From the IMG/VR virus record IMGVR_UViG_3300040801_002079, positions 95,837-159,836 of that record: a stretch of 64,000 nucleotides of DNA. The stretch is one strand, 5' to 3'. Position 1 is the stretch's first letter. Every line of letters begins with the position of its first letter. The notes beneath the pieces were generated by a model, which saw nothing but the letters and a program-made list of their open reading frames with translations, was not told where the DNA came from and did not search any database. A program made the position numbers and the translations under genes. Of this stretch, positions 1 through 64,000 are shown one piece after another. This DNA is from a virus.

Positions 1-75
1 ACCAGATACTCAGGTTCAACGTCACTGAAATGATCAGTCGGGTCAACCTCAAACCGATGCTGGGGATGAATAGAC
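1..75 (-). CDS. hypothetical protein, 5' part only (runs off the left edge)
   Basis: Minus-strand ATG near 75 with GGAG about 10 nt upstream; open frame to the window edge. Confidence 0.3.
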
Positions 76-137
76 ATAGTTGACATACTGTGTACTCCGT
101 GTTTGTTTAACGATGAAACAATGTTACCACAGTGAAA

Positions 138-524
138 TCAGGATTGCAACCCTGCGGCACGTTTATACAGATTGTACCCTGCTTTGTGATCGTTTGCATC
201 ACCATCACTTGACCATGTAAAATCATCATTAACCGCTTCCAATGCAAACAGGGTAGCGACCACGATTTCATCATAGGGTCTACGGGCAGTCTTACAGAAT
301 TCTCCTCTGGCACCATCCCGGTAAACCACGAAGGTTTCATAACCATCGTCATCGACACCGTTGAAGCGAATCCTGTCTCCATCAATCATCGGAGGTTTGG
401 GAACATCATATTCAAACTGTACCGGGACGCTTGAAGCATTGATGATCTTACCAGCAAGCTCAGTAGCTTTCTTCCACTGCTCGGGGGTAAACCCACGGTG
501 ACTCCAATAATGCGTGTAACCCAT
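138..524 (-). CDS. hypothetical protein
   Basis: ORF track 138..590. Likely start is MGYTHYW at 524, just downstream of the stop of the preceding gene (526..756). Confidence 0.5.
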   Translation of the reverse strand: MGYTHYWSHRGFTPEQWKKATELAGKIINASSVPVQFEYDVPKPPMIDGDRIRFNGVDDDGYETFVVYRDGARGEFCKTARRPYDEIVVATLFALEAVNDDFTWSSDGDANDHKAGYNLYKRAAGLQS

Positions 525-525
525 G

Positions 526-756
526 TTAGTGCTCCTGTGTGTAATGAGAGAGGTCAGTATACTCCACTTCACGGGAAAATACAACCGCAATCAGTTCATC
601 CAGATAACGAATATGCTTAATGAACCATGCAACATCCGATTCATTACCGGCTTGCTTATGTTCAATAAGTCGTTCGACACAATGCATTTGATCCCTTCGT
701 AAAACTCTCCAGAGATTCTCGGTATCAGTAGCATCCAGTTCGAATTCAAATTTCAT
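526..756 (-). CDS. hypothetical protein
   Basis: ORF track, 76 aa, same-strand gene array. Confidence 0.5.
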   Translation of the reverse strand: MKFEFELDATDTENLWRVLRRDQMHCVERLIEHKQAGNESDVAWFIKHIRYLDELIAVVFSREVEYTDLSHYTQEH

Positions 757-985
757 CCAAACTATCCGTATATGAATTAACGATAATAGCGATAATTTCT
801 AAATGCATGTCAACCATCCATGGCTCAGGGGCATCTTTTATTTCTTCACCTACCGGCTCAACGAAGATATTACATCCATCAGTGAATTCAATAAAGAGAT
901 TAAGGTCTGATTCCATTTCAACTGTCTTAATCGTTTTACCTATCAAGTGCTGAAGGTCTGATTCGTGTGTTACTATTTTATGCAT
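746..985 (-). CDS. hypothetical protein
   Basis: ORF track, 79 aa. Confidence 0.5.
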   Translation of the reverse strand: MHKIVTHESDLQHLIGKTIKTVEMESDLNLFIEFTDGCNIFVEPVGEEIKDAPEPWMVDMHLEIIAIIVNSYTDSLDEI

Positions 986-999
986 GGTTATATACCCAT

Positions 1000-1239
1000 T
1001 TAGTTACAAGTTACTATCGAACCGTCCGTATTATACTTCACAGACGCACCAGAGGTGAACTGGAGGTACTGAACACCGTCTACACAGATTTCACTGTACC
1101 CTGTAAACTTGGCACCAACCCGTTCCATCTGACCACAACCGGACATTGCTACAGCAACAATGATAATAGACGGTAGGAACATGAGCACCGGGAGGATACG
1201 ACTAATGTATTTGTTTTCTTCTTGCATGACATTCTCCAT
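1000..1239 (-). CDS. small membrane protein
   Basis: ORF track, 79 aa with a hydrophobic N-terminal helix. Confidence 0.5.
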   Translation of the reverse strand: MENVMQEENKYISRILPVLMFLPSIIIVAVAMSGCGQMERVGAKFTGYSEICVDGVQYLQFTSGASVKYNTDGSIVTCN

Positions 1240-1285
1240 TCAAATGTTGCGACATTATAACATGGAAAAAAGTTAGGGTAAAGGC

Positions 1286-1314
1286 TTGACAATGCTGGCA
1301 GCATTTGGTATTAT
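1286..1314 (+). promoter_or_regulatory. sigma70-type promoter (TTGACA-N17-TATTAT) with no downstream ORF
   Basis: Consensus hexamers with 17-nt spacer read directly. Confidence 0.5.
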
Positions 1315-1410
1315 ACTAACCATCAAAGGAAGTTGAAGCAGACGCACCCAACAACCAACATATATGTCTGCGAAGTAACCTACGAAGCACTGCGGTTGTC
1401 GAAGTCTATC

Positions 1411-1466
1411 TTTTTTATATAAAAGGAAACATCCGCTACTATAAGTATATCATAATAGCGGATGCA
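1411..1466 (-). terminator. rho-independent terminator for gene 1482..1691
   Basis: Imperfect hairpin CATCCGCTA...TAGCGGATG followed by a T-rich tract on the minus strand. Confidence 0.4.
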
Positions 1467-1481
1467 TTGCAAGTGATGTGT

Positions 1482-1691
1482 TTAACTGCCCCGATTGACA
1501 GTATGTGAAATATCCAATAGCTGATCAATGAAGTTCTTTACGACATCTTTATCCAATCCGGATTTTTTAATGTCCATCGCAAGCTGTTTGCATTTCCCAG
1601 CAACAACTGATCCCAAATCCTCACCTTCGGTTATAACCTCATCATTAGATTCAACCAACAGATCATTCCATTTGTCTTCCCAGTTTTTCAT
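1482..1691 (-). CDS. hypothetical protein
   Basis: ORF track, 69 aa; GGAG RBS upstream on minus strand. The overlapping plus ORF is rejected. Confidence 0.5.
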   Translation of the reverse strand: MKNWEDKWNDLLVESNDEVITEGEDLGSVVAGKCKQLAMDIKKSGLDKDVVKNFIDQLLDISHTVNRGS

Positions 1692-1727
1692 AACATTCTC
1701 CAGTGTTTACATTATTTATCAAATTGC

Positions 1728-1756
1728 TTGACTTGATAACATCGTTTTGGTATAAT
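1728..1756 (+). promoter_or_regulatory. sigma70-type promoter (TTGACT-N17-TATAAT)
   Basis: Perfect -10 hexamer, 17-nt spacer. Confidence 0.55.
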
Positions 1757-1852
1757 GTACTTAATGGAGATACATGAGAGACGGTAGGGGGGAGGGTGGA
1801 CGATTATATTATAAATTCCTAATTTAGTACTAATTGATATTCCTCAAGGGGG

Positions 1853-1881
1853 TTGACACTTGATCCCCAATTTGATACAGT
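1853..1881 (+). promoter_or_regulatory. sigma70-type promoter (TTGACA-N17-TACAGT)
   Basis: Consensus -35 with acceptable -10; in tandem with the 1728 promoter. Confidence 0.4.
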
Positions 1882-2099
1882 ATACCCATCATCATCATTC
1901 TAGCTGACGCTGGAAGGGTGGTGTTCGCCCTCATGAAAGTTTGTTGTATAAATACAACAGACTACAGGAGAGTGTTGCTTATGTACAACATTGTGGTAAA
2001 AAAACAACAGAACCAAACTTCTGTTGTATCCCCGCAACATAGGTGTACTACTACACTACAACACCACCGGGGTACGACACCCCACCAGACCCCGAAACG

Positions 2100-2185
2100 G
2101 AAAAGCCAATGGCAATTCCCAATGGGGTTTTAAAATCCCAATGACAATTTCCAATAGACATTCACAATAGAAAAAATAGACATTT
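2100..2185. repeat. iteron-like direct repeats (CCAATGRCAATTYCCAATRG x2, CCAAT x4)
   Basis: About 20-bp units at ~2106-2125 and ~2137-2157 match 17/20, inside a 560-bp non-coding region. Confidence 0.45.
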
Positions 2186-2303
2186 TTGCATATAGTCAAA
2201 ACGGTCAAATTTGATATATACTTATAACATGCGCGGTTTTTGAAAACGGAATTAAAAGTGGGACTTCCCTGTCCCTTTGGGCCTCGAACTTCCCTTTCAA
2301 GAA

Positions 2304-2540
2304 TTACTCAACTGAACTTGGGTCGGAGGAATATAAAAGGTAACATTCCTCACGAATTAACCTTTCTCCTCCGGTAGCATAAAGAACCATTCCATCTGGT
2401 CCCATATTAACACCCGATATAACATGAAAACGAACCTGACCATTTTCTCCAATGGTTGCAACTGTATCATTCATCTGAGGAGTCAGTTCACTCTCTTCAG
2501 TGCACGGTCCATATAATTCTATTTCTAGTCTTCTGTTCAT
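2304..2540 (-). CDS. hypothetical protein
   Basis: ORF track 2304..2564; preferred start MNRRLEIE at 2540 with GGGAG RBS. Confidence 0.5.
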   Translation of the reverse strand: MNRRLEIELYGPCTEESELTPQMNDTVATIGENGQVRFHVISGVNMGPDGMVLYATGGERLIREECYLLYSSDPSSVE

Positions 2541-2650
2541 AAACGTATTTAGCTCCCTTTTCAAAAGTTGTATTTTTACCTGTTAACGGTTTTTTACAAT
2601 GCTCATACTGTTTTAATTATACTATTATTTAGAATGCCAAAAACAATTAG

Positions 2651-2714
2651 GGTTTTCAAAACCAAAACCGAAATATCGTTTAGGGGTTTTGAAATGAAAA
2701 CCGAAATATCGTTT
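2651..2714 (+). promoter_or_regulatory. operator-like tandem ~31-bp direct repeats (GGTTTTnAAAnnnAAAACCGAAATATCGTTT x2)
   Basis: 18-bp identical core at 2664-2681 and 2697-2714; lies just upstream of the 2747 promoter. Confidence 0.45.
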
Positions 2715-2746
2715 GGAATATTGTCTAATATTCTGCTTCAGTATAC

Positions 2747-2775
2747 TTGCAACAGTTTGAGCATTGTGTTATAAT
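2747..2775 (+). promoter_or_regulatory. sigma70-type promoter (TTGCAA-N17-TATAAT) for gene 2806
   Basis: Hexamers read directly; ATG about 30 nt downstream. Confidence 0.55.
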
Positions 2776-2805
2776 ACACTCTGTTAAACAACATAGGAAA
2801 GTACA

Positions 2806-3087
2806 ATGCCACAAGACTTAATGACATGGGTTGCTGGATTCTCTGTTGCAGGGTTCATCTACCTTCTCTACCGTAACTGGATAATGTCCCACGCTATTCA
2901 AACCTTGTGGGAAACGTTCAAATCGGAAACTGAACGCATGGAGTCTGATCATCATCTTGAAAAAGCACTTAACGATACTCTGATTGGTAGTTTTATTGAA
3001 ACGATTGAGAGGTTCGATGAGCGTTTGAACATTATTGAAAAGGGTATGGACATTGTAGAAGAACAATCAGGAGAAACTAATGAATGA
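2806..3087 (+). CDS. membrane-anchored hypothetical protein
   Basis: ORF track, 93 aa, N-terminal TM helix. Confidence 0.55.
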   Translation: MPQDLMTWVAGFSVAGFIYLLYRNWIMSHAIQTLWETFKSETERMESDHHLEKALNDTLIGSFIETIERFDERLNIIEKGMDIVEEQSGETNE

Positions 3088-3217
3088 CCTTAAGGCATTA
3101 GGGACTATTATATCTTTGGGTGGAGCTTTCTTACTCCATGATATGCCATGGAATCATTTTGTAGGTATAATACTAATGGTTATAGGATTCTTTTTCTGGA
3201 TGAGGGAATTAGATTAG
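3080..3217 (+). CDS. small membrane protein (45 aa)
   Basis: ATGA overlap with the preceding stop; hydrophobic; not in track because under 60 aa. Confidence 0.3.
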   Translation: MNDLKALGTIISLGGAFLLHDMPWNHFVGIILMVIGFFFWMRELD

Positions 3218-3543
3218 ATTAGAAAAAACTAATATATTAATCCCGTAGGGGTAAAGTAAACTAAGTCTTTGATTTAGTTGAAGATTAAGTTTTTGCCTAT
3301 TTGTAGGAAAAACAATTTGGGCATTGATCGCGCCCTATGGTAAAACCGATTTATATGCATTCTCCCCACAAAAATACCACAATGTCCCAACTTTCCCCAC
3401 AAATTGCCCCGTTATTGACCTTTTCTATTCTGTTGAAAGCCTTGATCTATAGCCATTTTCTTCTATTTATATCAGAATGATATCACAATGATATCACAAT
3501 GCCATCAAAGTGGGTTTTTCGGGGTAATTTTCTGTTCACATAA

Positions 3544-3572
3544 TTGATCTATCCCCCTTCCTGTGTTATAAT
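3544..3572 (+). promoter_or_regulatory. sigma70-type promoter with extended -10 (TTGATC-N17-TGtTATAAT)
   Basis: Read directly; gene 3603 begins about 30 nt downstream. Confidence 0.5.
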
Positions 3573-3602
3573 GTTACCACTTTAACACTTAGAGTACTAA
3601 AA

Positions 3603-3836
3603 ATGTATAGCGACGAAGAACTGATTGAGCGAATACTAAACCATGAGTTTCCACCGTATCCATTTGATGACAAGTACGTTAACGTATCTGAAAAGAAATT
3701 AAAAGAGTTCATTGAACCCTATCTACTGCTGAGGATATATTACGATAACTTACTTGATGAATTGAAGCAACTGGAAAGTGAAAATTCTATTCCCGTATCA
3801 ACCATTAAGAGGCTTATAAATTGCTATGAATACTAG
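3603..3836 (+). CDS. hypothetical protein
   Basis: ORF track, 77 aa, ends with TAG. Confidence 0.55.
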   Translation: MYSDEELIERILNHEFPPYPFDDKYVNVSEKKLKEFIEPYLLLRIYYDNLLDELKQLESENSIPVSTIKRLINCYEY

Positions 3837-4230
3837 AAAGCGTGAACGTGAACCGTTTAGAAATCTGGACCCCCAAGCATTCTTTGAGGACTGTGGAAGG
3901 CCATTGGATCGTCAACGAGAACTTAAAGTAATAAACAAAAGAGTGCGGTGGTTACAGAATGAAATGGAAAACCATGGCTATGAACCTACAAAGCGAGATA
4001 TTGAATGCATGGCTGAGAACTTTGTAGAGGTTCTTGATATGATTGCCCACATGGAGATGGGCCTGATTGATATCTACAGACTTACCTTCCCTGCTTATAG
4101 TCCACACCATTATGGATGTGAAGTTGGTCCTAATGGAAGATACCGTGACAATGAAATAATTGATGCCATGGTGGGTATTGGTAGAATTCTGGAATTGATT
4201 GCACCCTACGAACGGAGAAACTTATGGTAG
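3826..4230 (+). CDS. hypothetical protein
   Basis: ORF track, 134 aa, ends with TAG, overlaps the next start. Confidence 0.55.
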   Translation: MNTRKREREPFRNLDPQAFFEDCGRPLDRQRELKVINKRVRWLQNEMENHGYEPTKRDIECMAENFVEVLDMIAHMEMGLIDIYRLTFPAYSPHHYGCEVGPNGRYRDNEIIDAMVGIGRILELIAPYERRNLW

Positions 4231-5261
4231 AAGAAGCCTACGTCTATCTGTGGAGAGATTCTGTAAACAAGAAATTCTATCTTGGGTATCATAAAGGATC
4301 ACCTGATGATAACTATGCCCATTCATCATCGGTTATGGAATCCTTTAAAATGAATTCTGTCCCTAATGGGTATAAACGTAGAATACTTGCGTTTGGATCA
4401 AGGGAAGAGATGTTAGCACTTGAGGAAACTCTGCTTAAGAATAGAAAGGAACGAGGTCGGTGGCATAAGTATCATAATATGAAGACATGCTCATTTCCTT
4501 ATCTCTGGGATGATCCTGAGTATCGTGAGAAGATGAAAGCGTTATGGGATGATCCTGAGTTTTATAAGATGAGGTCTGAAGAAACATCCGCTAGACTTAA
4601 AGAAATGTGGAAGGACCCTGAGTATCAGAAAATGCAGTCGGAACTGATGTCAGCTAGAAATAAAGAGTGGTGGGATGACCCTGAGTATCGTGAGAAGATG
4701 GCAAAAATGATGTCGATTCGAAGCAAGGAGTGGTGGAATGACCCTGAGTATCGTGAGAAGATATGTGCCGCATTGAAAGCGGCATGGGATGATCCTGAGT
4801 ATCGTGAGAAAATGGCTGAGATTATGTCAGTTCGTGTTAAAGAACTATGGAAAGACCCTGAATATCGTGAGAAGATGGCTGAGATTATGTCAGTTCGAAG
4901 CAAGGAGTGGTGGAATGACCCTGAGTACAGACAGATGAAATCTGAAAGTATGTCGATCCTACACAAAGAACTATGGAAAGACCCTGAATATCAGAAGAAA
5001 ATGTCTAAGAAGCGAAAGGCTATGTGGAAAAACCCCGAGTATCTAAAAAAACAAGCTGAAAATATGGCAGTTCGAAGTAAAGAACTATGGAAAGACCCTG
5101 AATATCGTGAGAATATTTCTAAAAAAATGAAAAAAAAATGGGAAGACCCTGAGTATCGTAAAAAGATGCGGGCTATTTGTACGGTGTGCGGGCACGAATC
5201 TCAAAAATCAGTAATAACACGATACCATAACGATAACTGTAAGTTTAAGAACAAACAATAA
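4224..5261 (+). CDS. GIY-YIG family endonuclease with 13 tandem ~19-aa WxDPEYRxKM repeats and a C-terminal Cys-rich tail
   Basis: N-terminal YVYLWRDSVNKKFYLGYH (GIY-YIG); repeats visible in the translation. Confidence 0.6.
   Translation: MVEEAYVYLWRDSVNKKFYLGYHKGSPDDNYAHSSSVMESFKMNSVPNGYKRRILAFGSREEMLALEETLLKNRKERGRWHKYHNMKTCSFPYLWDDPEYREKMKALWDDPEFYKMRSEETSARLKEMWKDPEYQKMQSELMSARNKEWWDDPEYREKMAKMMSIRSKEWWNDPEYREKICAALKAAWDDPEYREKMAEIMSVRVKELWKDPEYREKMAEIMSVRSKEWWNDPEYRQMKSESMSILHKELWKDPEYQKKMSKKRKAMWKNPEYLKKQAENMAVRSKELWKDPEYRENISKKMKKKWEDPEYRKKMRAICTVCGHESQKSVITRYHNDNCKFKNKQ
4495..5170 (+). repeat. intragenic tandem repeat array (~57-bp unit, about 13 copies)
   Basis: Recurring ...gaYCCtgaRtatcgtgagaaRatg...; also produces the spurious antisense ORF 4625..4966. 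Confidence 0.7.
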
Positions 5262-5269
5262 ATACATGT

Positions 5270-5461
5270 ATGAACGATTGTGTAACATATGATGATTTGT
5301 TTCGAATATTGCAGTGGGTTGTGGTAATTATCACAATCATGTTTATAGCATATACCGGTCAATTAAAAAAACTTACTTCCAACTCATGGGTAAAACCCAT
5401 TATCATTGGTGTCATCATCATTGTTCTTTCCGAGGTCATCATACGAGCAGTGGGGGCATGA
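5270..5461 (+). CDS. small membrane protein
   Basis: ORF track, 63 aa, two hydrophobic helices. Confidence 0.4.
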   Translation: MNDCVTYDDLFRILQWVVVIITIMFIAYTGQLKKLTSNSWVKPIIIGVIIIVLSEVIIRAVGA

Positions 5462-5462
5462 T

Positions 5463-5891
5463 ATGAAACTCAAACATCTTTTTGAATCACACGAAGCTCT
5501 TGAATTTGTCACACCCCATGAAGAACGGGATGACATGTATGAGTTAATGGATCAGGCCGAGAAGCTTGTGCATGAGCGGGGGCTTCGTATGCTTCGTAAC
5601 GATGAAATCAGTGAGGTAGTGGTTCACGGTGATAAAGTAGTGGGGGTTCTGTACAATGGACACTATGACAATGAATTAACTTCTTCTATAGCTGTTGATC
5701 CATCTTATGAAGGCCGAGGGCTGGCTAAAGAATTATTTTCCCGTATTCCTTTTGATCAATATGAGCCACTTGTGAATACTCATGTCTGTGAAGTTCTTCC
5801 ACCTTATACCATGGAAAAATTTCTGGTCCGTAATGGATATGAACACACTGAAACGGATCGGGATATCAAAATCTATAAAAAGGAAATTTAA
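5463..5891 (+). CDS. GNAT-family N-acetyltransferase (putative)
   Basis: Motif IAVDPSYEGRGLAKELF (GNAT motif A); start ATG 5463 in the frame of track ORF 5406..5891. Confidence 0.5.
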   Translation: MKLKHLFESHEALEFVTPHEERDDMYELMDQAEKLVHERGLRMLRNDEISEVVVHGDKVVGVLYNGHYDNELTSSIAVDPSYEGRGLAKELFSRIPFDQYEPLVNTHVCEVLPPYTMEKFLVRNGYEHTETDRDIKIYKKEI

Positions 5892-5893
5892 AC

Positions 5894-6259
5894 TTGAAAC
5901 TCAAAGAACTGATAACCGAAGGATTCAAACAAAAAAACGGAATGTTTCTTGGCTACCGTGTGGTCAATCTTACGGATGATGGACGCATACAATCCCAAGC
6001 GGATAAAAGAGTTCACCTTCCATTGAAATTAAATGCAGTGCATCATGTTCCAAACGGGGGTTACTGGGTGACCAACGATCCTCAATATGCACTCGACTAT
6101 TACAGCAACGGTAGCTGGGAAGAGGATGAACCTCGACAGGCATTACTCACTTATGGATTTACCAAGGACAATGTTCAATCCGGTGACATGGATGATATTG
6201 AACCTGAGTTGAGTATCAATGGTGCGGTTCTGTTGAATGCAAAGGAACTACCGCTGTAA
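5894..6259 (+). CDS. hypothetical protein
   Basis: ORF track, 121 aa (TTG start; true start may be an internal Met). Confidence 0.45.
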   Translation: MKLKELITEGFKQKNGMFLGYRVVNLTDDGRIQSQADKRVHLPLKLNAVHHVPNGGYWVTNDPQYALDYYSNGSWEEDEPRQALLTYGFTKDNVQSGDMDDIEPELSINGAVLLNAKELPL

Positions 6260-6472
6260 CCTGCCTTCACGCCCCTTCTCCATATCACACATAGGACATT
6301 CGGTGTTTACATCATCAGTTTGGAACACAGACTTGCCTACACCATTACCAGCAGAGAAAATGTTTAATCTTCCTGCCTTGATACCACCATCACATTTTTC
6401 ATCGTCAATAATCTTTACGATAACGGGAACTCCGGGTTCTAGCATTCTTAATCTAAACATCTTCTTCCTCAT
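6248..6472 (-). CDS. hypothetical Cys-rich protein
   Basis: Track minus ORF preferred over the low-complexity plus ORF 6237..6476; contains CDGG...CPMCD. Confidence 0.35.
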   Translation of the reverse strand: MRKKMFRLRMLEPGVPVIVKIIDDEKCDGGIKAGRLNIFSAGNGVGKSVFQTDDVNTECPMCDMEKGREGRLQR

Positions 6473-6478
6473 TTAATT

Positions 6479-6841
6479 TTACCAGTACGTATCCAGTTCT
6501 TTCTCAGTGAGAGTAATCTTCTTGGCGTTATCAAAGATACACAGAAATTTATTACCATCAACCTGAGTGTCACAACAGATCATTGTATAACCATTCGCTT
6601 CATAAACGTATTTGTTAAGAAACCGTTGACGGTAAATGGAGTTGCTGTAGTATTCGCCACCTGATGCATCACGAAGATGCTCCTCTTTTTCAGCAAATAA
6701 AACGTCATCATCCCCCTCTTGATAAACCCAATAATAATCACGGTTATCTTCTAGAGGAATAACCACCCAATTTTCCACGTAGCCAAAGGCATCATGGATT
6801 TTCTGTTTAATGCTGAAATAGTCATCAATCAGTTGTTTCAT
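6479..6841 (-). CDS. hypothetical protein
   Basis: ORF track, 120 aa. Confidence 0.55.
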   Translation of the reverse strand: MKQLIDDYFSIKQKIHDAFGYVENWVVIPLEDNRDYYWVYQEGDDDVLFAEKEEHLRDASGGEYYSNSIYRQRFLNKYVYEANGYTMICCDTQVDGNKFLCIFDNAKKITLTEKELDTYW

Positions 6842-6842
6842 T

Positions 6843-7023
6843 TTAACTCATTAGCTCCATGCAAAAGTAAGTAAAAGCCTTTTCTGCTTCCTCTTCAGTA
6901 TCGAATGCAAATATTTTTTTGATATCGTCACCGAATACAGTTATCTCATTATTGATAATACTAGCACGGTTAATGGCATCCTTTTTAATCACCCAATTCT
7001 TTAATCTTACAAAATCAGTCATT
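6843..7023 (-). CDS. hypothetical small protein (~59 aa)
   Basis: Minus ORF MTDFVRLKNW... fills the gap between 6841 and 7026; AGGA RBS. Confidence 0.3.
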
Positions 7024-7025
7024 GT

Positions 7026-7217
7026 TTATTTCCTCATCTTAAATACTTCAAATACGCCTTTCCATGCATCAAACCGCTTAATAATGTTTCCCAGCATTTC
7101 AAGTTCATAAGATGATGCATCATCTATAAATTCTCTAATTTCCTTACGATTCCATTCATCTATTGCTGCTTGCTGTTCACGTTCTACTGCGTCATAACAA
7201 TCGTCATAATGTCCCAT
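7026..7217 (-). CDS. hypothetical protein
   Basis: ORF track, 63 aa, tightly coupled to 7221..7538. Confidence 0.45.
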   Translation of the reverse strand: MGHYDDCYDAVEREQQAAIDEWNRKEIREFIDDASSYELEMLGNIIKRFDAWKGVFEVFKMRK

Positions 7218-7220
7218 GGT

Positions 7221-7538
7221 TTATTGCTCCATTTTCTCAAGGTGTTTTTCATACTCTTCTCTGTGTTCTGGATGTACTTCCAGATAACGCTCCATCAGTT
7301 CTCTTTGACGAATCCTGTCTTCCTCAACGTCCTTTCCTTTGATTCTTCCCCCACAAGAAGGACAGTACCTATAAGGGGATGATGGAAGGTTTTTCATGTA
7401 GCCACATTCTGCAAGCCAATGTTGATTGGGTATTAATTTGTATTCGCAAGTCCTATTGGCTTTGGTTTCAAGACGCTCAATTTCATTTGCGGCCCAATCG
7501 GGATCACGCTTGCATCTCATGAACAAGTAGTTAGTCAT
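7221..7538 (-). CDS. hypothetical Zn-ribbon protein (paralog of 12350..12580)
   Basis: CPSCGG...C motif; shares the CK(R)xPxWAAN motif with 12350..12580. Confidence 0.5.
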   Translation of the reverse strand: MTNYLFMRCKRDPDWAANEIERLETKANRTCEYKLIPNQHWLAECGYMKNLPSSPYRYCPSCGGRIKGKDVEEDRIRQRELMERYLEVHPEHREEYEKHLEKMEQ

Positions 7539-7645
7539 TAATGTCTCCTTGTGAAAGTATTATAACCCAATTGCGTTCTACATGCAACCTCATTCTATTC
7601 ATTACCGCTTGGTAATAAATATTATTATTCAATGGGAGAAGTATA

Positions 7646-7882
7646 ATGAAAGAACTTATTTTTGGAACAGTAACGGTGCATACTCGTGATCCCGGCTTTC
7701 AATATGTGTTGGAAACGGAAGATGGCGAATACAAAGAACTTTTGTTTTTTGATCATGGTGGTATGAGTGTGGTTGACATGCCATACAATAGACCCATCGG
7801 TGTCTATGTCAGAAAATATGATGAAGAAAAATATGAAGTCGCAGAAGAACTAGAACAATGGTGGGTGGAAGATCATGGATAA
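7646..7882 (+). CDS. hypothetical protein
   Basis: ORF track, 78 aa. Confidence 0.5.
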   Translation: MKELIFGTVTVHTRDPGFQYVLETEDGEYKELLFFDHGGMSVVDMPYNRPIGVYVRKYDEEKYEVAEELEQWWVEDHG

Positions 7883-9536
7883 GAAAAAATTACATATCGG
7901 TGTTTATAGAAAATTAGGTACCAGTGCGACTGATGATGAACTAGAAGATGCTGTTGGATTTATTTCAAAATACTCGCTGGAACTCCAGCGGTTTTATCGT
8001 TTCTATGCAGAAAATATCTTTGATGTAAAAACGAAGCCGTTTGCCTATAAATCTAATACGAATACTTCCCCTACTGCTGGTTATGGTGGAAGAGATCGAA
8101 GAGAAGTTGATAAGGGAGACTTCGAAGAAACTCACGCCGCTGTTTATGGTGGAGCACCCCCAGACGGTAGACACATTTGTGGACAAGGTGGTTTGGGTGG
8201 TACTTCTTCGGTTACTTACGAAGGCTGTTTGCCAAGAACAATGATCCATGAAGTTGGACATAATCTGACTCTTCATCACGCAAATGATGGATTCCCCGAC
8301 AAGTTGGAAAGTTACGAATACAAAGATGAAACTTCTGTCATGGGTTCAAATGGCAACAACCCCGGTTTGAATGCCCCCGATATGATCTTTTTGGGCGTAA
8401 CAACAGATCGTGAAATTCGAAACGTAACCCAGACTGAGCAAGTGATTCTTCGTCCTACTGAACTTCCTGAAAGTGGATTGAAGAATGGTGAATACAAGTA
8501 TGCTGTAATTGAAAAGGGTGAGAACAAATATGTTGTATCGATCCGAAAGAAGAAGGGTATTCATTGGCACGTAGGTCGTGCGGGTGGACATGATCACATG
8601 AAAAACAATTATGTTTATGTTCATCGTATGGAGCCGATGGACCATAAACGATCCGCTTTGATCAACCCCATGATTCAAGCGGGAGAGCAAATGGATTTGT
8701 TGGGGGATATTCGCGTTGAAGCAGTTGAGTATCAAGATGAAGCAGCAAGAGTCAATATCTATTATAATCTTGATGACGAAACCCCCTCCGATTTAATAAT
8801 TGATCAATCCCTTCCCAAAAGAGAGAATACGCTAGAACTGAATGAAGCATTCAACGGCATTTGGTATAATTCCAATATGGTCGGGCAAGGCATTGATTTA
8901 CATATAAAAAATGATCGTCAAGTAATGTATTGGTATACATTTGGCATGGATAGTAATATGCCACCCACCTTTATCTATTCAGATGAAGAAGGTAATCTGT
9001 ATCGAACCGAATTTGGTTATTTTGATGATCCTACAGTAGCGCGAAATATTCATATCGGAACCTATTCAATCGAAGCGCTTGCTCCAAATCGAATCGTCTT
9101 TGATTATGACACGACTGATTATGGGCGCGGTTCAATTATGATGAAGCCAATTCTTACGAATCAAGATGAAAGATCAGGCATTTTATACCCAGAAGGTAAA
9201 GAGAAATCAGGGTTTTCTGTTCAATTTCATAACGACACCTGTGTTATGTACTGGTATACCTATGGACAATCACGGACTAATTTTATGGGTGGGCAAATTC
9301 GCAACAATCAGCAATGGTTCTTATGTCAAGGTGAAAGAAAGGAAGATGGGACATATGATTTAACGATTTATAATTCACCAGAAAATGTTCTGTTTTGTGA
9401 GCGTGTATATGAAAATGAATTAAGTGATCTGGAAGTTCTTGGTACAGCAAACTACAATCCAGAAACAAATGAATTTACATATAATTTAGAAAGATACAAT
9501 AAGGCTGGCTCATACAATTTAGTGCGTTTACTATAG
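7875..9536 (+). CDS. putative zinc metalloprotease (metzincin-like HEVGHNLTLHH motif)
   Basis: HExxH with a third His at +6; Cys/Gly-rich region upstream; 553 aa. Confidence 0.5.
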   Translation: MDKKKLHIGVYRKLGTSATDDELEDAVGFISKYSLELQRFYRFYAENIFDVKTKPFAYKSNTNTSPTAGYGGRDRREVDKGDFEETHAAVYGGAPPDGRHICGQGGLGGTSSVTYEGCLPRTMIHEVGHNLTLHHANDGFPDKLESYEYKDETSVMGSNGNNPGLNAPDMIFLGVTTDREIRNVTQTEQVILRPTELPESGLKNGEYKYAVIEKGENKYVVSIRKKKGIHWHVGRAGGHDHMKNNYVYVHRMEPMDHKRSALINPMIQAGEQMDLLGDIRVEAVEYQDEAARVNIYYNLDDETPSDLIIDQSLPKRENTLELNEAFNGIWYNSNMVGQGIDLHIKNDRQVMYWYTFGMDSNMPPTFIYSDEEGNLYRTEFGYFDDPTVARNIHIGTYSIEALAPNRIVFDYDTTDYGRGSIMMKPILTNQDERSGILYPEGKEKSGFSVQFHNDTCVMYWYTYGQSRTNFMGGQIRNNQQWFLCQGERKEDGTYDLTIYNSPENVLFCERVYENELSDLEVLGTANYNPETNEFTYNLERYNKAGSYNLVRLL

Positions 9537-9539
9537 CTA

Positions 9540-9568
9540 TTGTTTAAAAATACAATTCATGATATAAT
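9540..9568 (+). promoter_or_regulatory. sigma70-type promoter (TTGTTT-N17-TATAAT) placing the TSS at the ATG of 9575
   Basis: Read directly; 6 nt between -10 and ATG. Confidence 0.5.
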
Positions 9569-9574
9569 GTTTCC

Positions 9575-9937
9575 ATGAAGCATGAAGATGAACGAAGCAT
9601 TAATGGCTGGACTCCTACCACTCGCCCATGGATTGTGTGTGCTGCAAATCGATATGGCGATACAATCATCACTGGTGCACGACATCATGACAACATCATG
9701 AGAGCAGCGGTGGCAGCAATTGGTGGGTCATTTGATGCACAGGATCATGATGCATGGAAACGAGGTCATAGTGTATTGATGAGTCGTGTTCCGGAAGGTG
9801 GGCGTGAGGAGCAGGGGTTCATTGATCAATTTGGTCGGTTCTATGATCGGGAAGAAGCCATGCAACTGGCTCTTCAAAATGATCAGGTTAATAACCATAA
9901 GGGCGAACGTTTTTTATGCAGTGAACACTTGTATTGA
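9575..9937 (+). CDS. hypothetical protein
   Basis: ORF track, 120 aa. Confidence 0.5.
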   Translation: MKHEDERSINGWTPTTRPWIVCAANRYGDTIITGARHHDNIMRAAVAAIGGSFDAQDHDAWKRGHSVLMSRVPEGGREEQGFIDQFGRFYDREEAMQLALQNDQVNNHKGERFLCSEHLY

Positions 9938-9964
9938 TTAACAATGATGTGGTAGACTACGACA

Positions 9965-10231
9965 ATGAAAAAACTTATTATATTATTGACACTTTTAGTG
10001 CTTACAGGTTGTAAAATGGATTTAGAAGTTGAAGACCCCGCCATCGTGAAGTGTACAGATTTTCGTGATAACGAGGTTTGGCATTTTGATAATCGAACAG
10101 CCCGTGATGGAGTAATGCATATGAGCGGTGAGGCGACATATATCGTTACTGATACCAATGGAAATAAAAGAGAAATGCGTCACCCCCTTCCTGATTACCT
10201 TAAATGTGATATTCACGAGGAACTAAAGTGA
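9965..10231 (+). CDS. lipoprotein
   Basis: Signal peptide plus lipobox LTGC. Confidence 0.55.
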   Translation: MKKLIILLTLLVLTGCKMDLEVEDPAIVKCTDFRDNEVWHFDNRTARDGVMHMSGEATYIVTDTNGNKREMRHPLPDYLKCDIHEELK

Positions 10232-10680
10232 TTACTTTAAATTCAAAAAACATTTTTGTCGATTTTGCACTACGAAACAGCATAACAGATAATTGGAAGC
10301 AGCCCCGAGACATCTGCTCCTTATTTAATAAGTTTGTAAAATCCTTTTTTGCTTGTTGTTTTGCCTATGGATTACTGATAATGTCAGTAGTATCTGCTTT
10401 ATTTGTATTATTGGTGGGCACCCATATGTATTTTACAACTGACAGTCTTAATGTTTTACAAGATATTCAACGTGGGGTATACAACATGTTTACCATGTTT
10501 ATGCTATGGGGAATAGGGTCATTATTTTTTATCTTTGCAATTGGTTTGATGATGGCTTATTCGGCAATAGAAGACTTATATAGAGCCACTTTTCGCCCTA
10601 AAAACAAATCGAATAACATGTTTAAAGAATGGGTTAAAGCAAAGCGAGATAAATTATGCCCACTTGTAGAATACAAATAG
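10228..10680 (+). CDS. multi-pass membrane protein (paralog of 11354..11791)
   Basis: Several TM helices; shared C-terminal W(K)xKRxxxC motif. Confidence 0.55.
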   Translation: MITLNSKNIFVDFALRNSITDNWKQPRDICSLFNKFVKSFFACCFAYGLLIMSVVSALFVLLVGTHMYFTTDSLNVLQDIQRGVYNMFTMFMLWGIGSLFFIFAIGLMMAYSAIEDLYRATFRPKNKSNNMFKEWVKAKRDKLCPLVEYK

Positions 10681-10696
10681 GATATTAAAAGAGAAA

Positions 10697-10963
10697 ATGA
10701 CCATCGATAAAGAAAAAGAAGACGAGATAACTGTAAAATGTAATCTCTTTGTTCCCTTAATTTTTGGCCTTATGCAAAAATGGGACGATCTATACTCAAT
10801 TGATCCGAAAATAATAGCCGAGGAACTTCAATTAACGGTGACCGAAGTGCATTATCTATTATCAAATCAGATAAGTCAATTCTCTTTGCAACAGATAATC
10901 GCAATTGGAGAAATTGCTGGAATTTGGGATTCACAGGTGCCTCCCCCACTTGAAAATGATTAG
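10697..10963 (+). CDS. hypothetical protein, possible HTH
   Basis: ORF track, 88 aa; IAEELQLTVTEVHYLL helix-turn-helix-like. Confidence 0.45.
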   Translation: MTIDKEKEDEITVKCNLFVPLIFGLMQKWDDLYSIDPKIIAEELQLTVTEVHYLLSNQISQFSLQQIIAIGEIAGIWDSQVPPPLEND

Positions 10964-10996
10964 ATGCGTTTTAACGTAAAATTAGAGGAGTAAATT

Positions 10997-11224
10997 ATGC
11001 ACGAAGATTTGGGTTATAGTTCCACAAAATTACATTTTCCCTTTTGGGTGAAATTTATCATAGCGTTTATCGGTCTTGCCTTGTTTTACATTGCTGGAAT
11101 TTATTTAATAAAGGGTTTTATATTTTTAGTAATGACCTATCCGACACCTTCACTGATTGTAATAATGGGTTCACTTATTTCACTTCTTGCTGGTTTGATA
11201 GCATCCTTATGGCACTATAGTTAG
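10997..11224 (+). CDS. small membrane protein
   Basis: ORF track, 75 aa, two TM helices. Confidence 0.5.
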   Translation: MHEDLGYSSTKLHFPFWVKFIIAFIGLALFYIAGIYLIKGFIFLVMTYPTPSLIVIMGSLISLLAGLIASLWHYS

Positions 11225-11233
11225 GAGATTAAA

Positions 11234-11350
11234 ATGGAAATTATTGGATTTGATGCCTTCGCCTTTATTTTTTTCGGCATTGTGTTGGCCTTCGGTTGGT
11301 ACATGTTGTTTCATAATGCACCTTTTACCATTCAATTTATCACGGAGTGA
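11234..11350 (+). CDS. small membrane protein (38 aa)
   Basis: AGGAG RBS, hydrophobic; under track cutoff. Confidence 0.35.
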   Translation: MEIIGFDAFAFIFFGIVLAFGWYMLFHNAPFTIQFITE

Positions 11351-11353
11351 CTT

Positions 11354-11791
11354 ATGAAAGAACTTAGTGCTTCAAACTCAATTATTGCAGATTTCTTATT
11401 GAATGGGACGTTTAGTGTTACAAGGGGACGGACAGACATTTGTGAGTTAATGGTTGATTTCATTGCCCAGTTTGTGTTTACTTCATTTATGTTTTTATCC
11501 CTCATTGTTATCACATGGACATCCCTGTTTTCTTCTGTAATGGTGCTTGATTTTTTTGTTGGGCCTCAGTATTTTACGGATTTCTATTTGTATGTGAGGG
11601 AATTTAATACGCCATCTGCACTTTTTTGGATTACATCATTGATGGGGGGTCTGATGACTACACCCATTGTAATTATTGGACTGCTTATTACATTTATCAA
11701 GAAGCACCGATCTGATAGTGAATCTTTTATCGGAAATTGGTGGAAATCAAAGCGTCAGAGGATGTGCTTCGATATTAAAGTTGTGCCATAA
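11354..11791 (+). CDS. multi-pass membrane protein (paralog of 10228..10680)
   Basis: ORF track, 145 aa. Confidence 0.55.
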   Translation: MKELSASNSIIADFLLNGTFSVTRGRTDICELMVDFIAQFVFTSFMFLSLIVITWTSLFSSVMVLDFFVGPQYFTDFYLYVREFNTPSALFWITSLMGGLMTTPIVIIGLLITFIKKHRSDSESFIGNWWKSKRQRMCFDIKVVP

Positions 11792-11811
11792 ATATTAGAG
11801 AGACTAGAATT

Positions 11812-12114
11812 ATGAGAGAACCAACTCATTATCTATGTGATAATCACCCCTTGCATGATTTCTATGCCAAAGAGGATCATCCGCGTAAGGAAGTAGATGG
11901 TGAAATGGTAGTACAGTGCCCTTATTGTATGGCTGTTACCATTCGATATCTCAACGAGAAAATGGTATTGTTTAAAAAATACATTAATCATGTGGGTGAG
12001 TGTGAAGGTATAGATTTTACGGGAAATTCATTAACCTGTTCAGATAAATTTACGGATGAAGAAAAGAAAGATTTACGTATTATAGCTAAAGCCGCTTGGG
12101 AGGAAAGTCAATGA
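11812..12114 (+). CDS. Cys-rich hypothetical protein
   Basis: ORF track, 100 aa, CPYC...C...C. Confidence 0.5.
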   Translation: MREPTHYLCDNHPLHDFYAKEDHPRKEVDGEMVVQCPYCMAVTIRYLNEKMVLFKKYINHVGECEGIDFTGNSLTCSDKFTDEEKKDLRIIAKAAWEESQ

Positions 12115-12341
12115 AACCTATCGTTATTATATTCTTAATTGTACTAGCAGCATTTATATTCATGGTCAAGAAGGATGTTAAAACATATCACATCACTTGT
12201 CAGATCGATGGACTTTCTTTGTATGATGGAATTGGAACACAACTTGAGTACCCTGACAGTGGGGAAAATCAGCTAATCTTTGTTGATGAAAATGGAGATG
12301 AGGTTGCCATTTCAAACAAGGCAACCTGTCAAATTAAATAG
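12111..12341 (+). CDS. secreted/membrane small protein
   Basis: ATGA overlap with GGGAGG RBS; N-terminal signal/TM; track 12096..12341. Confidence 0.45.
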   Translation: MKPIVIIFLIVLAAFIFMVKKDVKTYHITCQIDGLSLYDGIGTQLEYPDSGENQLIFVDENGDEVAISNKATCQIK

Positions 12342-12349
12342 TTATTTTT

Positions 12350-12580
12350 CTATTCACCTAATGCGTCAATGGCGTTTTTGCAGTCAATGCTCAAACGCCC
12401 CTTTTCCCAGCATTCTTCGAACTCTGCTTGCGCATAACGAATCTTTTCTTTCAGTTCTCTTAATTCCTTGCGCTCTACCTGCAAACGGTTAGCTGCCCAT
12501 TCGGGGGATTTCTTGCACAACTTCAGTAGAGTCATAAATTCTTCGTGTCGTGGATCAAAACCACCTTCTATAATTACCAT
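12350..12580 (-). CDS. hypothetical protein (paralog of 7221..7538)
   Basis: ORF track, 76 aa; CKKSPEWAAN motif. Confidence 0.45.
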   Translation of the reverse strand: MVIIEGGFDPRHEEFMTLLKLCKKSPEWAANRLQVERKELRELKEKIRYAQAEFEECWEKGRLSIDCKNAIDALGE

Positions 12581-12692
12581 GTTTAATTTCCTTTATTTAA
12601 AAAGATTTCATGATCAGTATCATACCACATCATTTGCTTCATATCAACCATTGTGTTATAATTCACCCCGTTAATTTTAGCAGGAGAAGAAA

Positions 12693-12968
12693 ATGTTTAA
12701 GGCCAGAAAATGTGTCGTAAAAAATGTTAACGCAATTTGCAAACCTAATAATAGCCGCAGGATGGATTGGCGTAAATATGCCTTTTTGTATATTGTAAGT
12801 AAGGCTGAATTGGAAAACTGTGATTATAGCAATGCGTGTGGTATGCATGATAATGATGGTATCCATCTATGGTGGGACAATCGTGATGCACTTGTCAGGT
12901 TTGCATGGAAGTATAAAGATGAGCCTGACCTCAAGTGGAAAATTTATAAAGAGTTTGTTACAGAATAA
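12693..12968 (+). CDS. hypothetical protein
   Basis: ORF track, 91 aa; AGGAG RBS; extended -10 (TGtTATAAT) upstream. Confidence 0.5.
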   Translation: MFKARKCVVKNVNAICKPNNSRRMDWRKYAFLYIVSKAELENCDYSNACGMHDNDGIHLWWDNRDALVRFAWKYKDEPDLKWKIYKEFVTE

Positions 12969-12988
12969 ATATAAAAAAGGAGTTTAAA

Positions 12989-13411
12989 ATGAAACTTGAT
13001 CAAATTTTAAATGAAAGATGGTATGAAGATGAATGGGAAGATGAAGATGGTGATTATGGATGGTTGCCCATTTCATCTAGAGAAAATGGATTCTGGTTCG
13101 AAAATTTTGACAGTGTTGATAAACATAATAGTTGGTTTGATGGCATCGGAAAAGATTTATATGAACTAGGCAGTGAAAAGTTCAATAAGAAATTTGACGA
13201 TCTTCGTTGGGAAGAATACTACTTCCCCCCAGATTGGCAAGAGGTTGTTTCTAGAATGCCCGATCCGAGGAAATTCGGAATTGATCCCACACGACCCGAT
13301 AATACAGATATTAATGCTGGTAAACAATTTTTGGATGCATTTACTGACTGGTTTGAATCGGAAGAGTTAAACGATAACATTAAGCTTGAGGGCGATTTAA
13401 GGAGTTTATAA
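12989..13411 (+). CDS. hypothetical protein (tandem paralog A)
   Basis: Starts MKLDQILNE; 5' region duplicated at 13411. Confidence 0.55.
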   Translation: MKLDQILNERWYEDEWEDEDGDYGWLPISSRENGFWFENFDSVDKHNSWFDGIGKDLYELGSEKFNKKFDDLRWEEYYFPPDWQEVVSRMPDPRKFGIDPTRPDNTDINAGKQFLDAFTDWFESEELNDNIKLEGDLRSL

Positions 13412-13746
13412 TGAAACTTGATCAAGTATTAAATGAATGGAATGACTGGGATGACTTGAGTGGTCATCATCGTGCGGGAGCGTCAGAAGCAGATCGTGAA
13501 GAAATAATTAATGACATTTATCAGTATCTCAATCAGCCCCATATGAAACGTCACATGGAAAAACATTGTCCCCGACTATTAGCATCCAATAGTTTAGATG
13601 CAATTGCGGATCAAGTCGCATTTACTCCCATTGATGGAAAGAATGTGATTGATTGGATTGATGGAGATGAATATTACACAGATGATGACTTTGAAGATCA
13701 AGTAGAAGATGCACTTCAAAAACTAGAAGAACCCCTCTGGCACTAA
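13411..13746 (+). CDS. hypothetical protein (tandem paralog B)
   Basis: Starts MKLDQVLNE; identical RBS context AAGGAGTTTA(a/t)AATG. Confidence 0.55.
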   Translation: MKLDQVLNEWNDWDDLSGHHRAGASEADREEIINDIYQYLNQPHMKRHMEKHCPRLLASNSLDAIADQVAFTPIDGKNVIDWIDGDEYYTDDDFEDQVEDALQKLEEPLWH

Positions 13747-13778
13747 CACTCTTCCATTACTGGTAATTAATATAAAAA

Positions 13779-14087
13779 TCAATAACTTGTATATTCCTCA
13801 ATTACTCCGTTCAGGTCATCAGCCCAGACATGCTTTACTCCGGGAGGTGCCATTGGTGTTTGTTGTGCATTTTCCAAAAGTGCTCCCAGATCATTAAGTA
13901 GGTTGTTTGTAAAAGCGAACTCTGTTGAGTATCCCTCCATAAACTCTATAATCATGGGACGAAGATTATCACTCATGTCCTCATTGATTATCGCTTCAAC
14001 CAAATCATTATATCTTTCACCCGTCATTCTTTTCATATTAATATCTCCTATTTCCTTCAGTGTAATATTGTATTTGCTTACTGTCAA
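13779..14087 (-). CDS. hypothetical protein
   Basis: Track minus ORF, 102 aa, convergent with flanking plus genes. Confidence 0.4.
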   Translation of the reverse strand: MTVSKYNITLKEIGDINMKRMTGERYNDLVEAIINEDMSDNLRPMIIEFMEGYSTEFAFTNNLLNDLGALLENAQQTPMAPPGVKHVWADDLNGVIEEYTSY

Positions 14088-14126
14088 CAGGTGTGATATG
14101 ATTTAATCTCGTGGAGGATTAAAATT

Positions 14127-14378
14127 ATGCAAGAATCTGTAGAGCAGTTTATGAATCAGTTTCCAACACTGAATGATTGGGTGGATTGGGTAATAGCCCT
14201 TTTATTCTTTTCAGTTGTTTGGCTATCGGGATCGGTAGACTCTATTCGAAAAGTTGTAGAACATAAAATAATGTGGCTTGCTAATCCGTTGGGAATTATT
14301 CTTATAGTTGGAGGACATGCGTTTGTCACATATGTTTTGTTTAAGTTAATTCTAACAAATGAGGTTTTATTCCAATGA
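14127..14378 (+). CDS. small membrane protein
   Basis: ORF track, 83 aa. Confidence 0.5.
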   Translation: MQESVEQFMNQFPTLNDWVDWVIALLFFSVVWLSGSVDSIRKVVEHKIMWLANPLGIILIVGGHAFVTYVLFKLILTNEVLFQ

Positions 14379-14545
14379 ATAGAATTGAAGAACTTCTTGA
14401 TCGCCTAGAAAACATGGCAGAGAATTGGCGACTCGCTGAAAAGTATGATCCAGTGTGGTTTCCGGGAATTCGAGAACCTCGTCTGGATGGCAATGATTGT
14501 TCAAAAGAACTTCGTGAATTAATTGAGGAGTATAGAAATGGCTGA
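14375..14545 (+). CDS. hypothetical small protein (56 aa)
   Basis: ATGA overlap with preceding stop; charged helical sequence; under cutoff. Confidence 0.35.
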   Translation: MNRIEELLDRLENMAENWRLAEKYDPVWFPGIREPRLDGNDCSKELRELIEEYRNG

Positions 14546-14723
14546 TTGTGTTATGTGTGGAAGTTGGGTTCCAGATGGTCAACGCACATGTTCAATGTGC
14601 TATGGCGATCCAGAATATGGAAGTGATGGATATTACAAAGATTTTTTACGACAACAGGAAGAGCAAGAGCAGAGAATTCGAGAGTATGAGAGACAATATG
14701 AAGAAGAAGGTCCCCCACCCTAA
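14538..14723 (+). CDS. Zn-ribbon protein
   Basis: CVMCGS...CSMCYG; ATG 14538 within track ORF 14523..14723. Confidence 0.45.
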   Translation: MADCVMCGSWVPDGQRTCSMCYGDPEYGSDGYYKDFLRQQEEQEQRIREYERQYEEEGPPP

Positions 14724-14816
14724 ACCGGGAGTCATGAGCAAGGAAGAGTTTTTTGGAAGATTCATTGTTCCAGCCAGTAAAAAATATTTTAACCCTAAGC
14801 CCAATGGAAAGGCTAA

Positions 14817-15152
14817 ATGAAGATATACGATGAAGAATATGAACATCCACCCGAGTGGATTGAGGACAACATCAATGACATGCTTTCTGGATATGATGAT
14901 ATCCGAGAACTGTTTAAATTAGAAAAAAGCTTTGAGTTTGTCATTCATGATCTACGTTCATTTTACTGGAGTGAGGCGGAAAATAATCAATTGGCTTGCA
15001 TTCTAAATGGCAGACAATCTTTCTGGCCTATTGCACAGTCAGTCAAATTAGGTTATACTACTTTAGTGTTATTCAAGGGATTACCCCCAAGTCGGGTATT
15101 CGTATTGAGTAACAATTGTAAAATTCCAATGGAACGATTCAGGACAATATGA
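14817..15152 (+). CDS. hypothetical protein
   Basis: ORF track, 111 aa. Confidence 0.5.
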   Translation: MKIYDEEYEHPPEWIEDNINDMLSGYDDIRELFKLEKSFEFVIHDLRSFYWSEAENNQLACILNGRQSFWPIAQSVKLGYTTLVLFKGLPPSRVFVLSNNCKIPMERFRTI

Positions 15153-15364
15153 TGAGCACAAAACGAGAGGTTGTACTTTGCTGGGACTGTAATGGCACTG
15201 GGGAACGTGAAATACCCGGAGAGCTTTATGACTATCATAAAGGTCTCTATCACGACTCAGCTACGGAAACATGTTCAACATGCGATGGCTTGGGGCGATT
15301 GGTTGTTACTACTACGGTTACAGTTTCAACCCTGAGTCAAGCGTCAGGGCCTCCACATAATTAA
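15149..15364 (+). CDS. DnaJ-type zinc-finger-like small protein
   Basis: CWDCNGTG...CSTCDGLG. Confidence 0.5.
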   Translation: MMSTKREVVLCWDCNGTGEREIPGELYDYHKGLYHDSATETCSTCDGLGRLVVTTTVTVSTLSQASGPPHN

Positions 15365-15376
15365 TAGGAGATTGAA

Positions 15377-15766
15377 ATGACACAAATGATTTATAGTGCA
15401 ATGCGAACCCCCGATGGGACTATTATTGAAAGTACCCATCGACATGATTATGTGACTCATACTGATGCCAATGGTCGTGAGTACATGCTAGATGGGGGGC
15501 ATGATTATGTTCGATCTTCTGCATGGGGTGATGAGGAATATATCATTCATACAATGGATGAGGATCATGAAATTCGCCGTGAATTTTTCAGGTGGGGATC
15601 ATGGGGTAAGGATGGAAAAGGTCCGTTTAAGCGAATCCCATTGAAAGACTTAACTGATGAGCATATTGCTGCTATTTTGGAAACCCAAGAGCAGATTAGA
15701 GGAACATATGTTGAAGAACTAATGATCGCTGAACAGAACTATCGCAAGGAGAACCCTGATGTATAA
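15377..15766 (+). CDS. hypothetical protein
   Basis: ORF track, 129 aa. Confidence 0.55.
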   Translation: MTQMIYSAMRTPDGTIIESTHRHDYVTHTDANGREYMLDGGHDYVRSSAWGDEEYIIHTMDEDHEIRREFFRWGSWGKDGKGPFKRIPLKDLTDEHIAAILETQEQIRGTYVEELMIAEQNYRKENPDV

Positions 15767-16157
15767 AGATGGTTACATTGTTTTTAGCACAAACGGTGAG
15801 TTCTTTGACACCGAATTTGATTGTGTATGTGATGAAGTTGAAGACCTTCGTGAAGATGGTGAGATTGTAAGTATATGGGTTGGTGAACTTGATGAAGTTA
15901 ATCACCGGGATTACATTAATGCTCACTATATTGTCGAACAAATGGCTGATGCGGCATATGATGATTTAGATGACTTTACAGAAGGTTATCTGGATGATGT
16001 AACCATGAAGCAACTTGACGAATTGGAAGAAGTTATCTCCAATTGGTTCGATGAGAATGTTTCAAAACCATCGTTTTTCAGGGTTCGAAACATGAGAGAG
16101 GTTAGTTTTAAAGTGGGTCAACGGGATAAGGCATGGAAGGCAATACATGACGGATAA
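15759..16157 (+). CDS. hypothetical acidic protein
   Basis: ORF track, 132 aa. Confidence 0.55.
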   Translation: MYKDGYIVFSTNGEFFDTEFDCVCDEVEDLREDGEIVSIWVGELDEVNHRDYINAHYIVEQMADAAYDDLDDFTEGYLDDVTMKQLDELEEVISNWFDENVSKPSFFRVRNMREVSFKVGQRDKAWKAIHDG

Positions 16158-16512
16158 AATAAGACCACTATCTGAATATCTTGATGAAAGTTGGGAAGAC
16201 CCGCATAAGCGTAAGTATTTGAAAGAGGCGGTGTTTGACTATAATCGCAGACTTCGTGAAGAAAATGAGGCTCTTATTGCTTTTATAGATGAATATATGG
16301 GAGTTCCCGATGGGACCAGACTGTGGCCCATGTTTGAACATGCTAATAGAGTCGTTAAGCGATTTGAAAAAATGGACCAAAGAATATCCCAACTGGAAGA
16401 GGTTATAGAAATTCTACGCAACTGTGACCCCGTTACTATACAAATGCCCGTTGGTGGTAACGTTCCATTTGTACCATATAGTAAAATTAGAAGATTACTG
16501 GAGAAAGTTTAA
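16147..16512 (+). CDS. hypothetical protein
   Basis: ORF track, 121 aa. Confidence 0.55.
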   Translation: MTDKIRPLSEYLDESWEDPHKRKYLKEAVFDYNRRLREENEALIAFIDEYMGVPDGTRLWPMFEHANRVVKRFEKMDQRISQLEEVIEILRNCDPVTIQMPVGGNVPFVPYSKIRRLLEKV

Positions 16513-17090
16513 TGACTAAAGAAAAGGGCAATAACAACCCCTTCAAGTCTGCAATAGAAAAAGCTAAAAAGGATTTAGAAGGATTCGATGAAGCCATGGA
16601 GATTGTTAAAGAGTTGAGAAACCCAACAAAGAATAGGCCGTTTATTCACAAAGAGCGGGTACAGAAAGGACCCTATGAGGTTGTGGAAGAAGAAACCACG
16701 TATGATGAAATTGATGAAATTTTTGGTACGGATGGTAACAATCTTGTAAGTTCAATGATGCAAAGAATTCGTGATTACGAAGATGTAATTAAAACTTTAA
16801 CCGATGAAAATAAAAGATTAAAGAATTCTAATAAAATTTCGGTCATTTCTGAGGACATTTCCAGTCTAAGAGATTGGATTTTAGGGGAATCCAAAAGGCT
16901 AAATGATGAAATTAGGAATATATCTAAAGTTGTCAAGGATGTTAAAAAGTGCAAGGTTTATGTACTAGATTCAAGAGGTAATATGATTGAAGAGAGTGAT
17001 GATACACCGTTATCTGCAATTAGATATATACAAAGAGATGATGTATTAAGAGTTTTTAAAAACAGGAGGCTGGTTGATAAAAATGGCTAA
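16512..17090 (+). CDS. hypothetical protein
   Basis: ORF track, 192 aa. Confidence 0.55.
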   Translation: MTKEKGNNNPFKSAIEKAKKDLEGFDEAMEIVKELRNPTKNRPFIHKERVQKGPYEVVEEETTYDEIDEIFGTDGNNLVSSMMQRIRDYEDVIKTLTDENKRLKNSNKISVISEDISSLRDWILGESKRLNDEIRNISKVVKDVKKCKVYVLDSRGNMIEESDDTPLSAIRYIQRDDVLRVFKNRRLVDKNG

Positions 17091-17436
17091 TAAAACTTTA
17101 GAAGTTTGGTACAGATATGATGATGACTATGATGGAAATGTGCTCTGCACAAAGTATGAAGTATTAAAGCATACCCCGAAAGGTGTTTGGTTAAAGTTTG
17201 GAAACAATGATAAATTTGTACTAAAAGGTGCTAGGAAGCGTTTTGCATGTCCAGATAAGGATTCAGCATTAGAGTCTTTTATAGCTAGGAAATATTCACA
17301 GCGCAAAATTGTTAGAAGACAGGTTGATAGGGTGGAAAAGGCAATACTTTCTGCACAAACAATTCAGGCTGGATTAAAACCACATAGATTTACACAAGTA
17401 TATACCATAGGGAGCTTTACGCATGACTATCCATAA
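17083..17436 (+). CDS. hypothetical protein
   Basis: ATG 17083 (MANKTLEV) within track ORF 17074..17436. Confidence 0.5.
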   Translation: MANKTLEVWYRYDDDYDGNVLCTKYEVLKHTPKGVWLKFGNNDKFVLKGARKRFACPDKDSALESFIARKYSQRKIVRRQVDRVEKAILSAQTIQAGLKPHRFTQVYTIGSFTHDYP

Positions 17437-17686
17437 CAATAATGAATTAGACTGGGCTAGATTATTAAAAGAACAAGAAGAAGAAACCAAACGATATAAA
17501 GCTTTATATGAAACACGAGAAAAGCAATTGGAATGTGCTCATAAGCGAATTCGTGACATAAAGCGATGTCAGAGATATAGTATTGATAAAAACGGCAATC
17601 CAGTTGAATGGAGATTCGGAAAGTGGATCATTCATGAAGAAATGGTAAAAGCTGCGGCCCTTCCCCATGAAGATGACGAGAGGTAA
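17423..17686 (+). CDS. hypothetical protein
   Basis: ORF track, 87 aa. Confidence 0.5.
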   Translation: MTIHNNNELDWARLLKEQEEETKRYKALYETREKQLECAHKRIRDIKRCQRYSIDKNGNPVEWRFGKWIIHEEMVKAAALPHEDDER

Positions 17687-17691
17687 AAACA

Positions 17692-17865
17692 ATGTTTCCT
17701 GATACATATTGTGCATTCTGTCATAATAGAACAGCAACCGGATGTGAACATTGCAACCCCTCTGTTCATGGACGCATTGACTTTTTTCCCGATCCCCCCG
17801 ATTTGGAAAGAGAAATTGAAGAGATTAAAAAGCGGTTAGATAAGCTGGAGAATAAAGATGTTTAG
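17692..17865 (+). CDS. Cys-rich small protein (57 aa)
   Basis: CAFC...CEHC; under cutoff. Confidence 0.35.
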   Translation: MFPDTYCAFCHNRTATGCEHCNPSVHGRIDFFPDPPDLEREIEEIKKRLDKLENKDV

Positions 17866-18019
17866 TTGGGTGTTATTACTGGCAAGTCTTATATTATTAG
17901 CTGGTGTAATGTTAATGGCTGGGTATGACTTTAAAAAGCAAACCGTGCCCGTACTTATAGGGGCGACACTTCTTTGGGTATTGATTACATTGGCAAATTT
18001 TATATCTCCAACCACATAG
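17858..18019 (+). CDS. small membrane protein (53 aa)
   Basis: Two TM helices; overlaps previous stop; under cutoff. Confidence 0.35.
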   Translation: MFSWVLLLASLILLAGVMLMAGYDFKKQTVPVLIGATLLWVLITLANFISPTT

Positions 18020-18024
18020 CTTTC

Positions 18025-18032
18025 TATAAATA
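18025..18032 (+). promoter_or_regulatory. T4-late-type TATAAATA box upstream of ardC-like gene
   Basis: Exact 8-mer 25 nt before ATG 18057. Confidence 0.35.
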
Positions 18033-18056
18033 CGGATAATAATCCGAGGATTTGCT

Positions 18057-19376
18057 ATGAAAATTAATGAAGTCATGGGCGGTGAAAAACGAGCCGCGAT
18101 AAAAAAGGGTACGAAAAGACCCATGGGACTTTCCCATAAAATCAATAAACAGTCTAAGAAACTCCAAAATAAAGCTGCTAGACGCAAAAGCAAGCGTGAA
18201 TTGGAATTGTCTGAGTCTATAAATGTAATTCTATTTGAAAAACTAAAATTACTCCATGATAAGAAAAATGGAGTTCTCGCTGTGGCTTCCGACGAAACTG
18301 ACCCCAAAAAGGCAAGCCGAGAAACGTATCGCAATAAAGATGCTCTTAAGTCTGCTGGTTTTAAATGGTCTGGTGGCAACTGGACTATTAGTGATTCTGA
18401 GTTTGAAAAAGCCAAGTCTACATTAACCACAATTAACAAAACAGAATACCTGATTAATAAACTGGAAGATGTTCAGGAATTTATCGGTGATGCTACCAGT
18501 GACCCTAAGAAGGGGAGATTAACCGATATGATTCAGGGTTATATTGATGACTTGGCAAGTGCTACAGATGAAGCCGCTGCTGCCGAAGAAATACGTAAGT
18601 ATTTGGATTTCTTCTCTAATTTTTATCAGTACAGTTTCTTCAATAAGATTTTAATCTATATTCAGAACCCGGATGCAACTCAGGTTGCTAGCTATAAAAA
18701 CTGGAGGAAAAAGCATCGTCAGGTTAAGAAGGGCGCTAAAGGTATGCAGATTCTCGTACCTATATTCCCAAAGGGACGCAATCCAAAATATGATGATGTG
18801 GATGAGGATGATAAAGCTCAGCCAGTAAGATTCATTGTTGGCAGCGTGTTTGATATTAAGGACACGGAAGCTATAGATGAAAGAGGTGAGGCTCCTGAAG
18901 AACCAGAGTGGTGGGGTGACAATACTCCAAGTGAAACGGCTAAAGACCTATTCAATTTGGTTGTCAAGGCAGCAGAAGCTGAAGGCATTGATATAACCTC
19001 TGATGATGCGAAAGGGGGAGAGAAGGGCTACAGTTCTGGTGGACATATTAACATCACATCGAATGTAGAAGGTGTGGGTGAAGTTTCCACGATGGTTCAT
19101 GAGTTTGCACACGAATTAATGCACTGGAAGGATCGCTCCAAGTTTTATGTTGGTGATGAGGCCGCTGGAAACAGGAAACTTAAAGAACTACAAGCCGAGA
19201 GTGTGTCATATGTTGTCCTGAAGCATTATAAGCTTCCAGTTGAGCATCACACTAAATATCTTGCTTTGTGGAGAGCAACCGGTGAAAAAATCAAGAACAA
19301 CATTGAAACAATTTCAAAAGTTGCTCATTACATTATTAAAAAGATTGACGCTCAAGCAGAAAAGAAATCTAAATAA
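18057..19376 (+). CDS. ArdC-like anti-restriction protein (ssDNA-binding N-domain plus HExxH metallopeptidase-like C-domain)
   Basis: ArdC-N-like segment NKILIYIQNPDATQVASYKNWRKKHRQVKKGAKGMQILVPIF; C-terminal HEFAHELMHW. Confidence 0.6.
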   Translation: MKINEVMGGEKRAAIKKGTKRPMGLSHKINKQSKKLQNKAARRKSKRELELSESINVILFEKLKLLHDKKNGVLAVASDETDPKKASRETYRNKDALKSAGFKWSGGNWTISDSEFEKAKSTLTTINKTEYLINKLEDVQEFIGDATSDPKKGRLTDMIQGYIDDLASATDEAAAAEEIRKYLDFFSNFYQYSFFNKILIYIQNPDATQVASYKNWRKKHRQVKKGAKGMQILVPIFPKGRNPKYDDVDEDDKAQPVRFIVGSVFDIKDTEAIDERGEAPEEPEWWGDNTPSETAKDLFNLVVKAAEAEGIDITSDDAKGGEKGYSSGGHINITSNVEGVGEVSTMVHEFAHELMHWKDRSKFYVGDEAAGNRKLKELQAESVSYVVLKHYKLPVEHHTKYLALWRATGEKIKNNIETISKVAHYIIKKIDAQAEKKSK

Positions 19377-19377
19377 G

Positions 19378-19406
19378 TTGACACCTGATACGTCATACCG
19401 TATAAT
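19378..19406 (+). promoter_or_regulatory. sigma70-type promoter (TTGACA-N17-TATAAT) placing the TSS at ATG 19413
   Basis: Perfect consensus; 6 nt from -10 to ATG. Confidence 0.6.
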
Positions 19407-19412
19407 GGCGGT

Positions 19413-20219
19413 ATGACTACACATAGAGAACAATTTTTAAATCAATGCGCCTGTATTGATTTTGAAACAACGAGCTTAGAACCCGAAGAAGCTGAAATCA
19501 TTGAGCAAGGCATAAGTGTATACGAAGATGGGAACTGGACTGTGGCAACTTCTATGTTGCACGACTGTAAAGCTCCAGATGTTCCAGCCGAAGCATCCGC
19601 TGTAAACAACATTACGAAGCCAATGCTAAAAGGTTACGGCCCATTCAGTCTTGATAATTTCGGATTATTATCTATAAAGCCTCATAGGAATATATTAATT
19701 TCACATAATGTCAAATATGACAGCATGGTATTAAAGAACTATGTTGATCCCGAGACATTTGAAGCACTTTCTTCTAATTGGCTATGCAGCTATCGTATGG
19801 CTAAAAAGTTATATGTTAATCGTCCCGAGTATAAATCATTAAGCCTTGCCTATCTACGGTACAGGCGCAAGCTATGTGAATTTGTTAAAATTCCAACCGA
19901 GCCTCACAGAGCGGGATATGATTCGTACATCAATGGCCTTCTTTTGGAGGACATTATCGACATATTAGAAGAGGCTAATATATTGGATAAGGATAAACCA
20001 TACTTTGGACAACTAAAAGATTGGCTGAAGCCACCTATAATGTTGGAATACATGCCCGGATTTGGTAAACATGCTGGGGAACGGTTGGACGAACTTGATT
20101 TCGGCTATTTGAAATGGGTGTTCGAAAATACCGACAGATGTGATGAGGATAGTCCCGAGTATGATATTGATCTGGCAACTACATTAGCTGGATATATGGC
20201 AAAAGCTTATAAGGGTTGA
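19413..20219 (+). CDS. DEDD-family 3'-5' exonuclease (DnaQ-like)
   Basis: Motifs DFETT, HNVKYD, HRAGYD. Confidence 0.6.
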   Translation: MTTHREQFLNQCACIDFETTSLEPEEAEIIEQGISVYEDGNWTVATSMLHDCKAPDVPAEASAVNNITKPMLKGYGPFSLDNFGLLSIKPHRNILISHNVKYDSMVLKNYVDPETFEALSSNWLCSYRMAKKLYVNRPEYKSLSLAYLRYRRKLCEFVKIPTEPHRAGYDSYINGLLLEDIIDILEEANILDKDKPYFGQLKDWLKPPIMLEYMPGFGKHAGERLDELDFGYLKWVFENTDRCDEDSPEYDIDLATTLAGYMAKAYKG

Positions 20220-20224
20220 TATAA

Positions 20225-20524
20225 ATGGATGATTTTTATAAAGAAATTATAGATTATATTCGCAAATCTGATGAAAAGAAGGTTCACTTAGCAGAGTTAT
20301 GGGATGTTTTCTTTGAAGGAAAAGATATTCCTGCCGGGGCTATCATGATGGGGCTATCTCATGATAGCATTAAACGGGTCATAGGCTTGTTTTCTCCGTA
20401 TACTGGAAACCTATTAGAAACATATGATTCTCTTGGGGATATTCCGTATACATGGGATGAAGATGGGGCATCATTTGAAATTAATGATACACATATCAGC
20501 GTGTGGTATGAATTAAATGAGTAA
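20225..20524 (+). CDS. hypothetical protein
   Basis: ORF track, 99 aa. Confidence 0.5.
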   Translation: MDDFYKEIIDYIRKSDEKKVHLAELWDVFFEGKDIPAGAIMMGLSHDSIKRVIGLFSPYTGNLLETYDSLGDIPYTWDEDGASFEINDTHISVWYELNE

Positions 20525-20639
20525 GGTTGGCTTCACATGCTCAACGTTTGATTTAACATATTGGACTTCTGATAAATATAATCAGAAAGAGGAGTCTTTA
20601 TATGTTTGGGTATATCTATATAACAACAAACCTGATTAA
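20517..20639 (+). pseudogene. orphaned 5' fragment of the cytidylyltransferase gene (MSKVGFTCSTFDL...)
   Basis: First 12 codons match the N-terminus of 21264..21680 (KIGFTCSTWDL) but are recoded at the nucleotide level; the frame then runs into the HEG region. Confidence 0.45.
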
Positions 20640-21263
20640 TGATAAGAAATATATTGGAAAAAGATATGGTGCGTTTGATTCAACATATTATGGATCAGGC
20701 ACTATATTAAAAAAGGCTATAGAGAAGTACGGACTTAAAAACTTTAACACTGTACTCTTGAAAGAATGTTGCAATGAAGAAGATATTAATAAATCAGAAA
20801 AAATATTAATACGTGTATTGAATCCGGAATATAACATAGCTGAAGGTGGAGCAGGAGGGAACACTCTACTACATGCGTCAGATGATCATAAATTAGAGGT
20901 GATTAAAAAAAGGTCTATATCCTTAAAGAAAGCATGGGATCGTAAAGATAGGAAAAAGTGGGGCAAAGCTATAAGTGAGGCAAAAAAAGGTAAAAGGTGT
21001 GGCGGGGTTAAAGCACATACTGATGAAACTAAATTGAAAATATCAAAAAGTAATAAAATTGCGGCTAAAAATAGACCGGAATCATGGAAAGTTAATCACC
21101 AAATTGCGTCAGAAAAGAGGAAGGGTATTCCAAATAAAAAATGCATGAAACCCCTAATCCTAGATGGTAAAAAGTATAATAGTAGAAAAGAGGCAGCGAA
21201 GAAACTTGGTGTAACGGGATCAATGATAACTTACTATATTAAAAAGGGTAGAGGTAGATATTT
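20525..21263 (+). mobile_element. homing-endonuclease cassette inserted at the 5' end of the cytidylyltransferase gene
   Basis: HEG flanked by a diverged duplicate of the target gene's first ~13 codons. Confidence 0.4.
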
Positions 21264-21267
21264 ATGA
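20602..21267 (+). CDS. GIY-YIG homing endonuclease
   Basis: N-terminal GYIYITTNLINDKKYIGK motif; basic DNA-binding C-terminus. Confidence 0.65.
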   Translation: MFGYIYITTNLINDKKYIGKRYGAFDSTYYGSGTILKKAIEKYGLKNFNTVLLKECCNEEDINKSEKILIRVLNPEYNIAEGGAGGNTLLHASDDHKLEVIKKRSISLKKAWDRKDRKKWGKAISEAKKGKRCGGVKAHTDETKLKISKSNKIAAKNRPESWKVNHQIASEKRKGIPNKKCMKPLILDGKKYNSRKEAAKKLGVTGSMITYYIKKGRGRYL

Positions 21268-21680
21268 AAATAGGGTTTACGTGCAGTACATGGGATTTAT
21301 TACATTCCGGGCATATTATCATGTTACGACAAGCTAAAGCACAGTGTGACTACCTGATTTGTGGACTCCAAGTTGATCCATCTGTTGACCGCTCTGAAAA
21401 AAATTCTCCCGTGCAAACATTGGTTGAGCGATATATTCAATTATCTGCTGTCAAATATGTTGATGAAATTATAACCTATCAAACTGAAAAGGATTTAGAA
21501 GATATATTGCAAATGATTGATATTGATGTCAGAATACTAGGCGAGGAATACCGAGAAAAAGATTTTACCGGTAAAGCAATTTGCAGAAAAAGAGGTATTG
21601 ACTTATTCTTCAACAAGAGGGATCATAGATTTTCTACTTCCGATTTAAGGAAGCGAGTTATGGAGGCAAACAATGTCTGA
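21264..21680 (+). CDS. cytidylyltransferase-like nucleotidyltransferase (HxGH motif)
   Basis: GFTCSTWDLLHSGH matches the (T/H)xGH nucleotidyltransferase signature. Confidence 0.55.
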   Translation: MKIGFTCSTWDLLHSGHIIMLRQAKAQCDYLICGLQVDPSVDRSEKNSPVQTLVERYIQLSAVKYVDEIITYQTEKDLEDILQMIDIDVRILGEEYREKDFTGKAICRKRGIDLFFNKRDHRFSTSDLRKRVMEANNV

Positions 21681-21879
21681 TTGGATTAATATTGACGAAG
21701 AACGTCCCGTTAAAATAAAGAAATACAAAGTTTTATTGAATGAAGAGCATGAATACGAAGCAACGTGGCATCCGGGTAAAGGAGAAAATGGAATGTTCGT
21801 TGATATTAACCTCATGATGGAGCTTCCTGATGTAACACATTGGAAGGATAATACTAAATATCTAAGAGGTACCGAATAA
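21673..21879 (+). CDS. hypothetical protein
   Basis: ORF track, 68 aa. Confidence 0.5.
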   Translation: MSDWINIDEERPVKIKKYKVLLNEEHEYEATWHPGKGENGMFVDINLMMELPDVTHWKDNTKYLRGTE

Positions 21880-22181
21880 TGGAAATTAGTAAAGATATTT
21901 TAAATAGTGTGCTTGAAAATGGTGAATATGAAGCAATAATAGAAAAAAATCTTCATAGTGGACCCCATTATAGTATGGTATTCGAAATGGATGATAAACT
22001 GTATAAGGCTTATTATATAGAGGGGTCACATGGACCCCGTTGGTTATCACCCAAACCTTCAAGCGAAACGGCTGAATGCACTGAGGTTGTACGAAAGGAA
22101 GAAACTCGTATCGTAATTGGATACGTTGATGTACACGAGGAACCCTCTACTACACCCATGTCATTGGATTATTATCTATAG
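21879..22181 (+). CDS. hypothetical protein
   Basis: ORF track, 100 aa. Confidence 0.5.
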   Translation: MEISKDILNSVLENGEYEAIIEKNLHSGPHYSMVFEMDDKLYKAYYIEGSHGPRWLSPKPSSETAECTEVVRKEETRIVIGYVDVHEEPSTTPMSLDYYL

Positions 22182-22218
22182 GTATTAGCCGTTAGTTCTC
22201 TAGCTACCGATTGGTGGC

Positions 22219-22422
22219 ATGGATAAGTATGAAAAGAAATGGAGGATAGTCATGAGCGAAAACTATCAGAAAACGATACGTGAGCTTAATGCAACCATCG
22301 AAGAATTACAGTACAGATTGTCCCATTGTGTTGAGTTATTAAAGACTGCCAAGTGTCCATCAGGGTGTAATGGTAAATGCACATGGTGTTATGAGAGAGA
22401 AATAGAGGTCAGAGCACATTAA
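22219..22422 (+). CDS. Cys-rich small protein
   Basis: ORF track; CPSGCNGKCTWC. Confidence 0.45.
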   Translation: MDKYEKKWRIVMSENYQKTIRELNATIEELQYRLSHCVELLKTAKCPSGCNGKCTWCYEREIEVRAH

Positions 22423-22628
22423 TGAAAAGTGATTGCAAATTAAGCACAGATTTTTATCTGGGACTTGTCAGTTTAGAAAAATATAAAGATGCTAAATCCA
22501 CGGCAATGGCTAGATTTGGTATAAAAAAGAGTAAACGAGTTCATTATAATGATGTTATGGACGAAGTAATCAAGATATTAATAGAATATAATGCTGTAAC
22601 ATTCGAAGATGAATTCACCCTTGAATAA
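22422..22628 (+). CDS. hypothetical protein
   Basis: ORF track, 68 aa. Confidence 0.5.
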   Translation: MKSDCKLSTDFYLGLVSLEKYKDAKSTAMARFGIKKSKRVHYNDVMDEVIKILIEYNAVTFEDEFTLE

Positions 22629-22644
22629 AAATAATGAGATAAAT

Positions 22645-22788
22645 ATGACCGTGTACTCACAAATGATTAAAGAATTGGATACGATTATCAATTCAAGTGA
22701 GCGTACAGAACTGGAAAAGGACTTGGCTGAGACCTTGAAGCTGAGTATTAATTATATTAAGGATATGAAAAATGATTATAAAGTGTGA
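22645..22788 (+). CDS. hypothetical small protein (~47 aa)
   Basis: ATG with AT-rich leader; overlaps the start of 22772; under cutoff. Confidence 0.3.
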   Translation: MTVYSQMIKELDTIINSSERTELEKDLAETLKLSINYIKDMKNDYKV

Positions 22789-22981
22789 CCTTTGTGGTAA
22801 AAAGACAACCCAGATAAATTCCCCCGCCAGTATGTTGAAAGATGTTGAAAACCTTGATGGCATGTGTAACGATTGCATGGAGCGAATGAATGTCGCTTTA
22901 AAGGAAGCCAGAGTTGTGGCCCATAAAGTCATCAGTGATGCGATGGTCGCAGAAGCTGAAAAAATAAGGAATGAGCAGTGA
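22772..22981 (+). CDS. Zn-ribbon protein
   Basis: CDLCGKK...CNDC. Confidence 0.5.
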   Translation: MIIKCDLCGKKTTQINSPASMLKDVENLDGMCNDCMERMNVALKEARVVAHKVISDAMVAEAEKIRNEQ

Positions 22982-23283
22982 AAACCAGCATTCTTTATCT
23001 ACTGTTAAGTGTTTTCTTCATTTTAACATGGTTGGGATTTTATAATTCCTACGCTATGAAAGAAGAAATTAACGGCCTGAATGCCTCACTTGGAAACCTG
23101 TTTGCAGATTATTGTAAAGACCATGGCGGTGTTACTATTGTAAAAGATGTGCAGATTTACTTACCTGATATTAAAAATAAGGAAGACCTTACGATGGCCT
23201 CATGCCGAGATGGAGACTATTACGGGATTCTTCTCATTAATAAGCACACACAAAAAGTTATCTATTACATAACCGAGGATTAA
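22978..23283 (+). CDS. secreted/membrane protein
   Basis: ORF track, 101 aa, N-terminal signal-like helix. Confidence 0.5.
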   Translation: MKTSILYLLLSVFFILTWLGFYNSYAMKEEINGLNASLGNLFADYCKDHGGVTIVKDVQIYLPDIKNKEDLTMASCRDGDYYGILLINKHTQKVIYYITED

Positions 23284-23284
23284 T

Positions 23285-23596
23285 ATGCAAGGATTTATAA
23301 CAGGAACCATACTTGGCGTAGCCGGGGGCATCATAGGATCATATCTATTTTTTAAATTCGTAATTGCTCCCAAACTTCTCAACATTCAAATAGCTTATAA
23401 TAATTTAAGAGTAGCTTCTACCGCACTTTTTAAAGACAGTTCAGTTTTACTGGCGTTTCAAAATGTATTTGCACAGAGATTAATTGACGTTGAGGAAAAG
23501 CTGGACATAGAAAGCTTAACACCCGAAGATTACAAAGCCATTCAATATGATGTTATCGCATCTATTGAATCTTATGCAAAAGAACCGGACTTTTAA
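23285..23596 (+). CDS. membrane protein
   Basis: ORF track, 103 aa. Confidence 0.5.
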   Translation: MQGFITGTILGVAGGIIGSYLFFKFVIAPKLLNIQIAYNNLRVASTALFKDSSVLLAFQNVFAQRLIDVEEKLDIESLTPEDYKAIQYDVIASIESYAKEPDF

Positions 23597-23607
23597 TAAA
23601 TAATATT

Positions 23608-23838
23608 ATGAAACTACACGAAGTATGCAAAGATGCATTGGATAAACCAACACCGACTCTTGATGATTTGGTAAAAAAGTATGACCTTTCAAAAGAGGAA
23701 CTTCAATCTCAGCTTGACATGGGCATTGAAGTAGAATTTGAGCACACATCGGATAAAAAGGTAGCTAAGGAGATTGCATTAGATCATCTAGCCGAAGACC
23801 CAAAATATTACGATAAACTCAAAAAAGTTGAAGAATAG
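23608..23838 (+). CDS. hypothetical protein
   Basis: ORF track, 76 aa. Confidence 0.5.
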   Translation: MKLHEVCKDALDKPTPTLDDLVKKYDLSKEELQSQLDMGIEVEFEHTSDKKVAKEIALDHLAEDPKYYDKLKKVEE

Positions 23839-23839
23839 T

Positions 23840-23868
23840 TTGCATCTCACCTCCTAATATTGTATAAT
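23840..23868 (+). promoter_or_regulatory. sigma70-type promoter (TTGCAT-N17-TATAAT)
   Basis: Read directly; gene 23880 follows 11 nt after the -10. Confidence 0.5.
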
Positions 23869-23879
23869 TAGTCCAAATA

Positions 23880-24062
23880 ATGTTGATACTGTCTATAGTT
23901 CTAGCATTACTAAGCTGTTCAGTAACAACGTATGTACTTTTTAAAGATCGCTCATCCTTTGTGAGCAGAGAATCAAGTACAACCAATAAAGTCCTTATAA
24001 TTTTAAGTGTAACGCTCATAATTATAACATTATTGGTCTACCTTTTGGAGAAATTTGGATGA
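23880..24062 (+). CDS. small membrane protein
   Basis: ORF track, 60 aa. Confidence 0.45.
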   Translation: MLILSIVLALLSCSVTTYVLFKDRSSFVSRESSTTNKVLIILSVTLIIITLLVYLLEKFG

Positions 24063-24241
24063 TGTTTTTACAAATCGGAATTTATGTATTGATTGCCATA
24101 GTAACCTCCCTTCTGATTGCCGCATATGATGGTGGACAGCGATGGGGAGCCGGAACGTGTTTATTTTTGGGAGCAACATGGCCCATATCCCTTTCCATTA
24201 TGCTGTGGATTGTAATTCGTAGAAAAATAGGGGGAAGATAA
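24059..24241 (+). CDS. small membrane protein
   Basis: ORF track, 60 aa. Confidence 0.45.
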   Translation: MMFLQIGIYVLIAIVTSLLIAAYDGGQRWGAGTCLFLGATWPISLSIMLWIVIRRKIGGR

Positions 24242-24414
24242 TGATTTATAATGTTCCAAAAAATATGAAAGTAGAGGAAACACACAAGGTTTGTGAACAC
24301 CACAAGAAGCATCCCGATGATGTATCTTATCCCGGATGCACATGCTACCACTCTTGGACGGCAAAGTTTGACATTCCACTTCCAACATATTATGGTGTAT
24401 CATTATGCATGTAA
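24241..24414 (+). CDS. Cys/His-rich small protein (57 aa)
   Basis: TAATG overlap; CEHH...CTCYH; under cutoff. Confidence 0.35.
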   Translation: MIYNVPKNMKVEETHKVCEHHKKHPDDVSYPGCTCYHSWTAKFDIPLPTYYGVSLCM

Positions 24415-24677
24415 AAGAATTTAACATTATAACCGACTACACCAAAACTGGCACCATAGAGTGTGAGGACGGCACAATTGCCGTGGCTAATAATCTTTCA
24501 TGCGGAGTATGTGGTGACGATACCGAATTTGAGCCTCTCATATCGGATGGAAACAACTGGCACTGTGTTAAATGTTGGACTGATGCTGGTCACGAGCCTC
24601 CAACTGAAGGCACCAAGATGCGATTGAATGAAGCTAAAATGACCACACGAATGAATTGCCTTATCAGGAATATGTGA
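24405..24677 (+). CDS. Zn-ribbon protein
   Basis: CGVCGDD...CVKC. Confidence 0.5.
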   Translation: MHVKEFNIITDYTKTGTIECEDGTIAVANNLSCGVCGDDTEFEPLISDGNNWHCVKCWTDAGHEPPTEGTKMRLNEAKMTTRMNCLIRNM

Positions 24678-24982
24678 TGAGATACGCAGTTATAGCAACC
24701 ATCATAACCATAGCATTAACTGTTATGCTTGCCGTAACGTTTTTAAGCTTTATGACCAGCTATAACAATGATAGTGCTTCAATACGCGATATCATAGGGA
24801 ATGGTATGCTATTCCTTTCCTTTTTGATATCATCTTGCATCATTGTTCAAATATTCTTTGTGTGGGTTTTCTCCAATCAAGTTGAGAAACTGAAGAGTAT
24901 TTTGGATACCAAAAATAAAGAAATTAGTGCCTTGCGCGGTGAAGTAAAGCGAGTGAAGGAAGACGTAGACTTGCTGCTATGA
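24677..24982 (+). CDS. membrane protein with coiled-coil tail
   Basis: TGATG overlap start, in frame with track ORF 24656..24982. Confidence 0.45.
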   Translation: MRYAVIATIITIALTVMLAVTFLSFMTSYNNDSASIRDIIGNGMLFLSFLISSCIIVQIFFVWVFSNQVEKLKSILDTKNKEISALRGEVKRVKEDVDLLL

Positions 24983-25206
24983 AAAATCTAATGAATTTCA
25001 TCGATGATTATATTCTAACATCGTGGCATTTCTTTGTAGCAGTCTCGCTGGGTACAATTTTCGGCTTAGAAAACGTAATACCCATATATTCTCTTATCTG
25101 GCTTATGTTATTCGGGGCAGCATCTTTTCTATTTTTATTCAAGTATCGTAAAATGTATAAATACTCACATGAAACTCAAAGACATCAAAAAGCCAGAAAA
25201 GCGTAA
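24979..25206 (+). CDS. small membrane protein
   Basis: ORF track, 75 aa. Confidence 0.5.
   Translation: MKNLMNFIDDYILTSWHFFVAVSLGTIFGLENVIPIYSLIWLMLFGAASFLFLFKYRKMYKYSHETQRHQKARKA
25156..25163 (+). promoter_or_regulatory. T4-late-type TATAAATA box 5 nt upstream of ATG 25169
   Basis: Exact 8-mer read directly. Confidence 0.4.
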
Positions 25207-25633
25207 CCCCGTAGCTAAAAATATGGGCATTAATAAAGCTTCTACTCATAAAGATAAGAAGAAAGCCCAAAGAACTCCTCGTAAGAACCAAAAGCATAAA
25301 GGTAAAATGTTTGAATCCTTTATAGTTCTTTGTGAGGAAGCTAAGGTTTGGACAAAAGATGAAATCAAAGAAAAGCTTAAAACAGATGACCGATGGCTTA
25401 TTCGTGCACTATTAGCAATCTACAACAAGCAAACAGAGGATGAGCAGGCAAATGACATGACTGCACATTATAATAATGTTGGATTTAACGGTCTAGATGC
25501 TGAATGGCTTTCAAAGATGGCTAGGTTTTACAAAGATCGTGGGTTCCTATCGCCTAAGCAATTAATGCACGTTCGTAAAAAAATGCTAAAATATTCAGGC
25601 CAACTGGCTAAGATCGCAAATAAAAAGATTTGA
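25169..25633 (+). CDS. basic hypothetical protein
   Basis: ORF track, 154 aa, Lys-rich N-terminus. Confidence 0.5.
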   Translation: MKLKDIKKPEKRNPVAKNMGINKASTHKDKKKAQRTPRKNQKHKGKMFESFIVLCEEAKVWTKDEIKEKLKTDDRWLIRALLAIYNKQTEDEQANDMTAHYNNVGFNGLDAEWLSKMARFYKDRGFLSPKQLMHVRKKMLKYSGQLAKIANKKI

Positions 25634-25658
25634 TTTCCTAAGATTATCGTAGTATAAT
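25630..25658 (+). promoter_or_regulatory. sigma70-type promoter (TTGATT-N17-TATAAT) placing the TSS at ATG 25665
   Basis: 6 nt from -10 to ATG. Confidence 0.5.
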
Positions 25659-25664
25659 TGTGCC

Positions 25665-26456
25665 ATGAATAAATGGCATGATGACATAACCCCCTCCGAC
25701 CTAACATTCACAGGTATGAATACGACTGAATTTGCTCGTAGCTCCCTGCTTACCCGACTGTTAAGCGATCTATCAAATCGTAAAATATCACTTGGTGTAT
25801 CGCATGGGACAGTGGTTGATACCTTTTCTGTATTGACTCAAAATGAAGATGTGCCAAACATTATAGAACATTTAATGGTTGATATGCTTGCCACTTTAAT
25901 TTGTGAAAATCCCAAATTTATAGAGGATTATATTGAAGCAAATATCGGCAGAAAATTGCAGAAGGCGGCGTTAGAAGAAATTGCAGGGAAGTTTGAGATA
26001 GATGATCTGAAAAAAGAACCCCCTTTTCCCTTTAATTCACCATGGTCCAATGAGCTTAATAAATTAAAAAATGAACAATTTAATTTTTGGTGGGATTATG
26101 AAGATGATGAGGTTGTCATATTTGCGGAATATGCGGGCATAGATGGTGAAATATGTCGAATATTTTTCGAGGATGAATATGAACAACAGGATGCTGAGAA
26201 TGAAGCTGAACGCATCATACAGAAATTATATAATGATGAAGTAAACATCGGAGATTTCATTAAGTCCGATCAATCTTTAATATTAGTCGATGATTTGCCA
26301 GAATATATTAAGAGTTGGATTAATCGCTCTAGTACGATGTTTTCATCAGGATCAGATGATTATTTGGTGTGGGATTCTACTAATGCATCATCTTATTCTA
26401 AATTAACTGCCGTTACTACCTCAGCAACAGGATATACTAAATGGTGGAACCCATGA
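25665..26456 (+). CDS. hypothetical protein
   Basis: ORF track, 263 aa. Confidence 0.55.
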   Translation: MNKWHDDITPSDLTFTGMNTTEFARSSLLTRLLSDLSNRKISLGVSHGTVVDTFSVLTQNEDVPNIIEHLMVDMLATLICENPKFIEDYIEANIGRKLQKAALEEIAGKFEIDDLKKEPPFPFNSPWSNELNKLKNEQFNFWWDYEDDEVVIFAEYAGIDGEICRIFFEDEYEQQDAENEAERIIQKLYNDEVNIGDFIKSDQSLILVDDLPEYIKSWINRSSTMFSSGSDDYLVWDSTNASSYSKLTAVTTSATGYTKWWNP

Positions 26457-26590
26457 TAGGCTCAGAATATATTTGTGAAATACATGGTAAGTATATACAA
26501 GAGGGTGAATCAAAGGAATGCCCTGTTTGTGAATATTACAAGTACACCAATTTCCCGGAAGAATATGAGTGGGATGAAGAGGAAGACTAA
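26453..26590 (+). CDS. Zn-ribbon small protein (45 aa)
   Basis: CEIHG...CPVCEY; ATGA overlap; under cutoff. Confidence 0.35.
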   Translation: MIGSEYICEIHGKYIQEGESKECPVCEYYKYTNFPEEYEWDEEED

Positions 26591-26830
26591 ATGTACATGA
26601 AAGAAGTTTTTAGAGTGTTCGATATTGTCATTGAAGACTGTCCCGCCCATCTGAGCCTGACTCAAGCTGTGTGGGCTGCGCATAATCACCTTCAGACAAT
26701 AGATGGTGCATCGGTTGAGTGGTCTCCTTCTACCCCATCTACAATACGTTTACGATTTGAGGAACATGTTAGTGCCCACAATGTGATGCTTGATATTATA
26801 GATGAACTATCATCAATGGGTTATAAATAG
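26591..26830 (+). CDS. hypothetical protein
   Basis: ORF track, 79 aa. Confidence 0.5.
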   Translation: MYMKEVFRVFDIVIEDCPAHLSLTQAVWAAHNHLQTIDGASVEWSPSTPSTIRLRFEEHVSAHNVMLDIIDELSSMGYK

Positions 26831-27059
26831 TTGTATGATTGATTTTGATTTCAAATTCAGATGGTTCAGGCTACTATATGTTGGCGTTATTTCGGCAACC
26901 ATATTTTTCTTTTATGGGTGGATTCCAGCCGCGTTATGTATGCTTACCGTTATAGATATTAATTTTGATGAAGACCTATTTAAAGTTGAATCTTCCGATG
27001 AAGATGATTTAGTCGATTTATTAAATGAAGATGATCGGGGATACGGACCCAACTCGTAA
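26802..27059 (+). CDS. membrane protein
   Basis: ORF track, 85 aa. Confidence 0.45.
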   Translation: MNYHQWVINSCMIDFDFKFRWFRLLYVGVISATIFFFYGWIPAALCMLTVIDINFDEDLFKVESSDEDDLVDLLNEDDRGYGPNS

Positions 27060-27280
27060 TGGTTTTTACTCAACTGCTCTTACTTTCCGTTCTTATAATG
27101 TTAGTAGGAGCACTAGCCCCATTAGGACTTTTTCATTTATTACCAGCCGCTTTTAGTAATATCTTAGGTTTTGTAGGAATAATGACCATATCCATTGGAC
27201 TTATAGTTTATGGTGTGTTATTATATGCTTCAACATTGCAGATTTTATTTAAGAGATTAGGTTGGATAAAAAATGGATAA
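27059..27280 (+). CDS. small membrane protein
   Basis: ORF track, 73 aa. Confidence 0.5.
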   Translation: MVFTQLLLLSVLIMLVGALAPLGLFHLLPAAFSNILGFVGIMTISIGLIVYGVLLYASTLQILFKRLGWIKNG

Positions 27281-28001
27281 AACAAATTTAGGTGACCGCA
27301 TGAAAGGCTATGAGGTTGTACCACGAGTGCAACTGATGCGCCGTACACCTGTTATTATGCGATTAGATGGAAAGGCGTTTCATACTTATACTCGTCATGA
27401 ACTGTATAATGATGAAGGAGCGTTCAGTAATCGCTTAAAGGAAATCTTTGCTAACTCCGTGTTCAGCCTGATTCAAGAAATTCAGGGTGCCGCGTTTGCA
27501 TATTTGCAATCAGATGAAGTTTCCATCTTAATTACTGATTGGAAAAAGTTAACGACCCACGCATGGTTTAATTATAACACTCAAAAAATCACAAGTGTTG
27601 CGGCATCAATGTTCACATACTTCTTCAACGAAGAGGCTCGAATGAGAGGCATTGAGTCTCCAGCATTTTTTGATGCAAGAGCGTTCAATCTGCCTTTTGA
27701 AGAAGTTACAAATTATTTCATCTGGCGACAACAGGATGCAACCAGAAATAGCATTCAGATGCTGGGAAGGGAATACTTTTCCCACAAGGAATTAAATGGT
27801 AAAAATGTGTCTAATATTCAGGACATGTTAATGAATGTGCATGGAGTAAACTGGAATGATATTCCGACTTGGCACAAGCGAGGGTTTGCTATTAAGTCAT
27901 TTTTACATGAAGATCGTAGAACTTTTGGAATCGATCCCGAAATTCCAGTGTTTACAAAGAATAGAGGGTATATAGAAAAACATCTTGTATTTGAAGATTA
28001 G
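27273..28001 (+). CDS. Thg1-like protein (tRNA-His guanylyltransferase family 3'-5' nucleotidyltransferase)
   Basis: IMRLDGKAFHTYT, AYLQSDEVSIL, NYFIWRQQDATRN match Thg1/TLP conserved blocks. Confidence 0.65.
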   Translation: MDKTNLGDRMKGYEVVPRVQLMRRTPVIMRLDGKAFHTYTRHELYNDEGAFSNRLKEIFANSVFSLIQEIQGAAFAYLQSDEVSILITDWKKLTTHAWFNYNTQKITSVAASMFTYFFNEEARMRGIESPAFFDARAFNLPFEEVTNYFIWRQQDATRNSIQMLGREYFSHKELNGKNVSNIQDMLMNVHGVNWNDIPTWHKRGFAIKSFLHEDRRTFGIDPEIPVFTKNRGYIEKHLVFED

Positions 28002-28020
28002 ATAAATACAAGTAGTAAAT

Positions 28021-28221
28021 TTGAAAATAACGCTGGCTAGGGAATTCTCTAGCCAGTGCTATTATGGGAGAACTGAAATGTTCAAAAAACTTAAATTAAA
28101 TCATTACGTTAGCGATTATTTTTGGGAAGATGTGAAGAACCTATCCATTACTTTGCTAATTGTCATCGTTATTGGTGGGGCTTGCACCCTAGCAATTTAT
28201 CATCCGTACATTATTGATTGA
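28021..28221 (+). CDS. small membrane protein
   Basis: ORF track, 66 aa (start may be an internal Met). Confidence 0.4.
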   Translation: MKITLAREFSSQCYYGRTEMFKKLKLNHYVSDYFWEDVKNLSITLLIVIVIGGACTLAIYHPYIID

Positions 28222-28246
28222 CACAGATCAATTTATTTGGTAAAGT
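28218..28246 (+). promoter_or_regulatory. sigma70-type promoter (TTGACA-N17-TAAAGT)
   Basis: Consensus -35, weaker -10; precedes gene 28276. Confidence 0.35.
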
Positions 28247-28275
28247 ATTAAAACTTTCACTCAATAGGTAAGACT

Positions 28276-28890
28276 ATGAAAATTTTATTTTTGTCGATAT
28301 GGCTATCGGCTGCGTATTTTTTATACTCAATTCCTTACGAGGATTATATCATCGAAGAGGATTTGGTTCCCGTGTCTGATGCGGAACTCAATCTTCCTGT
28401 TCGTAAAGTTCCACCCAAGGTGGGGCTAGAACCTCTTTTTTCTGAAAGCGAGGTTTTGTGTCTGCAACAAAACATATTTTTTGAAGCCCGCAATCAGGGC
28501 TACGAAGCTAAGATCGCAGTCGCATGGGTTACTTTAAACCGAGTTAACCACTCTCGCCATGCAAATGATATATGCGGGGTAGTGAAACACGCTATCTATA
28601 AAAATGGTTTGCCGGTTAAAAATCGATGTGCATTTAGTTGGTTCTGTGATCGAAAGCCAGATCGTCCATCAAATAATAAAATAGAATTACGTGCATGGGA
28701 CGAAGCCGGATATATTGCGCGAAAATTTTTAATGAATTGTTTAGATGGTAAAACGGAGTTGTGCCCGGAAGACCCCACTCACGGGGCAACATTTTATTTT
28801 AACCCAACTTTAGCTGATCCACACTGGAAAAATGTAAAGGTTAAAACTGTGGCTATCGATGATCACGTTTTTTATCGATATAATGATTAA
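28276..28890 (+). CDS. SleB-like cell-wall hydrolase (Hydrolase_2 family) with N-terminal TM/signal anchor
   Basis: FFEARNQGYEAKIAVAWVTLNRV...CGVV resembles the SleB/CwlJ family. Confidence 0.5.
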   Translation: MKILFLSIWLSAAYFLYSIPYEDYIIEEDLVPVSDAELNLPVRKVPPKVGLEPLFSESEVLCLQQNIFFEARNQGYEAKIAVAWVTLNRVNHSRHANDICGVVKHAIYKNGLPVKNRCAFSWFCDRKPDRPSNNKIELRAWDEAGYIARKFLMNCLDGKTELCPEDPTHGATFYFNPTLADPHWKNVKVKTVAIDDHVFYRYND

Positions 28891-28894
28891 AATG

Positions 28895-29104
28895 CTATGA
28901 ATTGAAATCTTTGACCTTATTGGCTTCAAGTATTTCAAATAACTCAAACACATTCAATGATACCAACGTGCTACCACCAACTCTTTTTACTAAAAAGAAG
29001 GGTACAGGTTTAGCGTCAAACAGCATGTATATGTTTGCAGAAGTCCCATCTAAAAGTGGGAATGATTTGCCAACCAAATCATTTAGATTAATATACTCAT
29101 CCAT
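28895..29104 (-). CDS. hypothetical protein
   Basis: Track minus ORF, 69 aa, preferred over the low-complexity plus ORF 28902..29159. Confidence 0.4.
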   Translation of the reverse strand: MDEYINLNDLVGKSFPLLDGTSANIYMLFDAKPVPFFLVKRVGGSTLVSLNVFELFEILEANKVKDFNS

Positions 29105-29106
29105 TA

Positions 29107-29135
29107 TTGTATTTAGTGTTATTTTGAGGTATAAT
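29107..29135 (+). promoter_or_regulatory. sigma70-type promoter (TTGTAT-N17-TATAAT)
   Basis: -10 overlaps the first ATG (29134), so translation likely starts at ATG 29143 (7 nt after the -10). Confidence 0.5.
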
Positions 29136-29142
29136 GTTTCAT

Positions 29143-29646
29143 ATGAACATTTTAAGTGAAAAATGGTGCGTTAGATTTTTACATCTGGCGAGAACTGTAT
29201 CTAGATGGTCTAAGGACCCCTCAACTCAGGTTGGGGCGGTTATTACATCTATGGAAGGTGATCCTATATCTTTTGGATATAATGGATTCCCAAAGGGTGT
29301 GAGAGAATCTGATGAACGCCTAGAGCGTCCACAAAAATATGATTTCTCTGAACATGCCGAAAGGAATGCAATATACCTTTCACGGAGAGACTTACGGGAT
29401 ATGGTCATGTATGTGACCTGTTTGCCATGCTGCGACTGTGCCAGAGCTATTATACAATCAGGAATAAACATTCTAGTAGTAGATGGTGAGTATCAAAAGA
29501 CGATAAGGGCTGGAAGCTCTATTTTAACGCCAGATTTTAAACGTCAAAAGGAAAATTCAAGAATCATGCTGGAAGAAGCAGGGGTTCAGATTATAGAAAA
29601 GTTTACAGCTAATGATATTACTAAATGGGAGAATATAAATGGCTAA
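29143..29646 (+). CDS. dCMP deaminase
   Basis: HAERNAI ... TCLPCCDCARAI (zinc-binding deaminase motifs). Confidence 0.65.
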   Translation: MNILSEKWCVRFLHLARTVSRWSKDPSTQVGAVITSMEGDPISFGYNGFPKGVRESDERLERPQKYDFSEHAERNAIYLSRRDLRDMVMYVTCLPCCDCARAIIQSGINILVVDGEYQKTIRAGSSILTPDFKRQKENSRIMLEEAGVQIIEKFTANDITKWENING

Positions 29647-30160
29647 AGGTAAGAACAGTAAGAAAAAGAAAGAAGTGATTGAAGATGTGGAAGAAGTGAT
29701 CAGTGATGTGGTTGAAGAGATAACGGCTGAAACCAAATTTGTTGATAATTCATTTGCTGAATGCATTGCGAGTATTACCAGAATTCCATCTGAACTTTTC
29801 GGTGATATTCATGCAAACATTGACCGTGTTGGAGTTGAAGAATGGCATAAGCCATACATTGAGGTTTTGAAACACCACGGCTATGATATGATATTCTTTG
29901 AGTATAATCCGGCTGAACCCATTGGTGGGGACAAGAAGCTTGAAAACATTATGTTTGAGCGTCTTCCCACCGGTAAGTGCATCATGATGGGGCGTGATTC
30001 GGTTCACAACTTTAAGAGTGTTACGGCAATTATTAATGACAAACACTTAGCTAAGGTTGTATTTGATCCAGCACCCAATGCATCGTTTGTTGAATTGTCA
30101 CATGTCGGGTTCTTTATTAGAACGTTTATGGAAAGTTCTACTGAAGCCGATGGTTCTTAA
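29639..30160 (+). CDS. hypothetical protein
   Basis: ORF track, 173 aa. Confidence 0.55.
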   Translation: MAKGKNSKKKKEVIEDVEEVISDVVEEITAETKFVDNSFAECIASITRIPSELFGDIHANIDRVGVEEWHKPYIEVLKHHGYDMIFFEYNPAEPIGGDKKLENIMFERLPTGKCIMMGRDSVHNFKSVTAIINDKHLAKVVFDPAPNASFVELSHVGFFIRTFMESSTEADGS

Positions 30161-30536
30161 TCAAACATCTTATAACAAAGCATTTAATCTGCGAATCAAT
30201 GAATGTTTGCAGAGTGTGGCACACTCATATGGGAATATTTTAGATATTCCCCGCAAAGCCGATATTATTTTTAATTATGAATTTATTAAAAAGGATTGGC
30301 TGGCAGCAGCGAGTGTTGACCCAAATGCTAAAGTTACTCAAAGCATCATATCCTTCAACCCTCTATATGTAGAAGAGTATTTTGATGAATTTATAGAAGA
30401 TATTATTCCCCATGAGTTATCACACATTATTTGTTTTTTAAATAGATTAGATGATGGGCATGGGAAAAACTGGAAAACATTGTGTCGTGAAATGGGCGGC
30501 ACCGGGGAAGAATTTCATAGGATCAGATACGCATGA
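30150..30536 (+). CDS. SprT-like zinc metalloprotease domain protein (putative)
   Basis: IPHELSHIICF ... HGKNW; start chosen at ATG 30150 within track ORF 30057..30536. Confidence 0.4.
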   Translation: MVLNQTSYNKAFNLRINECLQSVAHSYGNILDIPRKADIIFNYEFIKKDWLAAASVDPNAKVTQSIISFNPLYVEEYFDEFIEDIIPHELSHIICFLNRLDDGHGKNWKTLCREMGGTGEEFHRIRYA

Positions 30537-31270
30537 TTTATGCTATTGGTGACATTCATGGAACATATGTAAAACTGATACGCCTGTATCAGAAGATTAT
30601 GCTTCATATGAAATACAACGGGGTGAAACGAGCCACGATCATCTTTTTGGGTGATTATGTTGATCGCGGTCCACACCCACATAAAGTATTTGATTTCCTT
30701 ATGAATTTGAAAGATACTGATGAAATTAAGCACATCTTTTTAAAGGGAAATCACGAGGATATGATGATTCATGCTTATGATGGAGCAGACTATAAAGTAT
30801 GGGTTGCTAATGGTGGGAGAGATACATTAAATGCTTTTGACATTGGCTATCCTGAAGACTTTGTTGGCAATGAAGAAGTAAAGCCCTATATTGATTGGTG
30901 CCGACAACTTGATGTTATGCATGTTGTGGGTAAATATATTTTTGTTCATGGCGGATATGACCCAAAGCGTCCACCAAACGATCAAAAAGATGAAGTTTTA
31001 ATGTGGAAAAGAAGCACTCCTTACATGGATGGGAGAGAGTATGAAACGTGCGATTACACTATAGTGCATGGACATACTCCACATAAGGAACCCAAGATGT
31101 ATAAAAATGAAATCAATGTTGATACATTTGCATATTATGATGGGCCTCTTACAGCAGTTGCTATACCGGAAGATATTACCCAGTATAATGCTGATGACAT
31201 TTATGGTATGACAGATGATTGTTTCAATAAGGTAACCAATAATACTATTGAGTTCTTGACGGCTCAATAG
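30533..31270 (+). CDS. Ser/Thr protein phosphatase (metallophosphoesterase, lambda-PPase-like)
   Basis: GDIHG, GDYVDRG, GNHE motifs. Confidence 0.65.
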   Translation: MIYAIGDIHGTYVKLIRLYQKIMLHMKYNGVKRATIIFLGDYVDRGPHPHKVFDFLMNLKDTDEIKHIFLKGNHEDMMIHAYDGADYKVWVANGGRDTLNAFDIGYPEDFVGNEEVKPYIDWCRQLDVMHVVGKYIFVHGGYDPKRPPNDQKDEVLMWKRSTPYMDGREYETCDYTIVHGHTPHKEPKMYKNEINVDTFAYYDGPLTAVAIPEDITQYNADDIYGMTDDCFNKVTNNTIEFLTAQ

Positions 31271-31319
31271 GGATTATGATATAGTTCAATCTCATTTAAC
31301 GCAAACAGGAGAAAATTAA

Positions 31320-32684
31320 ATGAATGAAGTAAGCACAGGTTTTAATATTTGGCTGGTTCTCGTTCCCCTCATTTTGGTTGGTGGCGTAGTAATCTGGCTA
31401 GGATTATCGAAATGGCTGCGTGTCGCCGTCAAACCCAATGAAGTACATATTGTTCAATCATCAAACAAACGTGTTTCGTATGGCGGTGATGGTTCCGCTA
31501 AAAACGTTTATTGGCGCTGGCCCGAGTGGGTCCCCATTTTGGGTGTTGAAGTAATTGAGTTACCTCTTTCCGTATTTGATCTTGATCTTCCTAATTATGA
31601 AGCATACGATCAGGACAAAGTACCCTTTATGGTTGATGTAAAGGCGTTCTTCCGCATTATGGATTCCCGCATTGCATCAGAGCGAGTAGAAAACATGCAT
31701 GAACTTAATGAACAGTTGCTTGCGATTGTTCAGGGTACTATTCGTAAGGTTCTTGCCATGCATGATGTTGAAAAGATCATGGTTGATCGTGCAACTTTTG
31801 GCGAACTCTTTACAGAAGAGACCACTGAGAGTCTTGCAGCATGGGGTGTTGAAAATGTCAAGAACATTGAACTCATGGATGTTCGTGACGCTAAAGGCTC
31901 TGAAACCATCTCTAACATCATGGCAAAGCGTGAATCTTTTATTGAGAAAGAATCTCGCATTGAAGTAGCCGAAAACCGTAAAGCAGCCGCCCAGAAAGAA
32001 ATTGAAGCACAGCGTGAAGTTGATATTTCCGAACAGGAAGCTGAACAAAAGGTTGGTGAGCGCACTGCCGAAAAAACCAAGATGGTTGGTATTGCTGAAG
32101 AAATGGCTCAGCAGGAAATTAAAGAGCAAGCCCGTGTTACTGCCGAGAAAGATATGGCGGTTAAAAAGGTTAACGATGTCAGAACTGCTGAAATTAATAG
32201 AGAGGTTCGTGTGGTTCAGGCAGACGAAGCCAAGCAGGTTGACATTGTTGAATCCGAAGGTAAGAAGCAAGAAGCTATCATCGTTGCTGAAGGTATGAAG
32301 GAATCTGAATTCTTACGAGCAATGGGTATTGAAAAGGTTGGTAACGCGGAGGCTGAGGCCATTAAAGCTAAGGGTCTTGCAGAAGTTGCGCCCGATATCC
32401 GTCTTGCCGAAGAGATTGGTGAAAATGAAGGATATCAGGAATACCTTGTTAAAATTCGTGTTCAGGATAAAGAACAAGCGGTTGGTGAAGAAGCTGCAAG
32501 AGCACTCCAAACTGGTGATCTTAAAATTATCGCCAATGCTGGAGATGTTAATGGCGGCATGAATAGCCTGCTTGATATCTTTTCTTCAAAGGGTGGAACT
32601 AACCTTGGTGCAGCGTTAGAGGGTCTTGCTCAAACTGAAGTCGGTGGGGCACTTCTCAATAAGGTGACTGGAACCAAGGATTGA
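31320..32684 (+). CDS. SPFH/band-7 (flotillin-like) membrane protein
   Basis: N-terminal TM, SPFH-like core, long Ala/Glu/Lys coiled-coil C-terminus. Confidence 0.6.
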   Translation: MNEVSTGFNIWLVLVPLILVGGVVIWLGLSKWLRVAVKPNEVHIVQSSNKRVSYGGDGSAKNVYWRWPEWVPILGVEVIELPLSVFDLDLPNYEAYDQDKVPFMVDVKAFFRIMDSRIASERVENMHELNEQLLAIVQGTIRKVLAMHDVEKIMVDRATFGELFTEETTESLAAWGVENVKNIELMDVRDAKGSETISNIMAKRESFIEKESRIEVAENRKAAAQKEIEAQREVDISEQEAEQKVGERTAEKTKMVGIAEEMAQQEIKEQARVTAEKDMAVKKVNDVRTAEINREVRVVQADEAKQVDIVESEGKKQEAIIVAEGMKESEFLRAMGIEKVGNAEAEAIKAKGLAEVAPDIRLAEEIGENEGYQEYLVKIRVQDKEQAVGEEAARALQTGDLKIIANAGDVNGGMNSLLDIFSSKGGTNLGAALEGLAQTEVGGALLNKVTGTKD

Positions 32685-32707
32685 TTTAATCCCACCAGTA
32701 TGATATA

Positions 32708-32741
32708 AAAGAACCCTCGCTTATGCGGGGGTTTCTTTTTG
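32708..32741 (+). terminator. rho-independent terminator
   Basis: GAACCCTCGC-TTAT-GCGGGGGTTTC followed by TTTTT. Confidence 0.6.
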
Positions 32742-32750
32742 GAGAAGAAT

Positions 32751-33533
32751 ATGAAATGGGTAATACAGGATAATTTATACAATGAAGATGGGTACGTTAG
32801 ATTTATTGAAGCATTGGACAATCAAAAACAGGATTACGAGGTTGTAAAGGTTGTCCCATTCGCTCATGAATTAATTCCAGATATAGACTTAAACTATAGG
32901 CCCATCTTGGTCATGGGGTCAGACTCTCTTATTGCTGCTGCACAGAAGAAGAACTGGTACCCCGGTGCTTTCACCAATCCCGTTACATTCCACCAGAGTA
33001 TGTGGAACAGAAAACTTGGGATTAACATGCTCAATTATGATGCGCAGATTGTAAAGTTCGGGGATGTTCGTGCCCCTAATGATAGCGAAGAGTTTTTTAT
33101 TAGACCAGCATTGGATTTTAAAATTTTTGCTGGAACGGTAATAGATGCTGATAGTTTTGAAAAATGGCAAGAAAAGGCTGTTGCCTATGGGGACACATTA
33201 AATGCGGATACAGAAGTCGTAATCGCTTCACCGAAAGTAATTTATGAGGAATATAGATTCTTTGTTGTGAATTTCAAAATTGTTACTGCATCCCGTTATA
33301 AGATAGGCAATAGAGTTAAACCGGACACCGAGGTTCCATCAGAGGCGGTTCAGTTTGTTACCGATATGACTAACTATTGGAACCCAGATATTGCATACGT
33401 CATTGATGTTGCCAAGACTCCAAAGGGGTTTAAAGTGATTGAATATAACTGCATTAATGCGTCAGGATTTTATGCATGTGACTGTGAAAAAATTGTTTCT
33501 GCATTGTACGAGCAAGTTCGCTGGTTGAAATAA
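32751..33533 (+). CDS. ATP-grasp-like domain protein (putative)
   Basis: Blocks FFIRPALDFKIF, EEYRFFVV, VIEYNCINASG resemble the ATP-grasp fold; ATG within track ORF 32739..33533. Confidence 0.4.
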   Translation: MKWVIQDNLYNEDGYVRFIEALDNQKQDYEVVKVVPFAHELIPDIDLNYRPILVMGSDSLIAAAQKKNWYPGAFTNPVTFHQSMWNRKLGINMLNYDAQIVKFGDVRAPNDSEEFFIRPALDFKIFAGTVIDADSFEKWQEKAVAYGDTLNADTEVVIASPKVIYEEYRFFVVNFKIVTASRYKIGNRVKPDTEVPSEAVQFVTDMTNYWNPDIAYVIDVAKTPKGFKVIEYNCINASGFYACDCEKIVSALYEQVRWLK

Positions 33534-33541
33534 ATACTGGT

Positions 33542-34036
33542 ATGAAACTTAATGAAATTGCGTCCAGTCGAGCATTAAAAACAAAAAAAGGTAGCCTCAT
33601 TAAACGCTCCAAGTTTGGAGTTGGGAAACTTATTGGTGGGTACCTCTATCTACATAGAAATTACATCAATGATTTGCCTCCGGAGTTAAAACAAAAAATT
33701 ATTGCAGCCGAAGAATATCTTGATGGGTTCGAATATAATACAGTTAAGGTTGGGTTAAAAAATGATGTTGTAACATTTATAAATTCATCAGATTTTGATG
33801 AATCCCCGGAACCCACTGTAGGCAAATATGTTTCAATAAATTCATCGGGTGATACTAAAACCGGTTCCAGTAATGCAATCTGGCATCATAAATGGCTATG
33901 GGTCAAGGATGATTATCAGGGATTTGATGTGGAGGATTCATTTGAGCGATCCAAGAAATATCTGGAAATGGACATAGATTTCTCTAGAATAGGTAATAAA
34001 ACATTTTGGGAGGACAACTATGCCAACAAACTATAA
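33542..34036 (+). CDS. hypothetical protein
   Basis: ORF track, 164 aa. Confidence 0.5.
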   Translation: MKLNEIASSRALKTKKGSLIKRSKFGVGKLIGGYLYLHRNYINDLPPELKQKIIAAEEYLDGFEYNTVKVGLKNDVVTFINSSDFDESPEPTVGKYVSINSSGDTKTGSSNAIWHHKWLWVKDDYQGFDVEDSFERSKKYLEMDIDFSRIGNKTFWEDNYANKL

Positions 34037-34739
34037 CCCATATACCCCACAGGCAGTCTCTGAGTGGCATCAAGAGCTTTCTAAACATGTCGGATGGCAT
34101 GTACGTCATGTCGTAGATTATTTCCTAGACAGGGGCTTCACAGAGATTAAGATGATTGATGTTGGATGCTGCACTGGAAGGCTGGTTGAGCTAATGAATG
34201 AGCGTATAACCATTTCTGATGCAATCCTCATTGATGCCATATCCGAATTAACAGATCATGCAAAATCAATATTCGGGGACAAATACAAATATGAAACCAC
34301 TGTTCTTGGAAACAAAATAGGAGTAACGGACATTACTTTGCCTCAGCCAACAAACGGCGCTGTAAACTTAGGGGGAGCAACTGCACGAAAACAGGCAAAC
34401 GATGTTCGCCCCAATGTCCCCATAAATACATTTGACGCACTATGGAAAGAGAAGTACATGGGGTTTGAACCCAACCTAATCAAAATAGATGCTGAAGGTT
34501 TGGATATAGATGTTATAGAAGGTATGAGGGAATTCTTAACATCTCTGGATACCAAGCCCCTCATTGTTTATGAGATAGCGGGCATAAATATGTCTGAAGA
34601 CGAAGTTGATGAGGTATATGATAGGCTTTCATTTTTAACCGAAATGGGATATGAGCCAATCTGGGAAGATTCCCTAGCTCCGAAGAAATGTTGTGACTTA
34701 GTAATAGGTATTAAAGATGAAATTGAAACAATTATATGA
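34020..34739 (+). CDS. FkbM-family methyltransferase
   Basis: MIDVGCCTGR ... LIKIDAEGLDIDVIEGMREFL. Confidence 0.55.
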   Translation: MPTNYNPYTPQAVSEWHQELSKHVGWHVRHVVDYFLDRGFTEIKMIDVGCCTGRLVELMNERITISDAILIDAISELTDHAKSIFGDKYKYETTVLGNKIGVTDITLPQPTNGAVNLGGATARKQANDVRPNVPINTFDALWKEKYMGFEPNLIKIDAEGLDIDVIEGMREFLTSLDTKPLIVYEIAGINMSEDEVDEVYDRLSFLTEMGYEPIWEDSLAPKKCCDLVIGIKDEIETII

Positions 34740-35121
34740 AGCGGATTTAAATTGGGCTACACGGGATAATGCTCAGCGTCCCGGAAACTTTGATGATAAA
34801 AATTATGTACTATTAATGGTTAACATTAAAGACACTTTTGACAATGGACACTCTGGTTTCAAATTAGATGTTGAAGATGAAAAAGGTGGACCCAATGCAA
34901 TTGGTGATAGGTTGACCAAAGCTAAGGCACATTTTGAACAAGGGAAGCCCATGGACTATCCCGAAGTTGCATACAATCTATCAACAAAAACAGTAGATTA
35001 TACCAATGGTAGACATCGTGCGGTTGCAGCATATCAAATGGGTAAATGGTTTATTCCTATGTTCGTATCAAAAGATGGGCTTCACAAATTCAAAGAGGTT
35101 GTAAGAACCCTTCCAATCTGA
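34717..35121 (+). CDS. ParB/Srx-like domain protein (putative)
   Basis: TNGRHRAVAAYQMG resembles the ParB N-domain DGxHR motif; weak. Confidence 0.35.
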   Translation: MKLKQLYEADLNWATRDNAQRPGNFDDKNYVLLMVNIKDTFDNGHSGFKLDVEDEKGGPNAIGDRLTKAKAHFEQGKPMDYPEVAYNLSTKTVDYTNGRHRAVAAYQMGKWFIPMFVSKDGLHKFKEVVRTLPI

Positions 35122-35127
35122 TATAAT
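35099..35127 (+). promoter_or_regulatory. sigma70-type promoter (TTGTAA-N17-TATAAT) 6 nt upstream of ATG 35134
   Basis: Read directly. Confidence 0.45.
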
Positions 35128-35133
35128 CACATC

Positions 35134-35592
35134 ATGTGGTTACCAGATTTTAGCAATTTATTCTATGGAACATCAAATGTCAAGAATGGCAGAATCGGCA
35201 CTCATTTCAATATTGGGTGGCTTTCGCATCGCCATGAGTTTCCCACCGGAAGCATTGATGATGAAATCTTAAATAAATTAAGAGCATATCCCATTGTTAA
35301 TAGATGTAGAGGATTTCATCCCTGTGATTTTTGTGAAGAAAATGTGTTTGGTAATGGTGAAATTCATGTGATAAGTAACGGTGGGGTTGAATTTAGATCA
35401 CCCCAAATGCTCATTCATTATATTGAATTCCATAGTTATTTGCCACCTCAACCATTTCTAGACGCAGTTATTGGGTTGCCTGTAAGCAGAAATGATGTTA
35501 TTCAGTATATCTTACACCATCACGAACCAACCCTCCAATTCTATGAAGAATGGGAGAAGGGGTTACAGACATATCTTAATAAATTTGGATAG
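35134..35592 (+). CDS. hypothetical protein
   Basis: ORF track, 152 aa. Confidence 0.5.
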   Translation: MWLPDFSNLFYGTSNVKNGRIGTHFNIGWLSHRHEFPTGSIDDEILNKLRAYPIVNRCRGFHPCDFCEENVFGNGEIHVISNGGVEFRSPQMLIHYIEFHSYLPPQPFLDAVIGLPVSRNDVIQYILHHHEPTLQFYEEWEKGLQTYLNKFG

Positions 35593-35596
35593 ATAT

Positions 35597-38500
35597 TTAC
35601 CCTGAAACTGTCGGTGTTACGGTTATTGTCGGTGTAACCGTAGCTGTAACAGTTGGTGTAACCGTTAATGTCGGTGTAACCGTAGCTGTAACAGTTGGTG
35701 TAACTGTATTTGTTGGCGTAATCGTTGGTGTAACCGTAGTAGTCGGAGTTACTGTTGGGGTTAATGAAATAGTAGCTGTAACAGTTGGTGTAACGGTTGG
35801 TGTAGGAGTAGGAGTAGCTTCGATGCCCTTCCATTTTAAAACCAGAGAGTCAATAACTTGCTCAACTGTGAAATCATTTAATCCACCCTGAATAAAAATA
35901 ACTTCACCTATATCAGCATTGAGTCCATCAACCATTGTCATATCATTACAAAATATCCATGATTCATCCACAACAAATGAATCAACATCCAGTGTTCCAG
36001 TGTCAACAATTTCACTGTTATAATATGCCTTAACAGACGTACCATCCTTGAATATTCCACGAATAACAATTTCACCCGCTTCGGGATTATTTCCTACACC
36101 TTGTGTTAATGTTAATTCCGTTCCTCCATCTGGATAGAACGTAGCTATCGGTCCATCATCAACAGTGGAATTATAGAGTCTAATTCTTGCTGAACTTGTG
36201 TCGGTACTAGAAAAGAATGTGTCGGTGGAACTGTTAGCTATATTGGCAGTTACCCAGAACATCCCAACATTTGAAAAATCACTTATAGCGTTCCCCTGTG
36301 TTCCAACATTTACCGCGCCCGTCACACGGGCAACACTGAGGCCGTTAAATGCATTTTCTCTATATGTTATATTGGCTGCATTCCTCCATGAGGGCATTGT
36401 GCCGGAATTATTAACCCATGCAGAAACTGATTGACCATCAGTTGGGTTAGTTATAATTTCCCCCTCCGATGATCCCGTTGATAACCACTGTCCATCACTT
36501 GCGTCAAGCCATGTTATAACGGAAACATCCGTATCATCAATCCACCAATTTGGTTTATCATATAAGTCATGATATGTGAAGCCATTGCCGCTATTGTAGA
36601 AGAATGAAATGTCTCCATCAGCTAATAAAACATCACCGTGCACGGCTTGTCCTATATTGCCTTGGAATTTATATCCAGTATTGGAGCCATAAAGTCCCAT
36701 ATTGGTGTACATCCATTGATTGTCACCAGTATTAGACGTTGGATTAGATGGGGTGTTGGTTACAGTATGCCACTCAAACGGAGACCCGTTTACAGAAATT
36801 CCCATTCTGCCAAGAGTTGAATCCCATTGGACGCAAATTAAATATCGCTGAAGTCTCTGATATTCTTCACTGAATAGTAAAATTTCATCGTCAATTAAAT
36901 CTGAATTATTTCTACAAACAAACGCTATTTCGTTTCGGTGTGTACCAAAACTATCAGATATTGATATGCCGGAATCATAAGGGTTATAGGGATTATTAAC
37001 TTCACTCACGTACCTAATCCCTCGTCCTCTGAGCATCAAGAACCACCCATCTCCTTGCCCATCTTCGCCTGCTGGTCCCTTTTCTGAGCCAACACTTATA
37101 AGCGTTTTATCAGAAACATCTTCCATTGGCTCACACCATATCCAGTGGAACCAATCATTATCAAAATTAAATGATTCTGCTCTTGTTGAACCACTATTCC
37201 ATCCAGATGTTGAATTATTTGAAAGCACATTATATTCCCTTCCAGTTATCATATCTTCATCTCTAACGGTGGAAATATCCCATGGAGTTGACATATCAAA
37301 TTCATAAAAAGCGTCATAGGCATGTGTCATAAAGAGCTTTGTACCATCTGAGCTAATATCAATTCCATATATCTGCGATGAATCACCTTGCAGGTAATTA
37401 AAGTTATGACTGTTAGTTAATGTTGCGCTGGTTATATCCCAAGCCGTACTCAGTGTATATTGTTCAAGCTCTGCAAAATCTGCTGTTCTATTGCGGCACA
37501 TTACATACATTTCAGTGCCATCGGGCTTAAATTTTAATCCTACTGGAGAGTCGGAGGTTGACGTTGTTGCAAGTGGAGTTCCACCAGATACACTTGATGT
37601 TATATCCCATGGTGTTCCTAATGTGTATTCAGAGATAGCATCTGTGCCAATAGATGTGCCGAAGAACTTTGTTCCATCGGGGCTAATATAAATACCATGC
37701 ATCTCACTATTAACTACAAGCTCCCCCGCAATGGGTGCAGCATTTATATCCCAAGGTGTTGAGCATGTTAACTGATAAATCTTAAATGTGCTGGGATTTC
37801 TCTCTTCTACCGATACATAGAGACTGGTGCCATCGGGACTGAATATAGCAGCATTTGTAGCGGCCCAGCGTGATATATCTTCAACATCAGGATGATAAAG
37901 ATTGCGTCTATTCCCATCACATGTTGCTGTTGTTACATCCCATGGCGTTGACAGTGTAAATGTGAACAAATCGCTGCCGAATTCGGTAAGGATATATAAT
38001 TTGGTTCCGTCTGAAGATATATCCATATCCTGTGGAACCCCATCCCAGAAATTAATTTCAAATCTACCTTCTAGTGTTGCTGTGCTCAAATCTTTAGGTG
38101 TTGACATTAGATATTGTGTAATCCAATTACCCTCTTCACCTAAAATATACAATCTGGTATTATCATCGCTTATATGAAGCGCTCTTGCTCCGCTGTGTAG
38201 GCTTTCATCTACTGATAGTTCAATACTATCATAAGTCATGGTACTAATGTCCCATGGAGTTGAAAGGCTAAATGAATGCAATGCAAAGTAATCTGCTGGC
38301 ACTAAATATCGATCAGCTATAGCAAAATATTTAGTTCCATCGGATGAAAAAGCTCCCCCATACTCTGCCCAATCAACGCCCAACGTCGATAAATCAAGGT
38401 AGTAATAACTTGTAGGGTCTAATGTTGTTATATCCCAAGCAGTGGATAGAGTATATGATGCTACGCCACCATTGCCGTGCTCATACATAATCAAACCATC

Positions 38501-40219
38501 TGAGGAAAATTCAATACCATCTTCTTCACCTACATAATAATTAGTATCACTTGTTTTATAATCGGTGTACGCTGAATTTATATCCCATGGTGTTCTTAAC
38601 TCTATCTGATAAACATTGTCTTCCCATGATCCATAAAAATAAAAATATCTACCATCTATGCTAAAAGTTGATGCTAGGGTGCCACCATCTATCCAAGAAA
38701 AGAATTTAGCATTTGATACATGTGCCCCCTCTATTGACCATGGTTTGTTAATTGTTTGCTCACATATTCCACTATTCCCGAAATCTGTCACGAATAACCG
38801 TGTCCCATCATCTACAAAGTGTATACCAGTAGGATTTTGCCACGGTTCCGTTACGTGCATTCTTTCCACAATATTGGTGAGGTTCATCGGATCAAACCCT
38901 TCGTCTCTTATATTCGTGGTTCTATCTCCGGTTGTTTCATCCCAATATGCCGTTTTTATAAATGCCCCGGAACTCTCGTCTGCTGTGTTTTCGTTTGTTA
39001 TAACAGGCTTTTCTCTGGAAGCATCTTGATTAAACTCGAACCATGTGATAACACTTGGGTATATTGGAGGAGCGGGTGACGGCGTAGGGGTTGGTGCCAG
39101 ATAAACATATTCGATGATCAGTTTTTCAGATATTCCAACCTTAACATGTGAATGTTTGGGCGTACTACACTCACCATCACCGTCAAATCCAGCCGTATTA
39201 ACATATCCATATAATTTAACGAATCCAGTGCTTGCAGATGTTGGGACCAAATCAGCTAGATGTATAATGGTTTCATTCGCATTTTTATCATATTCAGATC
39301 GAATAATCTTATACTGCTTATCACTATCTGTCCCAGTATCTTCAATTTCAATATAACGATTAGGAAGCATACCGGTTCTTAATTGAATACTTCCGTGATT
39401 AGAACCTTCTGTTGTATTCGTAAACGAAGTTTGGGTCGTACTATGTAAATTTATTGTTGTAAAGTTGCCATCGAAGTTATAACTTTCGATTAAATATGCT
39501 CCGTTATTCTTGTTACCAATTTTATATTCGACAATGGCGTTATCCAATCCAACCGCTATTGGTTTACTCTCAGATATAACAATTGTTGTAATATTTGATA
39601 TGGAATCGTATGTTGCAGATAGTACAGTGTACATATCGTCATCAACATCCGCATTATATAGTTTAAACCTGCCCTCATTGATCAACTCTTGTGTATAATT
39701 TCCCTTAACAAGAATTTGTGTCTCTGTGGTAGTGTGTACATCAAGGGTTCTTACGGGAACAACCAAAAATAATTTCTGAAAAGCTAGCTGTGGACGAATA
39801 TCGCCCCTAACCACAATTGAATCATATGTTGGTATGGAATCAATTTGTGCGCGAACATCATATGTGTTATTACCTGAAATGCGAACGGTGTCAGTTACGT
39901 TTTCTATTTCATTGATGGGCAATACGTTTACAAGATCGGAGTTATCAAAAATTACACCATAACCACCAAGACACTCAAACAAATCACAGCAGTCAACCGA
40001 GTCGAATCCACATTCGCCATCCCATGTATATCCATAACCCACTGTTTGACACAAGGGATTATTTTTATAGTCGATGTTAAAAAATATATTTTCCTCGAAC
40101 TTTACATCCAAATCTTCTCGAAAATTATAGTTCTCAATAATTTCTAGAATTTTCGTATGGTACGGTTTAACGTCAAGAAAATATTTTTTAAACGAGTCGG
40201 TTGGTCTTGAGTTAGTCAT
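35597..40219 (-). CDS. giant tail-fibre/structural protein (1540 aa) with repeated STPWDI modules and C-terminal Thr-Pro-Val linker
   Basis: At least 9 copies of L(S/G)TPWDI(S/T) at roughly 60-70 aa spacing; C-terminal (TPTV)n tail; ATG with upstream GATAAATA. Confidence 0.65.
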   Translation of the reverse strand: MTNSRPTDSFKKYFLDVKPYHTKILEIIENYNFREDLDVKFEENIFFNIDYKNNPLCQTVGYGYTWDGECGFDSVDCCDLFECLGGYGVIFDNSDLVNVLPINEIENVTDTVRISGNNTYDVRAQIDSIPTYDSIVVRGDIRPQLAFQKLFLVVPVRTLDVHTTTETQILVKGNYTQELINEGRFKLYNADVDDDMYTVLSATYDSISNITTIVISESKPIAVGLDNAIVEYKIGNKNNGAYLIESYNFDGNFTTINLHSTTQTSFTNTTEGSNHGSIQLRTGMLPNRYIEIEDTGTDSDKQYKIIRSEYDKNANETIIHLADLVPTSASTGFVKLYGYVNTAGFDGDGECSTPKHSHVKVGISEKLIIEYVYLAPTPTPSPAPPIYPSVITWFEFNQDASREKPVITNENTADESSGAFIKTAYWDETTGDRTTNIRDEGFDPMNLTNIVERMHVTEPWQNPTGIHFVDDGTRLFVTDFGNSGICEQTINKPWSIEGAHVSNAKFFSWIDGGTLASTFSIDGRYFYFYGSWEDNVYQIELRTPWDINSAYTDYKTSDTNYYVGEEDGIEFSSDGLIMYEHGNGGVASYTLSTAWDITTLDPTSYYYLDLSTLGVDWAEYGGAFSSDGTKYFAIADRYLVPADYFALHSFSLSTPWDISTMTYDSIELSVDESLHSGARALHISDDNTRLYILGEEGNWITQYLMSTPKDLSTATLEGRFEINFWDGVPQDMDISSDGTKLYILTEFGSDLFTFTLSTPWDVTTATCDGNRRNLYHPDVEDISRWAATNAAIFSPDGTSLYVSVEERNPSTFKIYQLTCSTPWDINAAPIAGELVVNSEMHGIYISPDGTKFFGTSIGTDAISEYTLGTPWDITSSVSGGTPLATTSTSDSPVGLKFKPDGTEMYVMCRNRTADFAELEQYTLSTAWDITSATLTNSHNFNYLQGDSSQIYGIDISSDGTKLFMTHAYDAFYEFDMSTPWDISTVRDEDMITGREYNVLSNNSTSGWNSGSTRAESFNFDNDWFHWIWCEPMEDVSDKTLISVGSEKGPAGEDGQGDGWFLMLRGRGIRYVSEVNNPYNPYDSGISISDSFGTHRNEIAFVCRNNSDLIDDEILLFSEEYQRLQRYLICVQWDSTLGRMGISVNGSPFEWHTVTNTPSNPTSNTGDNQWMYTNMGLYGSNTGYKFQGNIGQAVHGDVLLADGDISFFYNSGNGFTYHDLYDKPNWWIDDTDVSVITWLDASDGQWLSTGSSEGEIITNPTDGQSVSAWVNNSGTMPSWRNAANITYRENAFNGLSVARVTGAVNVGTQGNAISDFSNVGMFWVTANIANSSTDTFFSSTDTSSARIRLYNSTVDDGPIATFYPDGGTELTLTQGVGNNPEAGEIVIRGIFKDGTSVKAYYNSEIVDTGTLDVDSFVVDESWIFCNDMTMVDGLNADIGEVIFIQGGLNDFTVEQVIDSLVLKWKGIEATPTPTPTVTPTVTATISLTPTVTPTTTVTPTITPTNTVTPTVTATVTPTLTVTPTVTATVTPTITVTPTVSG
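35629..35712 (-). repeat. 42-bp tandem repeat x2 encoding TPTV linker
   Basis: tcggtgtaaccgtagctgtaacagttggtgtaac... repeated. Confidence 0.6.
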
Positions 40220-40246
40220 AAATGTATTTATCTTATTATTATCTAC

Positions 40247-40275
40247 TTGAAATCGCCTATTTTGTTTGATATAAT
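40247..40275 (+). promoter_or_regulatory. sigma70-type promoter (TTGAAA-N17-TATAAT)
   Basis: ATG 40286 follows 10 nt after the -10. Confidence 0.5.
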
Positions 40276-40285
40276 CCTATTTATT

Positions 40286-40915
40286 ATGAGATTTGTAAAG
40301 TATCCAAAAACAAACTATCTGCCATGGTCACGCTCTATTGGTGAGGGAGACCGTGTACTTAAACATATGGATATATTTGAAAATCAGCGAGTTATTGTAA
40401 CTGAAAAAATGGATGGTGAAAATACCACCATGTATCACTCTAAGATTCATGCTCGTTCTCTGGATTCCGTTAATCACCCCTCTAGAAACTGGGTGAAAAA
40501 TTATTGGGCATCTATTCAATATAATATCCCACATGATATTCGAATTTGCGGAGAAAACTGCTTCGCAAAACATTCTATTCATTATACCAAATTGCCATCA
40601 TATTTTCTAGGATTTAATGCTTGGAAAGAAAACACATGTCTAGAATGGGATGAAACTATGGAATTATTTTCAACCATAGGTATATCTCCCGTCAAAGTTT
40701 TATACGATGACATATATGATGAAAACTTAATTCGAACTATTCCAATAAATGAATCTAAGTGTGAAGGCTATGTTATGCGCCTAGCGCGATCATTCACTAT
40801 GGATGAGTTTCCGCGTGTTGTCGGAAAGTATGTAAGAGAAAATCATGTACAGACCGATGAGCATTGGATGAAAGGTCCAATGATACCCAATATTCTTAAG
40901 GAAATAACACTATGA
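40286..40915 (+). CDS. ATP-dependent RNA ligase family protein (KxDG motif I)
   Basis: VTEKMDGEN nucleotidyltransferase motif I; start ATG 40286 (MRFVKYPK) within track ORF 40247..40915. Confidence 0.55.
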   Translation: MRFVKYPKTNYLPWSRSIGEGDRVLKHMDIFENQRVIVTEKMDGENTTMYHSKIHARSLDSVNHPSRNWVKNYWASIQYNIPHDIRICGENCFAKHSIHYTKLPSYFLGFNAWKENTCLEWDETMELFSTIGISPVKVLYDDIYDENLIRTIPINESKCEGYVMRLARSFTMDEFPRVVGKYVRENHVQTDEHWMKGPMIPNILKEITL

Positions 40916-41157
40916 TTGTACCAGAAGATACCCTTTTAATGGACGGATATGACGATTGTCTAGAAGGAATTTGTATTCGCTTTGGTCAAGACCCCATTGC
41001 AATATATGATTATGATAAAGTCATTAATAAATTAATGGAAGATGGCCTATCAGAGGTTGACGCAACGGAATGGTTCGAATATAATATGATTGGTGCGTGG
41101 GTAGGAGAAAAGACTCCCGCATTTATCGTGAAAGATGTAGAGTTTGAATACGAATAA
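40912..41157 (+). CDS. hypothetical protein
   Basis: ORF track, 81 aa. Confidence 0.5.
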   Translation: MIVPEDTLLMDGYDDCLEGICIRFGQDPIAIYDYDKVINKLMEDGLSEVDATEWFEYNMIGAWVGEKTPAFIVKDVEFEYE

Positions 41158-41165
41158 ATTTTTAA

Positions 41166-41173
41166 TATAAATA
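41166..41173 (+). promoter_or_regulatory. T4-late-type TATAAATA box upstream of 41194
   Basis: Exact 8-mer 20 nt before the ATG. Confidence 0.35.
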
Positions 41174-41193
41174 TACAATAGGAACATTATAAT

Positions 41194-41409
41194 ATGAATG
41201 GCAAAACCGCAAAACTTATCCGGAAAGTTGCATTAACTGCGCCCTACGGCAATAAAGGATTTGATGAAGAAGAAACAAAATATGTTATGAGGGAAAGCAC
41301 AATTATGTTGGCACCCGGAGTTAGACTCACAGAAAAGTTGCTCAAGAAATTCTACAAGCAGGGCAAATTCACCACAGAAGATTTAAGACAGGGCCTTCTT
41401 TCAGAATAA
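41194..41409 (+). CDS. hypothetical protein
   Basis: ORF track, 71 aa. Confidence 0.5.
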   Translation: MNGKTAKLIRKVALTAPYGNKGFDEEETKYVMRESTIMLAPGVRLTEKLLKKFYKQGKFTTEDLRQGLLSE

Positions 41410-41735
41410 TGAACGATTTTATAATCTTTGATGAAATTATATCAACCGAGCCTAGCGTCAACTGGCTTGACTATCTGGGTCAATCGAATGTAAATTTGGT
41501 TAATTTACATGCATCCATATATGCCCTTCTCTTGGTTCACAGTGATGATGAGTCATTAAGTGGAGATGAGCAAAAAACACTGGATGAGGCCCGTGATATT
41601 CTGGATCAACATATATCACATGACAATCTTTTTGACATTATGGGTGACGAAGTTGGGTCATATGATTATGATCCACAATCAGTTTTAAAGTACGCAGTAA
41701 GAATTATTGACTTTTATAAAGGAGATTCAACCTAA
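41409..41735 (+). CDS. hypothetical acidic protein
   Basis: ORF track, 108 aa. Confidence 0.5.
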   Translation: MNDFIIFDEIISTEPSVNWLDYLGQSNVNLVNLHASIYALLLVHSDDESLSGDEQKTLDEARDILDQHISHDNLFDIMGDEVGSYDYDPQSVLKYAVRIIDFYKGDST

Positions 41736-41736
41736 A

Positions 41737-41910
41737 ATGCGTAATGAAATGCAAAAGTTGTTACAGTTAACACAAGCACTTGAAAAGGCAACTGATCCCG
41801 ATGAGAGGGATAGATTGGAAGAAGAAATTTTTAATTTGGAAATGGAAATGGAAGACTATGATGATAACCAATATAGGACAAACCATCATCAAAAATTTTC
41901 TGACTTTTGA
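41737..41910 (+). CDS. hypothetical small protein
   Basis: ATG with AGGAG RBS within track ORF 41707..41910. Confidence 0.45.
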   Translation: MRNEMQKLLQLTQALEKATDPDERDRLEEEIFNLEMEMEDYDDNQYRTNHHQKFSDF

Positions 41911-41926
41911 ATAAATACGGAAAAAT

Positions 41927-42000
41927 GGGAGTGTCTGGTTATATTGGAGTCTCGCTGGGGAGCGAGTTTTGTTGGGGACCAGACACTCCCTTATTTTTTA
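41927..42000 (+). terminator. long-stem structured element / terminator (13-bp stem GGGAGTGTCTGGT...ACCAGACACTCCC, nested CTCGCT-GGGG-AGCGAG, then TTATTTTTTA)
   Basis: Perfect inverted repeat read directly, followed by a U-tract. Confidence 0.5.
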
Positions 42001-42010
42001 GGGCAGACCA

Positions 42011-42217
42011 ATGATTGATAAAGATGAAGTTGCTATTTTAACCAACAATATTACCAATAGTATTAAAGACATCTTAGAGAATAAAAAAATTAGTTATATG
42101 TCAGATACCCCTGAATTTGTGGAGGGATTGTTGGTCGGACTAGAGATAGCTGGGATTTATGGGAATGATATTCAAAAAGTTTATTCTGATTTTGTTTCTC
42201 GCAATAATAGCGAGTAG
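42011..42217 (+). CDS. hypothetical protein
   Basis: ORF track, 68 aa. Confidence 0.5.
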   Translation: MIDKDEVAILTNNITNSIKDILENKKISYMSDTPEFVEGLLVGLEIAGIYGNDIQKVYSDFVSRNNSE

Positions 42218-42425
42218 TTGCACTATAAATGATCCTAAGCCGTTTTTTCCAGAAAATGCGATAACGTGTGTGCACAAATATGAAAAAGAAATAAAATTCA
42301 CTTACTTGCCCGAAAATATCAGCAGATTTATCATCAATGACATGACTATGTTCCATATTGCAACCATCGATGATAGAAATGTATTTTTAAACATCTACGA
42401 AATAGAAAATTACAACTGTGATTGA
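42159..42425 (+). CDS. lipoprotein (putative)
   Basis: Signal peptide with IASSC lipobox-like cysteine. Confidence 0.45.
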   Translation: MGMIFKKFILILFLAIIASSCTINDPKPFFPENAITCVHKYEKEIKFTYLPENISRFIINDMTMFHIATIDDRNVFLNIYEIENYNCD

Positions 42426-42723
42426 CTTAAGCAAAATGAGCCTGCCACGTAAAGTCTTGGTTTACATGAGACTCCCTCATTCTTATTACCTAAATATGAT
42501 TACAGCTATTATTGCTATGATACTGTCCGGTATATTTTTACATCGAAGTGTGACGTATCTAATTAGCGGTGATATGTGGATTGGGATAATAGAGTTTTTT
42601 ATTGGTTGTATGATTATCATATTTGGAATAATATGTATTTCAAGATTTATGAGAAAATACCATGATTACTTATATGGAATCATAACCAAAGGAAAATCCA
42701 ATTTGGAGATAAAATTTAAATGA
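42418..42723 (+). CDS. membrane protein
   Basis: ORF track, 101 aa, two TM helices. Confidence 0.5.
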   Translation: MIDLSKMSLPRKVLVYMRLPHSYYLNMITAIIAMILSGIFLHRSVTYLISGDMWIGIIEFFIGCMIIIFGIICISRFMRKYHDYLYGIITKGKSNLEIKFK

Positions 42724-43040
42724 ATATGAGAATCAGGACAAAATGGGGTCAAATTATTATAGACCCTGAAAGAATTTTTGAAATGCGAGTAGTTGTTAAT
42801 CCATGGGACAATGTTTACAAAGTAGAGTTTGTCATGGACGGCACATATGAGGTTATACCAGCAGATGTGGCAAATGCCAATGAGCTTAACGCTCTTATGC
42901 GCAGGGTGACCAATGAACTTCACTTTGTAAAACAATACAAGTTCAAAGATACTACTGGACATTTGCAGATTAATGAAGCAAGAAGGCGGTCAGCCTTTAA
43001 GGAGAGGAAAGAGTATGAAGCGAATAATAATGTACAGTAA
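42720..43040 (+). CDS. hypothetical protein
   Basis: ORF track, 106 aa. Confidence 0.5.
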   Translation: MNMRIRTKWGQIIIDPERIFEMRVVVNPWDNVYKVEFVMDGTYEVIPADVANANELNALMRRVTNELHFVKQYKFKDTTGHLQINEARRRSAFKERKEYEANNNVQ

Positions 43041-43281
43041 ACCAACATGCAGTTTTTGCACTAAAGCTAAAAAATTGCTTGATGAGAAAATGGTCCCATA
43101 TGAGGAAAGAGTGGTTGGGAATGGATATTCGGCAGATCAGGTGAGAGAACATTGTCGAAAATTGGACCCCAATGCCGTAGTAACAACTGTTCCTCAAATT
43201 ATTTTACAAATTGATACATCTGAGCAGTACATAGGGGGATATACAGAGTTGGCAGTTAAGGTTCATTCTGGAACCTTGTAG
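43015..43281 (+). CDS. glutaredoxin (NrdC-like)
   Basis: IIMYSKPTCSFCTKAK CxxC active site; AGGAGAGG RBS; ATG inside track ORF 42973..43281. Confidence 0.6.
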   Translation: MKRIIMYSKPTCSFCTKAKKLLDEKMVPYEERVVGNGYSADQVREHCRKLDPNAVVTTVPQIILQIDTSEQYIGGYTELAVKVHSGTL

Positions 43282-43289
43282 GAGGAAGT

Positions 43290-43607
43290 ATGGATGGTGT
43301 TTTAATAGTATTGGCTCTACTTCTGGGCGTTATTATTTCCGCGTGTGCAATAGCATACAAAGAAAGAAAATTTGAGCCACCGGTCACTGATGAACAAGAT
43401 AATGTTGTTGTTAACGGCGTTGTTTTGGGTAAGTATTACGGAGACCCTGAAACCAAAACATGCGTAGAAGTTATAGCGGTTGAAGATGATATGGTCGCCT
43501 TTCGACATATGAGCGAAGAAATTCACAGTATGCCAAAAAGCGCATTTTTAGAAAAATATTATAAGTATCCCAACGGATGTGAGTTCCCGGAAATTGATAG
43601 ATACTAA
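43290..43607 (+). CDS. membrane-anchored hypothetical protein
   Basis: ORF track, 105 aa. Confidence 0.5.
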   Translation: MDGVLIVLALLLGVIISACAIAYKERKFEPPVTDEQDNVVVNGVVLGKYYGDPETKTCVEVIAVEDDMVAFRHMSEEIHSMPKSAFLEKYYKYPNGCEFPEIDRY

Positions 43608-43881
43608 AGTAGTACACTGTCAGAGCGAACCATATGATATTTATATTGGTAGACCCAGTATATGGGGTAATCCGTTCAAAATAAATGATGGGATGACCCG
43701 CAAAGAAGCTATAAATGCCTATAGGGATTGGATTCTATATTCCCCAGATGCTGAAGAGCAGCGATCTAAATTACACACATTAAAAGGAAAAACACTTGGA
43801 TGTTGGTGTAAGCCAAAATCATGTCATGGGGATGTTTTGGTTGAATTAGCCGACAATAACGTGCTAGACTTGCTATCATGA
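43579..43881 (+). CDS. DUF4326-family protein (CWC motif)
   Basis: YDIYIGRPS...GNPF...GCWCKPKSCHGDVL. Confidence 0.5.
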   Translation: MSSRKLIDTKVVHCQSEPYDIYIGRPSIWGNPFKINDGMTRKEAINAYRDWILYSPDAEEQRSKLHTLKGKTLGCWCKPKSCHGDVLVELADNNVLDLLS

Positions 43882-44324
43882 AATACATTAAACAGGACAT
43901 AACAAAGGTTGAGCGTGGCATCATTGTTCATGGAGTGAATTGTTTAGGTGTTATGGGCAGTGGTGTCGCGCTAGCTATTCGAAACGCCTTTCCAGTTGTA
44001 TATGAAAAGTTTAAAGATGCCCCCACTGGAAAAGACATGTTGGGCACCACCCATATGATTACTGTAAAAGATGATCTTTATGTTGCGAATTGCTACACCC
44101 AAGTGAACTATGGTTCAGATAACAGGCGTTACGCAGACTTAGATGCTGTTCGTAAATGTTTAACGGATTGCTATGATTTTGCCGATTTAATGCAACTCCC
44201 ATTATGTTCAGCTAAAATAGCTAGCCTTCGCGGTGGTCTGGATTGGGATACAGAAGTTGAACCTATTTTTTTGGAACTAAATAAAGAGTATACGAACGTA
44301 GACGTTGCAATTTACTATATATAG
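43878..44324 (+). CDS. macro-domain protein (ADP-ribose binding/hydrolase)
   Basis: GIIVHGVNCLGVMGSGVALAI macro signature. Confidence 0.6.
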   Translation: MKYIKQDITKVERGIIVHGVNCLGVMGSGVALAIRNAFPVVYEKFKDAPTGKDMLGTTHMITVKDDLYVANCYTQVNYGSDNRRYADLDAVRKCLTDCYDFADLMQLPLCSAKIASLRGGLDWDTEVEPIFLELNKEYTNVDVAIYYI

Positions 44325-44333
44325 GAGTATACT

Positions 44334-44519
44334 ATGCTTATTGATGGAACAAACGCTAGTACAGCAAAATACAATGTAATCGTTAATGGAAGAGTGGTTC
44401 GACACAAGGTTCCAAAAATGGTTGCTGAAAACTACATTATAAACTTAGATGAAAATTCACAGAAAGAGGCCAAAATGGTCCCCGTAACTGATGAAGGAAA
44501 AGAAATCTTATTAGGATAG
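44334..44519 (+). CDS. hypothetical protein
   Basis: ORF track, 61 aa. Confidence 0.45.
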   Translation: MLIDGTNASTAKYNVIVNGRVVRHKVPKMVAENYIINLDENSQKEAKMVPVTDEGKEILLG

Positions 44520-44522
44520 GAA

Positions 44523-44729
44523 ATGGACTTAGAGAAAAAGGAACAGCTAGAAAAGCTGCATGACGGAATTGAAGAATTTTTAACATTTATTGAAGAACAC
44601 GAGGATATTGAAGAGGAAGATGGCGAGTATGAGTTTTTAGCCGATGAATCTGGTGTATCCAATACTGAATGGGATAATTTTATTGAATCCCTTAATGTTG
44701 TTAGTGAACATATTGAAAAATTAAAATAG
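44523..44729 (+). CDS. hypothetical acidic protein
   Basis: ORF track, 68 aa. Confidence 0.5.
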   Translation: MDLEKKEQLEKLHDGIEEFLTFIEEHEDIEEEDGEYEFLADESGVSNTEWDNFIESLNVVSEHIEKLK

Positions 44730-45095
44730 ATGTATACTGCATACGTATTAACAGAAAAATCTAGAAAGACCCTGTTCTTTCTTTTTCCACCAAAATATCC
44801 TGAGGTTATTGGTCACCATATAACCGAAACCTTCGGGGTTTCCAAAGATGCTGAAGCTCCGGAAATGCCAACGCTTGTTGAGGTTGTTGGCTACATCGAC
44901 AATGGTGATGGAGTTGAGGGATTCTTGGTGGAAATAGACGGGTCTAGTGATCGCCCATCTGGTGGTAAATATCACATTACATGGTCAATTGATCGTGATA
45001 AGGGATATAAGCCTGTTAATACTAATGATTATACAAATGATGCAAAACCGGTTAAGCCTGTACGATTGCAGGTTGAACCCAAAGTGCTCCGGTAG
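44730..45095 (+). CDS. hypothetical protein
   Basis: ORF track, 121 aa; its TAG stop lies inside the tRNA. Confidence 0.5.
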   Translation: MYTAYVLTEKSRKTLFFLFPPKYPEVIGHHITETFGVSKDAEAPEMPTLVEVVGYIDNGDGVEGFLVEIDGSSDRPSGGKYHITWSIDRDKGYKPVNTNDYTNDAKPVKPVRLQVEPKVLR

Positions 45096-45163
45096 CTCAG
45101 TTTGGTTAGAGCAAGAGCTTCTAAAACTCATGGTCGTGGGTTCGAATCCCGCCCGGAGCGCCA
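45086..45163 (+). tRNA. tRNA with CUA anticodon (amber-suppressor type); identity unknown; CCA encoded
   Basis: Cloverleaf read by hand: acceptor GCTCCGG/CCGGAGC, D-arm GCTC-AGTTTGGTTA-GAGC, anticodon loop TTCTAAA (U33-CUA-A37), T-arm GTGGG-TTCGAAT-CCCGC, discriminator G, CCA. Anticodon stem has only 3 Watson-Crick pairs. Confidence 0.6.
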
Positions 45164-45175
45164 AGAATTAAAGTT

Positions 45176-45484
45176 ATGTTGACAGAAGGCAAATACAGAA
45201 GTAACATAAAAACTGCGGTGTCTAATGTTAGACCTAACCGTCCACCACCAGCACCTAAGGGAACTAATACAGTGAAAAAGTCCAGAATAGACATAGATGT
45301 AAGCCCTGAAGTCTTTGTTGAAATTTACGAAGCTGTAAGCGATGAAGATACAAAAGCATTTGATATAAATCTCTTTGTTGACGGTAAGTTAGCAGGGAGA
45401 ATGACAGACATAAGTGCGGAAGATGGGGGCACTTTTTCAACATTAAACGCAAATGCAAGGAGAAATATAAAAGATGAGCAATAA
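45176..45484 (+). CDS. hypothetical protein
   Basis: ORF track, 102 aa. Confidence 0.5.
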   Translation: MLTEGKYRSNIKTAVSNVRPNRPPPAPKGTNTVKKSRIDIDVSPEVFVEIYEAVSDEDTKAFDINLFVDGKLAGRMTDISAEDGGTFSTLNANARRNIKDEQ

Positions 45485-45719
45485 TGAATTAGAAAGAGTT
45501 GAAAGATTGCAAAAAGTGGACATTAGTCCGGGTGATATACTGATTGTTTACGTAGATTATGGTAAACTTCCATCAGATAAAAGAGAGGCGTATGCTGAAA
45601 ATATCTTAACATATTACAAAAAGGCGTTACATCGAAGTGCGCTTAAAGATGTTAATATAATATTAGCGCCTAACACTTTTGATCATGCCGTTCTTCACGT
45701 AGTGGAAGAGCATATATAA
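45474..45719 (+). CDS. hypothetical protein
   Basis: ORF track, 81 aa. Confidence 0.5.
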   Translation: MSNNELERVERLQKVDISPGDILIVYVDYGKLPSDKREAYAENILTYYKKALHRSALKDVNIILAPNTFDHAVLHVVEEHI

Positions 45720-45752
45720 ATAATTTTATAGCCAAAGGAAGATAAAATTATG
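45715..45752 (+). promoter_or_regulatory. late-promoter/RBS cassette copy A (TATAAATAATTTTATAGCCAAAGGAAGATAAAATT-ATG)
   Basis: Exact TATAAATA plus AAGGAAG RBS directly before ATG 45750; 35/38 identical to copy B. Confidence 0.45.
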
Positions 45753-46034
45753 AATCAGTTTAGGGGGAGAGTTCCAAATTATGTTGATGCCGGTGAACTT
45801 CCTGAATTTGAGTTCGAAACCGAAGAAGAATTACTATCACACTATTGGCTCAAACATTGGACAGAAATGAGTGATTTTAAAGAATTTCGTTACTCTCCTA
45901 CTGGACGCAAAAGGGATTATGCTTATTATTTAATGGCAATAATTAAAACACCTCTGTTTAAAAAGAATGAACATTGGGTTATGGGATTTATAAAGTCATT
46001 AGATGGATTATCATTTAAAGAGTGGAAGGAATAG
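45750..46034 (+). CDS. hypothetical protein
   Basis: ORF track, 94 aa. Confidence 0.5.
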   Translation: MNQFRGRVPNYVDAGELPEFEFETEEELLSHYWLKHWTEMSDFKEFRYSPTGRKRDYAYYLMAIIKTPLFKKNEHWVMGFIKSLDGLSFKEWKE

Positions 46035-46039
46035 CAAGG

Positions 46040-46077
46040 TATAAATAATTTTATAACCAAAGGAGGATAAAATCATG
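46040..46077 (+). promoter_or_regulatory. late-promoter/RBS cassette copy B, followed by 2-codon ORF ATG-ACA-TAG
   Basis: TATAAATAATTTTATAACCAAAGGAGGATAAAATC-ATG. Confidence 0.4.
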
Positions 46078-46108
46078 ACATAGATTTACATACGTGGATC
46101 ACCATAAG

Positions 46109-46150
46109 TTAGTACCAAATTTAATATCGAATTTAGTACCAAATTTAATA
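46109..46150 (+). repeat. 18-bp direct repeat x2 (TTAGTACCAAATTTAATA) upstream of gene 46172
   Basis: Copies at ~46109-46126 and ~46133-46150. Confidence 0.5.
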
Positions 46151-46171
46151 CTTAACTTATGGAGATTTAAA

Positions 46172-46636
46172 ATGGAAACATTAGTAAAACAAGACGTAAA
46201 CTTGACAAACGAAATCACATCGTTCTTTGATTCCAAGGAACATTACTTAGAATTCATCGCTGCATGGAAAAAAAGCATAGCTGATGGATATCATGAAAGA
46301 CAGAAGTATACACACCGCATTTATGTTGATGGGTCCCACAAAGAAGTGGAGCTTAAGCATCCATCAAAGTTAACATGCGTTCATCACTTAATCTATAATG
46401 CGTTACGCAAAAAAGATTTACATAAATCTTTTGCACCGTTAACCAGCGAAGGTAAAATAAATGCCAACGCTTATCGTGATCCATATTATGCATTTAGACG
46501 AGCATGTGATGTTCTAGACCGCAATGTAACATCTCGTTGGGGTAGAACCGATTGGATCAAGGAGCCTTTTGGTGATACAGTAACAGATGAGATGTTAATT
46601 AAGTTGAATGCAGCGTTAAAATGTGTTAAGCTGTAA
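46172..46636 (+). CDS. hypothetical protein
   Basis: ATG with GGAG RBS (METLVKQD); track ORF 46094..46636 extends upstream through the repeats. Confidence 0.5.
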   Translation: METLVKQDVNLTNEITSFFDSKEHYLEFIAAWKKSIADGYHERQKYTHRIYVDGSHKEVELKHPSKLTCVHHLIYNALRKKDLHKSFAPLTSEGKINANAYRDPYYAFRRACDVLDRNVTSRWGRTDWIKEPFGDTVTDEMLIKLNAALKCVKL

Positions 46637-46643
46637 CTGAAGT

Positions 46644-46711
46644 AACAGGGTGGGTAGTTCTCCTCGGGGTTTTTGTTTATTTTTCCCCCTTTCATAGCTA
46701 CCCACCCTGTT
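46644..46711 (+). terminator. long-stem structured element (perfect 14-bp stem AACAGGGTGGGTAG...CTACCCACCCTGTT, 40-nt loop)
   Basis: Read directly; immediately followed by TATAAATA (46713-46720) and gene 46739. Confidence 0.45.
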
Positions 46712-46712
46712 T

Positions 46713-46720
46713 TATAAATA
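46713..46720 (+). promoter_or_regulatory. T4-late-type TATAAATA box for gene 46739
   Basis: Exact 8-mer 18 nt before the ATG, AAGGAAG RBS between. Confidence 0.4.
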
Positions 46721-46738
46721 TATCAATAAGGAAGAATT

Positions 46739-47242
46739 ATGACTAGCAAGTATAAACTATATTTGGATATGGACGGTGTTGTGAGTGATATGGACGCTAT
46801 GATGGCAGATATCACTAATGGTGCGTCTGAGCAGCCAGATTACCCTAGGGGAAAATTCTGGGGTGCAGTGTCGCGTTACAATAAAGAGGTTGCTCCATTC
46901 TTTGAGTCACTTCCTAAAACGAAAGATGCTGATAAACTCGTACAGTTTGCGACTGATAATTTTGATGATGTTGCCTTTTTAACAGCATCGGGAACAACTC
47001 CCAAGGATGGGCCTGAGCAAAAGCGTAGATGGGTTGAAAAGCATTACCCCGGTATGAGGGTCATTGTGGTAACCAAAAGCGCTGAGAAGGCCGTGTATGC
47101 CAATCCTCGGTCAATTCTAGTGGATGATAGGGATAAGTCTATTAATCCATGGAGAAAAGCTGGTGGAGTTGGTATACTCCACACCTCAGTGAACGACACA
47201 ATTAATCAACTAAGCTCTTTTATGCCTGACCACCGTCAGTAA
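46739..47242 (+). CDS. 5'(3')-deoxyribonucleotidase (HAD family, NT5C-like)
   Basis: LYLDMDGVVSD HAD motif I. Confidence 0.55.
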   Translation: MTSKYKLYLDMDGVVSDMDAMMADITNGASEQPDYPRGKFWGAVSRYNKEVAPFFESLPKTKDADKLVQFATDNFDDVAFLTASGTTPKDGPEQKRRWVEKHYPGMRVIVVTKSAEKAVYANPRSILVDDRDKSINPWRKAGGVGILHTSVNDTINQLSSFMPDHRQ

Positions 47243-48710
47243 TATTAAGTGAATATGTAGTTGTTAATGTGTTTCTAGCTGTTGTTGCTGCACCGGCTGA
47301 ATATTGAACATTACTAAAGTGCCAGTCACCTCCAGTGTTAATTCCAGCAAGCCCACTCCATGCAATAAGGACCTCATCATATTTCGCAGTGGAAAACGGG
47401 GTCGTGACTCCGTTACAGAAGTTTGGACCACTGCCGCTTAAGGGCCTCCATCCGGCAATATCAAGTCCTGTCATAGCGAAACACCCACTAAACATTTCAT
47501 CAAAATACTGAACGTCATCAACATCCCAGCCCGACACATCGGGGGCGGGGGTCATCACGCTACAATTTTCAAACATGCTATCCATGTCGGTTGCGCTTCC
47601 AGTATTCCAGTTACTAGTATCTGGTGGTGTAAGCATGGCATTACAGTCTTGGAACATACTCCAGAAAACACCAACATTACTTACGTCCCAATTACTAGTA
47701 TCAGGAGCAGAGGTCATATTAAGACAACCATAAAACATTCCTTCCATATTTGTAACATTTCCAACATTCCAGTCGGTTGTGTTCGGGGGATTTATTAAAG
47801 ACGTACAATCTTCGAACATATAATCCATGGAATCAACCAAATCAAATGTATTATTAACCCCAGCGTCAGTGGCTGTTATAGACGATAAGTTTGAACACAA
47901 GCGGAAGCCATTATTGCAATATAATAAACCTATGTCTCCCCAATTTTTTATTCCCACTAATTTGTCACGATCTGCTTGGGGCATAGTATCTGTTGTTATC
48001 CAACTAAATGTTCCCGTGATTGAAACATCATATGTCCCGGCTGTTGCATACGTGTGAATTCTTAATGGATCGGAGCCGCTCGTGATTGTATCACTATTTC
48101 CATCACCCCAATCTACATCATAACTATAGGTGCCCGTATTTCCGGATGGTAATTGTATAGTATCCCCATCACTCGCAATTGTCCATGTCGTAACAAAAGC
48201 GGCACTAACAGGCGATGGTGTTGGAGTTACCGTAGGAGTAACAGTCGGGGTAACGGCTGATGTAACCGTGACTGTGGGTGTTGGGGTTGGTAAGTTACTA
48301 TTTGTTGCAGCAAGAGCTACCCATTCCGTGGCTGAATACTTAGTAAGTTGCATACTGTTCCATTGGGTCGGTGTTGAGACAGCAAGTGTTGACCCATTAA
48401 TTGTATCAGTTGCGGGAGTCACAAACACCTCACCATTACCTAATTGCAACATAATACAGAAGAAGCCTTCGGGTAATCCATCAGGTAGTGTAACCGAAAC
48501 ATCATCATTACTAGTAAAGGCAACGGTCTTTCCATGGTCCGATGCCTGTATTGTATAAGTTAAACCCGCTTGAATGTTAAAAATAGGCTTATAAAAGAAG
48601 TCCCTAGCTGTTAATGAAAAGAATTTAAAGGTGCTAGCATTATCAACGCCCACTAGCTCCTCTGTTCCATCCAATGCTGTTTTTTCTGTTAAGTCATTAA
48701 TTCTTGCCAT
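47220..48710 (-). CDS. tail-fibre protein with TPTV linker and DUF285/BspA-like repeats
   Basis: About 4 repeats of WDVSNV..M..MF type (DUF285), an internal TPTPTVTVTSAVTPTVTPTVTPTPSP linker, AGGA RBS. Confidence 0.6.
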   Translation of the reverse strand: MARINDLTEKTALDGTEELVGVDNASTFKFFSLTARDFFYKPIFNIQAGLTYTIQASDHGKTVAFTSNDDVSVTLPDGLPEGFFCIMLQLGNGEVFVTPATDTINGSTLAVSTPTQWNSMQLTKYSATEWVALAATNSNLPTPTPTVTVTSAVTPTVTPTVTPTPSPVSAAFVTTWTIASDGDTIQLPSGNTGTYSYDVDWGDGNSDTITSGSDPLRIHTYATAGTYDVSITGTFSWITTDTMPQADRDKLVGIKNWGDIGLLYCNNGFRLCSNLSSITATDAGVNNTFDLVDSMDYMFEDCTSLINPPNTTDWNVGNVTNMEGMFYGCLNMTSAPDTSNWDVSNVGVFWSMFQDCNAMLTPPDTSNWNTGSATDMDSMFENCSVMTPAPDVSGWDVDDVQYFDEMFSGCFAMTGLDIAGWRPLSGSGPNFCNGVTTPFSTAKYDEVLIAWSGLAGINTGGDWHFSNVQYSAGAATTARNTLTTTYSLNITDGGQA

Positions 48711-48737
48711 TATATAATTCCTATATCTTATCTCTAT

Positions 48738-49334
48738 TTATGGTCCTGATAGTTGTTGTCCATCATGTCCATCAATCGTGTTACCATCCTGTCCTTCTAG
48801 ATATGTTCCATCGGCTACCGAAGGTGTAACCGTTGGGGTAACGGTGCTTGTAGGTGTAACCGTTGGGGTAACGGTGCTTGTAGGTGTAACCGTTGGGGTA
48901 ACGGTGCTTGTAGGTGTAGCCGTTTGTGTCGGAGTAACGGTACTTGTTGGGGTAACAGTCGGGGTAACAGTTGAAGTGGGTGTTAGTGTTGGAGTTACAG
49001 TTGGAGTTACAGTTGGAGTCGGTAATATGTTAAAGAAATCTGCCTCTCTGAATATTAAATTTAATGTCCCAGAAGTGGGTTCCGAAAACTCAATTAATAT
49101 GGTATTATTATCAACAATTTGAACAGATTGTGGTATAATTTCAGAATTACGGTTATCCAGAATCTGGAAATAAAGTTTGGTGGTTCTTCTCCAGTGCTTT
49201 ACATACCATGTATCAGAAGCTTTACGCACACGAACCCTCAAGCTTTTAAGGTTTGAGTCGGATATTTCATTGGTTGTATACCAGTTACCGTTTTCTAAGT
49301 CAATATAAAGTGGCTTGTATCTTGTTTTAAGCAT
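48738..49334 (-). CDS. structural protein with C-terminal (TPTVTPTS)n linker
   Basis: ORF track, 198 aa; repeat-encoded C-terminus. Confidence 0.55.
   Translation of the reverse strand: MLKTRYKPLYIDLENGNWYTTNEISDSNLKSLRVRVRKASDTWYVKHWRRTTKLYFQILDNRNSEIIPQSVQIVDNNTILIEFSEPTSGTLNLIFREADFFNILPTPTVTPTVTPTLTPTSTVTPTVTPTSTVTPTQTATPTSTVTPTVTPTSTVTPTVTPTSTVTPTVTPSVADGTYLEGQDGNTIDGHDGQQLSGP
48823..48912 (-). repeat. perfect 3 x 30-bp tandem repeat (ggtgtaaccgttggggtaacggtgcttgta), encodes VTPTSTVTPT x3
   Basis: Three identical units read directly; degenerate copies extend to about 49030. Confidence 0.8.
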
Positions 49335-49408
49335 ATTGGGTCCAATTTTCTACAATATATATTTATCCGTCATAAATATAATATATAAATTAAATATTGG
49401 ATTCCCTT

Positions 49409-49825
49409 ATGAAAAAGACATTAAAAGACAAATTGATTGATGAGGCTATGGATTTCTATAGGATTGATAGCCTGCTTGATGATGAAGATTTCGACATGGG
49501 AGAAGATGAAGATATGGATTTCGACTTCGATGATGAAGATTTCGATGATGAAATGGGGGAAGAAAATCCAGACAAGGCTGGTATGATAAGACCAGTTAAG
49601 GGTGCATATTTGGTTTATAAAAGAGTTACTCCCAATAATAACTATGAGGAGTTATGGGTTTATAATTTAGGTAACGTTAAATCTCAGACTCGGATCAGAA
49701 ACTCTATACTGGCTGGCACGGACATTGATCCTGTCGATCTAAGATCACCCGATAATGAGCAATCAGCTACTACATGGTCGAAGGGTAATGTGCAATATCT
49801 TCATATCGATGGATTGCCCAATTAA
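49409..49825 (+). CDS. acidic hypothetical protein
   Basis: ATG 49409 (MKKTLKD) within track ORF 49397..49825; TATAAATT 18 nt upstream. Confidence 0.5.
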   Translation: MKKTLKDKLIDEAMDFYRIDSLLDDEDFDMGEDEDMDFDFDDEDFDDEMGEENPDKAGMIRPVKGAYLVYKRVTPNNNYEELWVYNLGNVKSQTRIRNSILAGTDIDPVDLRSPDNEQSATTWSKGNVQYLHIDGLPN

Positions 49826-49828
49826 CCG

Positions 49829-49857
49829 TTGACATTTTTCAAATTAGGTTATACACT
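49829..49857 (+). promoter_or_regulatory. sigma70-type promoter (TTGACA-N17-TACACT)
   Basis: Precedes gene 49884; palindromic CTATAG x2 just downstream. Confidence 0.35.
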
Positions 49858-49883
49858 TCTATAGTTATTCTATAGGAGGAAGC

Positions 49884-50450
49884 ATGTCACTAATAACAAT
49901 AAGCGGATCGCAAGGTCAAGGCAAAACCACAGTTTTATCATCCCTTGCTGAATTAGGCTATAACGTAATTCCACATAAAACATCCCGTCTGATCTTAGAT
50001 GATTGGGGCTACACTTTAAACGAGGTTAACAAAGATTTAAACTTGAAAAAGAAGTTTCAGGATGAAATTCTTGTTCGCCACGTAGAAAATAATAGAATCG
50101 CATTAGAGTCCGATGAAGTGTTTCTGTCTGAGCGATCTTTCGCTGACATATTCACGTACACTATATTCACTCTTGGAGCATTCAATGAGTATAGTGAGTG
50201 GCTGGACGGGTATTATCAAAAATGTAAGCAGGGTCAGGCAATGTATGACGCGGTTATTTCTTTAAGTGGAAGAACCACTGATATTGACAATGATGGTGTT
50301 AGATCAGTCAATCAACACTTCACTGAATCCATTGATATTGTATTACAGTTTTATCTTGAGCAGTTTACTGGTCCTGATTTGGTTAGAGTTAGCACACCAG
50401 ATCATGCTGAAAGAGTAACAGAGATATGTAATTACATTGATTCCATTTAA
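49884..50450 (+). CDS. P-loop kinase, AAA_28/NadR-type (putative nicotinamide riboside kinase)
   Basis: ITISGSQGQGKTTVLSSLAELGYNVIPHKTSR ... ERSFADIFTYT pattern resembles NadR C-domain kinases. Confidence 0.45.
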   Translation: MSLITISGSQGQGKTTVLSSLAELGYNVIPHKTSRLILDDWGYTLNEVNKDLNLKKKFQDEILVRHVENNRIALESDEVFLSERSFADIFTYTIFTLGAFNEYSEWLDGYYQKCKQGQAMYDAVISLSGRTTDIDNDGVRSVNQHFTESIDIVLQFYLEQFTGPDLVRVSTPDHAERVTEICNYIDSI

Positions 50451-50471
50451 TTATTTTATATAAATATACTT

Positions 50472-50723
50472 GTGAACACTGTAAAACCAAGAAAGAAACA
50501 AAGGCGCAAAGCCATAAGAGAGGCAGCGCCTGCTGATGCAAAGGAAGTTGATAACTTAAAGCGAGAACTTGCTGCGCAGCGTAAGGCTATCAACACTTTG
50601 GAGCGGTCAAATAAGTACTTGCGTGACAGGCTTTCTAATGTTGAATACAGGGTGAGCGTAGCAGATCGCATTCTAACCAATCTTCAGAATGCGGTTAACA
50701 AGTTCTCAAGGATAATCAGATAA
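50472..50723 (+). CDS. coiled-coil hypothetical protein
   Basis: ORF track, 83 aa (non-ATG start). Confidence 0.4.
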   Translation: MNTVKPRKKQRRKAIREAAPADAKEVDNLKRELAAQRKAINTLERSNKYLRDRLSNVEYRVSVADRILTNLQNAVNKFSRIIR

Positions 50724-51178
50724 TGCAAATCAATGTCAGGGAAAAGAAAATAGAAGATGGTCGCTTTGGGTTCTTTGGCCCAACGTCCGTACTCTTTACA
50801 CCCTTTACAAAAATCATATGTGGGGTGTTATTGGTTGGTTTACTGGGAAGTTTGGGTGTAACTACTTGGAAGGTTTTTGAAACAAAAAATCTGAAAATTG
50901 AATTACTTGAAGTAAAGAATGATAATACGCACCTGAATAATGAACTGGATATCTGTAAATTTGAATTGGACGATACAAATATTAGAATTGCAGAAATACA
51001 AGCGGCTTCAGAAAAGGATATGCAGATCATAAGGGAAGTTAATGAAGAACTCAGTAAACTTACCGTTGAACAGAAAAAAGAAATTAATAGACTGAAATCA
51101 TTACCCGCACCAGAGGGGTGTGATGGAGCCACGGAATGGTTACGGGATAATCTGGACATATTTACGAGGCAGCAATGA
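50723..51178 (+). CDS. i-spanin-like protein (N-terminal TM, periplasmic coiled coil)
   Basis: Topology read from the sequence; overlaps the following lipoprotein gene. Confidence 0.4.
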   Translation: MQINVREKKIEDGRFGFFGPTSVLFTPFTKIICGVLLVGLLGSLGVTTWKVFETKNLKIELLEVKNDNTHLNNELDICKFELDDTNIRIAEIQAASEKDMQIIREVNEELSKLTVEQKKEINRLKSLPAPEGCDGATEWLRDNLDIFTRQQ

Positions 51179-51636
51179 AAAATCTAATAGTGTTAAGCAT
51201 AAGTGCAATCATACTAATGGGCTGTGGTCATCAGCAAGTTAAAACTGTATATCAGGATAAGTATATCCCCATACCTATTGTTCCAGCACCACCCGAGGTT
51301 GCAAAACCTGAATATTATTCAGAAACACTAACCGATGAGCAAAAAGAAGACATTGGTGAGTTGGCTAAAGCTTACGTTATAGACTCTAAGCAAGCAAAGG
51401 CTTATGCTGATAACCTTGAACGAGTGTATGAAACATACGGTGATATGGCAACAAGCTCAGAAAACCGATTAAAAGCATTAGAAAGTCTGGGAGCTACTGT
51501 TGATAGAAGTTTAATGGAGCAGGCATCTGCCGAGATTAATACTGAACTAAAATCACTATCTTTGCAAATTGAAACGAACAGCGAAGAGGTTGATTCGGAC
51601 ATAGAAGAACTCAGGCAGATGAAAAAGCCTGAATAG
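51175..51636 (+). CDS. lipoprotein (o-spanin-like, unusually long)
   Basis: Signal peptide plus LMGC lipobox, Pro-rich segment. Confidence 0.4.
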   Translation: MKNLIVLSISAIILMGCGHQQVKTVYQDKYIPIPIVPAPPEVAKPEYYSETLTDEQKEDIGELAKAYVIDSKQAKAYADNLERVYETYGDMATSSENRLKALESLGATVDRSLMEQASAEINTELKSLSLQIETNSEEVDSDIEELRQMKKPE

Positions 51637-51660
51637 TTCCCTTTATTCATAAATACCCTT

Positions 51661-51981
51661 ATGAAATTAAAAACTTTATTCGAAGCCAAAAAATCAGAAG
51701 ATAAGGTGGTATTTAAGGAAACTGATCCGCAGTTGCCGTTTCCTAATGATACCATCACGGCTATTAAAAAGAGAATTAATGTTTTTGCTAAGGACTTGAC
51801 AACCGACTGGGATAGTGCAGTTGAAATGTTAGATGCTGTCCTTATGGAATTGAAAGTTCCAAAGCCTCAAGCTTATTTAAAAGAGCGGTGGAGACAATAC
51901 CAAGAGTTAATTGAATTTACAGTAGAAAATTTATATGACTCTAGGGGCTTTGGTGGCAACTGGAATAGAGTTGTAAAATAA
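51661..51981 (+). CDS. hypothetical protein
   Basis: ORF track, 106 aa. Confidence 0.5.
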   Translation: MKLKTLFEAKKSEDKVVFKETDPQLPFPNDTITAIKKRINVFAKDLTTDWDSAVEMLDAVLMELKVPKPQAYLKERWRQYQELIEFTVENLYDSRGFGGNWNRVVK

Positions 51982-51995
51982 CTTCGGAGAATGTA

Positions 51996-53447
51996 ATGAG
52001 TATAGACTATTTAAAAGAAATGTTAGACCTAAACCCATCTAAAGTGGAATCGGATATACCGACACCCCACTCAGATTCACTTGACAACAAATTGAGCATT
52101 GTTAAGTACTCAGAGGCCAAGCAAATCTTAGAGCATCCTGAAGTTTATCCTGTGCTCAAAGAAATGAAAGCTTTTGATCTTTTAAATGAACACGATGTTG
52201 ATACTTATCACACACTAGCAATATGGGTATCAGAAGCTTTAGAGGTTTTCGCAACCGAGAACTTCGGAACAGCGCAGGCAATTGATTTTAATGAGAAGTT
52301 CATTCTTCGTTCCGTAACTGAAGGACTGAATGATTTTTCTAGTGAGTTCTTGACGGAATTTACAAAGAAGCGCTTTATGGATACGGATGATGGAGAGGTG
52401 GAAAAATCACTAGATGTGCCTTCACAGTCAACGTCATGGCTTGATAAGCTTGCTGCGAAGTTTGGAATCTCTGAATTTGGTATAAAAGACTTTCTTTACC
52501 TCTATCTCTTAAATAGGATGGGTCAAGGTAAAGAAGATACAAAGTTTATGAAGCCCCCTGTAACGGAGGCTATGGCTCTTTTCCTAAATGAAAAGGCTCC
52601 ACCGGGAATGGAAGGCTGGATCAACAGTGTTAAAGCTAAGTTCCAAAAAGAATATGGGGATGATTGGGAAGAGGTTTTATACTCAACTGCATGGAAGAAA
52701 TATAAAGCTAATAAAAAGAAAGTAAACGAAGGCTTTATGGACAAGGAAATTCCTCATGAAGAAATGATGCGATCAATGGAGCAGGCTGGTTGGGAAGAAA
52801 ATGGTGGAACGGCTTTATGGTCTCACCCCGATCACCCCGATTTCTGGGTTGATGGAAATACCGGATATATCTATGTTTATCCAACAAGACCCTTATCTGG
52901 CCCGTTTACAGCGGAAGATGATTTTCTTGAAACATTCGACAATATGGGAGACTTTCTCAATTGGGTAAACAGTGGGGAGGCAGATGAACGTGCTGCTAAA
53001 TATAAGAGAATGGCAACCGATGCTGGTTGGAGAGGATATGTTGAAGAGGATGACATGAGCAAAGTAAATGAAGATGTAGATGATATGTATGGTGGAGCTA
53101 CGAAACAGGAACACTTCCCTCGCCCAGAGGACAAAAAGGCTCCGAAGGCATCATCTAAAGTAAAATCTGACGTTAGCCAACGTATTAAAGAGCTTGATAA
53201 ATTGATTCGGGATTATAAGGAAAAAACACACTTCTTTGGTGAGGTTAAGCCCGCCATATTTAATGCTAAAGAAGCATTAGAAGAGATTCAGGGCAAAATT
53301 AATGATGGATCGATGGATGCATACAAAGAAGCACAGATTCATTTCCAGAAACTAATGAGTCCGATCACTAACTTATTCCCACCAAGCTTGGTTAAGTTTC
53401 TAGCATACGGGAATGATGGAGAAGAAAATAAACCTAAAGATGTTTAA
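51996..53447 (+). CDS. hypothetical protein
   Basis: ORF track, 483 aa. Confidence 0.55.
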   Translation: MSIDYLKEMLDLNPSKVESDIPTPHSDSLDNKLSIVKYSEAKQILEHPEVYPVLKEMKAFDLLNEHDVDTYHTLAIWVSEALEVFATENFGTAQAIDFNEKFILRSVTEGLNDFSSEFLTEFTKKRFMDTDDGEVEKSLDVPSQSTSWLDKLAAKFGISEFGIKDFLYLYLLNRMGQGKEDTKFMKPPVTEAMALFLNEKAPPGMEGWINSVKAKFQKEYGDDWEEVLYSTAWKKYKANKKKVNEGFMDKEIPHEEMMRSMEQAGWEENGGTALWSHPDHPDFWVDGNTGYIYVYPTRPLSGPFTAEDDFLETFDNMGDFLNWVNSGEADERAAKYKRMATDAGWRGYVEEDDMSKVNEDVDDMYGGATKQEHFPRPEDKKAPKASSKVKSDVSQRIKELDKLIRDYKEKTHFFGEVKPAIFNAKEALEEIQGKINDGSMDAYKEAQIHFQKLMSPITNLFPPSLVKFLAYGNDGEENKPKDV

Positions 53448-54139
53448 TCCTTTTTATGGATTGCATCTCTTATGTTTTTATTAACCTGATCTCTTCGGGC
53501 CATCTTTTGCTTTCTTTCTTCAATTTCAGTTAGGATGGCATGTAGATTTTTTTCCGCTTTACTTGCAGTCGGAGCAGGTTGAGTTAATGGGAGAGGGGTT
53601 GGCTTAGGTGTTACAGCCTCTTCAGTCTTCTTCTCTACCACTACTTCATCAACCACACTATCAGCTTCTAGATTCCTGCCGATAAGCTCTTCTGCAAAGT
53701 CTATTGGATCAAAAGCAGTTGATTCTTTAACTTCTTTAGCGGATGGTGACGGCTTGGGTGTTGACTCTGATTTCTTGGTCTCAGGCTTATCTTTCTTTTC
53801 TTCTTCAGGCTCTTCCATTGGACGCATTTTAGCATTGTCTTTAACCTGAACCTTGAAGTCCTTTTCATCAATAAACTTAATGTCACCAGAATCAACTTCA
53901 AATCTGGCATTTTCTTTGTATACAAATATAGAATAAGAGACCTTGGCTTTCTTTAAAGTATCCTTGAGCTTTGTTGGTATAGTGAAGGTATAGTCAATGT
54001 CCTCACCTTTTATCTTCTTTAGCTTAATACCTATTTGAAAATCAGTCTTGTTAAGCATAAGCTCAGCATCGAATTTCCCTATATCAATTGAGGGTTCGAT
54101 AGATATCTCATATGGTACACCAATTGCTATTTTTTCCAT
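53444..54139 (-). CDS. structural/scaffold-like Lys/Glu-rich protein
   Basis: ORF track, 231 aa. Confidence 0.5.
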   Translation of the reverse strand: MEKIAIGVPYEISIEPSIDIGKFDAELMLNKTDFQIGIKLKKIKGEDIDYTFTIPTKLKDTLKKAKVSYSIFVYKENARFEVDSGDIKFIDEKDFKVQVKDNAKMRPMEEPEEEKKDKPETKKSESTPKPSPSAKEVKESTAFDPIDFAEELIGRNLEADSVVDEVVVEKKTEEAVTPKPTPLPLTQPAPTASKAEKNLHAILTEIEERKQKMARRDQVNKNIRDAIHKKD

Positions 54140-54615
54140 TTCGCTGTAAACCTATTATTTTTGACCTTATTCCATGCCGTTTTAAACTTGATTCTTAATG
54201 TATTTATCTGTCCAACTCGTTTTATTATCTGATCCTTCTTAAACGAATCAACAATGAATGTTCTAGTAACACGCTTCTTACGGAACTTAACTACGAACGT
54301 AAGCTTATATTTCTGCTCTTCCGGTAAATCATCGTCCCATCCAGATGGATACGATGCTCCACCACCTCCACCTCCACCTATTCCCGGTGATGGGCTTGGG
54401 CTGGGCGTAACCGAGGGAGACGGTGTAATCGTTGGAGTAACAGTGGGGGTTAACCCACTGGTGGGCGTTGGAGTGGGCGTTACAGATGTTGCCGTGGGAG
54501 TAGGGGTGACACCCAATGGTTCAATGTATAAATGAAATGGACCAAATATTAAAAGATTACACGCTGGGCCACCTAACCCCTTGGTTATAATACTTCCAAC
54601 GCCTATGTTCATCAT
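54127..54615 (-). CDS. structural protein with TP linker, poly-Gly tract, basic C-terminus
   Basis: ORF track, 162 aa. Confidence 0.5.
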   Translation of the reverse strand: MMNIGVGSIITKGLGGPACNLLIFGPFHLYIEPLGVTPTPTATSVTPTPTPTSGLTPTVTPTITPSPSVTPSPSPSPGIGGGGGGGASYPSGWDDDLPEEQKYKLTFVVKFRKKRVTRTFIVDSFKKDQIIKRVGQINTLRIKFKTAWNKVKNNRFTAKWKK

Positions 54616-55979
54616 TATTGTGGTACTCTTTCTGCAACTTCATCTGTGCTTGGCGTTCCAGTGCTATCCAATAATGCAAATGTTAGTATTGGAGTTACAT
54701 CATCATCATCATATATAGTAAGAGTATTATTGTCTTTATCAATTACGCTTCTATTCTCTTCATATTTCTGTAGAAGTGCAAGCACTTGTGCTATACTGGT
54801 TAATGAAGCTAGGGTGGAATCCTTCTCTGCTGTTGTCCAAACAGGGGATAGACCCTTTCTAATAACAGTTACCGCACCACCAGATTCATCTGTTATATGT
54901 CCAGTTCCTCTAACCACTATTGTTCCAGCAGTGCATGTACTATCAATGATTAGATGACCTGATAATAAATCCACGCTGCATAAATTATTTGCATCACTAT
55001 AGTTCTTTATCCTAATTCCGCCCGTGTAGGGTCTTAATTGCAATTCGAGGTTCGGATGATTATTACAATCAATGATGGGTGAACTGGTTCCGGGAATAAG
55101 TGAAAAACAGTCCAAGAATGAATAGAACGAATTACTGAAGCCACTGGATGGGAGTGTTATGGTTCCCAATAGGCCACACTTGGATGCATCCCCTTCGAAA
55201 TTGGAGAAATCTTCTATAATCCCTTCTTCCAATGAAAAGTTTCCGGAAGCATATCCAGCCATGTATAAACGTCTGAATGTACATTCATGGACATCTTGAC
55301 CAGAAAATATCAACCCAGTTGTTGTCGGGTCTCTACCAAGAAAATCAGAATGTGACCAGTCACTCGTTGGAGCCGTATTTGCCTGAAAATATCCATTTAG
55401 ATGAACCCTTCTTGGCAATCCCCTATTAATCATTATAGCATATGCATCAGTTAAATTATCAACCGGATATGATGTCGTACCGCGTGGATACTGTGATCCG
55501 GGTCCACCAACCACATTATCAGTCCATATTCTACCGTCAATAAATGATTGATCTTCAATTTCTTTTGAATATGTTAAACCGGCTGAGTTTGCAGATCGTA
55601 CAGAGACTTGGTTAACATTTGTTACGTCAGCAATGTTTGTGTTGCCGCCGACTAGGTTAACAGCATATTGTCCATTCTCAAATGTAATGGTATACCCATT
55701 AATGATTTCGATAACTCGTGCAAGCGTAACGCCACCAACTGTAACAGGTTGGTTATGTGAGTGGGTGTCTAAAAACGACATACCCTCAATGCTTGCTTCC
55801 AGAGCCTTTAACTCTAATCGAAACAGGTTAACGTCCAATTCACGAATTTCAGTGGGGGTAGATTGTACCAATAGAAGATAGCTTCGGGGAACATGAATTA
55901 TCTTGTTTCCCCAATCGATGTATATTCCTGATGCAATATACCCACTTTCTACATATCCACTATCAACATAATCTGCCAT
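54615..55979 (-). CDS. tail-fibre-like structural protein
   Basis: ORF track, 454 aa; ATGA overlap with downstream gene. Confidence 0.55.
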   Translation of the reverse strand: MADYVDSGYVESGYIASGIYIDWGNKIIHVPRSYLLLVQSTPTEIRELDVNLFRLELKALEASIEGMSFLDTHSHNQPVTVGGVTLARVIEIINGYTITFENGQYAVNLVGGNTNIADVTNVNQVSVRSANSAGLTYSKEIEDQSFIDGRIWTDNVVGGPGSQYPRGTTSYPVDNLTDAYAIMINRGLPRRVHLNGYFQANTAPTSDWSHSDFLGRDPTTTGLIFSGQDVHECTFRRLYMAGYASGNFSLEEGIIEDFSNFEGDASKCGLLGTITLPSSGFSNSFYSFLDCFSLIPGTSSPIIDCNNHPNLELQLRPYTGGIRIKNYSDANNLCSVDLLSGHLIIDSTCTAGTIVVRGTGHITDESGGAVTVIRKGLSPVWTTAEKDSTLASLTSIAQVLALLQKYEENRSVIDKDNNTLTIYDDDDVTPILTFALLDSTGTPSTDEVAERVPQ

Positions 55980-55982
55980 CGT

Positions 55983-56687
55983 TTACGTCCAGAAATCTGG
56001 TGCCCTCTGTTTTGTCGGTAGACCCGTGCTCTGGTAGTGTATATCAACAAAATGAATAAAGGGGTCAGGCACACCTCCCCCTGAAACCGTTATATCATTT
56101 GAGTCAAGATAGAAGCGGCATAATATAAGACCATCTGGCTCTAGAATATCTGTATCCAATTCATCAGATGCTCCACCTGAAACCGACAGTGTGGTTTCTG
56201 CGATCATATGCTGGTACGGCGTTGTACTTACATTTTGGGCAACAGTCTTGGTTATAGTGGTGGGAAATGCGGCTTGATTGTGACCTTTAGAATAGGTTGT
56301 TTCCCATGCAAACGTTAGACTGCCTCCGGTAACAAGAGCGTTATCGTGTGAATGATGCACATGAATGAATAAATCCGAACCCATGAGATAATCATGTGGC
56401 ATATGAAAACGACAAAGCATTTCGTCGCCCTCTGCAAACTGAAACTCTGTTATTCCGCCCCGATAGGCTGCAAACGTTGGCTGGTTTAAAGAGTTTGGAT
56501 CAATAAACCCCGTTGCTAACATATCATGCCACCCCCATGTTGGGGTAGTCGTATCAAGTTTTATACCAACCGTTCTACTCGAAGGGAACACCTTACCATC
56601 GGGAATATCCCTCAATTCGATAAAGTTGTTATCCATTTCGGTGTGTGTTAAAGGAGACCCTTTGGAAGCTCTTGTAATAATAGCCAT
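55983..56687 (-). CDS. structural protein
   Basis: ORF track, 234 aa; TATAAATA 71 nt upstream on the minus strand. Confidence 0.55.
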   Translation of the reverse strand: MAIITRASKGSPLTHTEMDNNFIELRDIPDGKVFPSSRTVGIKLDTTTPTWGWHDMLATGFIDPNSLNQPTFAAYRGGITEFQFAEGDEMLCRFHMPHDYLMGSDLFIHVHHSHDNALVTGGSLTFAWETTYSKGHNQAAFPTTITKTVAQNVSTTPYQHMIAETTLSVSGGASDELDTDILEPDGLILCRFYLDSNDITVSGGGVPDPFIHFVDIHYQSTGLPTKQRAPDFWT

Positions 56688-56757
56688 TAATAGAATCTCC
56701 TGTTATTTTGATTTTTCATATTATAAGTCATAAAGTCGGTATTATAGCATATAGTTG

Positions 56758-56765
56758 TATTTATA
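56758..56765 (-). promoter_or_regulatory. T4-late-type TATAAATA (minus strand)
   Basis: tatttata on the plus strand. Confidence 0.35.
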
Positions 56766-56779
56766 CCAGCCCCGAACAA

Positions 56780-57247
56780 TTAAGAGTTGGTTTTTTCTAA
56801 TAATGCATTAAGCTGATTTATTTTCTTTTCTTGGTCTCGTACCGTCCCTTCTAATTTTTGAATAAGTTGAATGTATTCATCTTTGGCTTTATTATTGTCA
56901 GTAATAGCCTTAAGGACGATGTTTTTCTGTATTAATAAATTCTTTTCGGCATTTTCTAATTGCCTCTGAACAACATCGACTTTCTCAAGAAGCTTATTTC
57001 GCTCTTGTTGCATAATGTCAGCAGCGTGGTTCATACTGCTTGCTAACTTTTTAAGGAATTCGATTTTATGTTTATCATCCCATTTATGGAATTCTTCACC
57101 AAAATTGATCATTCTGGCTCTGGGAGCAGTAATTCCTTCAAAGTCTAACTCTTTTAGTCCTTCAACTTCTATCCCAAGATATTCTTGAGTATGGGGGCTT
57201 TCTTCCCCTGCATCCATGATGTCATCAATATCGTCTCTGTTTGTCAT
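56780..57247 (-). CDS. coiled-coil structural/assembly protein
   Basis: ORF track, 155 aa. Confidence 0.5.
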   Translation of the reverse strand: MTNRDDIDDIMDAGEESPHTQEYLGIEVEGLKELDFEGITAPRARMINFGEEFHKWDDKHKIEFLKKLASSMNHAADIMQQERNKLLEKVDVVQRQLENAEKNLLIQKNIVLKAITDNNKAKDEYIQLIQKLEGTVRDQEKKINQLNALLEKTNS

Positions 57248-57271
57248 GATTATTCCTCTTGAGTGTACCTA

Positions 57272-57279
57272 TATTTATA
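57272..57279 (-). promoter_or_regulatory. T4-late-type TATAAATA (minus strand) 24 nt upstream of gene 56780..57247
   Basis: tatttata on the plus strand. Confidence 0.4.
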
Positions 57280-57312
57280 AAAAAAATCCCCGCTGTCAAG
57301 CGGGGATTTTCA
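57279..57312 (-). terminator. rho-independent (bidirectional-type) terminator after gene 57345..59288
   Basis: AAAATCCCCGC-TGTCAA-GCGGGGATTTT with A/T runs on both sides. Confidence 0.65.
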
Positions 57313-57344
57313 TTAACGCTAAATTTTAAGAAAGTAGCTTTCCG

Positions 57345-59288
57345 TCAAGCATCTGAGGTCCTGATCGCGGCGATTGTACCACCGGTACTCGTTAGCGTTG
57401 ATGGTGCCTCAAACGTCTTAATAGGCGTTGATCCACCATCTCTAACTCGTACAAACAATGCTCTATCACCTAGACCATTATTATAAATGGTTGTGAACGT
57501 TGCTGTCGTAGTAGCATCAGCAATTTCATCAATATAAGCAATAAAGATGTTATTGCCGGTTGTAGCGTCTGCATCATCAGACCCCTGATATGCGCCACTT
57601 AGCGTGTAAACAGAACCAGTGTATGAGGTATATGCCTGTGGAGCATATACGCCATTATCGTCCTGAACACGAACAATACCACTAGCTGGAGTATCAACAG
57701 GAATCGAAGAGGTGGTTGTAATGGTAGTTGAAACGTTATCAGTTAATGTACCATTAATCGTATCCTGATCTTTCTGTAGAATACCCGCTGCACGAGGTCC
57801 AACCAATACTCTATCCTCAGCCTCAACCAAACCAGTTACCGTGAAGGTTACATTGTTTGGAGGAATCTGCGCTGTACCCGATAGGTCTTCTAGAGAATCC
57901 GATGCTCGTAGATCATCTGGGTCAACACCAATACCGTATGCACCAATCAACGAACCCGTATATGATCCGAGGAAGGTTTTTGGAACGGTACGTGCTGTTG
58001 GAGCACCATTTACATCTGCTGTTGCACTAGAGGTTAATCCTCTAACTGGCAAATCATCAACAGGGGCAGAGCCAGTTTGTAACTGAATGTACATGTTGCC
58101 CGTTGTACCATCATCATCCAATGCTAATAGCAATCCGCTACCGCCGTTATTAGCATTGTTTAGAATGGTCGTATCAACTGCTGCTGTAACTGCACCAGTT
58201 CCATCAGCCACAGTGATAACATCGTTATCAGCAATAGTGATTGTTGGGTCTTCAAGAGCAACAATCATGTTAGTTGAGCCATTGTCGTACATCACACGAC
58301 CCGCAGCACCATTGGTTCCAATTGTTACATAATCGCCAGCAGAGAATGTTCCACCCGATAATGTGTCATATGTAATATCGGTTCCCCATACTACAACCTC
58401 ATCTTCTTGGAATGGACCGCTAGCTTCATTGTCATAAGCAAACGAGTGTGTAATTCCCAAGAATAGCTCACCGTTAATACCATGAATGGTTTTGGCTGTG
58501 CCATTACCAGTAAGGTCTTTGATGAATTCCCACATACCTTTAAGGCCGTCACCCGATGTATCAGCGCCATATGTCCAACGAGAGTAGTATTCTCTAGCAC
58601 CACTACCGTTATTAAGATCAATGGTCTGGAATCCTTCGGTGTTTGTTACGTGCGTATATGCAGTAACTGTACCCTGTGAAGTGTCATTTTGTGCGTCAGG
58701 TGTTGTACCGATAGCCGCAACGGACTCACCCTGTCCCAAGGTTACGTTGAAGAAGTCGTATGAATCGCCCCAGTGACGAGCTTGTACACGAATTCTTTTA
58801 CCATTAATATCTGCACCATTCACACGAGATTTAATCAAAACCCTCATAAGAATACCAGCAGCAGTGTTACCATTGTAACCACCCGATGACTGATCGCCCC
58901 AGAAAGGAGCAGATGGTGTAGTAGTAAACTGATAAAGCTCATTATCCTGAATGATCATAAGCTGTGTGTTCGCGTTATTTACAGCACCAAGTACCTGTAG
59001 TCCAGAATAAACGGTGTCACCATCATCCTGAGTAATAGAACCAGCATAGAGATGTTCTGCTGCCGTATCATCGATGTTGTACGTACCTAGCAACGTGATA
59101 ATGTTATCCGTTGAACGCTCAGATGGTGTATCCGAGGTAATGTCAATTAGGTCATTACCCGATGCACTCGCGTCATCAGCTAGGTCTTGTAAGAATCGGT
59201 GAAGTTCCAATACAGTGTAGTTTGCTGTTGTTCCTGTATATCTAATGTCCCCATTTACGGCAACACTGAAATCGTCTGCAATAGCCAT
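57345..59288 (-). CDS. large structural protein (tail-fibre/tailspike-like)
   Basis: ORF track, 647 aa, Thr/Gly/Asn/Asp-rich. Confidence 0.55.
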   Translation of the reverse strand: MAIADDFSVAVNGDIRYTGTTANYTVLELHRFLQDLADDASASGNDLIDITSDTPSERSTDNIITLLGTYNIDDTAAEHLYAGSITQDDGDTVYSGLQVLGAVNNANTQLMIIQDNELYQFTTTPSAPFWGDQSSGGYNGNTAAGILMRVLIKSRVNGADINGKRIRVQARHWGDSYDFFNVTLGQGESVAAIGTTPDAQNDTSQGTVTAYTHVTNTEGFQTIDLNNGSGAREYYSRWTYGADTSGDGLKGMWEFIKDLTGNGTAKTIHGINGELFLGITHSFAYDNEASGPFQEDEVVVWGTDITYDTLSGGTFSAGDYVTIGTNGAAGRVMYDNGSTNMIVALEDPTITIADNDVITVADGTGAVTAAVDTTILNNANNGGSGLLLALDDDGTTGNMYIQLQTGSAPVDDLPVRGLTSSATADVNGAPTARTVPKTFLGSYTGSLIGAYGIGVDPDDLRASDSLEDLSGTAQIPPNNVTFTVTGLVEAEDRVLVGPRAAGILQKDQDTINGTLTDNVSTTITTTSSIPVDTPASGIVRVQDDNGVYAPQAYTSYTGSVYTLSGAYQGSDDADATTGNNIFIAYIDEIADATTTATFTTIYNNGLGDRALFVRVRDGGSTPIKTFEAPSTLTSTGGTIAAIRTSDA

Positions 59289-59356
59289 TGTATGTATTTC
59301 TCCTTAAGTTTAACGTTAAAATGGTATTTCTTGAATACCTAAAAATTATTCAAATA

Positions 59357-59364
59357 TATTTATA
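59357..59364 (-). promoter_or_regulatory. T4-late-type TATAAATA (minus strand) upstream of 57345..59288
   Basis: tatttata on the plus strand, 69 nt from the ATG. Confidence 0.35.
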
Positions 59365-59479
59365 CGAATGGCGCTGTTGTTATAAAAAAATGCTTTACTT
59401 TTGATTTTTTACATGTTATAGTAATCATGCTAAATACAAATGTAAGACTAAAACCATTAGGACATAGGAGGTATGACTA

Positions 59480-60640
59480 ATGCATAATTACGACTATATC
59501 GTATATATCGGGCGATTCCAGCCCTTCCATAATGGTCATCTGACCACGCTTATGAAAGCTCTGCGCTTGGGCCAAAAGGTTATCATGGTGCTAGGCTCTT
59601 CAAATTCCCCTCGAACCTATAAAAATCCTTGGACTTCTACTGAACGAGAAGTAATGATTCGCAGTTGCCTTAGTGCAACCGAGAACGAAGCATTAGAATT
59701 TGCTCATATAGAAGACCATCTTTATTCCAATGAGAAATGGTTACTTGATGTTCGTACCGAGGTGCGCAAGATCATTACCACCACTCGCACACAGATTGTT
59801 TTAAATGAAGATGATTATAATGATCCAAATTATAAACACTCTGTTGCCCTCATTGGGTATAACAAAGATGAATCCAGCTTTTATACTAAAGAGTTTCCGG
59901 ATTGGCCCTTAATTGAAACGGGACCACATATTAAGGAAAGTACCGGGAAAGGGAAGCCAGTCGGATCAACCATGATTCGCTTCTTAATGTTTACTGGCGA
60001 TTTGGGATATGTTGAAAGCAACGTTCCTCCCGCCATCTATGCATTTCTTGAAAATTTTACCACCACTGAGGACTTTCAGTATCTTCAGGACAGCTTCGAC
60101 CACTACTACAACGAAGAAAAGCAGTACAAGGATTTACCATATTGGATGAATTTCTTCACCGCTGATGCCGTAGTGGTACAGTCGAACCATGTCTTGCTTG
60201 GTAAGCGCAAACATCACCCCGGTAAAGGTCTTTGGGCTTTACCCGGAGGTCATGTTAGCGTAAATGAAACTTCATATGAAGCCGCTTTGCGTGAACTTAC
60301 CGAGGAAACTAGAATTAAAGTTCCAAAGGGTAAAATTATCGGTAGTATGGTAATGAATCGTCGCTTTGATCACCCCGCACGGTCTCTCAGATGTCGTGTA
60401 ACGGGAAATCATGGTAGGACCGTAACCGATGCCTTCTTCTTTAAGCTTGACGGAGTAGCGTCAAGCGGAGAAGCAATACATTCACTCCCTAAAGTAAAGG
60501 GTGATGATGATTTAGAGGAAGCCCGCTGGTTCCCGCTAGATGAGGTTCGAAACATGCGCTCCGAGCTTTTTGAAGATCATTTGGACATTATTGAATATTT
60601 TGTAGATAGAGCACCCAAGGAGTCTACTTCTTCTTGGTAA
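59480..60640 (+). CDS. natV: bifunctional NMN adenylyltransferase / Nudix ADP-ribose pyrophosphatase (NatV/NadM-Nudix type)
   Basis: IVYIGRFQPFHNGH nucleotidyltransferase motif plus Nudix box GHVSVNETSYEAALRELTEETRI; GGAGG RBS. Confidence 0.75.
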   Translation: MHNYDYIVYIGRFQPFHNGHLTTLMKALRLGQKVIMVLGSSNSPRTYKNPWTSTEREVMIRSCLSATENEALEFAHIEDHLYSNEKWLLDVRTEVRKIITTTRTQIVLNEDDYNDPNYKHSVALIGYNKDESSFYTKEFPDWPLIETGPHIKESTGKGKPVGSTMIRFLMFTGDLGYVESNVPPAIYAFLENFTTTEDFQYLQDSFDHYYNEEKQYKDLPYWMNFFTADAVVVQSNHVLLGKRKHHPGKGLWALPGGHVSVNETSYEAALRELTEETRIKVPKGKIIGSMVMNRRFDHPARSLRCRVTGNHGRTVTDAFFFKLDGVASSGEAIHSLPKVKGDDDLEEARWFPLDEVRNMRSELFEDHLDIIEYFVDRAPKESTSSW

Positions 60641-60675
60641 ATTAAACTAACCCATGTTACATAGGAGGTATGAAC

Positions 60676-62121
60676 ATGAACACAACTTTTCTAAAATCAA
60701 TTCTTAACGTACACGGTGCGAAGACCGATGGATACAAGTTTGATCATCACAAGCAGACTGTTCCCGGTATGACCAACGCCTTTTCTTACATCGAATCCCG
60801 AGGAACTAACTTGGATTGGGATAACCCCCGAACCCTGTTCTTTGGATTACAGATGTATCTTAAAGAGTATATGACTCAGCCTGTTACTCATGAAGATATC
60901 GATGCCATCATTCCCCTAGTGGAAAAATATGGTGTTGAATTCAACGAGAAGGGATGGAGACATATTGTTGATGCCCATGGAGGCATTCTTCCATTGAAAA
61001 TTCGGGCAGTTAAAGAGGGTACAGTGATGCCATTAAGTAATGTAATGGTGTCAGTTGAAGCCACTGATCCCGAGTGCTACTGGTTAGCACCTTTCGTAGA
61101 AACTGCTTTGCTCCGTGCAGTGTGGTATCCAACCACGGTTGCATCCAATTCATTCCGCGCCAAGGAAATCATCAAAGGATTCTTGGATGAGACTGCTGAT
61201 AACGGTGATCTTGAACTTCCGTTCAAGTTGCATGACTTCGGTGCAAGGGGTGTATCTTCCGCTGAAAGTGCACAGATTGGAGGTGCAGCACATCTTGTCA
61301 ACTTCATGGGTTCTGATACCTTTGAGGGTGCGCTTGCAGCCATGTTGTATTACGACACTGATATGCCAGCCGGTACGATTCCTGCTGCCGAACACTTCAC
61401 CATTACCTCTTGGGGTCCAGAAGGTGAAACCAGTGCGTACCGAAATATGCTTCGGACTTTCGGTGGTCCTGATAAAATGCTTGCAGTGGTGTCTGATTCT
61501 TACGACATGTATAATGCTGCCGAGCATATTTGGGGTGAAGAGCTTCGTGATGACGTTATCAACATGGGTGGAACCTTAGTGGTTCGTCCTGATTCTGGTG
61601 ACCCACTGGTTGTTCCCGTTGATGTCATTGAAATTTTAATGGAGAAGTTTGGTTACACTATCAACAAGAAGGGATACAAGGTTCTTCCTGATTGCATTCG
61701 AGTTATTCAGGGTGACGGTATCACCGTTGATAACATCAAAGCCATTCTTACTCGCATGAAGTCTCGTAAGCTTAGCGCATCTAATATTGCATTCGGAATG
61801 GGCGCTGGTCTGCTTCAGCAGGTTGACCGTGATACCTACAAGTTTGCAATGAAGTGTTCTGCAAAGGAAATCAATGGTCGATGGGAAGATGTTTGGAAAG
61901 ACCCTAAGACTGATTCCGGTAAGAAGTCCAAGCGTGGTCGTGTCACGCTGGTACAGGATCGCAATACAAAAGAGTTTAGAACCATTAGACTTGATGGGCC
62001 AACTTCTGTTAAGGAAACGGAACTAAATGTAATGCGAACTGTATATAATAACGGTGTTGTTGAGTCCGAGTTTCAGACGTTTGACGAAATTCGTGAACTT
62101 TCAAATTCGTACTTGAAATAA
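60676..62121 (+). CDS. nadV: nicotinamide phosphoribosyltransferase (NadV/NAMPT)
   Basis: NAMPT-like throughout (DFGARGVSS, GSDT, VIQGDG); start at second ATG, 8 nt from GGAGG. Confidence 0.8.
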   Translation: MNTTFLKSILNVHGAKTDGYKFDHHKQTVPGMTNAFSYIESRGTNLDWDNPRTLFFGLQMYLKEYMTQPVTHEDIDAIIPLVEKYGVEFNEKGWRHIVDAHGGILPLKIRAVKEGTVMPLSNVMVSVEATDPECYWLAPFVETALLRAVWYPTTVASNSFRAKEIIKGFLDETADNGDLELPFKLHDFGARGVSSAESAQIGGAAHLVNFMGSDTFEGALAAMLYYDTDMPAGTIPAAEHFTITSWGPEGETSAYRNMLRTFGGPDKMLAVVSDSYDMYNAAEHIWGEELRDDVINMGGTLVVRPDSGDPLVVPVDVIEILMEKFGYTINKKGYKVLPDCIRVIQGDGITVDNIKAILTRMKSRKLSASNIAFGMGAGLLQQVDRDTYKFAMKCSAKEINGRWEDVWKDPKTDSGKKSKRGRVTLVQDRNTKEFRTIRLDGPTSVKETELNVMRTVYNNGVVESEFQTFDEIRELSNSYLK

Positions 62122-62150
62122 CACAAAGTTGTATATATAATAAATATAAT

Positions 62151-62184
62151 ATGGAGACGGATGCCTTCGGGGTCCGTCCTCCAT
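62151..62184 (+). terminator. rho-independent terminator (UUCG tetraloop hairpin)
   Basis: ATGGAGACGGATGCC-TTCG-GGGTCCGTCCTCCAT. Confidence 0.55.
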
Positions 62185-62220
62185 TAATTTTAATATTGCT
62201 TAAATTAGGAGGATATTATT

Positions 62221-62715
62221 ATGAACGCAAAATTAAAAACTTTAACACCTGTTACACCCAAAGTTAGTGCATTACAATCACTTTTCCCAGATATGAACAA
62301 ATCCGGTAGGAATTTGTGGATGTTTGATGATTTCTTGGAAGGGCTGTTTGATGACTTTAATTCGTATCAAACCGAAATTACATTTCCAAAATATAATGTG
62401 AAATTCCATAAGGATACAGGAGATGGAATTATTGAAATTGCATTGGCTGGCTACGACAAGAGTGATATCAACGTTGAATTAACTCCGGAAAATAAACTTC
62501 GGGTTTCGAACGTTAAAACGGAAAACAACGTTGATCGGGAAGATGATTGGGTCTACACGAAAAATGGAATCGCCTCTAGGGATTTCAGTATTTCATGGAA
62601 GCTAAGTCCCTATCAAGAGGTTGGTGATGTGGAATTCGTCAATGGTATTTTGACCATTAAGATTAATAACACTGAGCCGCCTAAGCCGGAAACGAAGTAC
62701 CTTAAAATTAAGTAA
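62221..62715 (+). CDS. Hsp20/alpha-crystallin family small heat-shock protein
   Basis: ACD domain features (IEIALAGY ... LTIKI); AGGAGG RBS. Confidence 0.6.
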   Translation: MNAKLKTLTPVTPKVSALQSLFPDMNKSGRNLWMFDDFLEGLFDDFNSYQTEITFPKYNVKFHKDTGDGIIEIALAGYDKSDINVELTPENKLRVSNVKTENNVDREDDWVYTKNGIASRDFSISWKLSPYQEVGDVEFVNGILTIKINNTEPPKPETKYLKIK

Positions 62716-62738
62716 GCTTATTTACTAAGCACTTAAGT

Positions 62739-62768
62739 AAAGAGGGGACTTCGGTCCCCTCTTTCATT
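62739..62768 (+). terminator. rho-independent terminator
   Basis: AGAGGGGAC-TTCG-GTCCCCTCT then TTC. Confidence 0.65.
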
Positions 62769-62796
62769 TGCAATGTTATAAATTTGCTGGTATAAT
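62768..62796 (+). promoter_or_regulatory. sigma70-type promoter (TTGCAA-N17-TATAAT with TG extension)
   Basis: Read directly; gene 62824 follows 28 nt downstream. Confidence 0.45.
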
Positions 62797-62823
62797 AAAT
62801 AATTCATAACAACAGGTAAAAAA

Positions 62824-63318
62824 ATGAAGATTAGAGAATTAAAAGAGAGCGCAGACTATCCGGAAATTATAGTTATGATAGGGCTTCCCGGTGTAGGGAA
62901 GAGTACCGTAATAAAGCGGGATTACCCAAACCATACAATCGTATCTTCGGATGATATTATTGAGAAATATGCTGCCGAAGAAGGAAAGACCTACGATCAG
63001 GTTTTTCAGAAATATATTGGGCAAGCTTCAGGCGAAATGAAATCAGTATTTCGCAGAGCAGTCCAGAATAATGAGAACATTGTCTGGGATCAGACAAATC
63101 TTTCCAAGAAGAAAAGGAGAGGTATACTGAGTCAGGTTCCTCGGCATTATAGAAAAGTTGCCGTGGTATTTGATGTCTCTGATAAAGTTCGTTATGAGCG
63201 AATGGCGCAGAGAGAAGGTAAGAGTATTCCTGCTCATGTAATACAGAGTATGGAAAAAGCGTATCAGGCCCCAACCAAAGATGAGGGGTTTGATGAAATT
63301 AGAGTAATAAAGGAGTAA
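62824..63318 (+). CDS. P-loop kinase of the polynucleotide-kinase/AAA_33 type
   Basis: IVMIGLPGVGKST Walker A; overall PNK-kinase-domain-like layout. Confidence 0.5.
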   Translation: MKIRELKESADYPEIIVMIGLPGVGKSTVIKRDYPNHTIVSSDDIIEKYAAEEGKTYDQVFQKYIGQASGEMKSVFRRAVQNNENIVWDQTNLSKKKRRGILSQVPRHYRKVAVVFDVSDKVRYERMAQREGKSIPAHVIQSMEKAYQAPTKDEGFDEIRVIKE

Positions 63319-63324
63319 ATAAAA

Positions 63325-63933
63325 ATGGAAAACATGGTAAAGACTTCATTCACCGGACTGAATCGACTTCCTCAGATTCTAGCATTGAATAAGAGTGGTG
63401 AAGCAATGAGATGGATAGACTACGAAAAGTGTGCATATTACTATGCAAAAGATCGCGTACTGTGGAGTTTAGGACAGTATGAGGTTATTTTGCGCGGTGG
63501 TAGGAATGCGCTCACAGGTCAGCCGTCGATACTTACCATGGATTCCATTGTAGCTATTGACAGTGATCGTAGTCCAACAAAGTCTCGCAATTACACCTCT
63601 CCAGCATTGGAGAACAGACTTCTTTTCCGTAGAGATAAGAACATCTGTGCGTATTGTGGACACCGCTATGGTAGCAACCAGTTAACTCGTGATCACGTTA
63701 CTCCACGTTCTCGTGGTGGTAAGAACACTTGGGATAACGTTGTTACCGCTTGTAAGGGATGCAACCAGTGGAAAGCAGACAGTATGCTTAATGAACTTGA
63801 TTTAAAGTTGATTTATGTTCCATACACCCCTACATACAATGAGCACTTGATTCTCAAGAATCGCAAGATACTTGCAGACCAAATGGAATTTCTTATGAAA
63901 GGTGTTGGTAAGAACAGCAGACTGTTGTCTTAA
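63325..63933 (+). CDS. HNH homing endonuclease
   Basis: CAYCGHRY...RDHVTPRSRGGKNTWDNVVTACKGCNQWK. Confidence 0.7.
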   Translation: MENMVKTSFTGLNRLPQILALNKSGEAMRWIDYEKCAYYYAKDRVLWSLGQYEVILRGGRNALTGQPSILTMDSIVAIDSDRSPTKSRNYTSPALENRLLFRRDKNICAYCGHRYGSNQLTRDHVTPRSRGGKNTWDNVVTACKGCNQWKADSMLNELDLKLIYVPYTPTYNEHLILKNRKILADQMEFLMKGVGKNSRLLS

Positions 63934-63965
63934 CCCTTTACAAGACTACATTTTGTGGTATAATA

Positions 63966-63997
63966 CAAAGGAAGCCTAGAGCTTCCTTTGTTTTTTT
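63966..63997 (+). terminator. rho-independent terminator
   Basis: AAAGGAAGC-CTAGA-GCTTCCTTT then GTTTTTTT. Confidence 0.65.
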
Positions 63998-64000
63998 GGA

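Follow-up and report, generated by a model that had tools for sequence, protein, structure and literature searches.

Promoters that abut start codons predict a class of leaderless early and late mRNAs in an uncultivated jumbo phage

Introduction

Leaderless mRNAs are usually regarded as rare oddities in phages of bacteria that use Shine-Dalgarno (SD) sequences. The established mechanism for the translation of such mRNAs is the direct binding of the 70S ribosome together with initiator tRNA. The cI gene of lambda (transcribed from PRM) and gene V of P2 are leaderless, with a sigma70 promoter that starts transcription on the A of the AUG and no SD, and the middle and late transcripts of Thermus phage P23-45 are leaderless as well. 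Leaderless middle and late transcripts were also described for Thermus phage phiYS40, where a raised level of IF2 and a lowered level of IF3 favour leaderless translation (PMC3594737). Among other phages, dRNA-seq of the early phiKZ infection revealed no leaderless transcripts (PMC8244752) and AR9 has none (PMC5312081). The PA5oct transcriptome yielded sigma70-like promoters, and the passages of that study on promoters, start sites and sigma factors are silent on leaders (PMC7318152).

The late promoters of T4-like phages provide the second point of reference. The T4 late box begins at -13, and a form with "A(-13) in place of T" has been described (PMC2988020). The sequence ATAAATA was predicted to be the late promoter of the Rak2-like jumbo phages CBB and GAP32, which encode a gp55-like sigma factor (PMC5259590), and a late sigma factor is annotated in Serratia phage BF. 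The T4 genes e, soc, 49 and I-TevI are translated only from the transcript of their late promoter, a hairpin hiding the SD in the longer one (PMC3014915). Our full-text search of the literature returned nothing relevant on leaderless transcripts in connection with either T4-type late promoters or Cappable-seq of phages.

Here, we analysed 64,000 nucleotides (hereafter the window; positions 95,837 to 159,836 of the IMG/VR record IMGVR_UViG_3300040801_002079) of an uncultivated jumbo phage, in which both sigma70-type and T4-like late promoters recur at a fixed, very short distance from start codons.

Results

Two types of promoter lie at a fixed distance from start codons

An earlier note on this DNA had described near-consensus sigma70 promoters directly in front of the start codons of five genes, and one late-type box placed in the same way at a sixth. 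At every one of these positions the sequence was found as described. An ORF-based scan of the window for the same spacing returned the same five sigma70-type sites; the late class turned out to have been under-counted, as up to 10 cases of [AC]TAAATA followed by exactly 5 nt and a start codon were present (Table 1). The design is thus predicted to be used by about 11-15 of the roughly 113 genes of the window, that is, by about one in eight.

Table 1. Sigma70-type and late-type promoter motifs adjoining start codons in the window (gap, nucleotides between the motif and the start codon)
Type	Motif	Motif position	Feature	Strand	Gap	Start codon	Gene or ORF	Remark
Sigma70	TTGTTT-17-(TGa)TATAAT	9540-9568	9540..9577	+	6	ATG 9575	9575-9937, 120 aa, no known family	
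Sigma70	TTGACA-17-TATAAT	19378-19406	19378..19415	+	6	ATG 19413	19413-20219, 268 aa, DnaQ/ExoX-like exonuclease (PF00929)	12/12 consensus
Sigma70	TTGATT-17-TATAAT	25630-25658	25630..25667	+	6	ATG 25665	25665-26456, 263 aa, orphan	
Sigma70	TTGTAT-17-TATAAT	29107-29135	29107..29145	+	7	ATG 29143	29143-29646, 167 aa, dCMP deaminase	
Sigma70	TTGTAA-17-(TGa)TATAAT	35099-35127	35099..35136	+	6	ATG 35134	35134-35592, 152 aa, DUF7919	
Sigma70	TTGCAT-17-TATAAT		23840..23882	+	11	ATG 23880	60 aa	SD absent
Sigma70	TTGAAA-17-(TGa)TATAAT		40247..40288	+	10	ATG 40286	209 aa	Near-leaderless; SD absent
Late	GCTAAATA		2538..2553	-	5	ATG 2540	2304-2540, 78 aa	Weaker member
Late	AATAAATA		5257..5272	+	5	ATG	5270-5461, 63 aa	Gene status less certain
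Late	AATAAATA		23595..23610	+	5	ATG	23608-23838, 76 aa, DUF5661	Firm
Late	TATAAATA	25156-25163	25156..25171	+	5	ATG 25169	25169-25633, 154 aa, DUF7230	Firm
Late	TATAAATA		26822..26837	+	5	ATG 26835	74 codons	Weaker member
Late	ACTAAATA		29102..29117	-	5	ATG	28895-29104, 69 aa	Firm; variant motif
Late	AATAAATA		33529..33544	+	5	ATG	33542-34036, 164 aa	Firm
Late	GATAAATA		40217..40232	-	5	ATG 40219	35597-40219, 1540 aa	Firm
Late	TATAAATA		50459..50474	+	5	GTG	50472-50723, 83 aa	Weakest member
Late	CATAAATA		51648..51663	+	5	ATG	51661-51981, 106 aa	Firm

All five leaderless -10 elements of the sigma70 type had a TTG exactly 17 bp upstream, while beyond this TTG the -35 elements of four of the five sites were weak. 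The promoter at 19378 takes up all 36 nt that separate the ATG of the exonuclease gene from the preceding stop codon (19376), and at the 35099 site the TG of the extended -10 comes from the TGA stop codon of the upstream gene. At the six sites of the earlier note no other start codon precedes the ATG in its ORF, with the exception of 29143, where, as had been noted, the first in-frame ATG (29134) lies inside the -10 element, the ATG at 29143 following it by three codons. The promoter of the latter gene stands back to back with the late site at 29102 on the opposite strand, both within an intergenic region of 38 bp. Two further sigma70-type promoters lie slightly farther from the ATG: a leader of 3-4 nt is predicted for ATG 40286, which we regard as a near-leaderless case, and one of 4-5 nt is expected for ATG 23880.

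The members of the late class are of unequal weight. The weaker ones are 2540 (minus strand), 5270, 26835 and 50472; three or four of the late cases are small ORFs or have starts that were picked partly by the motif. ATG 26835 lies within a longer ORF (26802-27059) that itself begins without an SD. Fourteen of the 15 candidates start with ATG, and the only GTG, at 50472, makes this ORF the weakest member; in E. coli non-AUG starts perform poorly on leaderless mRNA.

The spacing occurs in excess over chance

Because the window is A/T-rich (about 38% GC), -10-like hexamers are common in it, and TATAAT alone occurs 129 times on the two strands. The full arrangements were compared with dinucleotide-preserving shuffles. 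TTG-N20-TATAAT-N6-ATG was observed 4 times against 0.05 expected, and ATAAATA-N5-ATG 7 times against 0.75 expected. The promoter form itself (-35, spacer and -10), irrespective of the start codon, was also in excess (15 cases of TTG-N20-TATAAT against 1.87 expected) and oriented with the genes, 14 of the 15 being on the plus strand, which holds most of them. Real sequence served as a further background, in the form of 1.13 Mb of contigs from unrelated phages and metagenomes that had been fetched for other purposes; under the same strict rule it contained no early-type case and one late-type case opening a long ORF, as compared with 4 and 8 in the window.

For the late motif, each [AC]TAAATA was paired with the first ATG of an ORF (60 codons or longer) and the gap between the two was measured. 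The gaps were sharply bimodal: in 8-9 genes the motif stood exactly 5 nt from the ATG, and in another 16 it stood 17-37 nt away (17-27 nt, two genes excepted), whereas no gene had a gap of 0-4 or 6-16 nt. Most genes of the second group had an SD. The TATAAATA-type box, which would span -13 to -6, was enriched upstream of genes: 24 of the 50 [AC]TAAATA motifs were followed within 40 nt by the first ATG of a long ORF, against about 4% expected, a figure that is our own estimate from the share of sequence positions so near to a gene start. Roughly one third of the genes next to a late motif (about 8-10 of 24-26) showed the 5-nt gap, and about one third of the TTG-N17-TATAAT promoters were likewise in the leaderless position. 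The other genes of the window have leaders of about 17-35 nt with AGGAG-type sites.

The candidate genes lack Shine-Dalgarno sequences and their starts agree with homologues

SD sequences were called in a simple gene model of about 113 genes as matches of at least 4 nt located 4-13 nt from the start. By this definition, 1 of the 15 candidates had an SD, as compared with 73 of the 98 other genes (Fisher p = 6e-7), and this lone SD sits upstream of the predicted transcription start site. In a conservative set, where starts had been chosen without regard to the motif, the count was 0 of 10 (p = 5e-6). None of the six sites of the earlier note had an SD at a usable position, in agreement with what had been claimed for them. 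Weaker RNA structure at the 5' end was observed in the leaderless candidates when 40 nt were considered (p = 0.006); the difference was not significant for 30 or 50 nt.

The earlier note had also considered that the true starts might be downstream internal methionines with ribosome-binding sites. This was not borne out, as no in-frame start led by an SD was found downstream at any of the six sites. For the 1540-aa gene on the minus strand (ATG 40219) we found neither an SD nor an SD-led alternative start within the first 300 nt. Homologue alignments begin at residues 1-2 for four candidate genes, indicating that these start codons are right. Homologues of the 19413 exonuclease in PA5oct align from residue 1 and those in other jumbo phages from residues 3-6, and its residues R5, F8 and L9 were invariant in comparison with four metagenomic homologues. 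The DUF7230 protein (25169) and its orthologue in the relative L004 align from residue 1, the Pfam profile of DUF7919 aligns from residue 2 of the 35134 protein, and the Pfam deaminase domain begins at residue 8 of the 29143 protein.

With regard to the gene model, a tRNA(CUA) raised the question of TAG recoding, by which the ORF calls would be disturbed. We rejected this, as TAG serves as an ordinary stop codon at the end of 22 of the 113 genes; the run of ORFs in the same frame beside the tRNA is explained by TAG falling within SD sites of the tAGGAG type.

The arrangement is kept in diverged relatives

The exonuclease is 36% identical to that of PA5oct and about 30-33% identical to those of Rak2-like jumbo phages, the closest cultured relatives of this phage as judged by this protein. 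No close relative at the DNA level was found among 50,697 phage records: megablast gave no hits, and blastn gave only short matches (~70-79% identity) to Vibrio, Yersinia and Staphylococcus phages. When IMG/VR and metagenomes were scanned with the exonuclease, all matches were to generic, distant enzymes of the DEDDh type (25-40% identity) with no usable synteny, and these loci were reused only as part of the real-sequence background. In tblastn searches of cultured phages with the proteins of three leaderless genes, only domain-level matches in unrelated contexts were obtained, and a word-index homologue search with the products of genes 25665 and 35134 returned each protein alone.

Orthologues that keep the geometry were found in related metagenomic contigs (43-67% protein identity). 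The window has TTGACA-17-TATAAT-6-ATG in front of the exonuclease gene; its orthologue in L003 (67% protein identity) has TTGACA-18-TATAAT-7-ATG and the one in L005 (a 223-kb contig, 43% identity) has TTGACA-17-TATAAT-7-ATG, and the bases of the spacer and discriminator are unrelated among the three. The orthologue in L004 (46%) has a weaker -10 (TATCGT) followed by 10 nt and the ATG, again with no SD. The orthologue in L105 (46%) has an ordinary SD-led leader, and ordinary leaders are also present in PA5oct (36%) and fHe-Yen9-04 (33%); thus, the leaderless design is not obligatory for this gene. The predicted early-type design is conserved within the clade, yet exchangeable for an ordinary one.

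For the late class, all three pairs that could be compared between the window and L004 (23608, 25169 and 29104 on the minus strand; about 43-58% identity) keep ATAAATA-N5-ATG. The L004 orthologue of the DUF5661 gene 23608, at 5586, has the same geometry, and the orthologue of 29104, at 757, has ATAAATA-N5-ATG where the window has ACTAAATA. Leadered genes served as controls: the ArdC-like gene 18057 and its L003 counterpart at 300 share a late box, a distance of 24-25 nt and GAGG, and gene 21879 and its L003 counterpart at 3733 share ACTAAATA, a distance of about 18 nt and GAGGT. Late boxes with a gap of 5 nt were found three times in 6.5 kb of L004 and three times in 20.8 kb of L005.

The same search in better-known phages gave a different picture. 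The first 150 kb of T4 contained no late box less than 12 nt from a gene start and 25 at 12-35 nt. In 150 kb of PA5oct there was one late box at 5 nt (TATAAATA-N5-ATG), upstream of EST35_0222 at record position 144985, which encodes a structural protein detected by MS, and in 100 kb of Serratia phage BF there were none at 5 nt and two at 4 nt, upstream of annotated starts. The leaderless placement is therefore a mark of the clade of the window and not of T4-like late promoters in general.

Discussion

The most probable explanation of these observations, and one in which we have good though not full confidence, is that the genes concerned are expressed from leaderless mRNAs made by host-sigma70 and T4-like late promoters. 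The earlier note had proposed a deliberate class of leaderless transcripts; this proposal is well supported by the geometry, the statistics, the absence of SD sequences, the N-terminal homology and the conservation in orthologues, and it is still a prediction. Leaderless phage genes are already known, and the new element would be T4-like late promoters that fire on start codons.

We propose that two classes of promoter are involved. The first would be host sigma70-type promoters (TTGnnn-17-TATAAT), presumably early, and the second T4-like late promoters ([T/A/C]ATAAATA or ACTAAATA), which a phage sigma factor similar to gp55 presumably recognises. As the sigma70 -10 hexamer covers positions -12 to -7, +1 coincides with the A of the ATG when the gap is 6 nt; likewise, an 8-bp late box that begins at -13 ends at -6, and +1 again coincides with the A when the gap is 5 nt. 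The start point would thus be the A of the start codon in both classes, 7 nt past the end of the sigma70 -10 and 6 nt past the last A of the late box, although real start sites may wander by 1-2 nt. That two promoter types, each with its own offset, lead to the same predicted 5' end is not what a translational signal would be expected to produce. The first gene of each unit would then give a leaderless mRNA with a 5'-terminal AUG, to which 70S ribosomes and initiator tRNA may bind directly with no Shine-Dalgarno pairing. We infer the 5' ends, the temporal class of each promoter and the mode of translation from the sequence.

The earlier note had suggested that such transcripts might serve particular infection-stage conditions. 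This is correct only in part, since the class is divided between an early (sigma70-type) and a late (T4-like) type of promoter and hence not tied to one stage. An AUG with no SD would be poorly used inside a longer transcript, and the first genes would for this reason be translated mainly from their own promoter. Their translation would thereby be tied to the time class of that promoter despite the interleaving of early and late units on one strand. Such interleaving is evident on the plus strand, where the late promoter at 18026 is followed by the early gene 19413 and the late one at 33530 by the early one at 35099, and where early (24368), late (25157, ATG 25169), early (25630, ATG 25665) and late (26823) promoters alternate. 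In most cases the promoter that precedes a leaderless gene of the window belongs to the other class. Only for 33542 among these genes is a terminator-like hairpin (32711-32734) predicted directly in front. We hypothesise that the design insulates the time classes from each other.

It is conceivable, if on balance doubtful, that the uncultivated jumbo phages of this clade, which are distantly related to PA5oct and the Rak2-like phages, use the leaderless design as a general regulatory device that insulates early and late genes in dense same-strand arrays with few terminators, and that the translation apparatus is also tuned to 5'-terminal AUGs. The window offered nothing in support of the specialised or stress-modified ribosomes that the earlier note had suggested: no initiation factor or ribosomal protein family was seen among the best 25 of the 37 Pfam families matched by 112 window proteins. 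As loose leads on such tuning, the only ones we noticed, the window carries an R2K-clade ATP-grasp gene (32739-33533) and the relative L005 a gene for ribosomal protein S21.

Alternatively, the promoters may be real and the proteins made mainly from longer read-through transcripts, with initiation that is independent of SD sequences (through S1 on A/U-rich sequence, or by re-initiation after a stop codon) and with the promoter serving the downstream genes. In four of the five early-type cases an upstream gene on the same strand does end 12-38 nt before the ATG with no terminator between, the sequence just upstream of the ATGs is A/T-rich, and the downstream genes of each unit have SD sites of their own. 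We nevertheless consider read-through unlikely as the main route. The exact spacing, with late boxes 5 nt and -10 elements 6-7 nt from the ATG, fits the rules of transcription start and no known rule of translation, two of the cases lie in divergent intergenic regions (38 and 66 bp) with no upstream gene on the same strand, and the orthologues keep the geometry while the neighbouring bases change. A related thought is that the motifs beside the ATGs act at the level of RNA or translation, as A/U-rich enhancers or processing sites that merely resemble -10 elements and late boxes. TATAAT and ATAAATA are indeed A/U-rich, and A/U-rich sequences can enhance SD-independent initiation. This is quite improbable in view of the TTG at exactly 17 bp in all five TATAAT cases, one of them with the complete 12/12 consensus, and of the -35 of the 19378 site, which is conserved in two diverged orthologues. 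Moreover, SD-led genes carry this late motif too, at a distance of 17-27 nt that precludes any action beside the ATG, and the motif agrees with the predicted late promoters of related phages.

Chance co-occurrence, or starts that were mis-called while the true ones are downstream methionines with ribosome-binding sites, is hardly credible as an account of the whole class, even though three of the small late ORFs are uncertain genes and -10-like hexamers abound in this A/T-rich sequence. The shuffle tests and the real-sequence background rule out the former, and the alignment of homologues from residues 1-2, together with the lack of SD sequences at downstream in-frame starts, argues against the latter. 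Leaderless transcription from the two promoter types therefore remains our preferred reading.

If this reading is true, about one in eight genes would lack a leader, with two promoter types involved and an arrangement conserved across diverged relatives. If confirmed, these would be, as far as we found in the literature, the first T4-like late promoters firing directly on start codons. The proposal provides a simple, testable rule tying translation to the choice of promoter. It also bears on the annotation of giant phages, in which gene callers that demand an SD would misplace or miss such starts, and the compact modules of promoter plus start, 36-38 bp long, may be of use in synthetic biology.

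With respect to known systems, lambda cI and P2 gene V are single regulatory genes of small temperate phages, whereas here 11-15 genes are predicted to be leaderless, under two promoter classes, in a virulent-type jumbo phage of ~317 kb, and the candidates include enzymes and a late protein of 1540 aa. The likeness to phiYS40 is that of a large lytic phage in which an entire temporal class of mRNAs is leaderless. In phiYS40, however, the majority of middle and late transcripts lack leaders, and leaderless mRNA is in wide use in the phylum of the host; the window does not follow that pattern, as only ~1/3 of the genes proximal to late promoters are predicted to be leaderless, the early class takes part as well as the late one, and other genes normally have strong SD sequences. 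The late promoters of T4 and the Rak2-like phages share the box of the window, including the A(-13) variant, with no evident -35, and in the window, too, this box stands upstream of many genes with leaders of ~17-27 nt. T4 late promoters use gp55, gp33 and gp45; none of these, and no late sigma of the BF type, was found in the window, which covers ~20% of the 316,801-bp contig on which the identical exonuclease is recorded, and such proteins diverge fast. Finally, the regulation proposed here resembles that of T4 e, soc, 49 and I-TevI, in that read-through early transcripts would be untranslatable. The gate would differ: in T4 it is an RNA hairpin over the SD, whereas in the window we propose that it is the absence of an SD combined with the need for a 5'-terminal AUG.

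Promoter architecture in the window

The module present in three near-identical copies (Table) is a repeated early-promoter cassette, with a Shine-Dalgarno sequence in the leader at 2806 and 12693. A different arrangement was found in two intergenic regions, where promoters lie back to back: in each, a late gene predicted to be leaderless is read from the minus strand and a sigma70-type gene, predicted to be leaderless or to have a short leader, from the plus strand. At another site, the stop codon of one gene contributes to the extended -10 element of the next.

Table. Coordinates of features in the window and in related phage sequences
Feature	Position	Strand	Remarks
Promoter-plus-leader module, three copies	2747-2808, 3544-3605, 12634-12695	+	TTGnnn-14-TGTTATAAT, 30-nt leader, ATG
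Thg1-like tRNA-His guanylyltransferase and metallophosphatase	27273-28001 and 30533-31270	+	
Divergent promoters, back to back	29105-29142 (38 bp) and 40220-40285 (66 bp)	both	Intergenic
R2K-clade ATP-grasp protein	32739-33533	+	PF14243 and PF18299
Extended -10, TGaTATAAT	35119-35127		TG supplied by TGA stop of gene 34717-35121; promoter of next gene
tRNA, CUA anticodon	45086-45163	+	ARAGORN label: Pyl
Cytidyltransferase (NMN adenylyltransferase-type)/Nudix protein and nicotinamide phosphoribosyltransferase	59480-62121	+	
Ribosomal protein S21 gene	L005 6857-7135		In 223-kb relative
EST35_0222 annotated start	L111 44985 (PA5oct MK797984.1, 144985)		TATAAATA, 5 nt, start
ATAAATA, 4 nt, in-frame ATG	L116 16687 and 39780 (Serratia phage BF)	-	gp233, gp242

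Translation-related and other genes

The ATP-grasp gene lies immediately 5ʹ of the late-type gene at 33542, which is predicted to be leaderless. The R2K clade has among its members RimK and CDC123-type enzymes, which modify translation components. A Pfam survey across the window also matched an RNA ligase and an AAA_33 kinase, which together with the Thg1-like and metallophosphatase genes look like a set for tRNA or RNA repair.

Judging by its CUA anticodon, the tRNA is a predicted amber suppressor; TAG serves as an ordinary stop in 22 of the 113 genes in the window. Just upstream of this tRNA (43878-45095), four ORFs follow one another in a single frame with only TAG codons between them. This is probably a coincidence, because these TAGs fall within tAGGAG-type ribosome-binding sites.

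Over its C-terminal two thirds, encoded at 25340-25633, the DUF7230 protein shares 55-58% identity with proteins from Xoo-sp13 and XacN1, two jumbo phages of Xanthomonas; its N-terminal part, which is the DUF7230 portion, is common to the window protein and the related metagenomic contig L004. The gene pair at the end of the table's window entries is an NAD-salvage pair, also carried by KVP40-type Vibrio phages.

Comparison with related phages

The S21 gene of the metagenomic relative L005 adjoins genes for HSP20, ClpS, HSP70, ClpP and an AAA/MCM-type ATPase, and this group (5721-13887) surrounds an exonuclease gene predicted to be leaderless. In Serratia phage BF, the in-frame ATGs following the late motif sit 8-9 codons upstream of the annotated gp233 and gp242 starts; these genes may have mis-annotated N-termini, or the ATGs may be 5ʹ-terminal AUGs on leadered late transcripts. 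In PA5oct, mass spectrometry has detected the product of EST35_0222, a structural protein, and this locus would allow a test for a leaderless late transcript in a cultured phage.

What the first reader, a model, noticed from the sequence alone, without database searches (positions are those of the whole stretch)
20517..21310. GIY-YIG homing endonuclease inserted into the 5' end of a cytidylyltransferase gene, with a recoded duplicate N-terminus
Directly after gene 20225..20524 an ORF begins MSKVGFTCSTFDLTYW. The first 12 codons encode the same peptide as the start of 21264..21680 (MKIGFTCSTWDLLHSGH, HxGH nucleotidyltransferase). Ten of the 12 shared codons nevertheless differ at the nucleotide level (aag/aaa, gtt/ata, ggc/ggg, ttc/ttt, aca/acg, tca/agt...). 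The GIY-YIG gene 20602..21267 sits between them, and its stop overlaps the downstream ATG. This pattern is expected when a homing-endonuclease cassette carries an immune, synonymously recoded copy of its own target site. The orphan 5' fragment is then the original gene start, and it marks the likely cleavage site.
Basis: seen in the sequence. Interest (0 to 1): 0.6.

Follow-up and report, generated by a model that had tools for sequence, protein, structure and literature searches.

The report
Homing endonuclease that re-caps its target gene
A selfish endonuclease gene has inserted just inside the start of a phage cytidylyltransferase gene and brought a replacement gene start, leaving the old start stranded upstream; about 17 further distinct metagenomic phage loci carry the same endonuclease-transferase pairing, and the closer ones keep such a stranded piece, so this is a small, apparently undescribed family of a known kind of mobile element.

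Summary
ORF 20517..20639 starts with a copy of the cytidylyltransferase (CT) N-terminus (KVGFTCSTFDL against KIGFTCSTWDL). A GIY-YIG endonuclease gene (HEG, 20602..21267) lies between this orphan and the intact CT (21264..21680).

The arrangement is not a one-off. Every full-length homolog of this HEG (37-59% identity, about 18 distinct loci) sits directly upstream of a CT gene. The closer ones also carry a CT 5' relic ending ...TTTGAT, followed by a conserved ATAAATA motif, a ribosome-binding site and the HEG.

For one homolog (L181/L182), syntenic HEG-free phages give the empty site. The insertion lies after CT nt 33, the orphan is the native start, and the intact 5' end is cassette-borne.

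The window has two stacked upstream pieces: a fresh orphan (20517..20552) and an older carried relic (20550..20573).

None of 82 HEG-free CT loci has such a duplicate.

Cleavage, immunity of the carried copy and current mobility are not tested. The closest analogues are T4 Seg-type free-standing HEGs and fungal mitochondrial mobile ORFs that carry a replacement gene terminus. I rate it a new variant of a known kind, of moderate interest.

The parts
20225..20524 (+). Upstream gene p99 (99 aa, no known family). Its stop is overlapped by the orphan ATG.
   Evidence: ORF list. No Pfam or PHROG hit. The only database match is itself, on a 317-kb JGI contig.
20517..20552 (+). Fresh orphan, corresponding to CT nt 1-33 of a typical HEG-free allele (36 nt here because of one extra codon): ATG AGT AAG GTT GGC TTC ACA TGC TCA ACG TTT GAT. 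I read it as the recipient's original gene start. The open frame runs on to 20639 (40 aa).
   Evidence: Weight-matrix score 32.3, the best in the window and at the 32nd percentile of real HEG-free alleles. The peptide is 11 of 13 identical to the HEG-free CT start of L259.
20550..20573 (+). Older carried relic of CT nt 10-33 (GATTTAACATATTGGACTTCTGAT). It shares its first three bases (GAT, 20550..20552) with the end of the fresh orphan. It is homologous to the relics next to the HEG in other cassettes.
   Evidence: Weight-matrix score 5.8, in the top 4e-5 of window positions. 18 of 24 nt identical to the relics of L169 and L183. It aligns with the conserved relic block in alignment A3.
20553..20582 (+). 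Promoter-like region: TTAACA-18 nt-TATAAT (11 of 12 matches to sigma-70 consensus). It includes GATAAATA (20571..20578), the family-wide NATAAATA motif.
   Evidence: for the sigma-70 match. The motif is conserved 25-32 nt (motif start to ATG) upstream of the HEG ATG in the 8 cassettes measured, and ATAAATA-like sequence is visible upstream of the HEG in most others. ATAAATA is enriched upstream of ORF starts in the window. Function is inferred.
20587..20594 (+). Shine-Dalgarno-like AAGAGGAG, ending 7 nt before the HEG ATG.
   Evidence: Sequence. An equivalent AGGAG is present in the homologous cassettes.
20602..21267 (+). Free-standing GIY-YIG homing endonuclease gene (221 aa). The architecture is I-TevI/Seg-like: an N-terminal catalytic domain and a C-terminal helix-turn-helix DNA-binding domain.
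   Evidence: phrog_314 at 2e-35. Weak Pfam GIY-YIG, SegE, NUMOD3 and HTH hits. 16 full-length homologs with invariant GYIY..Y(I/V)G, E66 and N78. PDB and Foldseek matches to I-TevI.
21264..21296 (+). Cassette-borne replacement 5' end of CT (ATG AAA ATA GGG TTT ACG TGC AGT ACA TGG GAT). It is atypical in sequence, including F to W.
   Evidence: Weight-matrix score 20.5, below 99% of HEG-free alleles.
21264..21680 (+). Intact cytidylyltransferase-like gene (138 aa, HSGH motif). Its start overlaps the HEG stop, and its end overlaps the next gene's start by 8 nt.
   Evidence: PF01467 at 2.4e-12. phrog_7878 at 9e-36. 75-85% identical to thousands of metagenomic phage CTs.

Best explanation
A free-standing GIY-YIG homing endonuclease cassette is lodged inside the ancestral coding sequence of a phage cytidylyltransferase gene, right after the codons ...TTT GAT (Phe-Asp of the STFDLLHxGH motif; nt 33 of a typical allele).

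The cassette consists of a short decayed relic of the CT 5' end, a promoter-like ATAAATA motif, a ribosome-binding site, the HEG, and a fresh start codon plus the first about 11 CT codons. These codons fuse in frame to the resident gene body. The gene therefore stays intact without an intron or intein, and the resident start is left as a dead orphan upstream.

Inferred mechanism (not tested). The enzyme cuts HEG-free CT alleles near this conserved site. The break is repaired from a HEG+ genome using CT sequence on both sides: the CT body on the right and the short relic on the left. This would let the cassette move between phages that share nothing but the CT gene.

Because the left arm is short and decayed, the left junction is often out of register, and orphans pile up. 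The window (fresh orphan plus older relic), L178 and L184 show this. The well-preserved orphan in the window points to a fairly recent invasion of this jumbo phage.
For: Shown:
1. Anatomy of the window.
2. HEG-CT linkage. All loci with a full-length HEG homolog and sequence available downstream have CT directly after the HEG: 38 loci, about 18 distinct sequences, several unrelated gene neighbourhoods. 47 loci whose HEG matches only the catalytic domain have no CT.
3. A CT 5' relic ends in TTTGAT, usually directly followed by AAATAAAT (a few bases further on in L171 and L183). It is significant in 7 of 9 of the closer cassettes.
4. Empty site for L181/L182 against syntenic HEG-free L010/L024/L019. 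The orphan is nearer the native alleles than the intact copy is.
5. No CT 5' duplicate in 82 HEG-free loci.
6. The window orphan is typical of HEG-free alleles, and the intact 5' end is atypical.
7. The HEG and CT histories disagree for the window. The closest HEGs (58-59% identity) go with distant CTs (60%). The closest CTs are HEG-free alleles at 83-85%.
8. The HEG is intact, with conserved catalytic positions and an I-TevI-like fold.

From the literature: one-sided homology gives illegitimate, microhomology-mediated double-strand-break repair in T4 homing (PMC2988022).
Against: - No HEG-free relative of the window's own lineage exists in the searched collections, so for the window itself the empty site rests on analogy.
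- Cleavage activity, cut position and resistance of the carried copy are untested.
- Pfam GIY-YIG is below its gathering score, and no residue aligns with I-TevI Arg27.
- In the more distant HEG group (L188-L206) the relic is not statistically detectable.
- Overall, HEG and CT identities correlate moderately (rho 0.42), so part of the family history is vertical.
- All six extra contigs of this phage carry the HEG, so there is no sign of ongoing polymorphism.
Confidence: 0.8

Rival explanations
1. This is an ordinary intergenic free-standing HEG (T4 seg-like) that landed between p99 and CT. The upstream CT-like pieces are only scars of one illegitimate recombination event and play no part in mobility. 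The intact CT is wholly native.
For: T4 seg and mob genes are intergenic and cut a neighbouring gene (PMC2988022). The window CT's 3' end overlaps the next gene in the same 8-nt style as p99 and the orphan, so at least the CT body looks resident.
Against: The junction ...TTTGAT followed by the ATAAATA motif recurs in cassettes whose HEGs are only 43-59% identical and whose neighbours differ. In L181 the native-like copy is the upstream one and the copy joined to the gene body is the foreign one. The window's intact 5' segment is atypical while the orphan is typical.
Confidence: 0.12
2. The HEG sits in a group I intron (or a similar splicing element) that interrupts CT. Exon 1 is the orphan, and splicing joins it to the CT body.
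For: Joining ...TTTGAT (20552) to TTA CAT... (21297) would be in frame. GIY-YIG HEGs are often intron-borne, and JGI names the homologs 'group I intron endonuclease'.
Against: No Rfam family hits 19800..22200 even at E up to 1. Only 49 nt of non-coding sequence lie between the orphan and the HEG, and none after it, so there is no room for a ribozyme core. The downstream gene has its own ribosome-binding site, its own ATG and the full N-terminus. The fold of 20500..20640 is not unusual (z = -1.04).
Confidence: 0.02
3. The HEG is a domesticated or dead passenger, inherited vertically. The orphan and relic persist only because they now supply the promoter and regulatory region for the HEG and CT.
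For: The relic forms the -35 box of a near-consensus promoter. All contigs of this population carry the HEG. One contig has an A6/A7 frameshift in the HEG. HEG and CT identities correlate partly.
Against: The orphan is not decayed: its weight-matrix score lies within the range of live alleles. The ORF is intact with all family-invariant residues. The HEG and CT trees disagree for the window. Stacked orphans in three independent loci imply repeated invasions.
Confidence: 0.06

Closest known systems
T4-type free-standing GIY-YIG homing endonucleases (Seg family; 'intronless homing')
   Same: Both have a stand-alone ORF with its own ribosome-binding site, tightly packed between phage genes. Both have an I-TevI/Seg-like two-domain protein. 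The best hits in cultured phages are 'Seg-like' genes of T4-like phages at about 32% identity over the full length. The presumed spread is by double-strand break and gene conversion with co-conversion of the flanks (PMC2988022).
   Different: Seg and mob genes lie between genes. This cassette lies inside the ancestral coding sequence and repairs it with its own start codon and first about 11 codons. It is flanked on both sides by target-gene sequence. The target gene (a cytidylyltransferase) has not been reported as a HEG target in the papers searched.
Fungal mitochondrial mobile ORFs that carry a replacement gene terminus (Allomyces macrogynus atp6; Glomus atp6, atp9, cox2, nad3)
   Same: The HEG is inserted in a coding sequence without an intron. 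The element carries a foreign copy of the gene end, which is fused to the resident gene. The native end is left as a displaced duplicate that matches close relatives, while the carried copy is divergent (about 64-81% nt) (PMC3630166). The same logic and the same numbers apply here: 21 of 33 nt = 64%.
   Different: Those cases replace the 3' (C-terminal) end, and the HEG is often fused in frame with the host gene, in organelle genomes. Here the 5' end is replaced. The HEG is a separate ORF upstream of the rebuilt gene and has a promoter-like motif. The hosts are phages. Relics are stacked.
I-TevI (T4 td intron endonuclease), including its operator/late-promoter autorepression
   Same: The catalytic and DNA-binding domains are the best structural matches. 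A homing-site-like sequence (the relic) abuts a late-promoter-like TATAAATA-type motif just upstream of the HEG ORF. I-TevI has the same arrangement, where that sequence acts as an operator (PMC2988022).
   Different: There is no intron. Sequence identity is only about 24-27% in the catalytic domain. Operator function here is purely inferred.
Genes split by HEG insertion in T4-like phages (for example Aeh1 nrdA/mobE)
   Same: The HEG ORF lies inside a formerly continuous conserved gene, and gene function is retained without splicing (from my own knowledge of the literature; the review PMC2988022 covers Aeh1 mobE).
   Different: In those cases the two gene pieces both remain functional and assemble as a protein complex. 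Here the upstream piece is a dead 12-codon stub and the downstream gene is complete.

Membership tests
GIY-YIG homing endonuclease (I-TevI/Seg type) | GIY...YIG motif, plus the conserved catalytic Glu and Asn of the alpha/beta core | tested here: met
   GYIY(4-6)...Y17-I-G19, E66 and Y77-N78 are invariant in 17 family members. They align with the I-TevI catalytic domain 1LN0 and with its E75A mutant 1MK0. Foldseek gives probability 1.00 for 1LN0 and 1MK0.
GIY-YIG homing endonuclease (I-TevI/Seg type) | Conserved catalytic Arg (Arg27 of I-TevI) | tested here: inconclusive
   The profile alignment places a gap opposite the Arg27 region. K20 and R21/K21 are nearby candidates.
GIY-YIG homing endonuclease (I-TevI/Seg type) | Passes the curated Pfam GIY-YIG (PF01541) or SegE_GIY-YIG (PF19835) thresholds | tested here: not met
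   13.6 bits against a 22.6 cut-off, and 16.3 against 25. PHROG 314 'homing endonuclease' is strong at 2e-35, and several homologs carry precomputed PF19835 or PF01541 hits.
GIY-YIG homing endonuclease (I-TevI/Seg type) | Separate C-terminal DNA-binding module (NUMOD or helix-turn-helix) joined by a linker | tested here: met
   The AF2 model (pLDDT 82.5) has a helical linker and a C-terminal beta-beta-helix-turn-helix. Foldseek hits the I-TevI DNA-binding domain 1I3J with probability 1.00 and E 0.028. Pfam NUMOD3, HTH and MerR hits are weak.
Homing endonuclease gene (mobile element) | Presence/absence polymorphism at one fixed site among otherwise colinear genomes | tested here: met
   Met for the homologous cassette L181/L182 against HEG-free L010, L024 and L019. 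Not available for the window's own lineage.
Homing endonuclease gene (mobile element) | The enzyme cuts the HEG-free allele and spares its own genome | not testable with these tools
   There are only indirect hints. The intact 5' segment is atypical. The F codon is changed to W or L in 4 of 16 HEG+ alleles against 0 of 82 HEG-free alleles (Fisher 5e-4, not corrected for phylogeny).
Free-standing (intron-less, intein-less) HEG | Own ORF and translation signals; no ribozyme or intein around it | tested here: met
   No Rfam hit. AAGAGGAG ends 7 nt upstream of the ATG. The HEG and CT are in different frames with ATGA overlap.
Free-standing (intron-less, intein-less) HEG | Intergenic location beside the target gene | tested here: not met
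   The insertion point lies after nt 33 of the ancestral CT coding sequence. The gene is rebuilt by cassette-borne codons.
Gene-terminus-carrying mobile ORF (Allomyces atp6 type) | The HEG is flanked by a duplicated gene terminus; the native copy is orphaned and resembles relatives, and the carried copy is divergent and in use | tested here: met
   In L181 the orphan is 21-27 of 33 nt identical to syntenic HEG-free starts, against 16-18 of 33 for the intact copy. In the window the orphan scores 32.3 and the intact copy 20.5 against a median of 33.8 for HEG-free alleles.
Gene-terminus-carrying mobile ORF (Allomyces atp6 type) | The 3' (C-terminal) end is replaced, with the HEG ORF downstream of or in phase with the host gene; organelle genome | tested here: not met
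   Here the 5' end is replaced, the HEG is upstream and is a separate ORF, and the genome is a phage.
Group I intron-encoded HEG | A ribozyme core flanks the ORF, and the exons are joined by splicing | tested here: not met
   Rfam finds nothing at E up to 1. Non-coding space is 49 nt upstream and 0 nt downstream of the HEG.
Cytidylyltransferase-like nucleotidyltransferase (PF01467) | N-terminal (H/T)xGH motif and the family profile across the whole length | tested here: met
   PF01467 at 2.4e-12 over residues 6-131. HSGH lies at residues 14-17. The substrate is unknown; database names vary between glycerol-3-phosphate cytidylyltransferase and heptose adenylyltransferase.

The most novel reading that the evidence does not exclude
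The cassette is a self-contained, portable homing unit whose two homology arms both lie inside one highly conserved gene. The carried relic has three jobs. It is the left recombination arm. It supplies the -35 and flank of the HEG promoter. It also acts as a decoy operator to which the endonuclease binds without cutting, repressing itself as I-TevI does. The cassette-borne first 11 codons make the rebuilt gene resistant to cutting. Stacked orphans would then record successive jumps between unrelated marine phages, including into a 317-kb jumbo phage.
Probability: 0.3. Interest if true: 0.65.

Novelty: new variant of a known kind. Interest (0 to 1): 0.55.

Why it matters
**A third way for a HEG to live inside a gene.** Homing endonucleases normally avoid killing their host gene in one of two ways: they hide in an intron or intein, or they sit between genes. 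This family shows another solution in phages. It inserts in the coding sequence and brings a new gene start. Until now that solution was documented mainly at the 3' ends of fungal mitochondrial genes.

**Independence from genome context.** Because the cassette is bracketed by sequence of a gene that is 75-85% conserved across thousands of unrelated marine phage contigs, it does not depend on the neighbouring genes. That gives a concrete route for gene flow between unrelated phages.

**Practical value.**
- It explains a mis-annotation: the source's gene caller truncated the transferase and lost its HxGH motif.
- It supplies a candidate natural nuclease with a defined target region of about 30-40 bp.
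- It gives a sequence signature (...TTTGAT followed by AAATAAAT) for finding more such elements.

Tried and rejected
- **Megablast of 19400..22200 against cultured phages.** No match.
- **Search for HEG-free relatives of the window's own lineage.** p99 has no homolog other than itself among 5.8 billion proteins and none in IMG/VR. The exonuclease gene has none in IMG/VR. The closest CT proteins on very large contigs (L258-L260) are not syntenic. The six extra contigs of the same population are 99.9-100% identical and all carry the HEG.
- **A 2-nt deletion in the orphan.** The nucleotide-profile alignment suggested the orphan runs to CT nt 47 with a 2-nt deletion. I now prefer the reading that 20550..20573 is a separate carried relic, because it aligns with the relic blocks of other cassettes. 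The two readings cannot be fully separated.
- **Intron hypothesis.** Rfam found nothing.
- **RNA structure hiding the HEG ribosome-binding site.** The fold is not better than shuffles (z = -1.04).
- **'Deliberate synonymous recoding'.** The divergence is ordinary for this gene.
- **Selection on the relic.** Relic identity between cassettes (54-88%) can be explained by renewal from recipients at each invasion, so I make no claim of constraint.
- **Relic in the distant HEG group (L188-L206).** It is visible by eye in L197 and L198 but is not significant with an ungapped matrix.
Full report
**1. The observation**

Gene p99 (20225..20524) ends in TAA. Eight bases before that stop, an ATG opens a 40-codon frame (20517..20639) beginning MSKVGFTCSTFDLTYW. 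A 221-codon ORF (20602..21267) follows. Its TGA overlaps the ATG of a 138-codon ORF (21264..21680) beginning MKIGFTCSTWDLLHSGH.

- The last ORF is a cytidylyltransferase-like nucleotidyltransferase, called CT below (PF01467, 2.4e-12; phrog_7878, 9e-36).
- The middle ORF is a GIY-YIG homing endonuclease, called HEG below. It matches phrog_314 'homing endonuclease' at 2e-35.
- A profile of the HEG and 16 homologs matches the I-TevI catalytic domain (1LN0, E 1.3e-4).
- An AlphaFold model (pLDDT 82.5) has the I-TevI catalytic domain and the I-TevI DNA-binding domain as its best solved-structure matches.
- Pfam's own GIY-YIG models are below threshold.

After a one-codon offset, the two N-termini share 9 of 11 residues.

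The match is far beyond chance.
- The orphan's only notable hit in the six-frame translation of the whole window is the CT start (E 0.002).
- A nucleotide profile of 80 CT 5' ends finds it at E 3.5e-7.
- A weight matrix of CT nt 10-33 ranks 20529..20552 first of about 128,000 positions.

**2. Where the window comes from**

p99 matches only itself, on JGI metagenome contigs from samples 3300040774-79, the longest 316,801 bp. The window is therefore part of an uncultured jumbo phage. Six short contigs of the same population are 99.9-100% identical and all carry the HEG.

No relative of this lineage was found by any route. The empty site of this particular genome therefore cannot be shown directly.

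**3. The CT gene is a widely shared, highly conserved phage gene**

IMG/VR holds at least 596 relatives at roughly 75-83% protein identity. The large protein collection holds more than 7,800 at E <= 1e-40. None of the 80 best IMG/VR loci shares any neighbouring gene with the window.

Their N-termini are nearly uniform: MK[VI]GFTCSTFDLLHAG.

Divergence between two such alleles over the 33 bases in question averages 24.8 of 33 identical. 13% of allele pairs are as different as the window's two copies, or more so.

**4. The HEG is specifically tied to CT**

The protein has a set of full-length homologs at 41-59% identity. The three closest (P0003, P0004, P0005) each lie directly upstream of, and overlap, a CT gene, in three different gene neighbourhoods.

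A scan of IMG/VR with the family alignment gave 79 more loci.
- Every locus whose HEG matches over its full length and has sequence downstream carries CT right after it. That is 38 loci and about 18 distinct sequences.
- The 47 loci that match only the catalytic domain have no CT.
- In cultured phages the best matches are only 32-34% identical (Seg-like genes of T4-like phages, and a Geobacillus phage). The one locus inspected (Escherichia phage AV115) lies between gene 33 and gene 59 homologs, not beside CT, and none of the listed records belongs to the phage groups that carry a CT homolog.

**5. The duplicated gene start is a family trait**

Just upstream of the HEG, the closer cassettes all carry a piece resembling CT nt 10-33. 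It ends ...TTTGAT and is followed, directly in most cassettes and a few bases further on in L171 and L183, by a conserved (G/T)ATAAATA(AAT) motif, an AGGAG-type ribosome-binding site and the HEG ATG.

With a weight matrix built from 82 HEG-free alleles, the piece is unmatched by any background position in 7 of 9 of these loci. It is marginal in two. It is not detectable in the more distant group L188-L206.

In contrast, none of 82 HEG-free CT loci has any second CT-5'-like sequence near the gene.

The second test also fails to refute. The orphan frame has no homolog beyond the CT-like residues. In other loci it stops at once (for example L181: MKVGITFSAFDK*).

**6. An empty site for a homologous cassette**

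L181/L182 is colinear at 72-76% nucleotide identity with HEG-free loci L010, L024, L019, L034 and L040. The alignment (A2) runs through the upstream gene and the CT ATG, as far as ...TTTGAT. At that point L182 departs into AAATAAATGTATTAGGAGAACACT-ATG(HEG). After the HEG, the CT sequence resumes with its own ...GCGTTTGAT-CTTTTACATGCC.

The L181 orphan shares 21-27 of 33 bases with the relatives' CT starts. The copy attached to the gene body shares only 16-18.

So the upstream piece is the native start, and the working start came with the HEG. The insertion point is after nt 33 of the coding sequence.

**7. Reading the window in this light**

The window has three copies of CT nt 10-33:
- the orphan, 20529..20552, score 32.3;
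- a decayed relic, 20550..20573 (GATTTAACATATTGGACTTCTGAT), score 5.8, in the top 4e-5 of positions;
- the live gene, 21273..21296, score 20.5.

The relic aligns with the relic blocks next to the HEG in other cassettes, with 18 of 24 bases identical to those of L169 and L183. L178 and L184 show the same stacking of a fresh orphan on an older relic.

Against leave-one-out scores of HEG-free alleles (median 33.8, 5th percentile 24.8), the orphan is a typical allele. The live copy scores lower than 99% of them. It carries TGG (Trp) where all 82 HEG-free alleles have Phe. Among 16 distinct HEG+ alleles, three have Trp and one has Leu at that codon (Fisher 5e-4, not corrected for relatedness).

This is what a cassette-borne and possibly cut-resistant segment would look like, but it is not proof.

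An earlier reading was that the orphan continues to CT nt 47 with a 2-nt deletion. It is less well supported than the relic reading, but it cannot be excluded.

**8. Evidence for movement between lineages**

- The window's closest HEGs (L169 and L171, 58-59% identity) accompany distant CT bodies (60%).
- The closest HEG+ CT bodies (72-75%) accompany HEGs only 45-52% identical.
- HEG-free alleles reach 83-85% identity to the window's CT.
- Across all pairs, the HEG and CT identities correlate only moderately (rho 0.42).

**9. Proposed mechanism**

These parts are shown: the architecture, the HEG-CT linkage, the fixed insertion point, the native identity of the orphan in L181, and the absence of duplicates without a HEG.

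This part is inferred. The enzyme cuts HEG-free CT alleles near the conserved STFDLLHxGH-coding stretch. Repair copies the cassette from a HEG+ genome, with the CT body as the right arm and the short relic as the left arm.

With such a short and decayed left arm, repair would often be out of register, which explains the stacked orphans. The T4 literature documents microhomology junctions when one flank lacks homology (PMC2988022).

The cassette also supplies expression signals. In the window, the relic and the ATAAATA region form TTAACA-18-TATAAT (11 of 12, 20553..20582), ending 19 nt before the HEG ATG. The ATAAATA core resembles the T4-type late-promoter box (that resemblance is from my own knowledge). 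In this window it lies 8-60 nt upstream of ORF starts far more often than expected: 8 of 26 occurrences against 6.7% on the forward strand, and 4 of 12 against 2.2% on the reverse strand.

A homing-site-like sequence abutting the promoter of the HEG is the arrangement through which I-TevI represses itself (PMC2988022). Whether that holds here is untested.

**10. Comparison with what is known**

As a protein and as a free-standing phage HEG, this is a relative of the T4 Seg family and I-TevI. It differs in lying inside the ancestral coding sequence and in rebuilding the gene.

That trick is documented for fungal mitochondrial mobile ORFs: Allomyces atp6, and Glomus atp6, atp9, cox2 and nad3. 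There the element carries a foreign C-terminus and the native C-terminus is left as a displaced duplicate about 64-81% identical (PMC3630166).

The present case is the mirror image at the 5' end, in phages, with a separate HEG ORF. Full-text searches found no report of a HEG associated with a phage cytidylyltransferase, and none of target-gene start duplication by a phage HEG. That literature set is incomplete.

**11. Verdict**

- the codon count was too high;
- the sequence divergence is ordinary, not special recoding;
- the orphan marks the insertion site, not the cut site;
- there is a second relic;
- the arrangement belongs to a family of at least about 18 distinct cassettes.

I rate it a new variant of a known kind, with interest 0.55.

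Noticed in passing
window 45086..45163 (+): ARAGORN calls a tRNA with anticodon CTA (labelled tRNA-Pyl). This is an amber-suppressor-type tRNA in a jumbo-phage contig, and it raises the possibility that TAG is read through in some genes. The genes of this finding end in TAA or TGA and are unaffected.
   Followed up: no
window 21321..21680 (JGI call; L163 1165..1524): The source's gene caller starts the transferase at the internal ATG 21321 (119 aa), which cuts off the HxGH motif. The 138-aa ORF from 21264, with GAGGT 8 nt upstream of the ATG, is the plausible gene. The HEG overlap probably misled the caller.
   Followed up: partly
window 20982..20988; L166 about 1086..1091: One contig of the same population has A6 instead of A7 inside the HEG, splitting it into 144 + 77 aa. 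This is either a homopolymer assembly error or a decaying HEG allele.
   Followed up: partly
L169 about 2310..2385 (and L170): In this homologous locus the relic and HEG cassette sit directly after a sequence that reads like a tRNA gene (GCGTCTGTAGCTCAGTTGG...CCA; judged by eye, ARAGORN was not run on it). The CT gene there apparently followed a tRNA before the invasion.
   Followed up: no
window-wide, e.g. 18025, 25156, 46713, 49360(-), 57272(-): TATAAATA/ATAAATA motifs lie 8-60 nt upstream of ORF starts much more often than expected: 8 of 26 forward and 4 of 12 reverse, against 6.7% and 2.2% expected. This suggests a T4-like late-promoter signal in this jumbo phage.
   Followed up: partly
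window 18057..19376 and 19413..20219: The genes upstream of the finding encode an ArdC-N-domain protein (PF08401, 5.5e-10) and an RNase T/DnaQ-like exonuclease (PF00929; phrog_192 'DNA polymerase exonuclease subunit'). Neither has close relatives in IMG/VR.
   Followed up: no
L216, L217, L219-L223, L237 (e.g. L216 662..1132 and 3001..3456): Several unrelated viral contigs carry two paralogous GIY-YIG genes about 2 kb apart. They match only the catalytic half of the window's HEG, and no CT gene is nearby.
   Followed up: no
L003..L082, L258..L260: The CT gene is kept at about 75-85% protein identity across thousands of metagenomic phage contigs that share no neighbouring genes. This is an unusually conserved, freely shuffled phage gene whose substrate and role are unknown.
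   Followed up: partly

Follow-up and report, generated by a model that had tools for sequence, protein, structure and literature searches.

Phage-encoded Thg1-like proteins (TLPs) are sporadically distributed, occur in large genomes and lie in early or auxiliary regions (PMC7824862), and the locus described here raises the question of what such an enzyme would do for a phage and whether the other repair-type genes around it belong to the same pathway. The natural substrates of bacterial TLPs have yet to be identified (PMC6471195), and our literature search came upon no activity measurement on a phage TLP. As early as 2010, Thg1, a polynucleotide kinase and an RNA ligase were proposed to act together in RNA or tRNA repair, also in a caudovirus (PMC2904730), and a 2021 paper raised the idea anew for jumbo phages (PMC7824862). 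The idea is thus not new, and as phage TLP genes have been published as well, we regard the locus as a solid but ordinary example. The window, i.e., the whole 64-kb stretch of DNA that was analysed, derives from a novel phage: its megablast comparison with deposited phages returned no match, and protein searches give at most about 55% identity. Identical fragments are present in JGI samples 3300040774-79. The features discussed below are collected in Table 1.

Table 1 Positions of the repair-type genes and of the tRNA gene in the window
Feature	Position	Strand	Details
TLP (bacterial-type Thg1-like protein)	27273..28001	+	ATG to TAG, 242 aa
Pnkp-like calcineurin-like metallophosphoesterase	30533..31270	+	245 aa; Pfam Metallophos E 8e-20
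Minimal ATP-dependent RNA-ligase-type nucleotidyltransferase	40286..40915	+	209 aa, without accessory domain
tRNA	45086..45163		Called by ARAGORN and Rfam (61 bits)
Pnkp-type P-loop kinase	62824..63318	+	164 aa; AAA_33 E 6.4e-23, Walker A GLPGVGKST

The first-pass annotation had recognized a Thg1-like protein from three blocks (RLDGKAFHTYT, AYLQSDEVSIL and FIWRQQDATRN), all of which the ORF contains, and the profile searches that it had named as a test assign the ORF to Thg1. Pfam PF04446 (Thg1) is matched over profile positions 2–130 of 130 with 78 bits against a cut-off of 29.2 bits (E 8.1e-22), PHROG 4717 ('tRNA-His guanylyltransferase') with E 5.1e-82, and PDB entry 4KGK ('Thg1-like uncharacterized protein') with E 3.8e-63 over residues 5–238. 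The last of these is the TLP of Bacillus thuringiensis (BtTLP), to which the window protein is ~50% identical over its full length; human and Candida Thg1 are matched at 1e-8 to 1e-10, compared with E 4e-63 for BtTLP. This identity, together with Met163 at the position of BtTLP M158 and ScThg1 N161, where Thg1 carries Asn, identifies the protein at the sequence level as TLP-type, not Thg1-type, and as a predicted template-dependent 3′-5′ RNA nucleotidyltransferase. The start codon overlaps the stop codon of the ORF upstream.

The catalytic acidic residues, whose loss the first-pass annotation had named as grounds for abandoning the assignment, are all kept. D32, D81 and E82 correspond to the three conserved carboxylates (D29/D76/E77 in hTHG1, D30/D75/E76 in BtTLP) and are found in 200/200 aligned homologs. 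In the same alignment E14, R30, H37, S80, K105 and R136 are likewise invariant, and R152 is retained in 199 of the 200 sequences. Among these, E14, R30, H37, K105, R136 and R152 make up the nucleotidyl-transfer and NTP-binding set (E12, R28, H35, R131 and R147 in BtTLP; K95 in hTHG1), so that every residue of the catalytic and NTP-binding set demonstrated in BtTLP and hTHG1 (PMC3701042) is present in the window TLP, invariant or nearly so across the homologs. The likeness to BtTLP (4KGK/4KGM) thereby extends to the catalytic carboxylates, the NTP-binding arginines and lysine, the histidine contacting the 3′-OH and the methionine at BtTLP position 158, and by its residues the enzyme is catalytically intact. 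It differs from BtTLP in being encoded by a jumbo phage and in four residues inserted behind HTYT, following which the ATP-activation lysine (BtTLP K43, ScThg1 K44) is absent and replaced by Gly49. That column is variable in the clade, with Lys in 46/200 homologs, and the choice of ATP or GTP for activation may therefore differ from that of BtTLP. As a K43A substitution in BtTLP lowers adenylylation about 10-fold and leaves guanylylation unchanged (PMC3701042), Gly49 argues for altered NTP use and not for inactivity.

TLP genes were found in 162 of 50,697 deposited phage records, most of them already annotated as such, and on 217 IMG/VR contigs. The window protein is at most 50% identical to any deposited phage copy among the matches listed and 65% identical to its nearest metagenomic copy. 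It belongs to the same family as the phage TLPs of PHROG 4717, which include gp143 of Bacillus phage Bc431v3 and proteins of Pseudomonas phage 201phi2-1, CcrColossus-like Caulobacter phages and Lak phages, and it shares with them a large-genome phage and an early or auxiliary region.

[quoted passage not shown] Bacterial and archaeal TLPs can indeed add G-1 opposite C73 in vitro, but BtTLP prefers 5′-truncated tRNAs in vitro, as the characterised TLPs do over full-length tRNA-His (PMC6471195), and the window protein is of their type. TLP-positive phages are large and often rich in tRNAs; neither ARAGORN nor Rfam found a tRNA-His in the window, although with 64 kb seen of a genome of perhaps about 317 kb the gene may lie elsewhere. 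A tRNA-His gene lies within 10 kb of the TLP at 2 of 80 viral TLP loci, which is too few to decide, and the two point in different directions: the one at locus L053 has no G at position -1, whereas the one at L048 has G-1 encoded opposite C73, as is usual in bacteria, and thus needs no enzyme. TLPs are also found in phages of Caulobacter, Brevundimonas and Sinorhizobium, i.e., of alphaproteobacterial hosts, and several groups of alphaproteobacteria are reported to use tRNA-His without G-1 (PMC6471195). On balance, we consider G-1 addition an unlikely function for the window TLP.

The tRNA that had been counted with the repair genes exists but shows no evident connection with them. It has a CUA anticodon and is of the amber-suppressor type; its acceptor stem is perfectly paired over 7 bp, and the gene encodes the CCA. 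Recoding of TAG was considered as an explanation for this anticodon and rejected because 22 of the 125 predicted genes terminate in TAG and read-through extends only a short way. The intact stem also bears on the proposal that the TLP matures phage tRNAs transcribed with mismatched or truncated 5′ ends, as in the 5′ editing of mitochondrial tRNAs in Dictyostelium and Acanthamoeba, the sole physiological TLP role reported in a review of these enzymes (PMC6471195). Some loci fit this proposal: three tRNAs at L014 have 1:72 mismatches, the L053 tRNA-His has U1.C72, and phage tRNA arrays are tight, with gaps of 1–4 nt between some genes. Against it, position 1:72 is paired in 51 of 55 tRNAs (ARAGORN structures, drawn from TLP neighbourhoods alone), i.e., there is no general signal of 5′-mismatch editing in the tRNAs of TLP neighbourhoods, and tRNA genes lie near the TLP at only 14 of 80 loci. 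We therefore regard such editing as very improbable here.

A fourth repair-type gene, missed in the first-pass annotation, encodes the calcineurin-like metallophosphoesterase and lies in the same plus-strand gene run as the TLP, the first strong terminator being located at 32711–32734. Its translation displays GDIHG, GDYVDRG and GNHE, an assignment to binuclear metallophosphoesterases at the level of the domain. The top NCBIfam match is TIGR04075 (bacter_Pnkp; positions 184–422 of 851, E 6e-17), and the top PDB match is 4J6O (E 5e-13), followed by lambda phosphatase 1G5B. From these matches, the protein is a candidate RNA 3′-end healing enzyme of the type of the phosphoesterase domain of bacterial Pnkp, and could alternatively be a lambda-type protein phosphatase. 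The kinase, for its part, bears out its earlier description as PNK-type. Its top NCBIfam match is again TIGR04075 (positions 10–155 of 851, E 6e-14), and its top PDB matches are 4GP7/4JST (E 6e-8) and then T4 Pnk 1LY1 (E 6e-4); the assignment to P-loop polynucleotide kinases is likewise one of domains, with a TIGR04075 score far below the full-length equivalog cut-off. The two proteins thus find their top matches on consecutive segments of bacterial Pnkp and are like split Pnkp modules, not a Pnkp.

The proposed RNA ligase is upheld by Pfam RNA_ligase PF09414 (E 3.5e-30) and by the motif VTEKMDGEN, and its motifs I (K41xDGEN), III (GE90N), IV (E160GxVxR) and V (K181xxR) are invariant among 36 homologs. 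At the sequence level (phmmer and profile searches) it has no real match in the PDB, and no NCBIfam or Pnkp match; the fold search alone was successful. Using the AF2 model (pLDDT 90.2), the top 34 Foldseek matches in the PDB were RNA or tRNA ligases save 3QWU, which was entered there as a putative DNA ligase; E values reached 6e-6 at best, and TMq lay between 0.44 and 0.60. The class-specific N- or C-terminal accessory domains of Rnl1–Rnl5 are absent, the protein being all nucleotidyltransferase domain, which leaves it without a class assignment. The family is present in only 33 of 50,697 phage records, of which at least eight (five phages) are also TLP-positive among the matches listed; the overlaps among the TLP, kinase and ligase phage lists are lower bounds. 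A 316.8-kb contig encodes a protein that matches the ligase at 90% identity or more.

How far this inventory resembles known repair systems depends on the system. The phage T4 genes for RNA repair are also dispersed, and T4 Pnkp plus Rnl1, the comparison drawn earlier, would share with the window a phage 5′-kinase, a 3′-phosphatase activity, an ATP-dependent RNA ligase and a heal-then-seal logic. Beyond this the likeness is loose. The phosphatase here is calcineurin-like and not of the T4 Pnkp domain type, a T4-type bifunctional Pnkp is absent and T4 Pnk matches the kinase only weakly, the ligase is a bare nucleotidyltransferase domain unlike Rnl1, with T4 Rnl1 39th among its fold matches, and T4 has no TLP. 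The healing enzymes are instead of the bacterial Pnkp type (e.g., Clostridium thermocellum Pnkp, usually accompanied by Hen1), the kinase and the phosphoesterase each matching the corresponding domain best. However, the window encodes them in two genes 32 kb apart, whereas Pnkp is a single kinase-phosphatase-ligase polypeptide of 850 aa; the ligase is a stand-alone PF09414 domain unrelated to the C-terminal ligase domain of Pnkp, and no Hen1-like methyltransferase was present among the window ORFs scanned. Closest in content are the Thg1-PNK(-Macro, -RNA ligase) neighbourhoods of Anantharaman, Iyer and Aravind (2010, PMC2904730): the window has homologs of their kinase, RNA ligase and Macro-domain protein, and their TLP-kinase operon is reproduced here at 22–25 loci, but the phage genes are dispersed and do not form one operon.

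Some further candidates were set aside. The window Macro-domain ORF falls below the Pfam threshold and has the DarG antitoxin macrodomain as its best match; it was not retained in the repair set and may serve anti-DarT defence instead of repair. BLAST family 10, used in the Macro-domain comparison, is inflated by fusion proteins. Family 9, found near viral TLPs and considered as a 2H RNA phosphoesterase, was dropped because Pfam identifies it as Acb1 (anti-CBASS). A Tpt1-like fragment at L083 has no counterpart in the window, and a promoter scan of the window gave 47 hits against a shuffled expectation of 53.7 and was left unused.

Comparative evidence for a joint function comes from bacteria. 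Directly downstream of the TLP, with stop and start codons abutting, a homolog of the kinase is encoded in 22 Paenibacillus, Saccharibacillus and Baia chromosomes, and a reciprocal profile built from these TLP-abutting kinases has a single match in the window, the kinase ORF (E 1.9e-11). Because of this coupling and of a reciprocal match limited to the window kinase, comparative support for a functional link between TLP and kinase is real; as the bacterial operons are mostly from Paenibacillaceae, they represent few independent events. The window TLP differs from these other bacterial-type TLPs in that it has no adjacent kinase, the homologous kinase lying 35 kb away. In phages generally, the TLP-kinase pairing is facultative, either gene often occurring without the other among the matches listed; Phaeobacter phage MD18 is one that carries both. 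Within 10 kb of viral TLPs the kinase is found at 3–4 of 80 loci and the ligase at 5 of 80, and RlaP, an 'RNA repair pathway' nucleotidyltransferase, at 11 of 80, directly adjacent in several. Genes of nucleotide metabolism (DNA ligase, ThyA, DHFR) are the commonest viral neighbours, perhaps merely because the TLP is placed in an early-gene region. Within the lineage of the window phage, two related phage contigs keep TLP, phosphoesterase and ligase in this order, at 52–68% identity, and the phosphoesterase is syntenic with the TLP at L083 and L087. We encountered the fuller order TLP, SleB-like hydrolase, dCMP deaminase, SprT-like protein, Pnkp-like phosphoesterase in this lineage alone.

Overall, we judge the evidence for a functional link among the TLP and the repair genes to be moderate, and the same data have to be weighed against the possibility that the four genes do not form one pathway. 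The TLP would then act alone on some RNA, not necessarily a tRNA, the kinase would belong to NAD or nucleotide metabolism, the phosphoesterase would be lambda-type or ApaH-like, and the ligase would have a separate role. The four genes occupy a 36-kb span that also contains unrelated genes and a block on the minus strand, although the repair genes of T4 are scattered too and the block from TLP to ligase is kept in related phages. For the phosphoesterase, lambda phosphatase, PrpE and ApaH score almost as high as Pnkp, and 791 phage records contain homologs of it that carry Ser/Thr phosphatase annotations. As for the kinase, it lies 0.7 kb from NadV/NMNAT genes here and 1–3 kb from NadV in several other phages, and among the matches listed the Bacillus and Campylobacter phages that carry it differ from those with a TLP. 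On the other hand, its top matches, among profiles and structures alike, are without exception kinases of polynucleotides or tRNA (Pnkp, T4 Pnk, PSTK), and its homologs are translationally coupled not only to the TLP in bacteria but also to an annotated RNA ligase, whose gene one of them overlaps, in phage DSS3_MAL1. We regard separate roles as possible but doubtful.

Our preferred reading, to which we assign a probability of roughly 0.55, is that the catalytically intact TLP, the kinase, the phosphoesterase and the ligase constitute a dispersed phage RNA-repair toolkit that rebuilds recessed 5′ strands. Expressed from the early or auxiliary region of the jumbo phage, the Pnkp-type kinase would convert 5′-OH to the 5′-phosphate ends needed by both TLP and ligase, and the metallophosphoesterase would clean 3′-phosphate or cyclic-phosphate ends. 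By homology to BtTLP, the TLP would most likely activate a 5′-monophosphate RNA end with a purine NTP and then add Watson-Crick-templated nucleotides in the 3′-5′ direction, rebuilding a recessed 5′ strand such as that of a 5′-truncated tRNA acceptor stem, and the minimal RNA ligase would seal breaks. The RNA-repair-like gene set of the first-pass annotation is thus plausible with its TLP, ligase and kinase identified, the phosphoesterase added and the tRNA placed outside it; that the dispersed genes act in one pathway we infer, as we do the enzymatic activities and the natural substrate.

The first-pass annotation also suggested that TLP-based repair of 5′ ends would extend the T4 scheme to a different class of tRNA damage, for which there is no known agent: the attacks on the acceptor end that we found in the literature are on the 3′ side, and no host nuclease shortening tRNAs from the 5′ end came up in the search. 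A narrower version, which we consider improbable, is that the TLP and its partner kinase act as a counter-defence, rebuilding RNA that an undiscovered host nuclease has attacked, whether at the 5′ strand of a tRNA acceptor stem or at the 5′ end of another structured RNA. If Gly49 makes the phage TLP use GTP for activation, it could still work in cells depleted of ATP during abortive infection. Were this counter-defence real, a bacterial-type TLP would have its first physiological role, and a new class of immunity directed at tRNAs would be indicated.

The locus leaves existing suspicions about phage TLPs unchanged and supplies a further well-defined case in a lineage of jumbo phages. It contributes a better description of the accompanying genes, i.e., a split Pnkp-type kinase and phosphoesterase and a minimal RNA ligase, a renewed confirmation of the bacterial TLP-kinase operon, and negative evidence against reading the routine annotation 'tRNA-His guanylyltransferase' as a function. 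Phages with an intact TLP beside genes for RNA end healing and sealing are a reasonable place to seek the natural substrate of bacterial-type TLPs, a question that goes back more than a decade (PMC6471195), since a phage knock-out combined with 5′-end RNA sequencing could reveal the substrate directly.

The open reading frame that the first-pass annotation had called a Thg1-like protein (TLP) lies in a 64-kb window with a G+C content of 38.6% and contains all three sequence blocks quoted there; its place in the Thg1 family was upheld by Pfam, PHROG and PDB references alike. It matched Pfam Thg1 (PF04446) with 78 bits (gathering cut-off 29.2, E 8e-22), PHROG 4717 'tRNA-His guanylyltransferase' with E 5e-82, and the solved structure of Bacillus thuringiensis TLP (BtTLP, PDB 4KGK) over residues 5–238 with E 4e-63 and ~50% identity, vs. 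E 1e-6 to 1e-11 for the weaker matches to archaeal TLP and eukaryotic Thg1 structures. By these comparisons the protein is classified as a bacterial-type TLP, not a eukaryotic-type Thg1, and it is almost certainly intact. Residue roles for BtTLP were taken from Hyde et al. 2013 (PMC3701042) and read across an alignment of 200 sequences (the query, BtTLP, 119 database homologs and 79 homologs from viral contigs). The catalytic acids are retained, the metal and structural carboxylates D30/D75/E76 of BtTLP aligning with D32/D81/E82. BtTLP E12, R28, H35, S74, R131 and R147 correspond to E14, R30, H37, S80, R136 and R152, and the conserved lysine of the nucleotidyl-transfer site to K105; all of these equivalents show little or no variation in the alignment. 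Met163 occupies a position with Met in TLPs and Asn in Thg1 enzymes. BtTLP K43, which contacts the activating ATP, aligns with Gly49, past a four-residue insertion. Because this column is variable in the clade (Lys in 46 of 200 sequences) and K43A lowers adenylylation by BtTLP about ten-fold but does not lower guanylylation (PMC3701042), Gly49 suggests a difference in NTP preference and not gene decay.

The gene had thus been identified correctly, and phage TLPs as such are already in PHROGs, in 162 deposited phage genomes (most so annotated) and in 217 or more IMG/VR contigs, and homologs in the protein database number over 7,900. Phage TLPs had been flagged in a 2013 phage genome paper (PMC3601020). 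The TLP-kinase repair hypothesis is a reasonable one already in print: it was published in 2010 with polynucleotide kinase, Macro and RNA ligase partners and a caudovirus example (PMC2904730), and put forward again for jumbo phages in 2021 (PMC7824862). Our literature search turned up no experiments on any phage TLP.

Among the accessory genes, the ligase, kinase and tRNA of the first-pass annotation are real, but a metallophosphoesterase had been overlooked. The closest PDB relatives of the kinase were the 171-aa chains 4GP7/4JST, which we take to be the kinase domain of C. thermocellum Pnkp (polynucleotide kinase-phosphatase), followed by T4 polynucleotide kinase; its top NCBIfam model was bacterial Pnkp, TIGR04075 (positions 10–155). 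TIGR04075 was likewise the top model for the phosphoesterase (positions 184–422), whose PDB relatives were 4J6O, presumably the CthPnkp phosphoesterase domain, and then lambda phosphatase, although its similarity to protein phosphatases and ApaH was nearly as high as that to Pnkp. Both ORFs match adjacent segments of PHROG profiles of fused kinase-phosphatase(-ligase) proteins. Since each is best matched by TIGR04075, we interpret them as the two healing modules of bacterial Pnkp, split into separate genes in this phage. Across 36 homologs the ligase shows no variation in motifs I, III, IV and V. No PDB relative was found at the sequence level; the fold matches of a confident AlphaFold model (pLDDT 90) were almost all to ATP-dependent RNA ligases (Rnl3-type, Naegleria, TbREL1, T4 Rnl2, Trl1), with T4 Rnl1 only 39th. 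TM-scores stay near 0.5, since nothing but a nucleotidyltransferase domain (209 aa) is present. The other window ORFs scanned yielded no domain of RlaP (an 'RNA repair pathway' nucleotidyltransferase), 2H phosphoesterase, CCA-adding enzyme or RtcB.

Features of the window and of related or other viral TLP loci (L numbers denote fetched loci or contigs)
Feature	Location	Strand	Remarks
Homing-endonuclease-type ORFs (3)	4224-5261, 20602-21267, 63325-63933	+	two PHROG 314, one HNH PHROG 16726; HNH gene directly 3' of kinase
ArdC N-terminal domain protein	18057-19376	+	439 aa; PF08401 E 5.5e-10; PHROG 7245 anti-restriction protein
Cytidylyltransferase-like ORF	21264-21680
TLP	27273-28001	+	ATG to TAG, 242 aa
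SleB-type cell-wall hydrolase	28276-28890	+	PF07486, N-terminal hydrophobic segment; just downstream of TLP
SprT-like metalloprotease	30150-30536	+	128 aa, HELSH motif
Metallophosphoesterase	30533-31270
Block after phosphoesterase	31320-35592	+	SPFH/Band_7 (454 aa), R2K-clade ATP-grasp (PF14243), PHROG 16075, FkbM-type methyltransferase, DUF7919; syntenic in L083/L088 and L087
1540-aa ORF	35597-40219	-	short C-terminal match to PHROG 15511
RNA ligase	40286-40915		Pfam RNA_ligase E 3.5e-30
DUF4326 ORF	43579-43881	+
Macro-like protein	43878-44324	+	148 aa; NCBIfam NF048014 E 2e-12
tRNA, CUA anticodon	45086-45163	+	Rfam 61 bits
AAA_28 (NadR-kinase-like) ORF	49884-50450
NAD-salvage pair	59480-60640, 60670-62121	+	bifunctional NMN adenylyltransferase/Nudix; nicotinamide phosphoribosyltransferase (PHROG 448, E 1e-156)
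P-loop kinase	62824-63318		AAA_33 match
Syntenic CUA tRNAs	L087 15742-15818; L088 14849-14926; L085 4853-4930
1:72-mismatched tRNAs	L014 4462-4538, 16858-16946, 20517-20592
RlaP near TLP	L006, L008, L012, L019, L035, L039, L043, L044, L050, L068, L071
TLP-Acb1 block	L001, L002, L003, L005, L009, L011, L018, L033, L040

The strongest evidence for functional linkage of the set comes from bacteria. Across 80 TLP loci from representative bacterial genomes, a homolog of the window kinase (~146 aa) lies directly downstream of the TLP gene in 22, with stop and start codons abutting or overlapping; these loci are chromosomal, in Paenibacillus, Saccharibacillus and Baia, and BLAST clustering placed the kinase family in 25 of the 80. 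Of the 125 window ORFs, a profile of the 22 kinases matched just one, the kinase gene (E 1.9e-11); the second P-loop protein, encoded by the AAA_28 ORF, was not hit. The Thg1-PNK neighbourhood reported in 2010 (PMC2904730) is reproduced by these loci. As for phages, a kinase homolog overlaps the end of an annotated RNA ligase gene in roseophage DSS3_MAL1. The window ligase family is rare (33 phage records), and among the records listed at least eight of these (5 phages) are also TLP-positive: RsoM2USA, four Caulobacter phages, Atu_ph07 and two Lak phage records. Of 80 viral TLP loci, 11 encode RlaP (Pol-beta nucleotidyltransferase, PF10127) no more than 10 kb from TLP, and four of these (L035, L043, L068 and L071) have it as the next gene downstream. 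Several observations argue against an obligatory set: within 10 kb of viral TLPs the kinase is found in only 3–4 and the ligase in 5 of the 80 loci; kinase-bearing Bacillus phages are Tsamsa-like siphoviruses whereas TLP-bearing ones are Bastille-like myoviruses, and none of the 52 Campylobacter phages carrying the kinase is among the TLP carriers listed; the kinase homolog lies 1–3 kb from NadV in the unrelated phages MD18, DSS3_MAL1, RpAliso and RAS14, and near NadV in the window too; the phosphoesterase is ambiguous; and the most frequent neighbours of viral TLPs are nucleotide-metabolism genes. The dispersed RNA-repair set proposed earlier is backed for the TLP-kinase pairing, by the bacterial loci, but not as an obligatory set in phages.

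Within the window, the start codon of TLP and the stop codon of a small upstream ORF overlap, and the TLP gene sits in an unbroken plus-strand run that includes the SleB-like hydrolase, a dCMP deaminase, the SprT-like ORF and the phosphoesterase, with the first strong terminator at 32711–32734. The start of the SprT-like ORF overlaps the preceding stop, and its own stop overlaps the phosphoesterase ATG. No close relative was found among 50,697 deposited phage records; JGI metagenomes hold identical fragments, and since a 316.8-kb contig encodes a protein with 90% or higher identity to the window ligase, this is probably a jumbo phage. Two related contigs, ERR3345678_3635 (TLP 65% identical) and SRR33375158_43454 (ligase 68% identical), share the order TLP, hydrolase, SprT-like, phosphoesterase, SPFH, R2K ATP-grasp and methyltransferase, large minus-strand gene, RNA ligase, glutaredoxin, DUF4326, Macro, tRNA(CUA) and NT5C, so TLP, phosphoesterase and ligase have been retained together in this lineage.

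Several neighbours deserve mention in their own right. The SprT-like and Metallophos pairing is also kept in L081, L083 and L087, and a SleB-like hydrolase gene recurs beside RNA-repair genes, in the window and in DSS3_MAL1 (L169 4260–4661, just upstream of the ligase-kinase pair). The 1540-aa ORF had no further Pfam or PHROG assignment; its counterpart has 1467 aa in L087 and a partial 1493 aa in L084, a fragment of the same phage, and PHROG 15511 is also matched by ORFs 48738–49334 and 54127–54615. The Macro-like ORF, best matched by the DarG antitoxin macrodomain and under the Pfam Macro threshold, lies directly 3' of the DUF4326 ORF, a pair kept in L087 and L088; the phage might use the Macro-like protein against DarT-type ADP-ribosylation. 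About six other viral loci also have a Macro protein gene no more than 10 kb from TLP. In one phage lineage the TLP block holds Acb1 (anti-CBASS, PF23474, E 1e-34), ThyA, DHFR and NAD-dependent DNA ligase, besides PhoH, MazG, ClpP and PrkA/SpoVR-like genes. A 79-aa ORF (2628–2867) of L083, the closest long relative, has a match to Tpt1/KptA RNA 2'-phosphotransferase (PF01885) that covers just the N-terminal part of the enzyme, and is possibly a gene remnant; no counterpart was found in the window.

What the TLP acts on can be approached through the tRNAs. The G-1 addition to tRNA-His that its usual annotation implies is poorly supported: tRNA-His is absent from the window, and just 2 of 80 viral TLP loci have one within 10 kb, of which one has G-1 encoded opposite C73 and requires no enzyme. 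A single case speaks for it, a tRNA-His(GUG) without G at -1 in L053 (18327–18403), 8 kb from a viral TLP, whose 5' end is of a kind open to correction or extension by a TLP; it has a U1.C72 mismatch (ARAGORN register), G73 and encoded CCA. The window tRNA, listed in the first-pass annotation alongside the repair genes, does not belong with them, its CUA anticodon ruling out tRNA-His and its perfect 7-bp acceptor stem a 5'-repair candidate; it carries G73, U at -1 and an encoded CCA. In the window TAG serves as a normal stop codon, terminating 22 of 125 predicted genes, TLP among them, and its read-through would add a few residues only. This amber-suppressor-type tRNA, with two non-canonical pairs in its anticodon stem, keeps its syntenic position in related contigs, and other TLP loci (L014, L044, L072) have three further CUA tRNAs between them. 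Mitochondrial-style 5' editing is not supported as a general explanation, as position 1:72 is paired in 51 of 55 tRNAs near viral TLPs, although the exceptions in L014 and L053 are perhaps worth a look; in L014, mismatches appear to cluster unusually, in three of eight tRNAs (Met C.U, Leu A.G, Gln C.A).

Repair is suggested by the in vitro preference of characterised TLPs for 5'-truncated tRNAs together with genomic context. It is weakened in that our literature search found no cause of such 5'-end damage, and the acceptor-end attackers it did find (CdiA-CT EC869, MenT, Cas12a3) act on the 3' side. A 2019 review by workers in the field, from which phages are absent, describes the natural substrates of bacterial TLPs as still unidentified (PMC6471195). 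The most likely role of the phage TLP would be to repair RNA 5' ends in partnership with the Pnkp-type kinase, at a probability of roughly 0.55, and it is plausible, on a weaker case than for the kinase, that phosphoesterase and ligase may act with it in one pathway.
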